This document shows positions 1 through 64,000 of a stretch of 64,000 nt of DNA, in pieces (position 1 is the first letter of the stretch; each line of letters opens with the position of its first letter). Made by a program: the position numbers and the translations under genes. A model generated the notes under the pieces. It saw only the letters and a program-made list of their open reading frames with translations. It was not told the origin of the DNA and searched no databases. The DNA lies in assembly GCA_950097015.1 (NCBI GenBank), contig CATNEN010000005.1, positions 806,001-870,000 of the forward strand. Reading direction: 5' to 3'. This stretch comes from Macrostomum hystrix (Eukaryota; Animalia; Platyhelminthes).

Positions 1-280
1 CGGAGAGAAGGCTTGGGGGCTTGTCGTGCAATTTACGCCCTTGAGGACCAACCTCCAAGGCGCAGTGAAGTGTACACTGCCTGACGATGAGAAAGTCAGG
101 GCAGATGTACACACCTGTGTGAGCTTGCCTGCGTTCGGTATCTGTGTGCGTGTGTGCTCAGGAGTCAGCGAAATGGGCAGACTTGCCTCCTCGCTGGCTG
201 CGAGTCTAGTGTCACCAAATTATGTGTCATTGCCCGCAGCCCTCCTGCAATTATTATTATTATTATTATTATTATTAAGC
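1..280 (+). mobile_element. tRNA-derived SINE family B, 3' part with (ATT)n tail
   Basis: Nearly identical to the 3' two-thirds of the full copy at 50790-51165; ends in (ATT)n. Confidence 0.8.
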
Positions 281-380
281 CTCCTCGTTGAATGACGGTT
301 TACAATGGACTTGTTTCTGTCGTTCAGCTCTTGAACTTGAGTCACAAGTGCCTTAATTTTCTGTCCTCATCTATACTATT

Positions 381-1178
381 ATGTCAACTGGGGGATCATT
401 GTCAACTGGGGGATCATTGTCAACTGGGGGATCATTGGCAACTGGGGGATCATCGTCAACTGGGTGATCATTGTCAACTGGGGGATCATTGTCAACTGGG
501 GGATCATTGTCAACTTGGGGATCATCATCAACTGGAGGATCAGTGTTAACTGGGTGATCATCATCAACTGGGTGATCATCATCAACTTGGGGATCAACTT
601 GTTAACTGGGTGATCATCATCAACTGGGTGATCATTATCAACTGGGGGATCATTGTAAACTGGGGGATCATTGTAAACTGGGGGATCATTGTCAACTGGA
701 GGATCATTGTAAACTGGGGGATCATTGTCAACTGGAGGATCATAGTCAACTGGGGGATCATTGTCAACTGGGGGATCATTGGCAACTGGGGGATCATTAT
801 CAACTGGGGGATCATTGTAAACTGGGGGATCATTGTAAACTGGGGGATCATTGTCAACTGGAGGATCATAGTCAACTGGGGGATCATTGTCAACTGGGGG
901 ATCATTGGCAACTGGAGGATTATCGTCAACTGGGTGATCATTGTCAACTGGGGGATCATTGTCAACTGGGGGATTATTGTCAACTTGGGGATCATCATCA
1001 ACTGGGGGATCAGTGTTAGCTGGGTGATCATCATCAACTGGGTGATCATCATCAACTGGGGGATCATTGTCAACTGGGCGATCATAGTCAACTGGGGGAT
1101 CATTGTCAACTGGGGATCATTGGCAACTGGAGGATTATCGTCAACTGGGTGATCATTGTCAACTGGGTGATCATTGTA
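381..1178. repeat. 18-bp minisatellite (CAACTGGGGGATCATTGT)n
   Basis: Direct tandem repetition; the ORFs here have 6-aa periodicity (QLGDHC). Confidence 0.95.
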
Positions 1179-2943
1179 GCTTAAAAAAGCAGAAAAATAC
1201 CGCTGCTAAAAAGTATATACAAGACGAATTAAAAATATTTCTGCTCCCCGAAGGGGGGCAAAACTTGCTAGTCTATACTATTATTCAAAGTGATAGGATA
1301 AGATTATTTTGAAATGTGAGAGACGGCGAGCATAATTACGTTAATTGCAATGAGGGCATACACATTGTTTGACCATATTGTATTGATCACATTGCTAAAT
1401 AGGCATTGGGTATTTGAAATACCCCGTCTTTCTACTGCTAACTAGCTCACTTAAAATCACTATTGCACTTTCAGCCACACAACCCCAAGCACTGGTATTT
1501 GAGTCACTGCATGGCTTGAAAAAAGAAGCAACTGTCCAGAGATCACGATAAAAGAGTCGAAACTATATAGAAATAATGATGCAACGAGTAGAATAGATAG
1601 AGATTTGATTTCAAATTCGATTTGATAAAAATGCATTAGCGGATTTGAAAGTCGCGCAAGTTCGTAACAAACAGCCAAAGAAACGGTTGTGTAGGTACAA
1701 TTAGCTGCAATGCGTTTTGCATTCGTCACTGCCGGTAATGCTCTCTCTCTCTTTCTCTCTTTCTCTCCGTTTCCTTTTCCGGCTTGCAATGTGTGGGACC
1801 ACAATCATATAACCTCGTATCTACGGCTGAGTGTTCCTCGGCGCGAATTCGAAAGTCACTTGCCGGATTTTTTTCACTCCTTACCCAGCTGCCCGCGCCT
1901 CCAGTGTTTCTCTCTCTTCGTCGTGCCAATTTCGGATTGGCTAGTGCCTCTTTCTCCCTCTCTCTCTCTGAGCGTTTCTCCGCCTCGTGATTGGTCATCT
2001 GCCTAGTCACTACGCGTCCTGGCACAGTAACGATAAATTTTACGCCTTAAAGATGGTCTCTTACTGCGAAAACTCAATTTATTGCTCACGAGAGTTTCCT
2101 TCGATTTGTAATTAGCTGGCCGTGTCAAAATTTCAAAAGTGCTACCGTCGAAATAGGACAAGTATTGTATCTAACACCAAAGCTTTAACAAAATTGGGCG
2201 GCTTGTGATCAGAATCACAACCACGGTACAAGTACAGATTTTCATAAAAAATTCGAAATATTGCGCAACAGAGTCAAGAAGAAAAAGCAGCATACACGAA
2301 GCTAAAGCACTAAATAGATGAATGATTATGATACGAGCGTACCTAGCTCGTAGTTAGCCGATTTTTTTGAAATAGCTTTTGGATGCGTTCTTGCTAATTA
2401 CGAGTATTACGAGTACGATTACGACGCAGTATTTCTGCTTCTCTTCTACTTTAATAGAGACAGTTAATTCAGTTATTGCTGGATACAACAATAAATAACC
2501 TAACCTAAGGATGGACAAAATTGTTCCTACAAAAAAGTAAGTAAAAACTAACTATAACATGTACAGCATCGCAAGCTCCTTTTGCTGTAAAGTATATCGC
2601 AAAGATTGCTTCCTCAAGCATATTTAGCTTTCTTTGTATCTCTCATTGATCATTGTCACCGAAATTTAATTGAACTTTCAGGACTTTGTATTCCAAACGA
2701 AAAAACTGCTCTAGATGCGCGATGCAATTTGTTCACCAAGAATATTGTCATACCAGGATACAACCGTAGACACAAATGCTTAAGTCAAAGCTAATATTTT
2801 AGTGACTGACGAATGATAAGAGAAAAAATAATTTCTTTGTTAAAGTGTGGGAGAAAACATAAGGGAAATCAATAACTTTAAATCCGTTTCATCCTAAGCT
2901 TCGTAGTCAGTGCTCAACTGGCTCAGTAGTTAAAGCTGGCTTT

Positions 2944-3864
2944 TTAGCAGATCTGAAGCAAGAGGTCGACATCAGCGCTGCTCAGAGCTCTCTGAGACAC
3001 TCCGAAGCATTTCATGCAGCCCTGAAAAACTCGGTTGTGCGGTGCTGAGCGAGTGGTCGCTCCGATCTGCACCAAGTTGCCAAAGTTCGCACAGGATGTC
3101 ACGGCCACTGCAGTGCCACTGCTGGCCAGAGTTCCGTTCACGTAGATCCAGAAGGCCGGCGTGTTTCTATTGTACACTGCAGCGATGTGAGTCCAACCGC
3201 TGGCCGTGTCAGTGGGTCCTGGCACTGTGAGATGGGACCGTGGAGATTCAACTGTGAAATCAATATTAGTGCTAGCAGGATACAACCAGAGTCGAGTGTA
3301 CATATTTGACTCGACCAGGCCTTCGAAAAGAGGCATGGCGCCTCGAGGTTGGTTCGACACCTTCACCCACACAGAGAACGTGAAGCTCGTGAGACACTCT
3401 GAAGCCAGCTGGTCGATGTTGAATCGCTCATTCACACCGAACTGACCAGTGAAGTTGACCGCACTGTCCGTGTACTGCATGGCCATGTTCTCCTTCAGGT
3501 CGAGATGGCCGCTGTTCGAGGCCACATTGCGGCTGCGAGTGGCGTTGCTCATGGGCCAGAAGGCGACAAGGCTGAGCTGACGCAGGACGCTCCACACCTC
3601 GCAGTCGGTGTCGTTCGAGAGTCGCACAGTTTGCACGCTGTCCGACACGTTGCAGACGCCTGTGCGGTAGCTCCAGCCGATGCAGAGACGGAGCTGAGAG
3701 CACAGGAAGGCGCACGAGCGAGCGCTTGAGGCCGTCAGCAGGTGTTGGGGAGTCTGAGCGACCACACAGCCACCGACTGACATTTCGTGGTTTCGACTTG
3801 CACTCTGCCTAAAAGCTATCATTTGTAGAACAGTGAAATGCCAAATGAATGTATGGCATTTCAT
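2944..3864 (-). CDS. Secreted PAN/Apple-like + LamG/ConA-like protein, copy 1 (306 aa, intronless)
   Basis: ATG-to-stop ORF with an N-terminal hydrophobic segment and a Cys-spaced PAN-like motif (SCAFLCSQLRLCIGWSY..GVC). It also has LamG/pentraxin-like motifs FTFSVWVKV, GWTHIAAVY, IYVNG, QIGA and FQGCM..F.VSQRALS. Four paralogs lie nearby. Confidence 0.85.
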   Translation of the reverse strand: MKCHTFIWHFTVLQMIAFRQSASRNHEMSVGGCVVAQTPQHLLTASSARSCAFLCSQLRLCIGWSYRTGVCNVSDSVQTVRLSNDTDCEVWSVLRQLSLVAFWPMSNATRSRNVASNSGHLDLKENMAMQYTDSAVNFTGQFGVNERFNIDQLASECLTSFTFSVWVKVSNQPRGAMPLFEGLVESNMYTRLWLYPASTNIDFTVESPRSHLTVPGPTDTASGWTHIAAVYNRNTPAFWIYVNGTLASSGTAVAVTSCANFGNLVQIGATTRSAPHNRVFQGCMKCFGVSQRALSSADVDLLLQIC

Positions 3865-5978
3865 TTTTCTCTTAGCTATAGCTACTTCTTAGATGGAGTT
3901 AGTTCAGATAACGCTTTCAGAAGCATCAGAAATATTTTACTGTTTGAGCACCTTTATTTATACACTTCAGTCTAAAAAGCAAACCAATCAGGAACCCGAT
4001 GAGTTGATGTTGAGGAAGGAACTCATGTAATGCTGTTATAGTGTCAACTCGAGTGCTTCTGTGTTAAGAAACATTTTCTTAGTTTTTGGGCCTGTGCATT
4101 GCCAATCAATTTTGTACGTTCCAAGGTTATTAGTGGCTCTGAGACTGAGTTGCTTGCTTGCTTGCTTGTCTGGTGTGCGCCTTCAGGCTGCCAATGAGAG
4201 TCAATAATTGCGTAGCCGGTAGCCAGCAAGACTGCAAGAGCTATAAATCTGCAATGGATGTTTGATGTCAGACAAACATGCTGTCTAGCACAGGTACGAT
4301 TTGAACTGTCTCCGCCCTACATAGGATTTTAGAGCTCTGCTGTGAATGCACTAAATGGTGCGCTTAGCAAATGCACTTATTGCTTACTAAAGCTGCTTTA
4401 TATTTCCAGTCTCAAGTACCAGTACCAGTAGAAGGACAGGAAACTTCGCTACATCGAAAAAGTTGAAAAGTTGAAAACGCCCGTAGTGTATATTTGTGAA
4501 AAACCAGCCTCCTAAAAAGTTTCTAAGAAACGTAGTTTTCCGTCCTTCTACTCCTAGTGGCTCATTGTACAGCATATGCTCAGCTTCCTTGCATTAAATG
4601 GGAATTTAATTTCTACGACTCTAATACGAGTATTACCGTGTAAAGCTAAAATTCACAGCTTTGTCGAATTTACAACTTCTGAATTATAAGAACACAGAAG
4701 CCTATGTGTTAACTTTGAAATAAAGTTAAATATTTTTAATCTATTAAATCTGTTCCCCTTATAACTCTCGATAGCTGGTTTAATGAAACAGCATTAGCTG
4801 GTTGTGCTGTCTATATAGCAGGTTCTACCTTTTCACAACCCTGGCCTTTTCCCCTTGGTCCCTGCATGGGATCATGGCCACTCAGTCACACCCAAAGCTA
4901 CCTGCAATACCATCAGAGGTGGAGAAGTTACGGAGGGATGAGGCCCAGTTTCCCATTTCTATCCCCTGGGAGCCGGTACCGCCTACAGGAGCGTTAGGCT
5001 TAAGAATTGCGACATCAGGCATGGCTACTGCGAGGGTGGGGGTGTTCAGCCTTCGCGGTCTCTGGATTTTGAACGAGTGTTAGATAAGTAGTTGTATGGG
5101 CTTTCAATTTCAATTATCTTATTATGGACGGTATCAAAATAAGGAAAAGCGTGGTAGTGAAACATAGAGGAGGTTCGTGATCGTGCAATCACAGATTGCT
5201 TATCTTTATAGTTGTTTGAATGGAACAAAGAACTGGAACAAAGATCTGGAACAAAGAACATTTAGGAAATAGCCAATGCGGGAATTCAACTTTGCTGTAT
5301 TTGGATATGTATAACTCAGATATATTACAGGCCCTAATATGTACTTTTAAAAATATAAACTTGCAGCGCTCGGCAGGAAAAGTCAGCTCGCTTACCTTTG
5401 TTCTCACAGTTTGCCGAAACATGCCAGGCTACCAGTGTGAGATCACGTGAGAACTGCTTTGTAACGTCAATTTATGTTGATCTAACAGCAGATCTAAATA
5501 TTAATCTGTCAAAAAATGATAACAATGATAAAGTTCGCGCGGGCTGCTGGACACAAACGCACACCAGCCAGCGAGAAGGCAAGTCGACCCATAGCACTGA
5601 AAATTGAGCACACAAGCACACAGGTACATTCGCAGGGGTGCACACTCACACATTTATGTACATCTTCTCGCCGTGCATGTGTACAATCTCAATGCATCTT
5701 GGAGTTTGGCCCTAATGTCGGTCATAAATTTTACGACAAGCCACCAAGCCTGTTGTCTGAAGAAAATGAGAGTTTGCCCACTAATTTCTCGTATCAAAAA
5801 CTCCACTGAATCAATTCAACTACGAAGGAGCGGGTGTGGGTATCTGCCCTTATTTATTTAAACAGTGTTCTGACAAGCAACCCAACTCCGCCGCGACCTC
5901 TGCTGTCTGCAGCGTCCAGCCAGCTCCAGATCCTCACGATGAAGGCCTGGCTCAGCAGTTATTGATAGTTGGATCGGA

Positions 5979-6183
5979 GTGACGCACAGAAGTAAGGATG
6001 ACGCACAGAAGTAAGGATGACGCACAGAAGTAAGGATGACGCACAGAAGTAAGGATGACGCATAGAAGTAAGGATGACGCACAGAAGTAAGGATGACGCA
6101 AAGAAGTAAGGATGACGCACAGAAGTAAGGATGACGCACAGAAGTAAGGATGACGCACAGAAGTAAGGATGACGCACAGAAGT
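5979..6183. repeat. 19-bp minisatellite (GACGCACAGAAGTAAGGAT)n
   Basis: About 11 tandem units. Confidence 0.95.
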
Positions 6184-6260
6184 GTTTCAGTGGAGTCAGG
6201 ATTCGCACCACCGACTTTCAGAAGTTGTGAGACCACGCTCTAACGACTTGCCATACCCCC
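6184..6260 (-). mobile_element. SINE family A head fragment
   Basis: The reverse complement resembles the tRNA-like head of 13230-13320. Confidence 0.5.
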
Positions 6261-6605
6261 ATAATATATACCGTATACATGTTCGTAAATTACCTGTTGT
6301 CTGCAGAACCTTGTTGTCTGTTGTCACACATAACCATTAGATGGTTCATTAAACGCAAATGGTCAACGCAGTTATTTCATATTTCTACCACTCAGCCAAA
6401 AATTAATTTGATTATTTACGGTCAAAAATATTTCAAGCCATAAGAATATATTTGGAGAAAAGCTGGGAAAAAATAAATGTATATAAAACATCCACATACC
6501 CTTTCAGACTGAACTGAATATCTAGTTGACTTAGTTTGTTATTGCAGGTGAAACAAGCAAAATTGCATGCAATTAGAGGAAAGGCTCGGCTAAAAAGCTG
6601 CTTTA

Positions 6606-7520
6606 TTAGCAGATCTGAAGCAAGAGAGCCACTTCAGCGCTGCTCAGAGCTCTCTGAGACACTCCGAAGCATTTCATGAAGCCCTGGAACACTCGGTTGT
6701 GCGTGGCGGAGCGAGTGATCGCTCCGATCTGCACCATGTTGCCAAAGTTCGCACAGGATGTCACGGCGACTGCAGTGCCACTGGTAGCCAGAGTTCCGTT
6801 CACGAAGATCCAGAAGGCCGGCGTGTTTCTATTGTACACTGCAGCGATGTGAGTCCAACCGCTGGCCGTGTCAGTGGGTCCTGGCACTGTTAGCTGGGAC
6901 AGAGGAGACTCAACTGAGAACTCAATATTAGTGCTAGCAGGAAACAGCCAGAGTCGAGTGAAGTATCCAGTTGGCATCGTTAGGCCTTCAAACAGAGGCA
7001 TGCTGCCTCGAGGTTGGTTCGACACCTTCACCCACACAGAGAACGTGAAGCTCGTGAGACACTCTGAAGCCAGCTGGTCGATGTTGAATCGCTCATTCAC
7101 ATCGAACTGACCAGTGAAGTTGACCGCACTGTCCGTGTACTGCATGGCCATGTTCTCCTTCAGGTCGAGATGGCCGCTGTTCGAGGCCACATTGCGGCTG
7201 CGAGTGGCGTTGCTCATGGGCCAGAAGGCGACGAGGCTGAGCTGACGCAGGACGCTCCACATCTCGCAGTCGGTGTCGTTCGAGAGTCGCACAGTTTGCA
7301 CGCTGTCCGACACGTTGCAGACGCCTGTGCGGTAGCTCCAGCCGATGCAGAGACGGAGCTGAGAGCAGAGGAAGGCGCACGAGCGAGCGCTTGAGGCCGT
7401 CAGCAGGTGTTGGGGAGTCTGAGCGACCACGCAGCCTCCGAGCGACATTTCGTGCTTGGTCTGACCTGCACACTGGCCGAAGATTTGAAAACTTAGTAGA
7501 GCCATATAAAGGTTAATCAT
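6606..7520 (-). CDS. Secreted PAN/Apple-like + LamG-like protein, copy 2 (304 aa)
   Basis: Paralog of copy 1; signal-peptide-like MINLYMALLSFQIFGQCAG; intact ORF. Confidence 0.88.
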   Translation of the reverse strand: MINLYMALLSFQIFGQCAGQTKHEMSLGGCVVAQTPQHLLTASSARSCAFLCSQLRLCIGWSYRTGVCNVSDSVQTVRLSNDTDCEMWSVLRQLSLVAFWPMSNATRSRNVASNSGHLDLKENMAMQYTDSAVNFTGQFDVNERFNIDQLASECLTSFTFSVWVKVSNQPRGSMPLFEGLTMPTGYFTRLWLFPASTNIEFSVESPLSQLTVPGPTDTASGWTHIAAVYNRNTPAFWIFVNGTLATSGTAVAVTSCANFGNMVQIGAITRSATHNRVFQGFMKCFGVSQRALSSAEVALLLQIC

Positions 7521-9610
7521 TTTACTGCTTTTCCAAAATTGTCTTAAATTTTGCTTTCACAAAAGAGACCGATGTTCTGTTGCTAGTATACTTAACCTGA
7601 GTTTGTTATGAAATATTTGTATATTTGAAAATGGCTCGTCGGCATATGGTTCGTCTTTTAGTAGGACCAGTCAGGAGCTCTGCCTCATGAGTGCACTTTG
7701 AGTTTCATTGTCACACTCGTACATATGCATTCAGTTCAGTGTTTGCTTTCTGCTTGTACGTTGGGCAGTGACAATACGAATTTGAGATAGATTCCACTAA
7801 AAGTGTATTATAACACGCTTAGAACCGTTCCACTGCGGCACGATAAGTTGAGGGCAGAGGGCAGAGAGTTCTGCAGAAGCTGAATTATTAATCGATTTAT
7901 TAACCCATTGTGTTTGTGCCTCTCTGTTGACTGCTTAGCAACTGTGTTTTGGCTTTGGACTAAGGTTGGGCTGAGTTTGAGTATTGATCTCTTGCGTTTT
8001 TTTTATATTTACCCTGTACTAGCCGATAGTGACTTACGTACTTTACTTTCTTTTAATAGCTTCTCTTAAAAGATTCGTCGGAAGTTGAGAGAGCTGTAAT
8101 CTCACACATAATCTAATTTTAATTATAATAAGCTCGTATGCATAATTCTAATCTGCTTTTAAGGCACAACTTATAGCTTTGACCATGCTCCAGTTAGCTT
8201 TCCGTATTTTTTTGGGTTGAATATAACCTTTTTATTTTTGGTTCACAGTCGAATTATTCAGAATCTAGCGGTAGGAAGCTCAGGTGTCCTCTAAAGTGCA
8301 AGCGTTTCACAACTATAAATTAAGACGCCTGTCAGATTCAGAGTGTCAATGTACCAAGTCTGGGTTTTAATTATTCGCTCCTCGAGCCTACCGAATTGCT
8401 TCTGTTGGTTCTACGACTGAGGAAATCCTTGCTGTTGCTAGCGCCCAAAATGCCAGTGTTGTCGAGTTTAGGATTGTCTCGGTGGAGAGACTTTATCGAC
8501 ATTAACGACCTAGATCTCGAGACTGCGTTAACAGTAGGATAACCAAGCCATTTTGCCACCCGTTTTTATACAAAGGGAGGATTCCCCCCTTAATGTTTCG
8601 TTGGCGCCCGAATGCTAACAGCGTTGGGTGGTGACTGATTGGTTGACAGACTAGGCGAGGGTGTCCTGCGGTTGAGCTGCGCCTAATATTCAGGCATGAT
8701 CAGTGAAATTGGAGAAATTCGCGTCAGGTGTCCATAGTGCCTAGTTCAACCTGTTGTAGTCCTTGAAGGTCCAGCAGTCCGTCTAGATAAAGGTAGGTGA
8801 CTACTGAAGACGGAGATGATGCAGGCACATTCGGGTGACATGCTGATAAAGTTTGAAGGCCTCGCAAGGCTGCACTGAGGCGCAGTGCTAATTCGTGTAC
8901 AGGGCTGTATGAAATGCCCTCTATTGGCGTGTGGAAAAATCAGACCTTCGGCGAGAACCATTGAATATCTCGACGGTTTGAAGAGCTGGCGACTTGAATC
9001 TTGTTTAGGAAGATGCGCAACAAAGTTTGGGCCAATGTTCTTGAGTTTCGTGTGCTTGCGTTGCTCCGTTCGGATGCAGCAAAAGATTTTCAAAGTGGTT
9101 TTATTGTTAAAATGGCTGATGGGCAGACTGATGTCTAATGCCTGCTTGAGAGCAAGTCTAAAAGCGTCTTAATAAAAAAGTTGAATCTAATAATTATAAG
9201 CACTCATATAAAGCTTACATACGTAGTTGTCTTAATTACGAGGCTGATTCAAAGAATGAAGGGTTAGGCCAAAGACCAAGGTGGTGCAATAAGTACTTCG
9301 GCTAATGCTAGTTTTGTTACTCTTAAGGCCGACGCTGCCCTTTCGAGAGTAATTCATATGTACGAGCTATGGTCCCCTGAGTCTCGACTTTTTGTAACTA
9401 ACGATCCCATGCAGCTAGTTTACACTGACACTGAGAACTGCTATGGTCCTGCACAATTCCGATTTCGCCTTGCATGTGACGAACATTGGCCAATGGAGCC
9501 AATGTTCGTCACATTCTTCAAAGCGTAAATCTACATGTCTGTCATGTAAAATCCAATCCACAGTTGGATTTGATGACAGCACAATGCATACTACTACATC
9601 GCGGCAGTAC

Positions 9611-10104
9611 GCTCTGCTTCAGCCTGGCACTGGTGGCGTTAGGACGCTCTGCTTCAGCCTGGCACTGGTGGCGTTAGGACGCTCTGCTTCAGCCTGGCAC
9701 TGGTGGCGTTAGGACGCTCTGCTTCAGCCTGGCACTGGTGGAGTTAGGACGCTCTGCTTCAGCCTGGCACTGGTGGAGTTAGGACGCTCTGCTTCAGCCT
9801 GGCACTGGTGGCGTTAGGACGCTCTGCTTCAGCCTGGCACTGGTGGCGTTAGGACGCTCTGCTTCAGCCTGGCACTGGTGGCGTTAGGACGCTCTGCTTC
9901 AGCCTGGCACTGGTGGCGTTAGGACGCTCTGCTTCAGCCTGGCACTGGTGGCGTTAGGAAGCTCTGCTTCAGCCTGGCACTGGTGGCGATAGGACGCTCT
10001 GCTTCAGCCTGGCACTGGTGGAGTTAGGACGCTCTGCTTCAGCCTGGCACTGGTGGAGTTAGGACGCTCTGCTTCAGTCTGGCACTGGTGGAGTTAGGAC
10101 GCTC
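9611..10104. repeat. 35-bp minisatellite (CTCTGCTTCAGCCTGGCACTGGTGGCGTTAGGACG)n
   Basis: About 14 near-identical tandem units with no unique spacers. Confidence 0.95.
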
Positions 10105-12037
10105 TACACGAATGCAGCGCTTACCGGTTGGAACGCAGGATGACTTCGATTTCGGTGTATTTGCATGCAATAAATTAAGACTTCACAGGAAGAGACCGTC
10201 TTTACAAATCGAATCTTCGCCGGAGTTCGCTGGAGCGAGCCCGGTTGCCCCGGCACGGGCAGATATTGACAAACAAATAGGGCAGCAAGGGGGGCAGACA
10301 GGGGAGAATCAAGCCACCAGCGCGCAGGGAGGGGTAGGGTTGTACGCGCTGGCCGGGTGGACAGGCAAAGCCACGCAGAGCTGATTGGCGGGAGGGGCAA
10401 AGCCACGCAGGGCTGGAGTAAGGGTTGGTAGACAATTCCCGCGCCCAACCAATCAGATGGTGGCACAACGCACCCTGAGCAGGGCCGGGGGAGGAGGGTG
10501 AGGAAGGGTGGGGGGCCAGGGCCGAGCCAAACCGGCCTCAAACACAAGGGTCTTGGCGAGCAGTCGGCCTGTGGAGAAACACAGGCACTACACTAATAAA
10601 AAAGAAATATTGAAATGTCAGAGCTTTGTACATTTTTACGTTACTTCGAACTTAATGAGCTCACGAGGTAAGAAAATAATAAAATGCGTTTCATTTATTG
10701 ATAGGCTATAATTCCTGGATATCAAACCTCAGGAGACATATGTTTATACCATGTAGGCCTTGGCGTTTGCCTCTCATTATGCCACTCTTATATTGTCAAA
10801 GCTGAAATCTATTTCGAAGAGTTCTCTTCCTAAATTTCACATCGTTTGTCTAAAAAGGGAATTTTACTTTCTCCCCTAACACTGCATACCACGTTTTCAG
10901 TCACCTGCCGCAGATTTTCATCCCCAATTCGGACTATCTTTCTATGCGTGTGGCTAATTGGATTCATGACTTTTATGTTAGGAATGAGGCAAAAACACTT
11001 GGTAATGAGCTGCGGACAGAAACCTGCATCCAATTATAAATGCTAATATGCTTCCTTCAAACAAACGATAATGGCATAGGATTGTTGAAAAATAACGAGA
11101 AGTCGTCGTTGCTTAGAAAGGCTTCTTTACAGCAGCTGTGACAACAGAACAAGCTTCGTCAATGCAACTGGTTAAGCACACGCTTCAATAGCTGAAAATG
11201 TTGGCTACCGTTTCTTTGTAAACAAAAGCACCTTTGCCTAAATATTTCTTAAATTTTCTCTTTTCTTCTCATCGTTTCAGATCCTTTTGTTAGTTCTGTT
11301 TGTGTCAAAGACATTACTAAGCTTTAGTACCTTGCTGTCATGATTTAAACTCAAAATACCACATATTTATAGTTTTTTTGAACCTCTATAAATGCCCCAG
11401 GCGCGGAACAGTAGAGTAAAGCAAGAAGTTCACTTTTTTATTCAAGTTGATTTTTTATAGTCTCATTTTGCAGACAAGTCTGTCACTGACAACTTAAACA
11501 GGTCATGAACTTTAAAGACCTTGCACCCAAGGACGATAAACTTTACTTAGTGAGGCAAAGAAAATTAAATAGAAGGGTTGCAGAAACATTCACAAGGCAT
11601 ATTACGGATCAGGACAAAGATTAGACAAGTTAGTCTGCGTTGTTTTTGCATTAAGCGGTAAAATTTAACTCTTATTGTGTGCGGTCTTTATTCTAACCGT
11701 AAGGTAAGGTAAGGGCAATATTTACAAGTATCGTATATTAAATAAGTGGATTTATTAGGTGGAGAAAAAAATAGCTATATCCCGCATTTCTGTGCTCTAG
11801 ACTCCCCAGAACGGGGACTAAATTTCCAGCACGAGCTAATGTCCCAAAAATCTGACGCAGAAAAAGACAAAAGAAATATAAAAAGAGATCAATAAAAACG
11901 CGGTAAAGAAACAAAGTGTTTAAAACTGACATATAGCCTTCATCCGCTACATGATATTAAATGAACATTCACAACCTCTTACACTCTCACACATAAACTC
12001 CAAAAGCTTAACAGTTCTCAAAGTTCTTAACTGCTTC

Positions 12038-12970
12038 TCAAAGGTCTACCGCGCACAAACGGTACAGCGAGGACACATCGGAATCAGCGAGTGCCCTCTT
12101 GGAAATTGTAAAGCACTTCATGAAGCCCTGGAACACTCGGTTATGAGAGGCGGCGCGACTGGTGGCTCCGATCTGCACTGCGCTGCCCATTGTGGCGCAA
12201 GTGCTTCCAGAAGGGGCTGAACCGCTGACAGCCAGAGTTCCATTCACGTAGATCCTGCTGGCTGGAACCTGCCTGTCGAACACTGCCGTGATGTGAGTCC
12301 AACCACTTGCGGTGTCGGTGGATCCAGAACTAGTAAAGAAGATCGACGGGCAGAGAACTGCTAGCTGTATGATGCTAGGGGTTGGGCTGAGCCAAAATCT
12401 AGTGAAAATTTTTTTCGGCATTGTAATGCTCTCTAGAAGCGGCATATTTCCAAGAGTCGGATTAGTGACCTTCACCCACACAGAGAACGTGAAGCTCGTG
12501 AGACACTCTGAAGCCAGCTGGTCGATGTTGAATCGCTCATTCACACCGAACTGACCAGTGAAGTTGACCGCACTGTCCGTGTACTGCATGGCCATGTTCT
12601 CCTGCAGGTCGAGATGGCCGCTGTTCGAGGCCACATTGCGGCTGCGAGTGGCGTTGCTCATGGGCCAGAAGGCGACGAGGCTGAGCTGACGCAGGACGCT
12701 CCACACCTCGCAGTCGGTGTCGTTCGAGAGTCGCACAGTTTGCACGCTGTCCGACACGTTGCAGACGCCTGTGCGGTAGCTCCAGCCGATGCAGAGACGG
12801 AGCTGAGAGCACAGGAAGGCGCACGAGCGAGCGCTTGAGGCCGTCAGCAGATGATGGGGAGTCTGAGCGACCACGCAGCCACCGACTGACATTTCGTGCT
12901 TGGTCTGACCTGCACACGGTCCGAATATTAGTGAAATTAGTAGAGCAAGATAATGCCGATTGTTATTCAT
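12038..12970 (-). CDS. Secreted PAN/Apple-like + LamG-like protein, copy 3 (most divergent C-half)
   Basis: The ORF-track start at 12976 is GTG; the first ATG is at 12970 (MNNNRHYLALLISLIFGPCAG). Same domain motifs as copy 1. Confidence 0.88.
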   Translation of the reverse strand: MNNNRHYLALLISLIFGPCAGQTKHEMSVGGCVVAQTPHHLLTASSARSCAFLCSQLRLCIGWSYRTGVCNVSDSVQTVRLSNDTDCEVWSVLRQLSLVAFWPMSNATRSRNVASNSGHLDLQENMAMQYTDSAVNFTGQFGVNERFNIDQLASECLTSFTFSVWVKVTNPTLGNMPLLESITMPKKIFTRFWLSPTPSIIQLAVLCPSIFFTSSGSTDTASGWTHITAVFDRQVPASRIYVNGTLAVSGSAPSGSTCATMGSAVQIGATSRAASHNRVFQGFMKCFTISKRALADSDVSSLYRLCAVDL

Positions 12971-13229
12971 TTCCACTTTTTTAAATTGGAAAATGTCTTG
13001 TTAAAATATTTATGGTTTAGCTAAGATTGTCTTTGCCCTGGCTTGTCAAGAAAAAGTCCATGAAACTACAAATACATATTCTTGCTTTAATTAAAAAAGC
13101 GAACCAATCAGAAGTTTTTGTAAAACAAGAAATTGTGGAATGGTCATGGCATGATATTGTCAAGTTAGTTAAATATCGTAAAAATCTGTTTCTTTTGCAT
13201 ATTGTTATAATATTGTATTTTTAATAACA

Positions 13230-13521
13230 GAGGTTGCAGCCTAGTGGTTAGGGCGTCGGACTCACGACTTGAAGGTCGGGGGTTCGATTCCCGATTCCAC
13301 TGAAACAATTTGTGTCCTTTAGCAAGACACTTAACTCTGCATTGATTCAGTTCACCCAGCTGTTAAATGGGTACCAGCATCAGCTGGGATAATTGAAGGT
13401 GGGTGTGGCGTCCCCCCAGTCCATGGACTGAACAGCTGTACGCAGCCTTCAGATGCGCCGCGCATTAGCTGCGGCTGTGCTGTCGGCTGCACATCTGACC
13501 CAATTGGGGCAGGTGTAATCA

Positions 13522-13560
<39 letters not shown>

Positions 13561-13565
13561 TTTAA
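13230..13565 (+). mobile_element. tRNA-derived SINE family A, full length, CORE/V-like central domain, (ATT)n tail
   Basis: A-box-like GCAGCCTAGTGG, B-box GGTTCGATTCC, central TGTGTCCTTTAGCAAGACACTTAAC...CCCAGCTGTTAAATGGGTACC, and an ATT tail. Other copies at ~23465, 31405 and 58563. Confidence 0.85.
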
Positions 13566-14254
13566 TAAATATTTCCTTTGAAAACAAATTGCTGCTCAAA
13601 AGTAGCTCAGACAAAAAAGCCATGCACAACAAAACTACTGACAAAAATTTATTCAGTAGCAGCTTTTCGTGCTCTCGCGAGATCTCGAGTTTTTTTAAGT
13701 ACGACATTTGCTTCTACGGCCAGTGGTGGTTAATGAGTGGCCTATCTTGTGGATATAAAAGCTTATCACAGGAATTTCTGTGAGCTTGTGCTGGGACTGT
13801 GGGCTTGTCTATAAAGATTTGTAATTCTTCACTGTTCGGTCGGTCAACCGCTCCGGAGATACCACGCTACCTCAATGCACTGAACTCTGACTTTGTACAC
13901 AAGCTTTTTCGAGCAGCTTCTGAAAGCCTGTTCCAATTATCTGGAGTTGAGCGAGAGTGCAGAAGAATTTCGCTGTGAGATCTACGGAGAAGCAGACCAA
14001 GATCTACTCTGACCAGGTGCTTGTTTAGGTGCCATTCTTGCTGAGTTGACATTTGTCAACTGACCTGGAATGTTTGAGATGTGTGGCTGTCTCTGTTTGT
14101 TCTAAGAAATTTTGTCTCTCTCAAACAGCAGGAATATTTATCGCTTTATTCGTGTGGCTTCTTCTGCTGGTGCTTACGATAATTTTATCCCTGGCGGGGT
14201 AAAAGGTCATGGGACAATAGGAGCAGTGATTTTAGTAATCGTTTAATGTAATAT

Positions 14255-15346
14255 TATAGCATGGTTTCCGAGGTCTTTAATGTCATGGCCGAGGGCGCGG
14301 AAGCGCCTCGAGGCCATAGACATTAAAAACCGAGGAAACCGTGCTATAGGGTTATTGTAGTACGATAATAGTTTCCCCATCTATTTTAAAGATTTCTCTA
14401 AAAATGGATCAGTCCGAGGACGCGAAAGACCGTCTGACTGGGGAAACACCCATTAAAGACCGATGTCTATATTTCTTATGTCTATGGCCGAATATAGCGA
14501 GTTAAACTCTGGATCTTCTGGATCGAAATCACTTAACCTGATGGAAGGAGATAGATCCTACCCTAGCGGTCTGCTACATATTGAATACGGAGACATAGTT
14601 GGACTGACGAAGGACGAGATAGCCGCACGCATGGAAGCTGACAACGCTCTATTTGCTCTAGAAATGGACGCAGATAGAATAGAAGAGATCGCGGCTGCAT
14701 TCGCTGCGAGAATTGATGATAATACGCTTGCCGAACTGCTAGATGCAAAAGAGCCTCGAAACGAAGATATCGAGGCTATAATGCAAGATCTTGATTTGGT
14801 TGAGAAAAAAACTGAACCACCAAGTGCGAGTCAGCAAGAAAAATGGGCTCTAGAAAAATTTTATTCGACCATGGAATCCCTTCAACTTGAAGTCGACATT
14901 AAGACCTGCGCAGAGGAGCGATTGGCGGCCTGTATCCGAATTGCGTATGGAACTATCAAGCGCTCTGACGGTGGGTACTATGCACCTGCTACTTTGCGCT
15001 GTTTCCGGGCCGGTTTGTATCGCTGGCTGCTTCGGATGCGTGGAGTGGATATCATATCTAACCAGCTGTTCAAAAAAGCGAACAAAATGTTAAAAGTTGC
15101 TGCTAAACTGTTTCTGGAGAACGGCGGAGAAGTAAAGAGATTCAGCTCCATAGAAGACGATGATCTAGCTAAGCTTCGAAAGTATTTCGATCGGAGCACA
15201 CCAGCAAAGTTACAGCATGAGTTCTATTACAATATGATAAATCATTTATAGCTTAACGACCATAGACAATTTGAGTTTAACCAATTTTTTGGATTACCCT
15301 AGGGAAATCCCAGGGACGCGAAAGACCGCTTTTATCGTACTACAAT
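14255..15346 (+). mobile_element. Crypton-like (tyrosine-recombinase-family) element, internally truncated
   Basis: 94-bp palindrome at 14255-14348; 15-bp inverted repeats at 14354-14368 and 15332-15346; 15-bp direct repeats at 14418-14432 and 15314-15328. These enclose a DUF3504-like ORF. Confidence 0.55.
14463..15251 (+). CDS. DUF3504/KCTD1-ZMYM-like tyrosine-recombinase-derived ORF, truncated before the catalytic region (262 aa)
   Basis: Motifs KRSDGGYYAPATLRCFRAGLYRWL and IEDDDLAKLRKYFDRSTPAKLQHEFYYNM resemble the N-terminal part of Crypton/DUF3504 proteins (recognised from memory). The ORF stops before the expected xRG.E box. Confidence 0.55.
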   Translation: MSIFLMSMAEYSELNSGSSGSKSLNLMEGDRSYPSGLLHIEYGDIVGLTKDEIAARMEADNALFALEMDADRIEEIAAAFAARIDDNTLAELLDAKEPRNEDIEAIMQDLDLVEKKTEPPSASQQEKWALEKFYSTMESLQLEVDIKTCAEERLAACIRIAYGTIKRSDGGYYAPATLRCFRAGLYRWLLRMRGVDIISNQLFKKANKMLKVAAKLFLENGGEVKRFSSIEDDDLAKLRKYFDRSTPAKLQHEFYYNMINHL

Positions 15347-15979
15347 TAGATTTTTAGAGTTGGCTGCTCTTATTATAAGGAAAGTTATCGCTTTATTTTA
15401 GATTATAATTCGCGTATTTGTTACTTGAAATTAATATTTTCAATGGAAGATAAAAACTCTAGATATAATCTCCATTACCAAGTGCTGCCTAAATGCATAA
15501 GCTGGTGTGTATCAGTTTCTATCAGACGCCGTGAACATATAATGCATTTAAGGATGCAATACTTTTGATTGATGGAAAAATAGTTAATTATGATGATTCA
15601 ACGTAGAAAGGGATTTTTGTAAATTGGTAATGTCAGTAAGGCTAAAAAAATATTAGCCTATTAAACATAGAGTGAGCTCAAACTTATTCGAAACTTTGCC
15701 GCAGCAAGCCTAATATATTTTGGTGACGCAATCATTCTGCCGCCTTCACATACGACAGAAAGAAAATGCTTTTAGCTGCTTTTCCACAGTCTGAAACTGT
15801 ATTTTTAGAGTCATTCTGTAAGCCAATTAATTCTCGAGACACTTAACTCGAGTCCGGAGAGAAATCTCATTGCACAGCCTGCCAATTAACACGGAGACAA
15901 GGGTGAAGAGAATATTTGGAAGGAGAATGAAACTTTTTAAATCACAGAATCCAAAATAAAATTATGGGACACATAATAG

Positions 15980-16142
15980 AGTGACGCACAGGATTAGTAT
16001 GGGATAGACGCACAGAATTAGTATAGGGTAGACGCACAGAATTAGTATGGGGTAGACGCACAGAATTAGTATAGGGAAGAGTGACGCACAGAATTTGGAT
16101 GGGATAGAGTGACGCACAGAATTTGGATGGGATAGAGTGACA
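15980..16142. repeat. Short ~24-26 bp minisatellite with GACGCACAGA core
   Basis: About 6 tandem units; the core is shared with the 5979-6183 array. Confidence 0.75.
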
Positions 16143-16222
16143 GTCTAATCCTTGGATTAATTGGCACTTTTTGGTGAAAACACGATAAATATTGGTCTAG
16201 ACATTCAATCGCTAGAGCATTT

Positions 16223-16362
<140 letters not shown>

Positions 16363-17255
16363 TCTTAGACATTGTAGGTAGTAGGTAGTAGAATCTACAA
16401 ATAATCCATAACTCTTGAAAGCACTTTGACTGCAGATTACACTGTCACTAACCTTACCAGGATGATTAAAGCTAACCTTTATTTGGGGTCGGTGATATAG
16501 TAGAAGTATAAGTCCGCGCGCCGACTGTCAGCAACCGACATTCAACACATTCAAAAAAATTCTCACCAAGGGCTGTAAAGAGAAGATTTTAGAATAATAT
16601 CGATCGATATCAATTGTGACTGTCTTTAAAAATGTTTAACAGTTGAACAACCAGGGGGGTTTCCAACCCAGAAAATTTTTTTGCTGCGCCCGAACGGAGC
16701 AACGCAAGCAAACGAAACTCAAGAACACGAGCCAACTTTTTGTTGCGCATCTTCTGAAACAAGAACCAAGTCGCCAGTCCTTCAGACCGTCGAGATATTC
16801 AACGATTCTGACCGAAGGTATGATTTTTCCCATAAGCGCTAGTGCATTTCATACAGCCCTATAATACATGAATTAGCACTGCGCCTCAGTGCGACATTGC
16901 CAGGCCAAGGAAGTCAGAGATAATGCAGGCACATTCGGGTGACGTGCTCATAAAGTTTGAAGGTCTGGCATAAAAAATTGTCAGGGGGGGGTAATTTCCC
17001 CACCTCTTGCTAGAAAAAAACGGGCGGCGAAATGGCTTGGTAGTCCAACTGGTTAATCAGATTAGTCGTAAAAATCATCAAAACGTGTTTTTGCCCCTCT
17101 CAGGCTCAAGCCTTGCCACAGATTTTGTAGTTCAATAGTTGTATTTTGTTTGCTGCAAACAACAACGCGGGCAGAAAAATAAGAAAAACTATTGGGATTG
17201 ATTTTCATCACCGTAAAACAGCTGCCTTCTCAGCACAAGATTTGTAATTTGCTTC

Positions 17256-18167
17256 TCAGCAGATCTGAAACAAGAGAGCCACTTCAGCGCTGCTCAGAGC
17301 TCTCTGACACACTCCGAAGCATTTCATGCAGCCCTGGAACACTCGATTGTGCGTGGCAGAGCGAGTGATCGCTCCGATTTGCACCATGTTGCCAAAGTTC
17401 GCACAGGATGTCACGGCGACTGAAGAGCCACTGGTAGCCAGAGTTCCGTTCACGAAGATCCAGAAAGCCGGTGTGTTTCTGTTGTACACTGCAGCGATGT
17501 GAGTCCAACCGCTTGCCGTGTTAGTGGGTCCTGGCACTGTGAGCTGGGACAGAGGAGACTCAACTGAGAACTCAATATTAGTGCTAGCAGGAAACAGCCA
17601 GAGTCGAGTAAAATATCCAGCTGGCATCGTCAGGCCTTCAAACAGAGGCATGGCGCCTCGAGATTGGTTCGACACCTTCACCCACACAGAGAACGTGAAG
17701 CTCGTGAGACACTCTGAAGCCAGCTGGTCGATGTTGAATCGCTCATTCACACCGAACTGACCAGTGAAGTTGACCGCACTGTCCGTGTACTGCATGGCCA
17801 TGTTCTCCTGCAGGTCGAGATGGCCGCTGTTCGAGGCCACATTGCGGCTGCGAGTGGCGTTGCTCATGGGCCAGAAGGCGACGAGGCTGAGCTGACGCAG
17901 GACGCTCCACACCTCGCAGTCGGTGTCGTTCGAGAGTCGCACAGTTTGCACGCTGTCCGACACGTTGCAGACGCCTGTGCGGTAGCTCCAGCCGATGCAG
18001 AGACGGAGCTGAGAGCACAGGAAGGCGCACGAGCGAGCGCTTGAGGCCGTCAGCAGGTGTTGGGGAGTCTGAGCGACCACGCAGCCTCCGAGCGACATTT
18101 CGTGCTTGGTCTGACCTGCGCACGGGCCAAAGAATAAAAGCGGTAGTAGAGCAATATAGTGAATCAT
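17256..18167 (-). CDS. Secreted PAN/Apple-like + LamG-like protein, copy 4
   Basis: The ORF-track start at 18194 is GTG; the ATG is at 18167 (MIHYIALLPLLFFGPCAG) in AAAATG context. The C-half is almost identical to copy 2. Confidence 0.88.
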   Translation of the reverse strand: MIHYIALLPLLFFGPCAGQTKHEMSLGGCVVAQTPQHLLTASSARSCAFLCSQLRLCIGWSYRTGVCNVSDSVQTVRLSNDTDCEVWSVLRQLSLVAFWPMSNATRSRNVASNSGHLDLQENMAMQYTDSAVNFTGQFGVNERFNIDQLASECLTSFTFSVWVKVSNQSRGAMPLFEGLTMPAGYFTRLWLFPASTNIEFSVESPLSQLTVPGPTNTASGWTHIAAVYNRNTPAFWIFVNGTLATSGSSVAVTSCANFGNMVQIGAITRSATHNRVFQGCMKCFGVCQRALSSAEVALLFQIC

Positions 18168-18949
18168 TTTAACTGTTTTTTCAATACGAGTCACTCAAAT
18201 CGCTATTGTTTGAGAGACGGGTTCTGTGTCGCTGGTATTCTCTCCGACGTTTTTTATTGAACTTTTTATGTCAATGGTATCGTCTGAACTTTATTTGTCT
18301 GTAAACACAACCAATCAGGAGCTTTGCTTGAATTTTGAGGTGATTATCATACCCCTCATGAGTAGGACGCATTCAATTAAGTATTTGTTTCATGCAAGTA
18401 CTATCGGGCATTGGCTTTGACAAGTTCGAGATCACATCCAATTAACGTGTTTTTTAAACGTGCTTAGAACCGTTCCTCAGCGGCACAATGAGGTAAGGTA
18501 AGACAGCTCCATTAGCTAAAATTTTTATCAATATTTTTTCATCAATTGAGTTTGCGTTCCATCAGTCGATGGCTTAGCAGCACTGTTTGGCGTTGGCTAC
18601 GATTGGGCAGTAAAGCTTTCAACAGCTCTTTATCGCTGGGGTCATTTTTTAATGGTATTAAAATATTTTTCAGAAATGCTTTTTTTAGAAATGCGATCCT
18701 GCCCTTGGCAGGGCAAAGTCAGCTCAGCTTAGCTTAAAATGGCATTTGTGACGATATAAGCCATTGCAGATTCAATAACCTTACTATGAGCAGAAATGAT
18801 GGTTTTTTAAAGAGTCAAAGCTAGCAAAAATAAATTTTTATAAAAGTAAATGTAATTAGAATTATTTGTATACATTAGATAAGACAGGATGAATTCCCTG
18901 TGAGTGACTGGCAATGCGATGTGAACTTTTTTGGTTTCTTAAACGGCTT

Positions 18950-19800
18950 GGCGGAAATAACGAGGCAGGTCACAAAAACTCACTGCAGTCAGCCAGACCG
19001 AATATCAATAATTCGCGCAGGTCGAGCAGTCTTTCCGGCGGTACCAAAAGAAGGCCAGGGGCCGTCTCGATCCTCACACCGAGGCAGTGGCGTAGCCAGG
19101 ATTTTTTTCTTGGGGGGGGCACCTCTGGGGGGCGCCACTACAAGGAGGCACCACTACCAGGGGGCGCCAAATAAGTTTTTCATCCGATTAGGGAGGCCAC
19201 GGCCCCACTTTGCCGCCCACCCTGGCTACGCCCCTGCATCGAGGAACACGTCTATGTCTTGCGTCGGAGGAATGGACTTCTCGTGGCTAACCTCGAAGCC
19301 TAAACACTTCAGGAGGGAGTCCAACAGTTTCTCGTAGGCCTAGGAGCACTCATCGTGCGTAGCAGCAGTGACCACAAAGTCATCCAGGTAGTTGAAAATA
19401 GCAGAGAAGTCGTCCTTATACAGCCATGAAGCCACGAATGGCTTGCGAGATGCGATGAAAACTCGAGACAGACCCAGCCACACCCATCGGAAGTCGCCGA
19501 TATTTCATGTAGGTGACTTAATCATCACCGGTGAACTTGAATTTGAGACCGAGCAGGGGCCAGCAGTCCTGGCGACAGGCAACCGACCGGTAGGAAGCGG
19601 AGCTTGCGGTCTGCAGTGAAGAAATCATTCACAGAGCCGTTAGCTGTGACTGAGCAGTCATGAATGAGTCAGATGCCTCCGGAGGACTTACAGATGGCTC
19701 CGAAAGGGCTGACCAAGTAAGGAGGGTCAGACATCACGGCGAGCAGACCCTTGCGAATCTCATCCCGCAGCTGACTGTCGACTTCCGCTCTGCATTTCTC
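18950..19800 (-). pseudogene. Degenerate DIRS/Ngaro-type reverse transcriptase fragment
   Basis: Minus-strand translation across stops and frameshifts gives YRSVACRQDCWPLLGLKF, YRRLPMG, NYLDDF (19379-19390) and LGFEVSHEKSIPPTQDIDVFL|GVRIET. Confidence 0.7.
19085..19236. mobile_element. hAT-type MITE (152 bp)
   Basis: TIRs CAGTGGCGTAGCCAGG / CCTGGCTACGCCCCTG; 8-bp TSD CACCGAGG / CATCGAGG (7/8 match). It interrupts the DIRS RT at the FLG motif. Confidence 0.8.
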
Positions 19801-20216
19801 TAGGGATGAGTACTAGTTCTCGGATTCATTTGTGAATTCTTCGTTATGTCGGCGCACTGTGGCACTCCAACTGACACTCGAAATTTCAGTTTTTTTACCA
19901 AGGATCTTGAAAGAAACTTATTCAGGAACTATTGAAACTATTAAAAGTTAAAGTAAAAATATAACAAATGAGAATGAGAATTAAATTTTACTTTTTTGTC
20001 GTTTTAATTATCATCAAACATTGCTAATTGGGCATGTGTAAAATTCAGCCGGCTTGTTTTTGACATTGTGTTACTCAAGGCTTACAACACAAAAAACAAT
20101 TCTATAGATATATTTTATTTGCTGAAAACAAATTAGCGAGGAAAAAGGCAAAAACTCGTCAACTCACACCACTAAGAATTGAGTATGGTGCTCATCACAG
20201 TAAAACAGCTGCCTTC

Positions 20217-21134
20217 TCAGCACAACTCAAACAAGAGGGCCACTTCAGTGCTGCTCAGAGCTCTCTGAGACACTCCGAAGCATTTCATGTAGCCCTGAAA
20301 CACTCGATTGTGCGTGGCAGAGCGAGTGGTCGCTCCGATCTGAACGAAATTACCAAGCTTTGCGCATGATGTCAGGGCAGCTGCTGAGTTCGTGGCCGCA
20401 ATCGTTCCATTCACATAGATCCTGCATGCTGGAGTGTGTCCGTCATACACTGCTGAGACATGGCTCCAACTGGTGGCATTGGGGATGAATCTGCGTTGAT
20501 TGAGCACGGATTCCGGTGCTGTGACTGTCATATCAATATCAGTGCTAGCAGGATACAGCCAGAGCCGAGTGTATCCTTGTGAATTGACCAGGCTTTCGAA
20601 AAGAGGCATGGCGCCTCGAGATTGGTTCGACACCTTCACCCACACAGAGAACGTGAAGCTCGTGAGACACTCTGAAGCCAGCTGGTCGATGTTGAATCGC
20701 TCATTCACATCGAACTGACCAGTGAAGTTGACCGCACTGTCCGTGTACTGCATGGCCATGTTCTCCTGCAGGTCGAGATGGCCGCTGTTCGAGGCCACAT
20801 TGCGGCTGCGAGTGGCGTTGCTCATGGGCCAGAAGGCGACGAGGCTGAGCTGACGCAGGACGCTCCACATCTCGCAGTCGGTGTCGTTCGAGAGTCGCAC
20901 AGTTTGCACGCTGTCCGACACGTTGCAGACGCCTGTGCGGTAGCTCCAGCCGATGCAGAGACGGAGCTGAGAGCAGAGGAAGGCGCACGAGCGAGCGCTT
21001 GAGGCCGTCAGCAGGTGTTGGGGAGTCTGAGCGACCACACAGCCACCGACTGACAGGTCGTGCTTCATCTGACCTGCACACTGGCTGAAGATTTGTGACA
21101 TTAGTACCGCAACGAAGTGCAGCTTGTAACTCAT
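20217..21134 (-). CDS. Secreted PAN/Apple-like + LamG-like protein, copy 5
   Basis: The ORF-track start at 21140 is GTG; the ATG is at 21134 (MSYKLHFVAVLMSQIFSQCAG). Intact ORF with a divergent C-half. Confidence 0.88.
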   Translation of the reverse strand: MSYKLHFVAVLMSQIFSQCAGQMKHDLSVGGCVVAQTPQHLLTASSARSCAFLCSQLRLCIGWSYRTGVCNVSDSVQTVRLSNDTDCEMWSVLRQLSLVAFWPMSNATRSRNVASNSGHLDLQENMAMQYTDSAVNFTGQFDVNERFNIDQLASECLTSFTFSVWVKVSNQSRGAMPLFESLVNSQGYTRLWLYPASTDIDMTVTAPESVLNQRRFIPNATSWSHVSAVYDGHTPACRIYVNGTIAATNSAAALTSCAKLGNFVQIGATTRSATHNRVFQGYMKCFGVSQRALSSTEVALLFELC

Positions 21135-21749
21135 TTCCACCGTTTTTCTTGTGAATAACTTTTCGTTAAGCTTTGAGTAGCTTTGCTGACGCTTATCAAG
21201 AACAAGTTAGAAAAACTTCAAACACAACTATTTCTTTGCTTAAATCCAAAAAGCTAACCAATTAGCTTGATGGAATAGTTTGTGGAATGCTTGAATGCTT
21301 GTAGAATGTTGTTGCTATTTAAGTTGCCTCTCGTGAAACTTTTTGTCTAGGAAATTTTTAAGCCCTAATTAAGGGAAATATTTTCTTCGATGTCTCCAGC
21401 ACAATGCAATATTACTTTTTCACACATCTTAAATGGTTTGAGCTCACAAGCAGTCTGGTCTGGGGAATCTACTGTTGGCACTGAATGACTTAACTGACTT
21501 TAGGGCCTCCATAAACGCAAGAAATATAAAGCGTTAGTCAGACGCTGGCACATTCTAAAATGCTTTAACAGGCTCAAAGTTTCTCTCGTTATTGTCGCGA
21601 TGATTAGAGAAGACCACTTTAAGTAACACTGCCTGCTTGCTTAGGGCCTCAAGAAACCCCTTTGTCTCCAGGGCACTATTACAAATAAAGCCGGCAAAAG
21701 AGATGGCCGGTCTCAAAATGGTGTAGATCCAACAGAGACGGGTGGGTAA

Positions 21750-23070
21750 GGTCTCAGGTAGCACCAAAGGTTCTGCGGATCTGCGCAAGCGTCGCGAGAG
21801 CTTTGCGGGTTCTGAATTTGACGTGAGGTGTCCAGCTCAACCTGTGGTCGAGGATGACACCTAAGCATCTTGTTTGCTTCTCTATCGTGATGGATGCGTC
21901 ATATAGAAAGAAGAGGCTCAACCCTCCAGTTTCGTCTGCTGGTTAACATGATGGTAACGGTCTTGGACTTAAAGAGTTTAAGACCGTAGTTATGTGCCCA
22001 CCAGGAAAACTCTGAACGAAAGGCTACCCACGCAAGCCTGCAGCGGTGCCGTTGATCATCGCGGACGTCCGGCACTAGACCGCCAAGGTTGGTTGTGCTG
22101 ACAGCGTGGCACTTCCATCACCTGCTCGTCAGCGCCTTGTCAAAAGATTACGCCCTCGCAGTCGCCCGGCACGCAGAGCACGATGGTCTTTTGCTTGTTG
22201 ACCACCTGGCCGACGCTCGCAGCAAAAGCAACCAGCTTGTCCAGCTGCTGCTGGGCGCCATCGACAGTCGAGGACAGCAGGGCGAGATCATTGGCGTAGC
22301 CAAGCATGCTAAGCCGGCTCTTCGATCGGCGTCGTCCCACACGTCGCCGCGTCGCCGCAACAGAAAACCGTCGTCGTTTGTCAGCAGGGCAGTTCGTAGC
22401 ACCTAGTCGAGCACCAGAATGAACAGGAACGACGTCCCCTTTTAGCAGTCCGGAGGATGTGTCAAAAAGAATCCGAATCAAAAAGAATCAAAAGTCATCA
22501 CAGCAGCTTGCGTGTCGTGGTACATTACCATCACGACGGAAACCAGCTGCTCTGGTACGTTGTAAGCGCCAAGAACACAGCGAGGTCCTCAACACCGAGT
22601 CGAGGCCCTCAATACCGAGTCGAAAGCCTTCCTGAAATCAATGAAGATCAGGATGAGTGACAAATAGCAGATGCGCGCTTCCGCGATGCTAGGATCTGCG
22701 CCACTGTGACGCGATGGAGCCGGAACCCATTCTGCTCAGGCAGCAGAAGAGTAGGTAAGGATCCAGCAGCACGGGCTGCAACCGCGATAGCAGCATCCGG
22801 GTAAACAGCTTCGCTGCGCAGGACTGCTGGCAGATGCCTTGGTGCTCGATGGAATGGCGATGATGTGCACCATGGTCCACTCCGTTGGTGCCTTCTCACC
22901 GAAAAGCTCATCACTCGGGCGACTTCAGCGGCCACGCAGTGGAGCCACGGTGCTTCGATGGGCACTTTTGGGCAAGCAGTACAACATCGTCTTTGATGAC
23001 CGGTGCCACGCTGAAGCTCTCTGTCGACGGTAGCCGCGGCGGCAGTCTCTGGCGGCAGTCTCATGTTTTC
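21750..23070 (-). mobile_element. Degenerate non-LTR retrotransposon (RTE-like) RT fragment
   Basis: Broken motifs PEQNGFRLHRVTVAQILA, TSSGLLKGD, GYANDLALL (YADD-like), NKQKT and LGGLVPDVRDDQRHRCRLAWVAF. Confidence 0.7.
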
Positions 23071-23464
23071 GGGCAGCGGGGGTGGCGGCGCGTTGACAGC
23101 GGCGGCGAATGTCTATGTCTAGCGTTGACACAGACAGTTTCCAGGGCCTCTTCCGCCTTGCTTATGGGTCGCCTGATCAATCGGAGCCTCTCAAGCTCTG
23201 CCCTCGCTAGCTGGATAGCTGGATCGCACTGCCAGTTAAGCCGGTGTCATCAGCGGGACCGCTTGCTCCGCCGCGGCTCGAACTGCAGCACTGACCTCTG
23301 CGTACTCGGTGCTTTCACACTTGCCGCTCAGCGCGGTGATAATAGCGGGGGCGAATGTGTTAGGATCCATTAGCACGCGGTAGAAGCGCTAAATTTACTA
23401 TATTTAGATTTAGATTATATTTCGAACTAGATTTCGAGCGGACAGCACAGCCGCAGCTTCAGAG

Positions 23465-23695
23465 CGGAACATCTGAAGGCTACGCACGGCTGTTCAGTCC
23501 ATGGACGAGGGACTCTACAACCACCCTAATTTACCCCATGTGATACTGGTACCCATTTAACAGCTGGGTGAACTGAAGCAATGCAGAGTTAAGTGTCTTG
23601 CTAAAGGACACAAATTGTTCTAGTGGAGTCGGGAATCAAACCCCCGACCTTCAAGTCGTGAGTCCGACGCTCTAACCACAAGGCTACCACAACCC
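23465..23695 (-). mobile_element. SINE family A copy
   Basis: Reverse complement of the 13230 element. Confidence 0.8.
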
Positions 23696-23904
23696 GTTAT
23701 TAATGCCAAGTTTTTTATGAAGCGATTTGCGATTGTCTTGTAATCTAGTCTTTAGGTATACTAGCTTGTACTTCAAAATTACCTTGTACTTAGGGAGAAA
23801 GGTTTAATAGCAAAATATTTAGGGTGATAGTTTAGCCGCTTCGAGAAAGTTCTATGCGAAAATAACCGTACTAGCGGTATGATACGGTATGATACGGACT
23901 GATA

Positions 23905-24080
23905 ACGTGTTCGACTCTCGCAAAGGTCCTGAGCTCGATTCCACGGCGATGCAACATTCATTTGGGGCGCAGTCTTGGAGAGAAGGTTGGGGGCTTGTTA
24001 AGCAATTAACGTCCTTGAGGGCCACCTGTGTGAGTGTGTGCCTGCGTACAAAACAATGCGCTTGTGTTTGTCTATGGGGA
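23905..24080 (+). mobile_element. SINE family B, degenerate partial copy
   Basis: CTCGATTCCACGGCG...TTTGGGGCGCAG...GAGAAGG...GGGGCTTGT matches the 50790 element. Confidence 0.6.
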
Positions 24081-24654
24081 TGAGCACATGGTCATGCGGA
24101 GGAAGCAACAATTTTATCGAGGAAATAAAATAACAAGCAGGCCATGCGCATAAGCGTTCAGATAACGCATTTTAGAACCCAACGCACAGAATTCCAAGTG
24201 AGATTATTTTAGAAACAGCTGAGCTCACTACCACAAGTGATTGTACGCAACCGTATGAGATGGTTGGCCCTCTATTTATTGTACAATTTACAATTAGCAC
24301 TGAATTAATTTCGTGCCTTCTGTACCCATTAACCCGTGAAAGCCAACCCCTGTGGACAGTGATGAGTCACCGGGCCGTTCTGTTCGGTGTGAGAGTGAAC
24401 TCAAACTCGTCTGCTCAAGCCCTGCTTACTCGTTCGCGCACAGAACCTGAAAAAATAAGACAGAAAAGTTTGTGCTTATTGAAAAGTTTAGGCGGGTCGA
24501 AAAAAACTATCTGCGTAAAGAAAGGCCTTTGCACCGCAGAGCACACACTTTGCCCTCTAAGATTGAGCAGCTTAGACTGGCCAGCTAGTGAAACAGTTCC
24601 AAACTTTGGCAAAGGACCCAAGTCTAATAGAGAGAGCTTCAGCTTGAAGACACG

Positions 24655-25185
24655 ATGGAGCAGCAGCACAGATGGACGTCGATTCGCAATCCGCCATTCC
24701 GGCTGCAGCTGATTCTGCCAGCATCCGAGTCTACCGCCGCGAGCCAGTCAGATCACTGGCTTCCAGCCCCATCAACTGTTTCACCGCCGCCGCAGCATCA
24801 TCGACAACCGTACGCGCAGCTGCTACAGCTACGTCATCACCGGCTGAGGACCTACCAAATTGACGACGAAGAGCGCGACAACGACAGAACTTCGTCGTCT
24901 GAAAGTTCACTGGGCCCAAATGGACAGCGACCAGGTAGCTCAGATTCTGGCATCTCCGATTGCGGCGCCGCAAATCAGAATACGCCGAGCCAGACGGAGT
25001 CCGATGCTTCAACGGCGCCCGCCTGTCGCATCTGCTTGACCAGCCTATCCAGCGTTGGTCCATCAGCCGCTGCCAACTGCGGCCACGTCGCCTGCCTACC
25101 CTGCCTGATGACCTGGTATCGAACCAGATCTGTCTGTTTCTGCTGCCGGAGTGTCACGACAGGCTTCACATTGCTCTATCTCTGA
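24655..25185 (+). CDS. Single-exon C3HC4 RING finger protein (176 aa), putative E3 ligase
   Basis: C-terminal CRIC-x14-CGH-x2-CLPC-x3-W-x6-CFCC with a Ser/acidic low-complexity linker. The N-terminal frame is less certain. Confidence 0.7.
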   Translation: MEQQHRWTSIRNPPFRLQLILPASESTAASQSDHWLPAPSTVSPPPQHHRQPYAQLLQLRHHRLRTYQIDDEERDNDRTSSSESSLGPNGQRPGSSDSGISDCGAANQNTPSQTESDASTAPACRICLTSLSSVGPSAAANCGHVACLPCLMTWYRTRSVCFCCRSVTTGFTLLYL

Positions 25186-25349
25186 CTTCTAGCTAAGCGA
25201 CGTAAAAATTATTGCCAGTAAGTGTTGTTTTTATTACCAAAACATCATGGAGAATCATTTTACTTTGCTGGGCCAAAGAAAAACTTATGGAGCCAGGATG
25301 GTTCGAGCCGTGTCTCTGGGTTCGGGGCGAACAGGGGCATTAGTGGTTA

Positions 25350-25997
25350 GCACTGATTTCGTTAGGGCGATACCACTGATTTGGTTGGGGCGATACCAAG
25401 GATTTAGTTAGGGCGATACCACTGATTTGGTTGGGGCGATACCACGGATTTGGTTGGAATGATACCACGGATTCGGTTGGGGTGATACCAAGGATTTAGT
25501 TAGGGCGATACCAAGGATTTGGTTAGGGTGATACCACGGATTCGGTTGGGGTGATACCAAGGATTTGGTTATGATGATACCACGGATTTGGTTGGAATGA
25601 TACCACGGATTTGGTTAGAATGATACCACGGATTCGGTTGGGGTGATACCAAGGATTTATTTAGGGCGATACCAAGGATTTGGTTAGGGCGATACCAAGG
25701 ATTTGGTTAGGGTGATACCACGGATTTGGTTGGGATGATACCACGGATTTGGTTAGGGTGATACCACGGATTTGGTTGGGGTGATACCACGGATTTGGTT
25801 GGGGTGATACCACGGATTTGGTTGGGGTGATACCACGGATTTGGTTGGGGTGATACCACGGATTTGGTTGGGGTGATACCACGGATTTGGTTGGGATGAT
25901 ACCACGGATTCGGTTGGGGGTGATACCACGGATTCGGTTGGGGTGATACCACGGATGTGGTTGGGGTGATACCACGGATTCGGTTGACTGATTTGGT
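25350..25997. repeat. 23-bp minisatellite (GATACCACGGATTTGGTTGGGGT)n
   Basis: Tandem units with 23-bp spacing. Confidence 0.95.
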
Positions 25998-28900
25998 TAG
26001 TTCGATATCTCGCCTAATAATTTTATTGATTGTTTAGCCGTTCTAGTAAATCTGAACTTCGTTATGAAAAGTGTACAACAATAACTGAATGTAGACATCG
26101 AGCTATATGTGTGTGGAGTATTGTAATTTATACACATCTACACGATTTAAAATCTCATCTGCATTTTCGAATTAGTTTTAATCCTGTGTTTGTAAATAAT
26201 AACCTTTTCAAACTCCCGATGCTAAATCTATGTTTTTACACGCCTTTTTTATAATTCAAATGCAAAAGTTTTAACCTCTTAAAACTGGCTTTTTAAGACA
26301 AGGTACTTAAACTCTATGCTTGTTACTTGTATTTGGCTTAGGTATCAAATTAGTGCTTAGTACTGTGTTTTCTGTCTTGTGTGCGGTAACTTTTACAAGT
26401 ACATTTATTATAAAGTACTCGTATATTACAGCGGACAAAATGTCTCTGCGAATATGCAATGATGGAAAGAATTTTTGCCTAATAAGCTGCTTGATGCCAC
26501 GAAATCCCTGTTTTTATTTGAACAAAGAATGTGCTCAAACTAAAGAATGAACTCAAACTAATTTGCTTTGCTTAATATATACATACATGATGTACCTTTA
26601 AAGGTGGTGCTGTATACTGTAAATTCGTTAATTGTGTAATTGCATGTGTGCACGCATTAAAATCCACGTCTAAAACTATACGAGTAAAAAAATTATTTTG
26701 TTACATGATGACGGTTTGTTGCACGTGTTTTAAAGTCCAAGTTTTTGTTATAACATTTTAACTCAAATTCGTTTTTGTCTATTTGTAAAGTCCTATTCTT
26801 TCCTGAGCATTCATGGCTACTATTCCTTCCGAAAATTCCGGCTCGAAAAGCCTTTGTATAAAATTTACGCCAAAGAAGACTGCGAGTGATTTTTCGTAAC
26901 TATCTTTATCAAAAAAGCACATCATCTTGAAAAAAACAGCTCCTTCTATTCATTTCGAAGAATTGGGTTGCTGCTGAAAAGGATGCGTATTGCTATTATT
27001 CTCCGTTGCTCATGGATTGTAGGCCTGCCATACATATGCATATATAGTATTATGTAAGGTAGTAGAAGGTATTAATGTCATTTAACTACTATTTGAGCTA
27101 AGAGTTCATAACTGGATAAAAAGATCGCAATTGTAAAGAACCAGACTTAAGAAGTGAATAAAAATATTTTAAATTGTAAGTTTGTTTTGCTACTGGGGGC
27201 CCGGGTAAGTATTTTTTCTCCTGAGCCCAGATTCGACCTTTTGCGACCTCGTGAAAGTACGAGTGCGTGTACGCGACGTCGATGGCACTTTTGCTTTAAG
27301 AAAAAAAACTAAAAAATATATGCTTAATAAAACGCGAACGTCGACGACTGATCATCGTCGGTGTCATTCTAACGTTCCCATTAGCCATCGACGCAAGGAC
27401 AACTAGTAGTTGTAGTTATACTACTGTCGTCCTTGCATCGACGCCGCTGGACATCATGTTTTTGTTCGTTGACGTACTATAATGAATTATAATTAGGCGT
27501 TAGCACATATGTCTCATTTTCCATCTCAATCGATATAAAATTGAACAGACCAAACAGTATTCTCGCCCTATTTGTCATAAATTTGAGGCGAAAGCTACAT
27601 ATTTTTTATTTTGCATTTTACTGAATAAGTAGTATCGAATAGTAATCTAATAGTATCGAGTACTAGCGAATAGTAAATTACATATTATATGTACTTTTAT
27701 TTTACAAACGAAAATATAATGTAAAACAGTATTTTGTTAACATAAACAGCAGTTAAATTTTAATTAACGCGTTTATTTTTGTTTGTTTTTTTGCATTACT
27801 GAAAAATATATTGATTGATGTTTCGTGTTTTTTGTTTTACTTGCTTACTGTTTACAAGAGTTGCAGGCAACAGAGACGATTAATTTAACTTGCATTTTTC
27901 TTTTTAATAATTTTATAGGTTCAGCTTACGAACAGAAAATATGTAGACAGTGTGCACATATCAGAACCAGAAGGCATTCTTATATAGATCTTGGCTTACG
28001 TATGCATAAAATATTTATTTTAATAGAAACTTGTACGATTTTTTAATAAATATTTGCTCAAAACACATACATCCCTAAGGAAATAAAGGGATATGATGTG
28101 ATCCAGATATACCTTTCGTGAATCTATAAACTGAATAAATGTTGTTTGTATGACGCTAGTTCAAATACTGTAATACATTTATGTGTTTTTTATTTTACTC
28201 TTTAGAAAAATCACAACTTTATCATTAAATTTTTAAAGCATATGACAGCGTATTAACCACATGCTTAAAAATAATTATTAAACATTAATATTTCTTCAAT
28301 TATGAGTAAATAGTATATAGTATTGCAGAAGAAATACTGGCCTTGACGAGGCCTGTCGAAAAGACTATTGTAACTCTATGCACAAGCAACATATGTATTT
28401 CAGCAGCATAAAACTACAGAAGAAATTATTTAGGTATCATAACATGGACTTAATAGTCTTTGCTTCGTTTATTCTCCAGAAAGCAACTATTTTTTCTTTT
28501 TTTGAATTGCTGAAAAAAGTCTTAAATGATTCTATGCAAGTTTTGTTATTTACTTTTGAGATATGTTTGCTTAATTTTTTTCCACTCAGATGGATCTATA
28601 TGCTTACGAGTACTAGTACAGCATAAACCCTGGTTCTGAACCATGATGCAGAGTTAGAGTGTTGTCTCTCAAGAGCAAATACATTGTATGATGATTTTAA
28701 AAGAAGTAAATGACAAATGATGGCAGCATGACTGGAATTCATTGTCATAAACAAACTATCAAACTAAACAATTTATGTTCAGATTGGGATTCGATTTATA
28801 TTTGCTTATTTTAACAAAACACAATTTTTACATACATTTTAAGTTATGTTAAAGACTTTAATCTATAATTTAGCTACTGAGACTAAGTCCAAAGGTAGTC

Positions 28901-29121
28901 AGTAGAAAGGTCAGTTTAAAAAACAGTCATTTTTCTATGGTATTTGTTTTTTAATTCACCTATAGCTAGATCTAAATTCGTTAAATTTTGCTGCTTGTAA
29001 ATATTGGATATACTCCTATGTCCTAAAACACATGCCTTAATCTGCAGCTTGGTGCTTCAGTAGAAAAAAGTTACCAAATAGCCTAATTCCGGATCTGACT
29101 GGATCAGTGACTGAGTGACAG

Positions 29122-29209
29122 ATGAATCGCAGCGACTCAGCGCCGCTGCTGAAGCGGCCGGCAATGCATCCGCCTCACTGTCCATTCAGCTCCAAATTTC
29201 CTCACGCAG
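29122..29209 (+). CDS. LOXHD1: LOXHD1-like exon 1 (MNRSDSAPLLKRP...)
   Basis: ATG at 29122; GTGAG donor at 29210; phase 1 matches the acceptor at 29308. Confidence 0.6.
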
Positions 29210-32200
29210 GTGAGTTTTAGTTTAGCCCAACAATTTCCAGGTCAGGTTTCTTGGTATTTAAAGCATGGAGTCTTTTGAAACGTTTTTTTATTTCTCATTC
29301 CCGAGCAGACCAGCAGAGCTGCAGTTATCGGAGCGCCTTAGATCCCGTGGCCAACAGATCCCGTTCCGTCCTACCTTCCTACTCCTCTCTGGAGGATCCG
29401 CATCTGGTGGACTATTTCGAGCGAAAATTTGGCAGCGTCACTGGAAGCTACGCCTCGCGACTTGGCATCGGCGGCTTCGGCGGCGTTAGCTCCTCCGGCA
29501 GAGGAGGTCGCGGCGGCCGCGGCGGTCAAGAGGTCACCTACAAGATGGCGGTGACCACCGCCGATTCGGAGGGTTCGGGAACGGACGCTCCGGTGTTTGT
29601 GAGCCTGCACGGCAGTCACGGTTCGATGGCGCGCAGGAAGCTGGCGAAGAAGGCACCGCACAGTTCTGCTGGCAAGCAGAGAGCCACTGGCAGCGGCTTT
29701 CGATTTCGGCGCGGCAGTACGCACAGCTTCCGGATGAAGAGTCCTGACCTGGGAGAACTGCAGTCGCTCACTGTTGAGGTGATTCTGGGTTCTGGGGTTG
29801 GATGCAGGCGAAGTTTTATCAACATCATTCCTAGTATATGAAAATGACAATTACTTTTTACGAATTCTCTCACAGAACGCCGGCACCGAGGAACGAGACA
29901 GCTGGCTTCTGCAAAGCGTCGAAGTGACCAATCTGTCAAGCAAGAAGACCTGGCTGTTTCTAAACAATCGCTGGCTCTCATTGTTTAAAGATGACTGCAA
30001 AACCGTGCGCCAGCTGACAGCAGTCAAGTGCTCCAAGACCAGCTATGAGGTGCTGGTTTTCACTGGCGACCAGGACGGCGCCGGCACTGACTCGCGCGTG
30101 TTTCTGACACTGTTCGGTCAGGCGGGCGTCACCAGACGAATGCCTTTGCGCTCTGGACCAGACGAGCAGCGCACTGTACTCAAGCGCAACAGCAGCCGAC
30201 GCTTTGTGCTCAAAGCGGTCTGTGTTGGCCCTCTGAAGAAGGCGCGCGTGCAGCTGGAAGAAACGGGCGCGAGTGCCGAGTGGCTTCTTGACCGACTGCA
30301 GGTGACGGACCTGCGCCATCCTAAGTGGCGTTACCATTTTGCGTGCGGTCAGTGGCTGTCGCGGCGACGCGGTGACTGTCAGACGGTTCGCGAGCTGATG
30401 GCTAGTCGGGAGCCCGGCGCGGCTCCGAAGCACACGACCTACAAGATCACCGTGTACACTGGAGACAAGTCCGGTGCTGGCACAGACGCTGACGTCTTCC
30501 TGAAGCTGACTGGCGACAAGGGCGTCTCAGGAGACATTGCGCTTAACGAGCCGACGTCTGGAACGAAGAATCCGTTCGAGCGCAACTCGGTCGACGAGTT
30601 CATGCACAAGAGCCGCTACCTCGGCCAGCTGCAGCGTGCCAAAATCTGGCACAACAACAAAGGCTTCGCGCCAGGCTGGTACCTGGAGAAGCTGGTTGTA
30701 GAGGATCTGGCCATGGGACGCGTCTACGAGTTCCCGTGTGCCCAGTGGATGGCGGAGAATGAAGGCGATGGGAAGACGTCAAGGTGAGGAATTCTGTTTG
30801 ATTGCACCAGTGCATCAGTGCAGCGTTGAAATTTCATAAGCTTGCCGACAAAGACTTGCGTCTGCGCTATCTTTGCCTTCTATGCACAGGGCAGGGCAGA
30901 TGTACACACCTGTGTGTGTGTGCCTGCGTACAGTATCTGTGCGCGCGTTGTAGTAACTGACGCGAGACGAAGTTGAACCCTTTCACAGGCATTGAGCCTT
31001 GCTATTAATTATCGATATGAGAGATTGCTCGGCTTGACACGATGCGCATGCATAAGATGTACACTGGGCACGCGTACATTAGTGATCCGATATAAATGGT
31101 TATAGAGAGCGAGAACGGCAAGCTTAAAGGGTAGGATAGGGAGTACAACACACGTGTGCTCAGGAGTCAGCCTAATAAGCAGAATTTCCTCCTAACTGGC
31201 TTCGGGTCTAGTGTCACCAAATGATTTAGTCCTCCTGACGATATTACGAGGCTTGTATTTATGATATTATGACACTCAATGAGCTGTAAATTTAATGACA
31301 AGCCCCCATTGATCTCTATGCGACGAGCCTCGTTGCGTAATCGAGCTCTGGAAGATCGTTGGTTGGAAAGGAGAGCTTCCCATTCATTATACATAGGTGG
31401 TAAAGAGGTTGTAGCCTTGTGGTTAGAGCATCGGACGCACGACTTGAAGGTCGGGGGTTCGGTTCCCGACTCCACTGGAACAATTTGTGCCCTTTAGCAA
31501 CACACCTAACTCTTCATTGCTTCAGTTAACCCAGCTGTTAAATGGGTACCAGCATTAGCTGGGATAATTGAAGGTGCGTGTGGCGTCTCCCCAGTCCATG
31601 GACTGAACAGCCGTACGCAGCCTTCAGATGCGCCGCGCAATAGCTGCGGCTGTGCTGTCGGCTGCGCATCTGGCCCAATTGGGACAGTTGTAATCAGTTA
31701 TGATTAATTTTCATTATTAAATCGGTACTTGCTTCGTTACTTGTCGAAGAACGTCATGCATGGCAGTTGGTCAATACCTGAACACTCTGCAGAGAGCTGA
31801 TGGCTCGCGGAGTTCCTGGCACCGGGGTCGGACCCAGCGGTCTGATCGCATACACTATTCGCGTCAAAACTGGCGACGTTCGCAACGCTGGCACCTCGGC
31901 TCGAGTGCACCTCACAATGCGACACGAGGAGCTGCAGAAGCGCGGCGGCGGCGTGTCGATTGTTCAAAGCGACAAGCTCTGGCTCAAGGATGGCAAGTTT
32001 GAAAGAGACGCGATCGACCAGTTCGACATCGACCTGCCAGACCTGCTGTCTCCCGTGACTAAGATTGACATCGGGCACGACGCCAGCGGCCCTGGACCGG
32101 GTTGGTTTCTGGAATGGGTAAGTCAGTTTAAAGCTTATGCCCTCAGTTCATAGATTATCCCTCAGTTCATAGATTATCCCTCAGTTCATAGATTATCCTC

Positions 32201-35200
32201 TCAGTTCATAGATTATCCCCTTCGTACAATGATTATCCCCTCAGTTTAAAGATTATCCTCTCAGATTAAAGATTATCCCCTCAGTCTAAATATTATCCTC
32301 TCAGTTTGAAGATTATCCACTCAGTTAAAAGATTATCCTCTCAGATTAAAGATTATCTCCTCAGTACAATGATTATCCCCTCAGTTTAAAGATTATCCTC
32401 TCAGATTAAAGATTATCTCCTCAGTACAATGATTATCCCCTCAGTTTAAAGATTATCCTCTCAGATTAAAGATTATCCCCTCAGTCTAAAGATTATCCTC
32501 TCAGATTAAAGATTATCCCCTCAGTCTAAAGATTATCCTCTCAGATTAAAGATTATCCTCTCAGATTAAAGATTATCCCCTCAGTCTAAAGATTATCCTC
32601 TCAGTTTGAAGATTATCCACTCAGTTAAATGATTATCCTCTCAGATTAATGATTATCCCCTCAGTTCAATGATTATCCCCTCAGTTACAATGATTATCCC
32701 CTCAGTTCAATGATTATCCCCTCAGTACAATGATTAACCTCTCAGTACAATGATTATCCCCTCAGTACAATGATTATCCTCTCAGTTTAAATGTTTTCCC
32801 CATGAATGTGAATGTTCCCCTCATTTTTATTGTCCTCCCATCAAGTGATTGAGTTTTATACCCTTAGAAATCGGAATAGTTTCCACAATATCTACTACCG
32901 TTTCTTATCGTCCACTTTAGTCGATGTGCACTACTGTTAGTAGAGTTATGCGAAAGTAATTTCTTATTTGTATTTCAAGGGGTACTAATTCATGTTGGCA
33001 TCGTTGAAGCACCTGTATAGCATTTTAATTGTCTAAATAGTGAACAAATTTAGTTAAAATCAGATTCAGCTTCCTAAATTTTACGCTGCTTATCAATCAT
33101 TCATAAAGACACTAAATTATGCATTTAAAAATAAAAGTGCAAATCTTTGACGCCTAAGCATTTTTGTCCAGAATGGTGATTGCTCGTATCTTAAGTACTT
33201 ACCCGAAAACAGATGCACGCCAAGGCTGGCCAGGATAAACAAACTTTCAACAACGTAAAAAAAAATTCAATTTCTTTAACAAAGCAGTTGCCTAAAACTG
33301 CCCAGTTTCAGCCATTTTTGTCCTTCATGCCTTGTAATCCTGAAATCTTCAAATCCCGACAACTCCGAATCCTGAAATCTTCAAATCCCGACAGCTCCGA
33401 ATCCCGAAATCTTCAAATCCCGACAACTCCGAATCCCGAAATCTTCAAATCCCGACAACTCCGAATCCCGAAATCTTCAAATCCCGACAACTCCGAATCC
33501 TGAAATCTTCAAATCCCGACAACTCCGAATCCTGAAATCTTCAAATCCCGACAACTCCGAATCCTGAAATCTTCAAATCCCGACAACTCCGAATCCTGAA
33601 ATCTTCAAATCCCGACAACTCCGAATCCTGAAATCTTCAAATCCCGACAACTCCGAATCCAGAAATCTCTGAATCCTGAAATCTTCAAATCCCGACAACT
33701 CCGAATCCTGAAATCTTCAAATCCCGACAGCTCCGAATCCCGAAATCTTCAAATCCCGACAGCTCTTAGTCGCGAATTCCTTTATCTGTGAATTCTGTCA
33801 AACTGTCCTAATTTCGCAACATCCAGGTACAAATCTACTGCCCAGTGACTGGCATTGAGCAAACCTTTGTTTGCAAGGAGTGGCTAGACACCAAAGACGG
33901 CTGTGACCGGACACTGCTCGAGGACAAAGCACTCAGAAAGATACGATCCATTCGTAAGTGAACAGTGCATGTTTTTGCATGTTGCTGAAGCTCTTGTTGC
34001 TTAATAAAAAGTGCACGAGTAACTCAGTTACTTTTTTAAACTGGTGCTTGTTCTTCTGCTGAAGTTGTTAGTGCTGCTGAAGTTTGTGCGGATTAGAAAA
34101 CAGAAAATTTGAGTACAAAATTCTGATACTTGGCATTCCGCATTTCTATTCGTTTCAGAGGGTAAGTGCGAATTTTGCAGAAGCATTAATTTTCCATCTG
34201 TAGCCATCTACTAGGGGTGTCCCAAAAGTCCGTGTCCCAAACTTTTTTTTATTCTGAATTTAACAGTCTGAAAGAAAATTATCTTCCAGTGAAAATGACT
34301 TGCTGGACACTATCTGAGACAAAATAATGCCAGGATTGACCATAGACAGCGTGCAGATATTGGTGTATTATTGCACGCTGTCTATGGTAAATGTCCAAAC
34401 CATTCTTCAATGTGATAGAAGCACGGCTACAAAGATAGCTGCGCCTATCTCTCCATTGACATATAACCAAGTGTGCGTAAACGTCTCAAGCTCGTGTATA
34501 GTTTATGGCCCAAAGGCCATCAAAGAAATAAATTGAAGTGTGCAGTAAATTCCGCAACTGTGCGGTAAATGTAGTACCACTTGATCTCCGTGCCATCCCT
34601 CTTCTGAGCTACTATGCAGTAAATCCCAGACGGTATTGTCTATGGGCCGAAGGAGCTGGTCTTGCGCACACACACTTGGTCATAAATCAATGCGCGCACT
34701 CGTGCCATAGACTATTTACGCACTAGGAAGCCTAGCATAAATCTACCATTACTGAGGTTCCACACATCTTTCAACAGATCGATAATGTTGGTAACTTCTG
34801 CTGACGGCAATTTGTAGAATTAGTGCAGGAGTGGGGACTAGAAGTTAGATATTTCGAGAATGCCAATAATTTATGAATTAACAGCAAGTCATTTTTACGG
34901 GCAGATAGTTTTCTTTTAAACTGCTACATTAAGAATATTTCGGATTGGCCGGAGGCACCTAGAATTTAAAATGTCCACGGACTTTTGGGACACCACTCTT
35001 ATTAGCCTCGTGCTCATGTCTCTTGTTGTTGTCTGTGCTGTTTTTTAATATTATTCAATTTGTTATATCTTAGATTGATAAATGATTTGGAATTTGGTAT
35101 TTGGTCCGATGTAGAGTATTAGATGAATGCAAAAAGTAACTTTTTATCCAGTTTTGTTCGGATTTTTTGAATCTAGACAAATGCACCGGAATCACAAGCA

Positions 35201-38200
35201 GAAAGCAGCTAGAGACGATTCTGGAATCTAAATAAAATCACAGCGGGTTGCCGGAATCGCAATTCTAGGATACTAGATGAAATCGCAGCAGGATAGTAGT
35301 TGGAATCGAAGCAGGATACTAGATGGAACCGCAGCAGGATAGTGATTGGAATCGCAGCAGAAGAATATAAAGAATGGAATCGCAGCAGGATAGTAGTTGG
35401 AATCGCAGCAGGATAGTAGTTAGAATCGCAGCAGGATAGTAGTTGGAATCGCAGCAGGATAGTAGTTGGAATCGCAGCAGGAGAATATAAAGAATGGAAT
35501 CGCAGCAGGATAGTAGTTGGAATCGCAGCAGTAGATTATAAAGAATGGAATCGCAGCAGGATAGTAGTTGGAATCGCAGCAGGAGAATATAAAGAATGGA
35601 ATCGCAGCAGGATAGTAGTTGGAATCGCAGCAGGAGAATATAAAGAATGGAATCGCAGCAGGATAGTAGTTGGAATCGCAGCAGGAGAATATAAAGAATG
35701 GAATCGCAGCAGGATAGTAGTTGGAATCGCAGCAGGATAGTAGTTGGAATAGCAGCAGGAGAATATAAAGAATGGAATCGCAGCAGGATAGTAGTTGGAA
35801 TCGCAGCAGGATAGTAGTTGGAATCGCAGCAGGAGAATATAAAGAATGGAATCGCAGCAGGATAGTAGTTGGAATCGCAGCAGGAGAATATAAAGAATGG
35901 AATCGCAGCAGGATAGTAGTTGGAATCGCAGCAGGAGAATATAAAGAATGGAATCGCAGCAGGATAGTAGTTGGAATCGCAGCAGGATAGTAGTTGGAAT
36001 CGCAGCAGGAGAATATAAAGAATGGAATCGCAGCAGGATAGTAGTTGGAATCGCAGCAGGAGAATATAAAGAATGGAATCGCAGCAGGATAGTAGTTGGA
36101 ATCGCAGCAGGAGAATATAAAGAATGGAATCGCAGCAGGATAGTAGTTGGAATCGCAGCAGGAGAATATAAAGAATGGAATCGCAGCAGGATAGTAGTTG
36201 GAATCGCAGCAGGAGAATATAAAGAATGGAATCGCAGCAGGATAGTAGTTGGAATCGCAGCAGGAGAATATAAAGAATGGAATCGCAGCAGGATAGTAGT
36301 TGGAATCGCAGCAGGAGAATATAAAGAATGGAATCGCAGCAGGATAGTAGTTGGAATCGCAGCAGAAGAATATGAAGAATCGAAGCCAGAGCCTATGTTT
36401 AATCGTGGCAGATTGCTAAACTCCAGTCCGGAATCGCGGCAAAGAACATTAGCCTGATAGCATTGTAGCCTATTAATTAGCTACCTGTTGTACTAAACTC
36501 ACCCGTATGACATAGCTTCAATGTTACTCTTAGGTATTTTGCTTTCTAAGTAGTTAAAATATTACTCAGAAGTTGCAAGATGCTGTTTCTAAATATCATA
36601 TTTATTTTTTCTGTTGTAATTAGCTTGTAGTTTTCCAGCATGGTCCAATTTGCAACAAAGTGTCTGGTGAGAACTGCTGGTATTCAGTGAAAATAACATT
36701 GCTTTGAAAAAATGTTTCAGACAATGAATCACCTGCTGCAGAGGCTGACGATGAGATTGGTACAATTTTTATGTTAAACTCACAAGTTGATGATAAGTTC
36801 ATTGACCTAAAAAATCGCAGTGTTTCCCAAATGAAGCATCTACAGTATAAAATTAGATCCGTTGTTGTGCAAGTGTCTGAATATTTGCACTTTGAGTCAA
36901 ATAAATTTCACTGTCGTTGTTTTTTACGTTAATTTACCTCTCAATCAAAATGACACGTTCTGTTTCTAAGCGATCAAGACCCCGCTTCTTGAATTATGAC
37001 ATTTTTGGGCTGGCTATCGAAGAAAATTGTAGAAATGCTAATTTTATTTGATTGTACTTTTAATGTTGTTTCCATCAACTATACTAAAAATGACAAGTGT
37101 GTAAAGTAGCATGAATTAGCATAAATTATTGAGGGGAGAGAATAAATTGTCGAAGGGATAAAATGTATTGTAACGGGGGGAGCATGAATTATTAGGGGGT
37201 AGCATGTATTAACGGAGGGGAGCATGAATTAACGAGAGGAAAGCATGACTTATCAAAGGGGTTGCATGAATTGTCGAGGGGAAGCATGAATTATCAAGGG
37301 GTTAGTATGAATTATCGAGGGGTTAGCATGAATTATCGAGGGGTTAGCATGAATTATCGAGGGGTTAGTATGAATTATCGAGGGGTTAGTATGAATTATC
37401 GAGGGGTTAGCATGACTTATCGAGGGGTTAGTATGAATTATCGAGGGGTTAGTATGAATTATCGAGGGGTTAGCATGAATTATCAAGGGGTTAGCATGAA
37501 TTGTCGAGGGGTTAGCATGAATTATCGAGGGGTTAGCATGAATTATCGAGGGGTTAGCATGAATTATCGAGGGGTTAGTATGAATTATCGAGGGGTTAGT
37601 ATGAATTATCGAGGGGTTAGCATGACTTATCGAGGGGAAGCATGACTTATCGAGTGGTTAGCATGAATTATCGAGGGGAAGCATGACTTATCGAGTGGTT
37701 AGCATGAATTATCGAGTGGTTAGCATGAATTATCTAGGGGTTAGCATGAATTATCGAGGGGTTAGCATGAATTATCGAGGGGTTAGTATGAATTATCGAG
37801 GGGTTAGCATGACTTATCGAGGGGAAGCATGACTTATCGAGGGGTTAGCATGACTTATCGAGGGGTTAGCATGACTTATCGAGTGGTTAGCATGACTTAT
37901 CGAGTGGTTAGCATGACTTATCGAGTGGTTAGCATGAATTATCGAGGGGTTAGCATGACTTATCGAGTGGTTAGCATGACTTATCGAGTGGTTAGCATGA
38001 ATTATCGAGGGGTTAGCATGACTTATCGAGTGGTTAGCATTGTAAGACGCTGGTTTGTCAGGTAGCATGCACACAAAACGCGAAGAGCCATACCGGCTCG
38101 CTGGCACTATTATATTTGGCCAGAAACACTGGGTGGGCGTACCCACCCCCCAATCACGCCACGCAAGCACGCACGCAGGCGTGTACGCTCTACCCCCCGC

Positions 38201-41200
38201 AGTGTACACTGCGGGCCGCGAACTCTAAGCTGCTTACACTACTTTCCCCCTAGAAGCAGTTCCGTCAAGCAAAGCCAGCCATGTAAAAGTCAGGAGGCCG
38301 GCGTTCTCTCGCCGAGCGTCGGAGAGCCTCGGCCGGCTCGGGCGGGGCCGCCGGCGGATCATCGGGCTGCACGTTTTGGTCCGGTTCCGGCCAGCCGACC
38401 ACCGCATCGCCACCCGGGTCAGCCGCTGGACTGGGCGGTCGCACGGCGAGGCCGTTGGCGTTCGTGTCGGCATCGGCGGCAGCAGGCAGCTCCAGCGACG
38501 GCCGCCGCTGAATGAAGAGTCGGAGCCGGTCGTGGTGCACCACCAGCTTGCGCCGGCGGCCTGCCTGGTCCTGGATGCGGTAGTTCACCTCGCCGAGGCG
38601 CCGCAGGATCCGATACGGCCCCTTCCATTTGTCGCTGAGGCACCGCGTCTGGCCGCGCTTGACGACGGAGTTGCGCAGCATTACCAGCTGGCCCTCTTCA
38701 AACGGCACGAATCTGGCACCCTGGTTGACTCGCTGGTTGCGCGCCGCCTGGGCGTCCCGCAGCCGGCCGTGCACCGCGTCAAAGGCGCCCTGCAGGTTCG
38801 CTTGCGTCTGCTGCAGAAAGTCGTGCGGGCTGCCGCTCGCCGCCTTGTCGCCGTCCACCAGCCAGCTGTCGAGCGCCAGCCGCGGCGGCCAGCCATGCAG
38901 GACCTGGTACGGGCTGAGGCCGGTGGTGCTGTGCACAGAGGTGTTATAGGCCCAGGTAACGTAGTGCAGCTTCCGGTCCCAGTCCTGCTGGCTCTCCGAC
39001 ACGACCGTCGCCAGCATGTCGCCCAGTGTCCGGTTGCCGCGCTCCACGACGCCGTTGCCGCTTGGGTGGAATGGCGATGTGCGAGTTTTCTCGATGCCCA
39101 GCTGCTCGCAGAGCCGGACGAAGACGTCGCTCTCAAACTGCCGTCCTTGGTCGCTGTGCAGCACTTGTGGGGCACCGTGCCGCAGCACAACGGCTCTGAG
39201 CAGCGCATCCGCCACCGTCACGGCGTCGATCGTCGCCAGCGCCGATGTCTCCATCCACTTGGAGAAGGTGTCGCACATGCTGAGGATGTAGGCGTTGCCG
39301 TCTGTCGTGCGCGGCAGCGGGCCTTTAATATCGATCTGCACCTGCTGCCAAGGCGCTGTCGGCTGGCCTGTCGTCTGCAGCGGTGCCCGCTGCGGTCTGG
39401 TCGGACTCTTCTTGGTTAGGCAGGCGGCGCAGCTCGCCACCCAGTTCTCCACGTCCCGCCGCAGGCCCGGCCACCAGCAGCGCTCCGCCAGCCTCGCCAC
39501 CGTCCTGTCAACACCGAGGTGGGCGCTCTGGTCGCTGGAATGCGCCTCCTGCAGGAAGTGCGGCCGCAGGTGGCTGGGAATGACCGGCTTGCCGTGGAAC
39601 AGCAGGACGCCCGCCGTACTTATTGATGCCCCGTCCAGCAGCTCGCGAACCTGCGCCGCCCAGGTGTCAGACAGATTGTCGATTCCTGTCGCTAGCGCAT
39701 GGAACGCCTTGCTCAGTAGCGTGTCCTGCCGCTGCTCCTCATGCAGGCGCGCGGCCTCCCAGCGGGGCTGCAGGCGCGTGCCGGCCACCCGGCTCAGTGC
39801 GTCCGGCACAACGTTCTCCCGGCCTGGCCGGTACAGCAGCGAGAAGGAGAACTGCTGCAGCGTAGACAGCCACCGCGCCAGCCTGCCTTCCGGGTCCTTG
39901 GTCGCCAGCAGTCCCTGAAGCGGCCGATGGTCGGAGTAGACGGTGAAGCTGGGAACACTGAGCAAGTACGTTCTGAAGTGCTTCAAGCTCCACACCAGCG
40001 CCAGCAGCTCCCGGTCTGTCGCCGAGTAATTTCGCTCCGCCTTGTTGAGCGTGCGCGATGCGAAAGCCACAGGCAGCTCAGCGTCCCCGTGCAACTGGCT
40101 GAGCACGGCGCCCACTGCGAACTGGCTGCTGTCGCAGCTCAAAACGAACTGCTTGCTGAAGTCGGGCAGCCGCAGCACCGGGGCAGTCGTCAACTTGTCC
40201 TTCAGCTCGTTGAACGCCCGCTCGCAACTGCTGCTCCATCTAAAGTCTCTCGCTGTCTGGCTGACGTCGTGCAGCACCCTCGCAGTCTGGCTGAAGTCCT
40301 GGATGAAGCGGCGATAGAAGCCTAGCATGCCGAGGAACCGCTTCACCTCCTCTGCTGTCGTCGGGCTGGGCATGCTGCGGATGGCGTCCACCTTGCTCGG
40401 GTCTGGCGCGATGCCCTGCTCGCTGACCCGGTGCCCCAGGTACAGCACCTGGCGGTGGCCGAAGACACTCTTTGCCCTGTGCAGCTTGAGCCCGGCCCCT
40501 CTAAGCCGCTGAAGGACCTGTGCTAGCCGCGCCAGATGCTCGTTGAAGGTTCTGCTGAAGACGATGATGTCGTCGATGTAGGTCAGCACCACCTCCCAGG
40601 ATAAGCCGGACATGACGAGCTCCATAAGGCGCTGAAATGTCGCTGGGGCGTTGCACATCCCGAAGCCCATCTTGCGGAACTGCATCAGAAGGCAGTCTTT
40701 GGCCGGTCTTCCTCTGCCACCTCCACCTGGTGATAACCCTGCCGGCAATCGATGGTGGAGAACCAGGAACAGCCGACCAGTGCGTCCATGGCTTGCTGCA
40801 GATGCGGCAGCGGGTAGGCGTCCTTGACTGTGCAGGCGTTCAGCTGTCGCCAGTCGGTGCAGAGCCTGATGTCGCCGTTCTTCTTGCGCACAACCAGGAG
40901 GTTGCTGGCCCAAGGAGACATGGACGGCTCGATGATGCCGCTGTCCAGCATCTGGCCGATCTTCTTGTCTACCTGGTCCCGCACGGACAGAGGCAGACGT
41001 CGCTGAACCTGCCTGTGCGGCCGCGTTCCGGGCTCCAGATCTATCCTGTGCTGCAGCAGCTCCGTGTTGCCCAGGTCGTACTCGTGCCTTGCGAAAAGGT
41101 CCTCGTTTTGCTCCAGCAGCTGGCGCAGCTTCTCCGCATCCGCCTCGGACAGCTCCGGGTTGATGTTCCAGCCGAGGGGGTCCTCCTGGAAATAGTCGCT

Positions 41201-44200
41201 CCTCCCCCCGGCCATCGCACCCTCGAACGTCCCGACGGCTTTATTGGCGTACAGAAGCACGGGCTCCTCGGCCAGGTTGCACATCTTGACGGGGATTCGG
41301 CCGTCGTCCGAGATAGTCAGCACGCGCGCCGAAAGCACCGCCGTGGCTGCTACGAAGTCCTCGCAGGGCTTGAACACCCCCTGCTCTCGGCTGGAGTCCA
41401 CCCGGAGCCATACGACCTTCTCGCTCCGCGCCGGCAGCTCCGTGTTGACCGCCACGCGCGCCACCAGAACGCTTGGCACCAGGCGGCAACTGGCCCGCGG
41501 CTGCTCGCTGCTGAAAGCCACCGTATCGCTGTCGAACCGGACGACGCCTTCCTTCATGTCGATGGTCACCGTCTGCGACACCCGGCCGATGAAGTCCATG
41601 CCGAGAATCAGTCTAGGCTGGATGCCGTCCACCACGGTAAAACTGTGCCGCGCTCGAATCGCGCTGCCGATCGCAACCTCCGCCGTCGTCAGGCCAAGGC
41701 AGCGCAGCCGCGAGCCGTCGACAGAGGTCGGCATGACGCTGATGTCGCTGCAGTCGAGCCGGCAGTCAAGCTTGTCGTACAGCGACTTGTCCATCAGCGA
41801 AATCTGCGCGCCCGTGTCCAGCAGGGCGGGCGAGCTGTGCCTGCCGAAACGCACTGGCACAAAGATGGACGACGCTGATCTGTGGGCCCCTTGAGAGGGG
41901 GTCGGCGCTGGCCCCAGGCTGCCGACCCTCAGCAGTTTCCCTGCGGCTGTGCAGCTGGTGTCGGGCAGACCGCCGCCGTGTGCCCCTTGCCTGAGCACCT
42001 GCTGCAGCGGGCTCCTGCCGCTCTCGGGCACTGCCTCGCGATGTGGCCAACTTCCCCGCAGCTGAAGCACTTGATGGCCCTTTGACGGCTTTCCTTGCCT
42101 GCGGCTCCCGTTCGCACACCTGCAGCCAGCTGCTGAACCTGCTGCTCCAGACGGCTGATCCGACTGTCCTCCGCCGTCACGGCTGCTGACGTCGCTGATG
42201 ACTGGCGACTCACCAACTCAATGCGGGCCGCTCGGTCAATCAGGACTGTCAACGGACAGGAGTCCGCGTCCTGGTCTTTGAGCAGCGTATCTCTTACAGC
42301 TGCTGGGAGGAGGCGCATCAAGCGGAACTTCACGTCCTTCTCCCTGGCGTCCACAGAGTCGTCTGGCCGAGCCCGGAGGTGCAGCAGCTTGAGGTTGTAC
42401 GCCAGCTCTCTCAAAGACTCATTTGGCCGACGTTTGCGTTCCTCAAACTCCTCCATCGCCCGGTAGCTGCTCAGGCTGTCGCCGAAGTGCCCGATGAGCT
42501 CCACCTTAAGCTGCTCGTAGCTCACTTTCTTTTCGTCTGGAAGTTCCCACACAAAGATCTGTGCCTCTCCAGACAGCAGCAGCTTCAACTTCTTCGCCTT
42601 CTTCTTATCGTCCCAGTCGCTGTCATCGGCGAAGTCTTCAAACATGCTTAGCCACATTCTGACATTTGAGTCACTGCCGGCGCCGCTGAACTTTTGCGGC
42701 AGTAAAGATTCTTGCTTAGTCATGCTGAGACCGCTGCCACCAGTGTAAGACGCTGGTTTGTCAGGTAGCATGCACACAAAACGCGAAGAGCCATACCGGC
42801 TCGCTGGCACTATTATATTTGGCCAGAAACACTGGGTGGGCGTACCCACCCCCCAATCACGCCACGCAAGCACGCACGCAGGCGTGTACGCTCTACCCCC
42901 CGCAGTGTACACTGCGGGCCGCGAACTCTAAGCTGCTTACAGCATGAATTATCGAGGGGTTAGCATGACTTATCGAGTGGTTAGCATGACTTATCGAGTG
43001 GTTAGCATGAATTATCGAGGGGTTAGCATGACTTATCGAGTGGTTAGCATGAATTATCGAGGGGTTAGCATGACTTATCGAGTGGTTAGCATGACTTATC
43101 GAGTGGTTAGCATGACTTATCGAGGTTAGCATGAATTATCGAGGGGTTAGCATGACTTATCGAGTGGTTAGCATGAATTATCGAGTGGTTAGCATGACTT
43201 ATCGAGGGGAAGCATGACTTATCGAGGGGAAGCATGACTTATCGAGGGGAAGCATGACTTATCGAGTGGTTAGCATGAATTATCGAGTGGTTAGCATGAA
43301 TTATCGAGTGGTTAGCATGAATTATCGAGTGGTTAGCATGAATTATCGAGTGGTTAGCATGACTTATCGAGGGGAAGCATGACTTATCGAGGGGAAGCAT
43401 GACTTATCGAGGGGAAGCATGAATTATCGAGGGGAAGCATGACTTATCGAGGGGAAGCATGAATTATCGAGTGGTTAGCATGAATTATCGAGTGGTTAGC
43501 ATGAATTATCGAGTGGTTAGCATGACTTATCGAGGGGAAGCATGACTTATCGAGTGGTTAGCATGAATTATCGAGTGGTTAGCATGAATTATCGAGTGGT
43601 TAGCATGAATTATCGAGTGGTTAGCATGAATTATCGAGTGGTTAGCATGAATTATCGAGTGGTTAGCATGAATTATCGAGTGGTTAGCATGAATTATCGA
43701 GTGGTTAGCATGACTTATCGAGGGGAAGCATGACTTATCGAGGGGAAGCATGAATTATCGAGGGGAAGCATGACTTATCAAGGGGAAGCATGACTTATCG
43801 AGTGGTTAGCATGAATTATCGAGTGGTTAGCATGAATTATCGAGGGGTTAGCATGAATTTTCGAGTGGTTAGCATGAATTATCGAGGGGAAGCATGAATT
43901 ATCTGGGAGTGCCAAGCTTCGTCAAGGGATATATCAAAGGGGTAGTATGATTTATCGGGGAGATATCAAGAAAAGATAAGCGTAGTATTTAAGCTGCATA
44001 TGTTTAATTTTTCCTTTTTAGGGCTGTGAAGCGTGATTTTTCCGCCAAATAAGTGGGTTTTGGTTGCTAGTCCTATGAACTAAATGTAAAACGTCAGTTT
44101 GTTTTACAACCTTAGGGTACATGCTTGCAAATTTTAGGATTGCATTTAAAATGCAATCCGGTTACGCTTTAACTCGTAGGCATGATGAGCTATATTGTGA

Positions 44201-47200
44201 CCTGAGGTCGCACTTTTTAAAAAATTATGCTGCAAACCTATTTTAGATCCAAAAGAAAGAAGCCAGTATTTTTGCTGGAGGTGCACGGGCAATGGCGCAT
44301 CTACTAACACATGCGCACGGGGGGTTCGAGCTTGGGGAAGCATAGTGCTAGAGGCAAACACTTTAACTCGCTCACCCCCCAATCCCCCAATCAGAGGAGG
44401 AATGGATCGCCGAAGTTTACACTGGCAATTTGCAAAACGCCGGCACTGATGCCAAAGTGTTCCTGGCTCTGTACGGCGATCTTGGCAAATCTGAGGACAT
44501 CTACGTCGGCGACGATGACAAGAGGCGCGACTTCTTTGCCAAGGGAAAGATGGACAGCTTCAAGCTGCACACACCCGCTGTGGGAACGCCGTTTAAACTG
44601 CGAGTCGGTCACGACAACAGCGGAACAGCGCCAGGTTGGTTCCTGGAAAAGGTTGTCATGCAACGGCCGTCTACGCGAGAGGCTTTTGAGTTTCGCTGCG
44701 ATCGCTGGCTGGCTGATAGCGAAGGCGATCGGGCCTGCATTCGAGAACTGCCGGCTTTTGGTTCCACTGTGCTGGAATCGATGCCCCGTGAGTTTCAACT
44801 AAGGGGGCTTGACGGCCACAGCTTGGGGAGGGGGTTAATAGTCACAGCTTGTGGAAGGGGTTGATAGTCACATCTTGGGGAAGGGGTTGATAGTCACAGC
44901 TTGGGGAAGGGGTTGATAGTCACAGCTTGGGGAGGGGGTTGATAGTCACATCTTGGGGAAGGGGTTGATAGTCACAGCTTGGGGAGGGGGTTGATAGTCA
45001 CAGCTTGGGGAAGGGGTTGATAGTCACAGCTTGGGGAGGGGGTTGATAGTCACAGCTTGGGGAGGGGGTTGATAGTCACATCTTGGGGAAGGGGTTGATA
45101 GTCACAGCTTGGGGAGGGGGTTGATAGTCACAGCTTGGGGAGGGGGTTGATAGTCACAGCTTGGGGAAGGGGTTGATAGTCACAGCTTGGGGAGGGGGTT
45201 GATAGTCACAGCTTGGCGATGGGGGTTGATAGTCACAGCTTGGGGAGGAGTTTGACGGCCACAGCTTGGGGAAGGGGTTGATAGCCACAGCTTTGGGGGG
45301 GGGGGCTGACGGTCACTTTCTATCTAGTGTCGGTTTTTAAGAGTAAAGTGGAATAGAATTTAGAATTTTGCAGTGGAAACCTACTACCAGAAAAATTAAC
45401 AATAGTGGATGTTATCGCGCGATGATATAAATCGCGTTAGGATGCCAGCGATTTACTGTTGTCAAGGAGACAAGAACTGCTAGAATGCAAGCTTTCAAAA
45501 GAATAAGATCAATTCACGTTCTCATGCAATAGCTGCTCTATTGTGTTCTGCTGCCAGGAAATGAAAATTTGTTATTTTTATCACCCTAACAACGTTTTCT
45601 ATTTTTCCACACCCAACAATGACGCGTCACACCGCAGTGCAAAAGTACCACATCCTGGTGAAGACTGGCAAGATGCGCTATGCTGGTACAGACGCCAATG
45701 TGTATTGCAACCTGTTTGGCAACAAGTCCGACACTGGCAATAGGCCGCTGAAATTTCCGGTTAACAATCGCAATCCATTTGAAAGGAAACAGGTGAGTGT
45801 GCTAATTGCACCTGAATAAAGTACTTTAGCGGTGTCATAAGATATGCATAATAAGCAGAATGTCTAACTTAGATGCACATTTTAACGAACGTTTAAAAGT
45901 AACGCTTTAAATTCTAATATTGACTGAATCCATACACAAACTATCTTTCTTATTTAGATTCTATTTGATCGAAAATCGGTAACTACGAGTACATTGTAAA
46001 ACTATGTTCACCTAATACGAGCTATTTTCCTACTTCCAAAGTCTGTTTTCAAATCTATGAGTATAGTTTGGTCTAGGGCACAAAGTTATGGGCAGTTTAG
46101 TAAGACTGGTGTAGCAAGTCGTGGCCATAGACATCAATGCGAGCAACGGTCGGTCTTCATTGGTAGACCCGGAGAAATCCTTACAAAATGATGCAATGTA
46201 CATGCCCACATGTTAAACGTTTGTGGTAAAACCACAAAGTTACTATAACTTTGTAATCTGTAAAATTGCCGATTTTTTTATTTTGAAAGCTTTCCTTTTA
46301 TGCAGACTATCACCTAATGTTGTGTTTTCTATATGTAGTTTAGTTAAGTTTTAGTTTAGCTTATACCGCCCATACATGAATGCCTCGCAACTTAGTTTCC
46401 ATCCCTTAGATCAAGTTATTTATCAGAAGGCATTCTTGTGTTGATTCGTCCCAACGCATGGTTACAAACAGCTTCACGAGACCCAATGTCGTGCTGTTTT
46501 TTTACGCGCTGCTGTGTTTCACTTTGAACTGCTATGTGACTTGTGCTAGAAATCATCTATACTCAGTTGCTACATCAATATCCCATCTGGATCCTGAAGC
46601 TCGATAATTTGATAGGATTATCGTTTACTTTAGGAGCGATAATTTTTCATGTCTCACTCTCAGATACACTCATAGATGACATTTCTTTCTGTATAAGGCT
46701 ATGTTTTTTGCTAACCTTATTTTGTCACTTACTTTCCGCAACAAAGGAACATCTAAAGACGCACACAAAAACTCAGATTTTATCACAGATACTAAATACT
46801 AATACTAATGGTATTTAGTATCTGTGGATTTTATAGAATGAATTTGGGACACTCGAAGCAATTCACAAGAGCACCTAAAGTAATTCACAGGAATACTCGA
46901 AGGAATCCACAAGAACACTCGAAGGAATTTACAAGAACACTCGAAGGAATTTACAAGAACACTCGAAGGAATTTACAAGAACACTCGAAGGAATTTACAA
47001 GAACACTCGAAGGAATTTACAAGAACACTCGAAGGAATTTACAAGAACACTCGAAGGAATTTACAAGAACACTCGAAGGAATCCACAAGAACACTCGAAG
47101 GAATTTACAAGAACACTCGATGGAATTTACAAGAACACTCGAAGGAATCCACCAGAAAACTCGAATTCACAGGAACACTCGAAGGAATTTACAAGAACAC

Positions 47201-50200
47201 TCGATGGAATTTACAAGAACACTCGAAGGAATCCACCAGAAAACTCGAATTCACAGGAACACTCGAAGGAATTTACAAGAACACTCGAAGGAATTTACAA
47301 GAACACTCGAAGGAATTTACAAGAACACTCGAAGGAATTTACAAGAACACTCGAAGGAATTTACAAGAACACTCGAAGGAATTTACAAGAACACTCGAAG
47401 GAATTTACAAGAACACTCGAAGGAATTTACAAGAACACTCGAAGGAATCCACAAGAACACTCGAAGGAATCCACAGGAACACTCAAAGGAATCCACAAGA
47501 ACACTCGAATTCACAAGAACACTCGAATTCACAAGAACACTCGAAGGAATCCACAAGAACACTCGAAGGAATCCACAAGAACACTCGAAGGAATCCACAA
47601 GAACACTCGAAGGAATCCACAAGAACACTCGAAGGAATCCACAAGAACACTCGAAGGAATCCACAAGAACACTCGAAGGAATCCACAAGAACACTCGAAT
47701 TCACAGGAACACTCGAATTCACAGGAACACTCGAATTCACAAGAACACTCGAATTCACAGGAACACTCGAATTCACAAGAACACTCGAATTCACAGGAAC
47801 ACTCGAAGGAATCCACAAGAACACTCGAAGGAATCCACAAGAACACTCGAATTCACAAGAACACTCGAATTCACAAGAACACTCGAATTCACAAGAACAC
47901 TCGAATTCACAGGAACACTCGAATTCACAGGAACACTCGAAGGAATTTACAAGAACACTCGAAGGAATTTACAAGAACACTCGAAGGAATCCACAAGAAC
48001 ACTCGAAGGAATTTACAAGAACACTCGAAGGAATTTACAAGAACACTCGAAGGAATCCACAAGAACACTCGAAGGAATCCACAGGAACACTCAAAGGAAT
48101 CCACAAGAACACTCGAATTCACAAGAACACTCGAATTCACAAGAACACTCGAAGGAATCCACAAGAACACTCGAAGGAATCCACAAGAACACTCGAAGGA
48201 ATCCACAAGAACACTCGAAGGAATCCACAAGAACACTCGAAGGAATCCACAAGAACACTCGAAGGAATCCACAAGAACACTCGAAGGAATCCACAAGAAC
48301 ACTCGAATTCACAGGAACACTCGAATTCACAGGAACACTCGAATTCACAAGAACACTCGAATTCACAGGAACACTCGAATTCACAAGAACACTCGAATTC
48401 ACAGGAACACTCGAAGGAATCCACAAGAACACTCGAAGGAATCCACAAGAACACTCGAATTCACAAGAACACTCGAATTCACAAGAACACTCGAATTCAC
48501 AAGAACACTCGAATTCACAGGAACACTCGAATTCACAGGAACACTCGAATTCACAAGAACACTCGAAGGAATCCACAAGAACACTCGAAGGAATCCACAA
48601 GAACACTCGAAGGAATCCACAAGAACACTCGAAGGAATCCACAAGAACACTCGAAGGAATCCACAAGAACACTCGAAGGAATCCACAAGAACACTCGAAT
48701 TCACAGGAACACTCGAAGGAATCCACAAGAGCACTCGAAGGAATCCACAAGAACACTCGAAGGAATCCACAAGAACACTCAAAGGAATCCACAAGAACAC
48801 TCGAATTCACAAGAACACTCGAATTCACAAGAACACTCGAATCCACAAGAACACTCGAAGGAATCCACAGGAACACTCGAAGGAATCCACACGAACACTC
48901 GAAGGAATCCACAGGAACACTCGAAGGAATCCACAGGAACACTCGAAGGAATCCACAGGAACACTCGAAGGAATCCACAGGAACACTCGAAGGAATCCAC
49001 AGGAACACTCGAATCCACAGGAACACTCGAAGGAATCCACAGAAACAATCGGTCGGGAAATCACAGAAATATCTTAGTTAGATAATCCTGGCGGACATAA
49101 AAGAGACACATTTTTGTGATAATTTCGATGATAAATATGCTGGTATAAGATTTATGAAAGCCCTAAAAAACAATTTTTTACCTTTGTCAAGGCATTTGTT
49201 TTTATAAAATTTCTGATGAATTTAGAGCAGTTTCTATCCGATTTGCATATTGTCTTCGTATCGCTCTCACCGCCGACCTGAATCCTGGACTCTAAAAAAC
49301 ATTCCTAGACCAAATTTTATTTTACAGCACTGGGATAAATGCATTCCATTAGAGAGATAACTGACGCCATTGCTTCATTATTTTGTTCTGACCCAGAGTC
49401 TATAGTTTAACAATCGGTAGTCGAAATTAGATTTTTATTACATTATTTCAGGATTATTATATGTATGAACTCTAAATATTCATTGGCTTTCTGGTGTCAT
49501 TGTTTGTGGCGAGTCAATTAATGTGCCATGATTTTTAGGAGGACGAGTTCATTATCGAAGCCGTCGGCCTGGGAGATCAGATTGACAAGGTGCGAATCGG
49601 GCACGACGGTACGAAACCCGGTGCTGGCTGGTACCTGGAAAAGGTGACAGTCTGGTGCGAGGATCGGCCCGAGCACAAGTGGGATTTCATTTGCGACAGG
49701 TAACTCAATGGGATTTGGCATTTAAACTCGCGTCTAGACTGCAGAGCTTTTCACATAAGTCCTTTCCAAACCAGCTGGCTGCAATTCTCGCCAAAAAAAA
49801 CTAGTTTATGAGTGCGTCTATCCGACTGCATGGAGCACCCGATTCAGGACATCCGCTGCGTCCGCTGGTTGTAGAGGCATCTGACACTCACTTGCCGTGT
49901 GCGCGGTCACACAAGCTTGTGTGTGGCCAGTTCAAAATAGTTTCACACTCCTGATGCTTGCGCATGGCATCCTGTCATTAGTGGTTGCTAGGCTTGAGTA
50001 GGTGTGAAAAATATGAGGGAAAGGCTGAGAGACGAGAGCGAAGATGCCGGGTCAAGGACTGCATCTTGCTTCATGCATCTCGTACAACAATCGAACAGGC
50101 CAGAGTGGAGTCGCGGTAAGAGCGAGCAGACACCTGTTCGTGACAGACTAGCAGCTAGCCGTGTGAGTTTCTGGCATTTGACCTGGCATTCCAGCTAGCC

Positions 50201-53200
50201 AATTAAAATTATTATTAGCATGTCTGCTAGATTCTCTAGTCAGGATGTCAAGACGTCTCTCTTATGTGTTGGAACTAATTGGAATATTTTCTTGAGTTTT
50301 GAACATATTTTTAGTGTACTGCAGCTGTAATCACAAGATTCGATTCGAAGCCAGGGAATAATTCGCATTTTCGTTCGAACAGATGGCTAGACAAGAACGA
50401 GGATGATGGACAGATTGAACGGGATCTGACTTGGCTGGGATCAATGCTAGACAGTGAGTTCTTCTATTCTATTCTATTGGGATTTCGTTTTTTTGGGATC
50501 ATGTCTAAACAAGCTTCAACCCGCAACACTACCAGAGCTGTCCTACAATGTCTCCGTGAAGACCGGCGACGTCCAAGGTGCAGGTACAGACGCCAACGTG
50601 TTCCTCAGCATCTTCGGCAAGAAAGGCGAGACTGGTGAGCGTCAGCTGCGCGCCTCGGACTCGGCTCTGAACAAATTCGAGAGGAACCGAATCGACATGT
50701 TCAAGATTGAGAGTCCCGACATTGGAGAGGTTTGTAGGGCCTAGCAGAGCGCTGGTTTCAACCTCACCTATAACTATGTTATTATATAAGGGGGGTCGGT
50801 GGCAGAGCGGTTATCGCGTTTGCCTCTCGCACCACGGTCCCTAAGTTCGATTCCACGGCGAGGCCACATTTATTTGGGGCGCAGCCGCGGAGAGAAGGCT
50901 CGGGGGCTTGTCGTGCAATTTACACCCTTGAGGGCCAACCTCCAAGGCACAGTGAGAGTGTACACTGCCTGACGATGAGAAAGTCAGGGCAGATGTACAC
51001 ACCTGTGTGAGCGTATGCCTGCGTTCGGTATCTGTGTGCGTGTGTGCTCAGGAGTCAGCGAAATGAGCAGAATTGCCTCCTCGCTGGCTGCGGGTCTAGT
51101 GTCACCAAATGATGTGCCATTGCCCGCAGCCCGCCTGTAATTATTATTATTATTATTATTATGTTATTATACTCGCATTCAGTCCAGGGACAGCCCACCC
51201 ATCTAAATAATTCTAGCACAGCTCTGGCTGGTTCCCATTTTACAGCTGAGTGAAATAAAGCCACGAGAAATTTAATATATTTCTCAGGACCGCAAATCGT
51301 TTACTTCGGGGTGAGATTCGAACAAATGACCTCTTGGTCAATATTACGACGCTTTAAACACTGAGCTACAAGCTATCCTGTCTTTATCTCTATATAGAAA
51401 ATTTATAGAGAAAATTTAAATCAATTGTATCACTATCAATATGCATTTACCTAACGTGCTGTTTTGAGGGAAAAAGCTAAAGGTATTCAATACTCAAACT
51501 GATATTATTGTGTCTGATGTCTGATGTGTGAAGATGTCTTGATAACATGAGAGAACATGTCTTGATAACCTCTCGTCTGGACATTGTACTTCCGCATATC
51601 GCAGTATTAGCAGACGAAACAATTATCCGATTCATTGTTTTAAGCGTGGAACCTTGACTTATTCAAAGTGAAAGAATGAAAGCAACGCTATGCGGGTATT
51701 GCCAAACATTTAATCGCCTTAAAGCCACGAGAAACAGGTAACTGATCATTATTCTGAGACATTCTTCGACAAGCTATTATAGTTTTTGCTGGCATCAAAA
51801 TATCCAATGCGGTCCATATTTTGATAGCCGCTTGCCCTCTCTCAAATTTGGCGCACTTTAGTGTCAAGAAAAAGCGTTCAGTCTCTCCCAGTGTTATCCC
51901 AAAGCCTGGACCGATGCATTCGTCCCTTCGAGCGTCCTTCAATCGTCCGACTCATTGAAATACGCGCTGTCGTCATCGAGTAGGAGGTCCGATGGTTCCG
52001 TTTCATCGATCAGATTGTTGTCAGGATCGCGCTTGCCGAAGTGCAGTAGTCCAGCACGCTTGCCGAAGTGCAGTAGTCCAGCACGCTTGCCGAAGTGCAG
52101 TAGTCCAGCACGCTTGCCGAAGTGCAGTAGTCCAGCACGCTTGCCAAAGTGCAGTAGTCCAGCCCGCTTACCGAAGTGCAGTAGTCCAGCACGCTTCTTG
52201 CCAAAGTGCAGTAGTCCAGCACGCTTGCCAAAGTGCAGTAGTCCAGCACGCTTGCCAAAGTGCAGTAGTCCAGCACGCTTCTTGCCGAAGTGCAGTAGTC
52301 CAGCACGCTTCTTGCCGAAGTGCAGAAGTCCAGCACGCTTCTTGCCGAAGTGCAGTAGTCCAGCACGCTTCTTGCCGAAGTGCAGTAGTCCAGCACGCTT
52401 CTTGCCGAAGTGCAGTAGTCCAGCACGCTTGCCAAAGTGCAGTAGTCCAGCACGCTTACCGAAGTGCAGTAGTCCAGCACGCTTCTTGCCGAAGTGCAGT
52501 AGTCCAGCACGCTTGCCAAAGTGCAGTAGTCCAGCACGCTTCTCAAATCCCTCGCCATCGGCATCGTCTCCGTCAATGACGACATCAGCTTCGGCGTTGC
52601 TCATCGGAATCACCTCGTTGGCCTGTTGGGCTTGAAGCCAGGACTCAACAGTCGGGCTGTCGGTGACTACCTGGCTCTCTGCCAAGCAGCAGGCACAGAT
52701 GACGGCCAGAAATGTTGCTATCGACATTCGCCACATGGTTGCCAATGCTATTGCAAAATAATCTGAAAAAAGACAAAAATTGTGCATAGGTACGGAACAA
52801 AAAATGTGCTTCTTACATAATAGGGCTAATCAGTTTGACGCGTACCTATAGACAAACGACTTCTCGATAAGCAGTGAGTTTTCGGAATAAAAATTAGGTT
52901 TAGGAACTCCAGGGGGAGCTTGATTCGCGGCTGACAGTGAGAAGAAATTTTGCCAGTTAAAGGCGCCGCCACTTTTATATTTGCAGCTTTGAGTTCTATA
53001 AGGCAGCTGCTGATTGGTTGCTTGTCCATAAACTGACCCGCTCAGTCTGCGATGTCATCGATTGGATCTAGCCTAGCCTAGCCCTGGAGGAGACCCAGGA
53101 GCAAATATGTGAAATTATTTTAGTTAAAGGCTTTAGTTAGGCGAAAATGGATTCAACACACGTTTTCACTCTCTTTGACTTACTCCGCAACCTAGTCGTT

Positions 53201-56200
53201 TTTTTCACATTTTATTGATGGACTAATGAAAAAATATTGAGCATAGTTGTGCAGTAAGCCCACGAGGAACTGCTTAAACAGTCATTTTCTTCAGTACATT
53301 TGCTCTTAAATAGGACCGTAAACTGTGTTTAATTTAAAAGTGCTCATAACAGAAATAGATTAAACACCATCTTTTATTTAATCACAGTTAGCTTTTGCAA
53401 TATCTGGACCGATTATTATATTACGAGTACTTTATATGTGAAAAAAATTACGTAGGAGTTTATGATTTCACATCAACTTGAGAATAAAACTGTAGGACAT
53501 TGTTTAGTTCCCGTTCAAAAATCCAAAAAGAGTCTTGGTTCTCTACGATGACCGTAACTAAATGAAAGCAATCATTTTTCTGAGATCATAAAGATCTGGC
53601 CTCCTGGGACTCAAATTAAATTAAAATTCTTAAAAAGTAAGTCATGCGCTTAAAAAATCAAATCAACCGCCATTTATTATCGAGTGCTAAAATGGCAAAC
53701 CCTTTCTCGCGGGCAATCACGTGACAACTGTCCTTGTGTGAGTGCTAAAAATAGCAATCACGTGACAACTGTCCTTGTGTGAGTGCTAAAAATAGCAATC
53801 ACGTGACAACTGTCCTTGTGTCAGTGCTAGAAATGGTAAACCATTTCTCGCGGGCAGTCACGTGACAACTGTCCTTGTGTGAGTGCTAAAAATAGCAATC
53901 ACGTGACAACTGTCCTTGTGTCAGTGCTAGAAATGGTAAACCATTTCTCGTGGGCAATCACGTGACAACTGTCCTTGTGTCAGTGCTAAAAATAGCAATC
54001 ACGTGACAACTGTCCCTGTGTCAGTGCTAGAAATGGCAAACCCTTTCTCGCGGGCAATTACGTGACAACTGTCCCTGTGTCAGTGCTAGAAATGGTAAAC
54101 CATTTCTCGCGGGCAATCACGTGACAACTGTCCTTGTGTCAGTGCTAGAAATGGTAAACCATTTCTCGCGGGCAATCACGTGACAACTGTCCTTGTGTCA
54201 GTGCTAGAAATGGTAAACCATTTCTCGCGGGCAATCACGTGACAACTGTCCTTGTGTCAGTGCTAGAAATGGTAAACCATTTCTCGCGGGCAATCACGTG
54301 ACAACTGTCCTTGTGTCAGTGCTAGAAATGGTAAACCATTTCTCGTGGGCAGTCACGTGACAACTGTCCTTGTGTCAGTGCTAGAAATGGTAAACCATTT
54401 CTCGCGGGCAATCACGTGACAACTGTCCTTGTGTCAGTGCTAGAAATGGTAAACCATTTCTCGCGGGCAGTCACGTGACAACTGTCCTTGTGTGAGTGCT
54501 AAAAATAGCAATCACGTGACAACTGTCATCGTGTGAGTGCTTGAAATATATCTTGAGATATAGGAATCACATGCCAAAAATAAATCTTGCAAACATACAC
54601 GTACAGAAATAAATGCAATCTGTTTTCTCACAGCTCGAGCGTATCAGAATTCGTCACGATGGCAAACTAGCCAACTCCGGCTGGTTCCTGGACTGGGTAC
54701 GCATAGCGGTACCCTCCCAGGGCAAGCAGTACTTGTTCGCGGCGCACCGCTGGCTGGATACTAATGAGGCCGACAGAAAGCTCGAGATTGACATCGATTG
54801 TAGCGAAGTCATGGATATAGAAAGAAGTGAGTTGATCGAAACGTAACTGCGATGTTAATTTAAATAAACTTTACTTATTTCCACGAAAGGGTCATTGTCA
54901 AAAAAGGTTAAAAAATTAAGAGTTTCGAATGAAGTTAAGAAAGGACAAAATCGATTCAAATCTCACTTTCTTTCGCAGCCATTCCGTACGAGATCATCGT
55001 TCGCACTGGCGACTGCAAAGGTGCCGGAACTGATGCGGCTGTATTCGTTCAAATCTACGGCGAGGACGGCCTAAAAACCGACCAGACATTGCTTCGCTCT
55101 CGATCGGACAACTTCGAACAGGGCAAGGAGGACCGGTTCAAGTTGGACCTAATCGACGTCGGACCAATACAGAAGATACGCATTGGGCATGATGGTACTG
55201 GAATTGGCGACGGCTGGTTCCTCGATAATGTCCTTATCAGGCGGCACGCACTGCGAGGTTCTCGCCGCTTGAAGCTTAATCGGCAGTCCAGCTCGCAGTC
55301 TCGCAACCGGTCCGTGTCTTTGGCGCAGCCACCACTGGCCAACCGAAGAAAGTCCACTGTGGCGGCTTCCGGCGCTGGCGTCTTTAGACAGGAAGTCCAC
55401 GACGATGATGATGACGAAGATGAAGACGGCGTAGTGGATCTCGATTCTGATGATGTCGGCGGTCGGGGACAGCGTCGATCTCTACGACCGGCGTCGGCCA
55501 AGAAGCGACAGCCTCAGCGCCGAAGTTCGTCTCCCGCTGGCGCAGCTGGCGGTGCCAGGTCGCGCTCCCGATCACCATACGATGAAGATGATGACCTTCA
55601 TCTAGCAATTAGTGATGAAAATGATGACTACGAGATGACTGTCCGTGACCGGCGCAGACGGTCCTCAGCCAGATCGCAAAGTCCGAAGAGTCCCAGGCCT
55701 CGACGTCGGGTTAGTCGCGGCAGAATGGGCTTCGAAGGTGAAGATGACGATGACGATATCGATTTAGAAGAAAGAGATGATCTAGCCTCATCGAGAAGCG
55801 ATCGCCTACGTCGGCCATCCTCTTCTGTTGGCAATCGTCGACGATCATCTGCGAAGCAGGCACCTTTGGGAACTAGCGGATATCGAAAGAGTTTTAATGA
55901 TAATGATCTAGACGATGACGATGATGACGACTTGCCATCGTCGTCACGCGCCAGCCAACGTCCGTCTTCTTCACTCGGCCGACGATACTCGGCTCGACCA
56001 TCACGTGCCACTGTCGCATCTTCAGATGATAACGACCTAGACATAGACGACGATGATGGTAAGGCTAGTCGTCGTTCGTCGACCAGGACTGGCAGCGACA
56101 TGCGCAGACGCCGCGCTAACTCAATGATGCCCCTGGGTGACCGTCAGCGCAGTCTTTGGCGAGTCGATGAGGAATCCGAAGGTGGCCGCTCCTTTGATGA

Positions 56201-59200
56201 TGCTGGCTTCGATGATCCTGAGACCGAGTCGCTGACTTCCGCGCGTGCTTTGGAAGCCCGCGGAAGATCGAGCTCTGTAGTGTCGCCGTCGGGTATTGGC
56301 TCGCATCGGCGATCCACCGTCGCTTCGGCTAAATCAGCGGGAAGCAGCGCAGCCGGATCGCGTCGACCAACACTCAAACGTAGCGGCAGCGGAGGTGCCG
56401 ATGGCTCGTTCGATGCAGCATCGTCAGATGGTTTCGACGGCTGGTCGATAGTAACAGCAGAGGAAGAGATTGAGGAGTATTGGTTCTTCTGTAATCGTTG
56501 GCTAGCCAAGGATGAAGATGATAAGCTGATTGTTCGCGAGCTGCTTCCGACTACAAAGGATGGAAAACCGCTCTCGCGTTTGTCGGAAATAGTGTACGAG
56601 GTTCGAGTGAAGACCGGTGACAAGCTTGGAGCCGGAACGGACGCCAACGTGTTCATCACGCTGTTTGGCGCCGAGTCAGACTCGGGCGAGCGGCAACTTA
56701 GCAACAGTGAGACGCATCGGAATAAATTCGAGAACAACAACGAGGACGTCTTCCGGCTGAAGGCTATCGACTTAGGCGAGCTACGAAAAGTGAAAATCCG
56801 GCACGATGACAAAGGCGGCGGGGCGGACTGGTACTTGGATCACGTGATAGTGGTCGATCCCAATTCCAAGAAGGAGTACTATTTCCCGTGCAACAAGTGG
56901 CTGTCCACCAGCAAAGACGGTGGGCACATCTCTCGGGATCTGATTGCGGTGGACAAGTCGCACATGGGCAAGGATGTCAACGAGAACTTAAAGCTGGAGA
57001 AGAAAGGTGAGGTGGAACACATTAAAATGTTTTCAAGCTCATTTCAATTACAATATCGAGGACTTGATATTTTCAGCACAATGTTTTATATTTGCTGTAT
57101 GGATATTTCATTATATGATTTCAGACTTGTACGGAGGTTGATGTACCAAGTCCCAAAACTAAAATTTTCGGCGAGGTCAAATTCAATTAGGGGGCTCATT
57201 GTGCAACTTACGCCTATGACGTCCAACCCCGAGAAGCACAGAGAAAATGTTCACTGCCTGACAGTGAACATTTCAGTACAGGTCCACCTGAAAATATTAT
57301 AATAATTTGTATTAAAATACAAAATACATATTGATAATTATTATCTGCGTCCTATATTTTCTAGTTTAAGAACTTTGTGAATGTATCTTCTTCCAGAAAT
57401 TTATTGCAGCGCCAGCTGCAAAAGTAATAGCAACATCCTCTTCATCAGAAACAGCAGCAGCAGCAGCATTTTGAGTAGTAGCAGCAGCAAAGACAGTTGT
57501 ACAAGTAATTTCATAGATTTTCGCCGAAAAGCAGTCGTTCTCAGTCCTGATGCTTCACCATTCCCAGAGCTTGTTTTTTGTGTTCGTTTCTCCAAACGCA
57601 TAATTGAAGAGGATGTTGTTATCACAATCATTACAATCATCGTACTTAACAAAAATAGCTCGTTATTTGCAATTTTGTGCCATCCCCTTGTACTAATTTA
57701 TAGCATATTGATCATGAAAGTTTAGATTGAAAATTATTGGTGCTTAGATTAACCTTAGACAAATAGCTTAATCCAATTGAATGATGTTGTAACGGGGGTG
57801 GGTGGCTGCTAGTATTCAACAATCAGTATTTTTTAATTTGTGATGAGGCCTCATTTATTAGAGCTCTGCTTGTTTGTTGTGTGATATACGATCGAGCTAC
57901 GTCCTTGATCGCCTGACAATGAAAATGTTTGGACAGATGCACACTATATGTGCGTGTGTGCTCAGGAGTCAGCGTAATAAACGGAATTACCACTACTATT
58001 ATAAAACGATGTGTCAGAGCCAATAATGTTAAATAATGTTAAAATTATTAAGAAACTGTGTCGCAGTTTCTGATCTCAGGCACATGTAACTAATCTTGAA
58101 TTTCTTTCCAACACATGCGACGCCGAGCAGCTTTCTCGGACACCTATCACATCAAGGTGTACACTGGTGACGTCAGCGGCGCCGGTACGGACGCTAATTG
58201 TCACCTTGTCCTCTTCGGCGACAGCGGCGACAGCGGCGTAGTGCCGCTACAGCGCAGCAAGACCCACACCAACAAGTTTGAGCGAGGCAACTGCGACGAG
58301 TTCGAGATTGAACTGGTGGACATTGGCGAGCTGCGCAAGCTGAAAATCGGGCACGACAATGCCAATCCTAGGCCCGATTGGTATCTTGAGAAGGTGGAGA
58401 TCGACTGTCCAAGGTTGGGCATGTCGTGGGTGTTCCCTTGCGGCGAGTGGATCGGAAAAAGCAAGGGCGACGGTCAGCTAGAGAAGACACTCTATCCTCT
58501 GCAGGGAGCTACGAAGGTCTACGCAAATCGTGAGTGTCTCGTGTTTTTTTTACTTTTGAGTCGATTTGAAGGTCGGGGTTTCGAATGCCGGAACAATTTT
58601 TGTCCTTTAGCAACACACTTGTGCCTTTAACTTAGCTGGTGTAACTGAGAGTGTGTGTTGGCATTCTTTCAGTCCATGGACTGAACAGCCGTACGCAGCC
58701 TTCAGATGCATCGCGCAATAGCTGCGACTTAGCAATCGGCTGCAAATCGGGTCCAATTTAGGCAGGTGTAGCCAATTATTCAAAGTAAAAATTTGCTCAA
58801 AAAAGCCCTAGCCCTGTGTAGTAGGTGTTTTCTGATAAGTTAACAACTAGCAACCAAGACCCCCTTTGGGAGAAGAAAATCAGGCTTTGCAGCTTTGCAG
58901 TTTGTAAGTTTGCTCGTATTTTCTTATATTTCTGAATCTAAAAACGCTGGCAGAAATGCTCGAAAATTTCCTCAGTTTTGTACCGAATTAAGCTTGCTGC
59001 TGCACTCGAAAAAATTCCTATTACCAGTTAGTTGTGCCCAAAAAACTATTTAAAAAAATAAACTTTTACGAATTACAAACTCGTACTTACTTTTTTAATG
59101 TTGATGATAGAAGATTACAAAAAAAGAAGCAGTAGCGGATGCTGAAAATTGACGTGCATTCTGTAAAACAAAGGCACCGATAAACCTCGGAGCTAGACTA

Positions 59201-62200
59201 AAAGAAAGCGGCACAATGATTGAAGTCGTGATCCTTTGACTATACATCAATACATCATGCTACCCCTCGATTAACCATGCGACCCTCTCGTAAAATAATG
59301 CTACCCCTCGATAATTTATGCAAGCCAGTTGATAAATTATTTTAACCCGTTGATAATTTATGCTCCCACTCGATAAGTCATGCTTCCCCTCGATAAGTCA
59401 TTCTTCCCCTCGATAATTCATGCTTCCCCTCGATAATTCATGCTTCCCCTCGATAATTCATGCTTCCCCTCGATAATTCATGCTTCCCCTCGATAAGTCA
59501 TGCTTCCCCTCGATAATTCATGCTTCCCCTCGATAATTCATGCTTCCCCTCGATAATTCATGCTTCCCCTCGATAATTCATGCTTCCCCTCGATAATTCA
59601 TGATTCCCCTCGATAATTCATGCTTCCCCTCGATAATTCATGCTTCCCCTCGATAAGTCATGCTTCCCCTCGATAATTCATGCTTCCCCTCGATAATTCA
59701 TGCTTCCACTCGATAACTCATGCTTCCACATCAATTATTAATGCAATCCCCTGGAAATCTCATTCTTTTCTCCTGGAAATCTAATTCTTTTCTTCATAAA
59801 TCGAATGTCATTTACTTAAAACCTTGCCCTTCTCCCCGGAAATCTCATGCTTTCCCCTAGAAATATGATGCTTTCCTTCATAAACCTCATGCCATTCACC
59901 TAACACTAGATGTTATCCATTGATATGACTTTATAGAGTTATATTCTTAACTTTCATATCATAACTTTAACTTTCAACTATCATCACTATCATTCCTTTG
60001 TTGAAATCTCTGAATATGGAGAAAATAGTGCTAGCTGCTATGCTCAAAAAACGTTTAATTAAAAAAATAATAAGGCAATTTAGTACCCTCAAAACCGCAC
60101 TGGGCAAAAAAAATTTCAGCTAGGCGTAGAGAGAAAGCATGATGTAACCATAACAGATCTCAATTCAATTGGAAGGCAGGAAGGTTCACACGCACATAGA
60201 TGCGCATGCATTTTTTGCCTATGCAGAAAAGATGGTACGAGCTCGTAAGATAATAAATGAAGCATTTATTTTAAGCAACACCAACGGGTGAAAATTTCAA
60301 ATCACTTTAGCAAAATCCGGTTAAAAATGGTCCAGGCGTTCAGTTTAAAATGTGAAACATGCGGACAGACAGACAGACAGGCAGAAACATGCAGATTTAT
60401 GGTTCTGCTATTTATCTTCGAATAATCTCCAGTAAGCTTCCTTTTGAAAGCTAACATCAAGTCTCCAAGGCACAGTGAGAGTAAGAGATGTACAGTATCT
60501 GTGTGCGTGTGAGTCAGCGGATTGGGCCTCCTCGCTGGCGGCGGGTCTACTGTCACCAAATGATGTTCTGCTGCCCACAGACGTCCTGCAACTATCATCA
60601 CTAGGTGAATTATTATTATTCGCCTAACTTTGAGTTGTTATCGAGCTCATTGTACAAATGTAAAACATACAACCAATATTGCATTGATGTGGGCGTTGAC
60701 TGCCAGCTAAAATTACACATTTAGCGGTCGCAGAAAACCTCAGAAACCTGTCAAATAAAGGTCTCCTAGAAGACCCTGCTGCAAGTTTGATTCTTCGTTT
60801 GAAACTGACCACACCTTTAGTAATATTTGTATGCGTTTTAAACCGAATGTTGCTGGATGAGTGAATTAAGCCTCTGAGAATAACGGCGTCACAAATAGCC
60901 GGTCAACGCCCTGCCAAATGATCTCTGAGTGAAGATGATGCGTCAATGTAGAGCAGGTTGTAGAGCTTGTTGAGTGAGGGGTGTTGTATGCTGCAGGAAG
61001 CGACGCAATTGTAACAATGGACGAGTGATCTGGAAATTTCTATGACTTCCACGACACGAGGAAGAGAGAAGGGAGGTGAGATGGTTGTGGGCGTGAGCCT
61101 CATAAAGGACTCGGGATCTGGTCGTTGGGCAATTTCCTGTTGGGTCGATTTAGTCGGCGCGGGCGGCGGAGTCAAACAGAATGCCTTAGATCGATTTCTT
61201 TATCTCTTTGCATCCATTTAATCCAGCGGGAATCATTCTTGTGTTCATTTTTTCAATGCATTCTTGGCCAAGGGTCCGAATCTCACGCGCCTCTTTTGTT
61301 ACTGAAAATACAACGACAAGTTCTATTTTCTATACATGCGCGCCAGACAATTTGGTGGAATTGAGTTCGCTTGTTCGTGAATTTTGCGTTTAGTATTGTT
61401 GCCAACACGATTTGATTGTGAATCAATGCCTTGCAGACATGTCTGTGAAGCTGTTTTATCTGTCTGTCTGTTAGACTGTGCGCCATTTTTATCCTGATCG
61501 ATGCCTATTGTGCGGCTGAGAATGTCTGGGTCGAATGCAAAAATTTTAGACTGTGAGAAAGATAGAGGTTGTGGAACACGAGAAAGAGGGAGGTTGTGGA
61601 ACACGAGAAAGAGGGAGGTTGTGGAACACGAGAAAGAGGGAGGTTGTGGAACACGAGAAAGATAGAGGTTGTGGAACACGAGAAAGAGGGAGGTTGTGGA
61701 ACACGAGAAAGATAGAGGTTGTGGAACACGAGAAAGAGGGAGGTTGTGGAACACGAGAAAGAGGGAGGTTGTGGAACACGAGAAAGAGGGAGGTTGTGGA
61801 ACACGAGAGAGAGGGAGGTTGAGGAACACGAGAAAGAGGGAGGTTGAGGAACACGAGAAAGAGGGAGGTTGTGGAACACGAGAAAGAGGGAGGTTGTGGA
61901 ACACGAGAAAGAGGGAGGTTGTGGAACACGAGAGAGAGGGAGGTTGAGGAACACGAGAAAGAGGGAGGTTGAGGAACACGAGAAAGAGGGAGGTTGTGGA
62001 ACACGAGAAAGAGGGAGGTTGTGGAACATGAGAAAGATGAAGACTGGGGAACATGAGAAAGATGAAGACTGGGGAACATGAGAAAGATGAAGACTGGGGA
62101 ACATGAGAAAGATGAAGACTGGGGAACATGAGAAAGATGAAGACTGGGGAACATGAGAAAGATGAAGACTGGGGAACACGAGAAAGATGAAGACTGGGGA

Positions 62201-62554
62201 ACATGAGAAAGATGAAGACTGGGGAACATGAGAAAGATGAAGACTGGGGAACACGAGAAAGATGAAGACTGGGGAACACGAGAAAGATGAAGACTGGGGA
62301 ACATGAGAAAGATGAAGACTGGGGAACATGAGAAAGACGGAGAGTGATACAACATTGTGAAATCTTGAACCATTTCAGGTGTACCGTACGAGATCACCAC
62401 GTACACCTCGGACAAGTCCGGCGCCGGGACAAGCGCCAATGTATTCATACAGATCTACGGAGCTGAGACTCAGACTGAGCAGTCTTTCCTCTGCCCCAAA
62501 ACTGAGCGCTCCGGAAAATTCAAACGCGGTGGCGTCGACAAGTTTGTACTGGAG
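29122..62554 (+). CDS. LOXHD1: LOXHD1-like multi-PLAT (lipoxygenase homology) protein gene; 14 exons in window, 3' end outside
   Basis: Repeated PLAT motifs (Y.V.V.TGD..GAGTDA.V; HD..G..PGW.L..V; F.C..WL....D). Exons join in frame with consistent GT-AG phases. Ten complete PLAT repeats plus the start of an eleventh. Confidence 0.9.
29309..29778 (+). CDS. LOXHD1: LOXHD1-like exon 2 (N-terminal region, first half of PLAT1)
   Basis: Polypyrimidine tract plus CAG acceptor; VTYKMAVTTADSEGSGTDAPVFVSLHG; GTGAT donor, phase 0. Confidence 0.85.
29876..30783 (+). CDS. LOXHD1: LOXHD1-like exon 3 (end of PLAT1, PLAT2, PLAT3)
   Basis: CACAG acceptor; TGDQDGAGTDSRV and TGDKSGAGTDADV; GTGAG donor, phase 2. 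Confidence 0.92.
31405..31705 (+). mobile_element. SINE family A, full-length copy in intron 3
   Basis: Highly similar to 13230-13520. Confidence 0.85.
31793..32117 (+). CDS. LOXHD1: LOXHD1-like exon 4 (PLAT4 N-part)
   Basis: AG|A GAG CTG restores RELMAR; KTGDVRNAGTSARV...GPGWFLEW; GTAAGT donor. Confidence 0.9.
32140..32790. repeat. 20-bp minisatellite (GATTATCCCCTCAGTTTAAA-like)
   Basis: Tandem 20-bp register starting just after the exon 4 donor. Confidence 0.92.
33345..33765. repeat. 32-bp minisatellite (TCCTGAAATCTTCAAATCCCGACAACTCCGAA)n
   Basis: Tandem units. Confidence 0.93.
33827..33953 (+). CDS. LOXHD1: LOXHD1-like exon 5 (PLAT4 C-part; not in ORF track)
   Basis: CCAG acceptor; VQIYCPVTGIEQTFVCKEWLDTKDGCDRTLLEDKALRKIRSI; GTAAGT donor, phase 1. 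Confidence 0.88.
34211..34999. mobile_element. Non-autonomous TIR element, probably Tc1/mariner-type
   Basis: Inverted repeats GGTGTCCCAAAAGTCCGTG / CACGGACTTTTGGGACACC, flanked by TA at 34209-10 and 35000-01. No intact transposase. Confidence 0.55.
35280..36375. repeat. Compound minisatellite, 23-bp + 28-bp subunits forming a 51-bp higher-order unit
   Basis: Alternating GGAATCGCAGCAGGATAGTAGTT and GGAATCGCAGCAGGAGAATATAAAGAAT. Confidence 0.95.
37180..38040. repeat. 21-bp minisatellite (AGCATGAATTATCGAGGGGTT)n, left part
   Basis: Tandem units ending at the LTR junction. Confidence 0.95.
38041..38238 (-). repeat. 3' LTR
   Basis: TGTAAGAC...GCTTACA, adjacent to the polypurine tract. Confidence 0.95.
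38265..40690 (-). CDS. pol: Gypsy pol C-part: RT (YIDD), RNase H, integrase with GPY motif
   Basis: YIDDII; SCDSSQ/ELLA/YSDH/VPDALSR; HHCC zinc finger; QIDIKGP, HSDQG, VVERGN; GPYRIL. It is separated from the upstream pol part by a frameshift near 40685. Confidence 0.92.
40685..41941 (-). CDS. pol: Gypsy pol N-part: aspartic protease and RT N-terminus, entered by -1 frameshift
   Basis: LLDTGA protease motif; SPWASNLLVVRKKNGDIRLCTDWRQLN; ends at KTAF* prematurely. Confidence 0.9.
   Translation of the reverse strand, partial: GKLLRVGSLGPAPTPSQGAHRSASSIFVPVRFGRHSSPALLDTGAQISLMDKSLYDKLDCRLDCSDISVMPTSVDGSRLRCLGLTTAEVAIGSAIRARHSFTVVDGIQPRLILGMDFIGRVSQTVTIDMKEGVVRFDSDTVAFSSEQPRASCRLVPSVLVARVAVNTELPARSEKVVWLRVDSSREQGVFKPCEDFVAATAVLSARVLTISDDGRIPVKMCNLAEEPVLLYANKAVGTFEGAMAGGRSDYFQEDPLGWNINPELSEADAEKLRQLLEQNEDLFARHEYDLGNTELLQHRIDLEPGTRPHRQVQRRLPLSVRDQVDKKIGQMLDSGIIEPSMSPWASNLLVVRKKNGDIRLCTDWRQLNACTVKDAYPLPHLQQAMDALVGCSWFSTIDCRQGYHQVEVAEEDRPKTAF
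41880..41941 (-). promoter_or_regulatory. Programmed -1 ribosomal frameshift signal (G GGA AAC + stem-loop/pseudoknot)
   Basis: Slippery heptamer at 41935-41941, 6-nt spacer, 8-bp stem GGGTCGGC/GCCGACCC. A -1 slip puts translation in the pol frame (GKLLRV). Confidence 0.8.
41929..42723 (-). CDS. gag: Gypsy gag with two CCHC zinc knuckles
   Basis: ATG at 42723 just after the PBS (MTKQESLLPQKFSG); CFSCGEVGHIARQC and CSRCSGKGHTAAVC. Confidence 0.92.
   Translation of the reverse strand: MTKQESLLPQKFSGAGSDSNVRMWLSMFEDFADDSDWDDKKKAKKLKLLLSGEAQIFVWELPDEKKVSYEQLKVELIGHFGDSLSSYRAMEEFEERKRRPNESLRELAYNLKLLHLRARPDDSVDAREKDVKFRLMRLLPAAVRDTLLKDQDADSCPLTVLIDRAARIELVSRQSSATSAAVTAEDSRISRLEQQVQQLAAGVRTGAAGKESRQRAIKCFSCGEVGHIARQCPRAAGARCSRCSGKGHTAAVCPTPAAQPQGNC
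42731..42742 (-). promoter_or_regulatory. Primer-binding site complementary to the tRNA-Leu 3' end
   Basis: TGGTGGCAGCGGT lies one base after the 5' LTR and complements ...ACCGCUGCCA-CCA of eukaryotic tRNA-Leu(AAG/UAG). Confidence 0.75.
42744..42941 (-). repeat. 5' LTR
   Basis: Matches 38041-38238. Confidence 0.95.
42942..43905. repeat. 21-bp minisatellite, right part
   Basis: Resumes in register after the TSD. Confidence 0.95.
44395..44787 (+). CDS. LOXHD1: LOXHD1-like exon 6 (PLAT5)
   Basis: TCAG acceptor, phase 1; EEWIAEVYTGNLQNAGTDAKV...CDRWLADSEGD; GTGAGT donor. Confidence 0.92.
44805..45300. repeat. 26-bp G-rich minisatellite (TTGATAGTCACAGCTTGGGGAAGGGG)n
   Basis: Tandem units right after the exon 6 donor. 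Confidence 0.93.
45638..45792 (+). CDS. LOXHD1: LOXHD1-like exon 7 (PLAT6 N-part)
   Basis: CGCAG acceptor; QKYHILVKTGKMRYAGTDANV...NPFERKQ; GTGAGT donor. Confidence 0.9.
46850..49045. repeat. 22-bp/18-bp variant minisatellite (GAACACTCGAAGGAATCCACAA / GAACACTCGAATTCACAA)
   Basis: About 2.2 kb of interleaved units. Confidence 0.97.
49539..49699 (+). CDS. LOXHD1: LOXHD1-like exon 8 (PLAT6 middle; not in ORF track)
   Basis: TTTTTAG acceptor; EDEFIIEAVGLGDQIDKVRIGHDGTKPGAGWYLEKVTVWCEDRPEHKWDFICDR; GTAAC donor, phase 2. Confidence 0.9.
50383..50453 (+). CDS. LOXHD1: LOXHD1-like exon 9 (PLAT6 end; not in ORF track)
   Basis: R-WLDKNEDDGQIERDLTWLGSMLD; AG acceptor and GTGAGT donor with matching phases. 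Confidence 0.88.
50536..50729 (+). CDS. LOXHD1: LOXHD1-like exon 10 (PLAT7 N-part)
   Basis: LSYNVSVKTGDVQGAGTDANV...SPDIGE; phase 1 to phase 0. Confidence 0.88.
50790..51165 (+). mobile_element. tRNA-derived SINE family B, full length with (ATT)n tail
   Basis: A-box GGTGGCAGAGCGG, B-box-like AGTTCGATTCC and an ATT tail. Other copies at 1-280, 23905, 30890-31235 and 60465. Confidence 0.85.
51939..52736 (-). CDS. Neuropeptide precursor (265 aa): signal peptide, acidic spacer, 18 x AGLLHF-G flanked by KR/KKR, acidic tail; nested antisense in LOXHD1 intron 10
   Basis: MWRMSIATFLAVICACCLA signal; Gly amide donor plus dibasic cleavage sites after every copy. All substitutions among the repeats are synonymous, and length variants are whole Lys codons. 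Confidence 0.93.
   Translation of the reverse strand: MWRMSIATFLAVICACCLAESQVVTDSPTVESWLQAQQANEVIPMSNAEADVVIDGDDADGEGFEKRAGLLHFGKRAGLLHFGKKRAGLLHFGKRAGLLHFGKRAGLLHFGKKRAGLLHFGKKRAGLLHFGKKRAGLLHFGKKRAGLLHFGKKRAGLLHFGKRAGLLHFGKRAGLLHFGKKRAGLLHFGKRAGLLHFGKRAGLLHFGKRAGLLHFGKRAGLLHFGKRAGLLHFGKRDPDNNLIDETEPSDLLLDDDSAYFNESDD
52763..52845 (-). other. Predicted 83-nt 5'UTR intron of the neuropeptide gene
   Basis: Minus strand TATAG|GTACGC...TTTTTGTCTTTTTTCAG|ATTATT, 26 nt upstream of the ATG. Confidence 0.6.
52973..52979 (-). promoter_or_regulatory. TATA box (TATAAAA) of the neuropeptide gene
   Basis: Lies about 130 nt upstream of the predicted first donor; CCAAT motif at ~53012-53016. Confidence 0.5.
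53695..54535. repeat. 59-bp/41-bp minisatellite with an E-box (TCACGTGA) in almost every unit
   Basis: 16 units; the long units also carry the inverted repeat AGAAATGG-TAAA-CCATTTCT. Confidence 0.92.
54634..54826 (+). CDS. LOXHD1: LOXHD1-like exon 11 (PLAT7 C-part)
   Basis: CACAG acceptor; LERIRIRHDGKLANSGWFLDWV...AHRWLDTNEAD; GTGAGT donor. Confidence 0.92.
54979..57006 (+). CDS. LOXHD1: LOXHD1-like exon 12 (PLAT8 with ~400-aa disordered insert, PLAT9)
   Basis: CGCAG acceptor; open reading for 2028 nt; GTGAG donor after KLEKK. ORF-track residues beyond 57006 are intron read-through. Confidence 0.9.
58131..58529 (+). CDS. LOXHD1: LOXHD1-like exon 13 (PLAT10)
   Basis: AFSDTYHIKVYTGDVSGAGTDANC...CGEWIGKSKGDGQLEKTL; GTGAGT donor. 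Confidence 0.92.
58563..58780 (+). mobile_element. SINE family A, internally deleted copy
   Basis: GAAGGTCGGGG...TGTCCTTTAGCAACACACTT...CAGTCCATGGACTGAACAGCCGTACGCAGCC. Confidence 0.7.
59260..59730. repeat. 20-bp minisatellite, inverted relative of the 37-44 kb array
   Basis: (CATGCTTCCCCTCGATAATT)n is the reverse complement of the AATTATCGAGGGGAAGCATG variant. Confidence 0.92.
60465..60620 (+). mobile_element. SINE family B, degenerate 3' fragment
   Basis: CTCCAAGGCACAGTGAGAG...CTCCTCGCTGGC...TGTCACCAAATGAT...ATT tail. Confidence 0.65.
61552..62340. repeat. 25-bp purine-rich minisatellite with two unit types
   Basis: GAGGTTGTGGAACACGAGAAAGAGG up to ~62030, then GAAAGATGAAGACTGGGGAACATGA. 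Confidence 0.95.
62379..62554 (+). CDS. LOXHD1: LOXHD1-like exon 14 (PLAT11 N-part; not in ORF track)
   Basis: TTTCAG acceptor; RVPYEITTYTSDKSGAGTSANVFIQIYG...FKRGGVDKFVLE; GTGAG donor. Confidence 0.9.
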
Positions 62555-62574
62555 GTGAGCACATGCGCGTGTGT

Positions 62575-63885
62575 TCAATCAGAATTCTTCAGTGTTATAT
62601 CCTCAGATTCTTCAGTGTTCTATCCTCAGATTCTTCAGTGTTCTATCCTCAGATTCTTCAGTGTTCTATCCTCAGATTCTTCAGTGTTCTATCCTCAGAT
62701 TCTTTAGGGTTCTATCCTTAGATTCTTCAGGGTTCTATCCTCAGATTCTTCAGTATTCCATCCCCATATTATTCAGTATTCTATCCTCAGATTCTTCAGT
62801 GTTCTATCCTCAGATTCTTCAGGGTTCTATCATCAGATTCTTCAGTGTTCTATCCTCAGATTCTTCAGGGTTCTATCCTCAGATTCTTCAGTGTTCTATC
62901 TTCAGATTCTTCAGTGTTCTATTATCAGATTCTTCAGGGTTCTATCCTCAGATTCTTCAGTGTTCTATCCTCAGATTCTTCAGTATTCTATCCTCAGATT
63001 CTTCAGTATTCTATCCTCAGATTCTTCAGTGTTCTATCCTCAGATTTTTCAGGGTTCTATCCTCAGATTCTTCAGTGTTCTATCCTCAGATTCTTTAGGG
63101 TTCTATCCTTAGATTCTTCAGGGTTCTATCCTCAGATTCTTCAGTGTTCTATCCTTAGATTCTTCAGTGTTCTATTCTCAGATTCTTCAGGGTTCTATCC
63201 TCAGATTCTTCAGGGTTCTATTATCAGATTCTTCAGTGTTCTATCCTCAGATTCTTCAGTGTTCTATCCTCAGATTCTTCAGTGTTCTATCCTCAGATTT
63301 TTCAGGGTTCTATCCTCAGATTCTTCAGTGTTCTATCCTCAGATTCTTTAGGGTTCTATCCTTAGATTCTTCAGGGTTCTATCCTCAGATTCTTCAGGGT
63401 TCTATCCTCAGATTCTTCAGTGTTCTATCCTTAGATTCTTCAGTGTTCTATTCTCAGATTCTTCAGGGTTCTATTATCAGATTCTTCAGGGTTCTATCCT
63501 CAGATTCTTCAGTGTTCTATCCTCAGATTCTTTAGGGTTCTATCCTTAGATTCTTCAGGGTTCTATCCTCAGATTCTTCAGTGTTCTATCCTTAGATTCT
63601 TCAGTGTTCTATTCTCAGATTCTTCAGGGTTCTATCCTCAGATTCTTCAGGGTTCTATTATCAGATTCTTCAGGGTTCTATCCTCAGATTCTTCAGTATT
63701 CTATCCTCAGATTCTTCAGTGTTCTATCCTCAGATTCTTCAGTGTTCTATCCTCAGATTTTTCAGGGTTCTATCCTCATATTCTTCAGTGTTCTATCCTC
63801 AGATTCTTCAGGGTTCTATCCATGGATTCTTCAGGGTTCTATCCATAAATTCTTTAGGGTTCTATCCATAGATTCTTATCCATAG
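62575..63885. repeat. 23-bp minisatellite (CTCAGATTCTTCAGTGTTCTATC)n
   Basis: Tandem units after the exon 14 donor. Confidence 0.96.
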
Positions 63886-64000
63886 ATCGAAATTTTTCTA
63901 TCTTGAATGACAACCAGGTTTTTTATTTTAGGAGAACGAGAAAATCGTTTTTGTTTGTTCAATAATTTTTGCCGGATCTAAAAGCAAATATTGAAGCGTT

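Follow-up and report, generated by a model that had tools for sequence, protein, structure and literature searches.

A multi-copy AGLLHF-amide precursor gene in Macrostomum hystrix that resembles the polyclad XHFamide precursor

Genomic setting of the peptide gene

We analyzed a window of 64,000 nucleotides from the flatworm Macrostomum hystrix (contig CATNEN010000005.1; all positions are those of the window) and identified a neuropeptide-like gene on its minus strand. The gene is antisense to a host gene and lies inside one of its plus-strand introns (50730..54633). The exons flanking this intron encode positions 1-61 and 64-109 of the PLAT model when each is scanned separately, and further PLAT exons are found on both sides of the peptide gene. 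Because of these many PLAT repeats, and from exons that were searched singly rather than joined, we infer that the host is a PLAT-repeat, LOXHD1-like gene.

Several other elements are present in the window. Of the 17 TCACGTGA palindromes (E-box) in the window, 15 fall within a minisatellite of 41/59-bp units (53713-54548) that begins 0.8 kb and ends 1.6 kb upstream of the peptide gene; this minisatellite could be either a cluster of bHLH sites or neutral. A Ty3/gypsy-type LTR retrotransposon (38265-42912, minus strand), whose three ORFs encode a zinc knuckle, protease, RT, RNase H and integrase, has 21-bp minisatellites on its flanks and apparently lies within the PLAT-repeat gene. Positions 2944-21140 on the minus strand hold five single-exon genes for secreted PAN-LamG proteins whose N-terminal halves are nearly identical, and for the one protein of this group that was searched the sole database match is a Macrostomum lignano protein with 67% identity. 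The plus strand carries a single-exon RING-finger ORF (24655-25185) and a 262-amino acid ORF without a Pfam match (14463-15251), which may resemble DUF3504/Crypton-like transposon proteins.

Transcript and flanking signals

Fifteen public runs from five studies contain the stretch or part of it, and contigs from four of these (X2, X5, X9 and X10) were placed on positions 52480-53690, beside most of the repeat array. In all four runs the contigs join 52762 to 52846, thereby skipping an 83-nt GT..AG intron in the 5' UTR (52763..52845, minus strand), and they span 52512-52762 with no joint. The contig starts and the splice joint together delimit a non-coding first exon (5' UTR) at 52846..52921, also on the minus strand. 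Cover is zero both inside the intron and upstream of 52922 in X5, X9 and X10, which come from two studies; X2 contains both spliced and unspliced forms. Although the kinds of run are guesses, a joined form without any cover of the intron, as in three of them, points to mRNA. The peptide gene is transcribed and spliced, yielding a two-exon transcript, and the 5' UTR intron proposed in an earlier sequence-only reading of the window is confirmed along with transcription itself.

Contigs in three runs, whose depths differ about 40-fold, start at 52921/52922, an initiator-like C-A site not preceded by leader letters, a coincidence that on the strength of contigs alone cannot establish a start site. 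The 5' UTR is 102 nt long and contains no ATG. A longer ORF beginning at an upstream in-frame ATG (52787) was rejected, since this ATG sits inside the spliced intron. The sequence TATAAAA (52973..52979, minus strand) had been put forward as a candidate TATA box; it is found 58 nt upstream of the shared contig start, and this assignment is doubtful because -58 is a non-canonical spacing if the contig start is the true start. Downstream of the coding region, ATTAAA at 51709..51714 (minus strand) is a candidate polyadenylation signal on the basis of sequence.

Two further observations concern the public runs. One X2 contig ends at 53615 in 21 loose A residues on the plus strand, at an A-rich site, and probably reflects host-gene pre-mRNA, antisense to the region upstream of the peptide gene, on which oligo-dT had primed. 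For runs X13-X15, filed under two further organism labels, the shared fraction of the words is 4-5%, and they perhaps come from relatives carrying the repeat unit.

The precursor and its repeat array

The coding sequence of the prepropeptide (51939..52736, minus strand) is a single-exon ORF of 798 nt that encodes 265 amino acids plus a stop codon. It consists of a predicted 19-amino acid signal peptide (52680..52736), an acidic pro-region of 46 amino acids with 12 Asp/Glu and no Lys/Arg (52542..52679), a leading KR followed by 18 AGLLHF-G units with KR or KKR linkers (52029..52541, a 27/30-bp repeat), and an acidic C-terminal tail of 29 amino acids plus stop with 12 Asp/Glu (51939..52028). The signal peptide, which was predicted from hydropathy and the -3/-1 pattern, has a basic n-region, a hydrophobic core, Cys at -3 and Ala at -1. 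KR precedes the first copy, and each of the 18 AGLLHFG units is closed by Gly and a dibasic site, this being KR in eleven instances and KKR in seven. The sequence-only reading had described the same signal-peptide-like start, acidic spacer, unit and linker counts, and acidic tail.

The units differ at the codon level by TTC/TTT, GGC/GGT, CTA/CTT and CGT/CGG/CGC, all of which are synonymous, and the sole indel is one AAG (Lys codon), which is also present in all four runs examined. This tally agrees with the earlier claim that substitutions are synonymous and indels whole Lys codons. The probability that five distinct variants would all be synonymous, with transitions and transversions weighted apart, is approximately 0.003; the test counted sites and not copies because homogenization renders the copies dependent on one another. 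Moreover, none of 14 other tandem arrays tested within the window contains the Gly plus dibasic motif in any frame. A neutral minisatellite, which we considered as a candidate, is ruled out by the synonymous-only variants, the splicing and the 14 control arrays. At the level of the peptide the reading frame of the repeat is preserved, and the selection on the peptide that had been proposed from the sequence is upheld.

We consider it very probable that the ORF at 52736-51939 encodes a neuropeptide precursor. Like other multi-copy amidated precursors it carries an N-terminal signal peptide (by hydropathy) and Gly-ending repeats between dibasic sites, and its transcript is spliced.

Proposed processing and action

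Signal peptides route prohormones to secretory granules, and prohormone convertase cuts them after KR; carboxypeptidase E strips the basic residues, and PHM/PAL converts Gly to an amide. The AGLLHF precursor would be sent into secretory granules by its signal peptide and cleaved by prohormone convertase after each KR. Trimming of Lys and Arg by carboxypeptidase E would then give one product from both KR and KKR linkers, and amidation by PHM/PAL would release 18 AGLLHF-NH2 peptides per precursor (MH+ 656.39). The 18 copies amplify one signal and add no diversity. The amidated peptide may be released by a limited number of neurons, signal through a class A GPCR belonging to the RFamide-receptor group, and modulate muscle, cilia or reproduction.

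The same processing could instead serve secretion from non-neuronal gland cells, for example into seminal fluid or mucus or as a pheromone, and a copy number this high would be in keeping with bulk release. However, known neural precursors have the same layout, and the polyclad XHFamide precursor discussed below is expressed in a neuronal cluster (PMC10396302), which makes secretion by gland cells scarcely probable.

Searches for related precursors

Exact look-ups of the 265-amino acid precursor in protein collections returned no record. The best Pfam match is Orexin, which is non-significant (E 0.062), and there is no FARP match. Word-based searches, which cover only sequences of 0.55-1.75 times the query length, found two weak RFamide-type precursors with the full-length protein, namely an FMRFamide-like one from a mite, in which LHF-amide copies occur, and an LFRF/LFRY-type one from Owenia, and nothing with the 104-amino acid N-terminal piece. 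An HMMER search of 1.84 billion representatives of all lengths gave 337 matches, which are driven by the repeat and whose E-values it inflates. Among these are chelicerate HF-amide precursors, myomodulins, PGVLRF-amide precursors and molluscan LFRFamides, and the best 150 of the 337 contain no GLxHFG unit. One match (P0130) mixes PSLVRF and PSLVHF copies, and thus exchange of Arg and His occurs within one precursor. None of the 18 matches from a pattern scan of metagenomes lies in a peptide precursor. The ESM Atlas feature neighbours listed are all peptide precursors, which has low recognition value and serves as a lead. Neither an M. lignano orthologue nor an intermediate was found in the protein database searches.

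The sequence-only reading had proposed an undescribed peptide. AGLLHF-amide itself is absent from the papers and databases searched, a scope outside of which lies the flatworm catalogue of McVeigh et al. 2009, which reportedly includes M. lignano peptides. However, the polyclad flatworm Prostheceraeus crozieri has a listed precursor of similar build, XHFamide, so the kind of precursor is already known.

Relationship to XHFamide

XHFamide is a multi-copy xLHF-amide precursor (Piovani et al., 10.1101/2023.01.04.522730 Table S3; PMC10396302) that consists of a signal peptide, one IRF-amide, 16 HF-amide and two HY-amide nonapeptides, G-KR sites and a short acidic tail (10.1101/2023.01.04.522730). 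It is expressed in a GnRH-positive neuron cluster in P. crozieri (PMC10396302) and is listed with flatworm peptides in a 2026 review (PMC13551398). Compared with LLHF, the last four residues of the XHFamide peptides score 18-20 of 22, those of LFRFamides 10-14, YIRF 7 and IPRF 5; a mite peptide scores 19. As in XHFamide, multiple aliphatic-aliphatic-His-Phe-amide copies are present in the AGLLHF precursor. The acidic N-terminal extension and the leading IRF-amide copy are missing, features known from one species and perhaps not defining.

We lean towards a reading in which the AGLLHF precursor is the Macrostomum counterpart of polyclad XHFamide, an offshoot of FMRFamide/YIRFamide-type RFamides in which Arg was replaced by His and which would act on a class A GPCR. 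The synonymous-only variants, the precursor layout and the spliced contigs from two studies are in favor of this reading, as are the four-residue scores and the separate precursor genes that P. crozieri has for sNPF (with a terminal PFRF) and a YIRF-type FMRFamide (10.1101/2023.01.04.522730 Table S3). Against it, the likeness to XHFamide comprises four residues, and LHF-amide endings are also found in mites, spiders and acoels, in which they most likely arose by convergence. The substitution of His for Arg is feasible in functional terms, as Drosophila FMHF-amide activates the FMRFamide receptor (review PMC12035899). The AGLLHF peptide is not itself of the FMRFamide/YIRFamide type, since it ends in LLHF rather than in aromatic-x-Arg-Phe-amide and its precursor has no FARP Pfam match. 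The earlier remark that His stands where FMRFamide-like peptides have Arg was apt. Its view that no described family is near must be revised in light of the multi-copy XHFamide of a polyclad and of LHF-amide in mite FMRFamide-like peptides and acoel LxFamides.

It is also conceivable, if rather unlikely, that this is a Macrostomum-specific multi-copy neuropeptide that undergoes the same processing and acts on a receptor of its own, with an LHF-amide ending reached by convergence and no orthology to XHFamide. None of the databases searched holds an orthologue, and short motifs often converge (PMC6188537). In contrast, the match to a second early-branching flatworm is specific, as the peptides of both end in aliphatic-aliphatic-His-Phe-amide. 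Furthermore, no HF-amide precursor was found in planarian supplements, and no multi-copy LHF-amide precursor among the entries listed in the portions available of nemertean, brachiopod and phoronid supplements, a distribution that fits a flatworm family lost in planarians.

A third proposal is that a duplicated sNPF/LFRFamide gene underwent the Arg-to-His change and encodes a ligand of an sNPF-type receptor with roles in feeding or metabolism. The best whole-layout HMMER matches among short precursors are molluscan LFRFamides (GSLLRF, GGLLRY and AGTLLRF; P0047, E 3e-11), which have contiguous hexapeptide-GKR units, but these E-values are among those inflated by the repeat. The AGLLHF precursor lacks the terminal PFRF/FHWG peptide that 26 of 30 LFRFamide-type matches carry, a His copy occurs in none of the 30, and His rather than the Arg of an Arg-Phe/Tyr-amide ending is found in 18 of 18 AGLLHF copies. 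An intron after the exon encoding the signal peptide is a consistent feature of sNPF genes, whereas the continuous ORF and the contigs reveal none at this location. We regard descent from sNPF as improbable.

Finally, AGLLHF-amide, polyclad XHFamide and acoel ASALHF-amide might be remnants of one ancient LxF-amide system that also includes the echinoderm L-type SALMFamides, in which case AGLLHF-amide would be a candidate ligand of a spiralian kisspeptin-type receptor. The LxF-amide ending is shared, ASALHF-amide is of equal length with four of six residues identical, SALMFamides are associated with kisspeptin-type receptors, and clade-2 receptors of this type are present in molluscs and annelids. 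The resemblance to L-type SALMFamides suggested by the sequence-only reading therefore stands for the LxF-amide ending but not for the wider SxLxF motif, in which Gly occupies the Ser position (G-L-L-H-F). The IRF-amide copy of XHFamide points to RFamides, and the lack of a multi-copy LHF-amide precursor among the nemertean, brachiopod and phoronid entries mentioned above likewise speaks against such an old family. Both the shared ancestry and the kisspeptin-type receptor have a slim chance of being correct.

Significance

The gene is real and absent from the protein collections searched, and its peptide is one for which no record was found; the precursor is of a known build and near a listed but unstudied flatworm peptide. 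If orthology is true, the orphan polyclad XHFamide reaches into the Macrostomorpha and represents an early flatworm family of which the planarian catalogue yielded no member. RNAi is routine in Macrostomum, and one uniform hexapeptide makes for simple receptor deorphanization. AGLLHF-amide also lets the acceptance of His for Arg at RFamide receptors be tested outside arthropods, as opposed to co-evolution of the receptor. Such a gene is easily overlooked, being minisatellite-like, within the intron of another gene and missing from the protein databases searched.

Comparison with known precursors

The XHFamide precursor shares with the AGLLHF precursor its occurrence in a flatworm, a signal peptide, many (M/I)-(L/I)-H-F copies followed by G-K-R, and a short acidic tail; that both have 18 copies is probably coincidence. 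XHFamide differs in its acidic YYGDD-type N-terminus, nonapeptides, dipeptide spacers, sequence variants and single IRF-amide copy, whereas in the AGLLHF precursor an acidic pro-region is followed by 18 identical hexapeptides in direct succession.

The molluscan LFRFamide/sNPF precursors (Biomphalaria KAI8767534.1 and oyster sNPF) have the signal peptide, the acidic spacer and contiguous hexapeptide-GKR units in common with the AGLLHF precursor, and their peptides follow the same small-small-Leu-aliphatic-x-Phe-amide pattern. However, they have Arg in place of His, four to seven copies, a terminal PFRF or FHWG peptide, and an intron that follows the exon for the signal peptide. Chelicerate FMRFamide-like peptides (YLHF-, ILHF- and MLHF-amide) share the xLHF-amide ending through an Arg-to-His change, but they are products of the arthropod FMRFamide gene itself and are long, variable peptides with spacers. 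This change is best read as parallel to that in Macrostomum. Acoel LxFamides and echinoderm L-type SALMFamides share LxF-amide and differ by the Ser of SxLxF, by having four to five copies in acoels, and by belonging to distant phyla. The ASFVRL-amide precursor of M. lignano (PAA62963.1) comes from the same genus and has contiguous identical hexapeptides whose linkers vary by whole Lys residues. Its peptide sequence is unrelated to AGLLHF, yet its linkers indicate that such indels are a habit of the genus.
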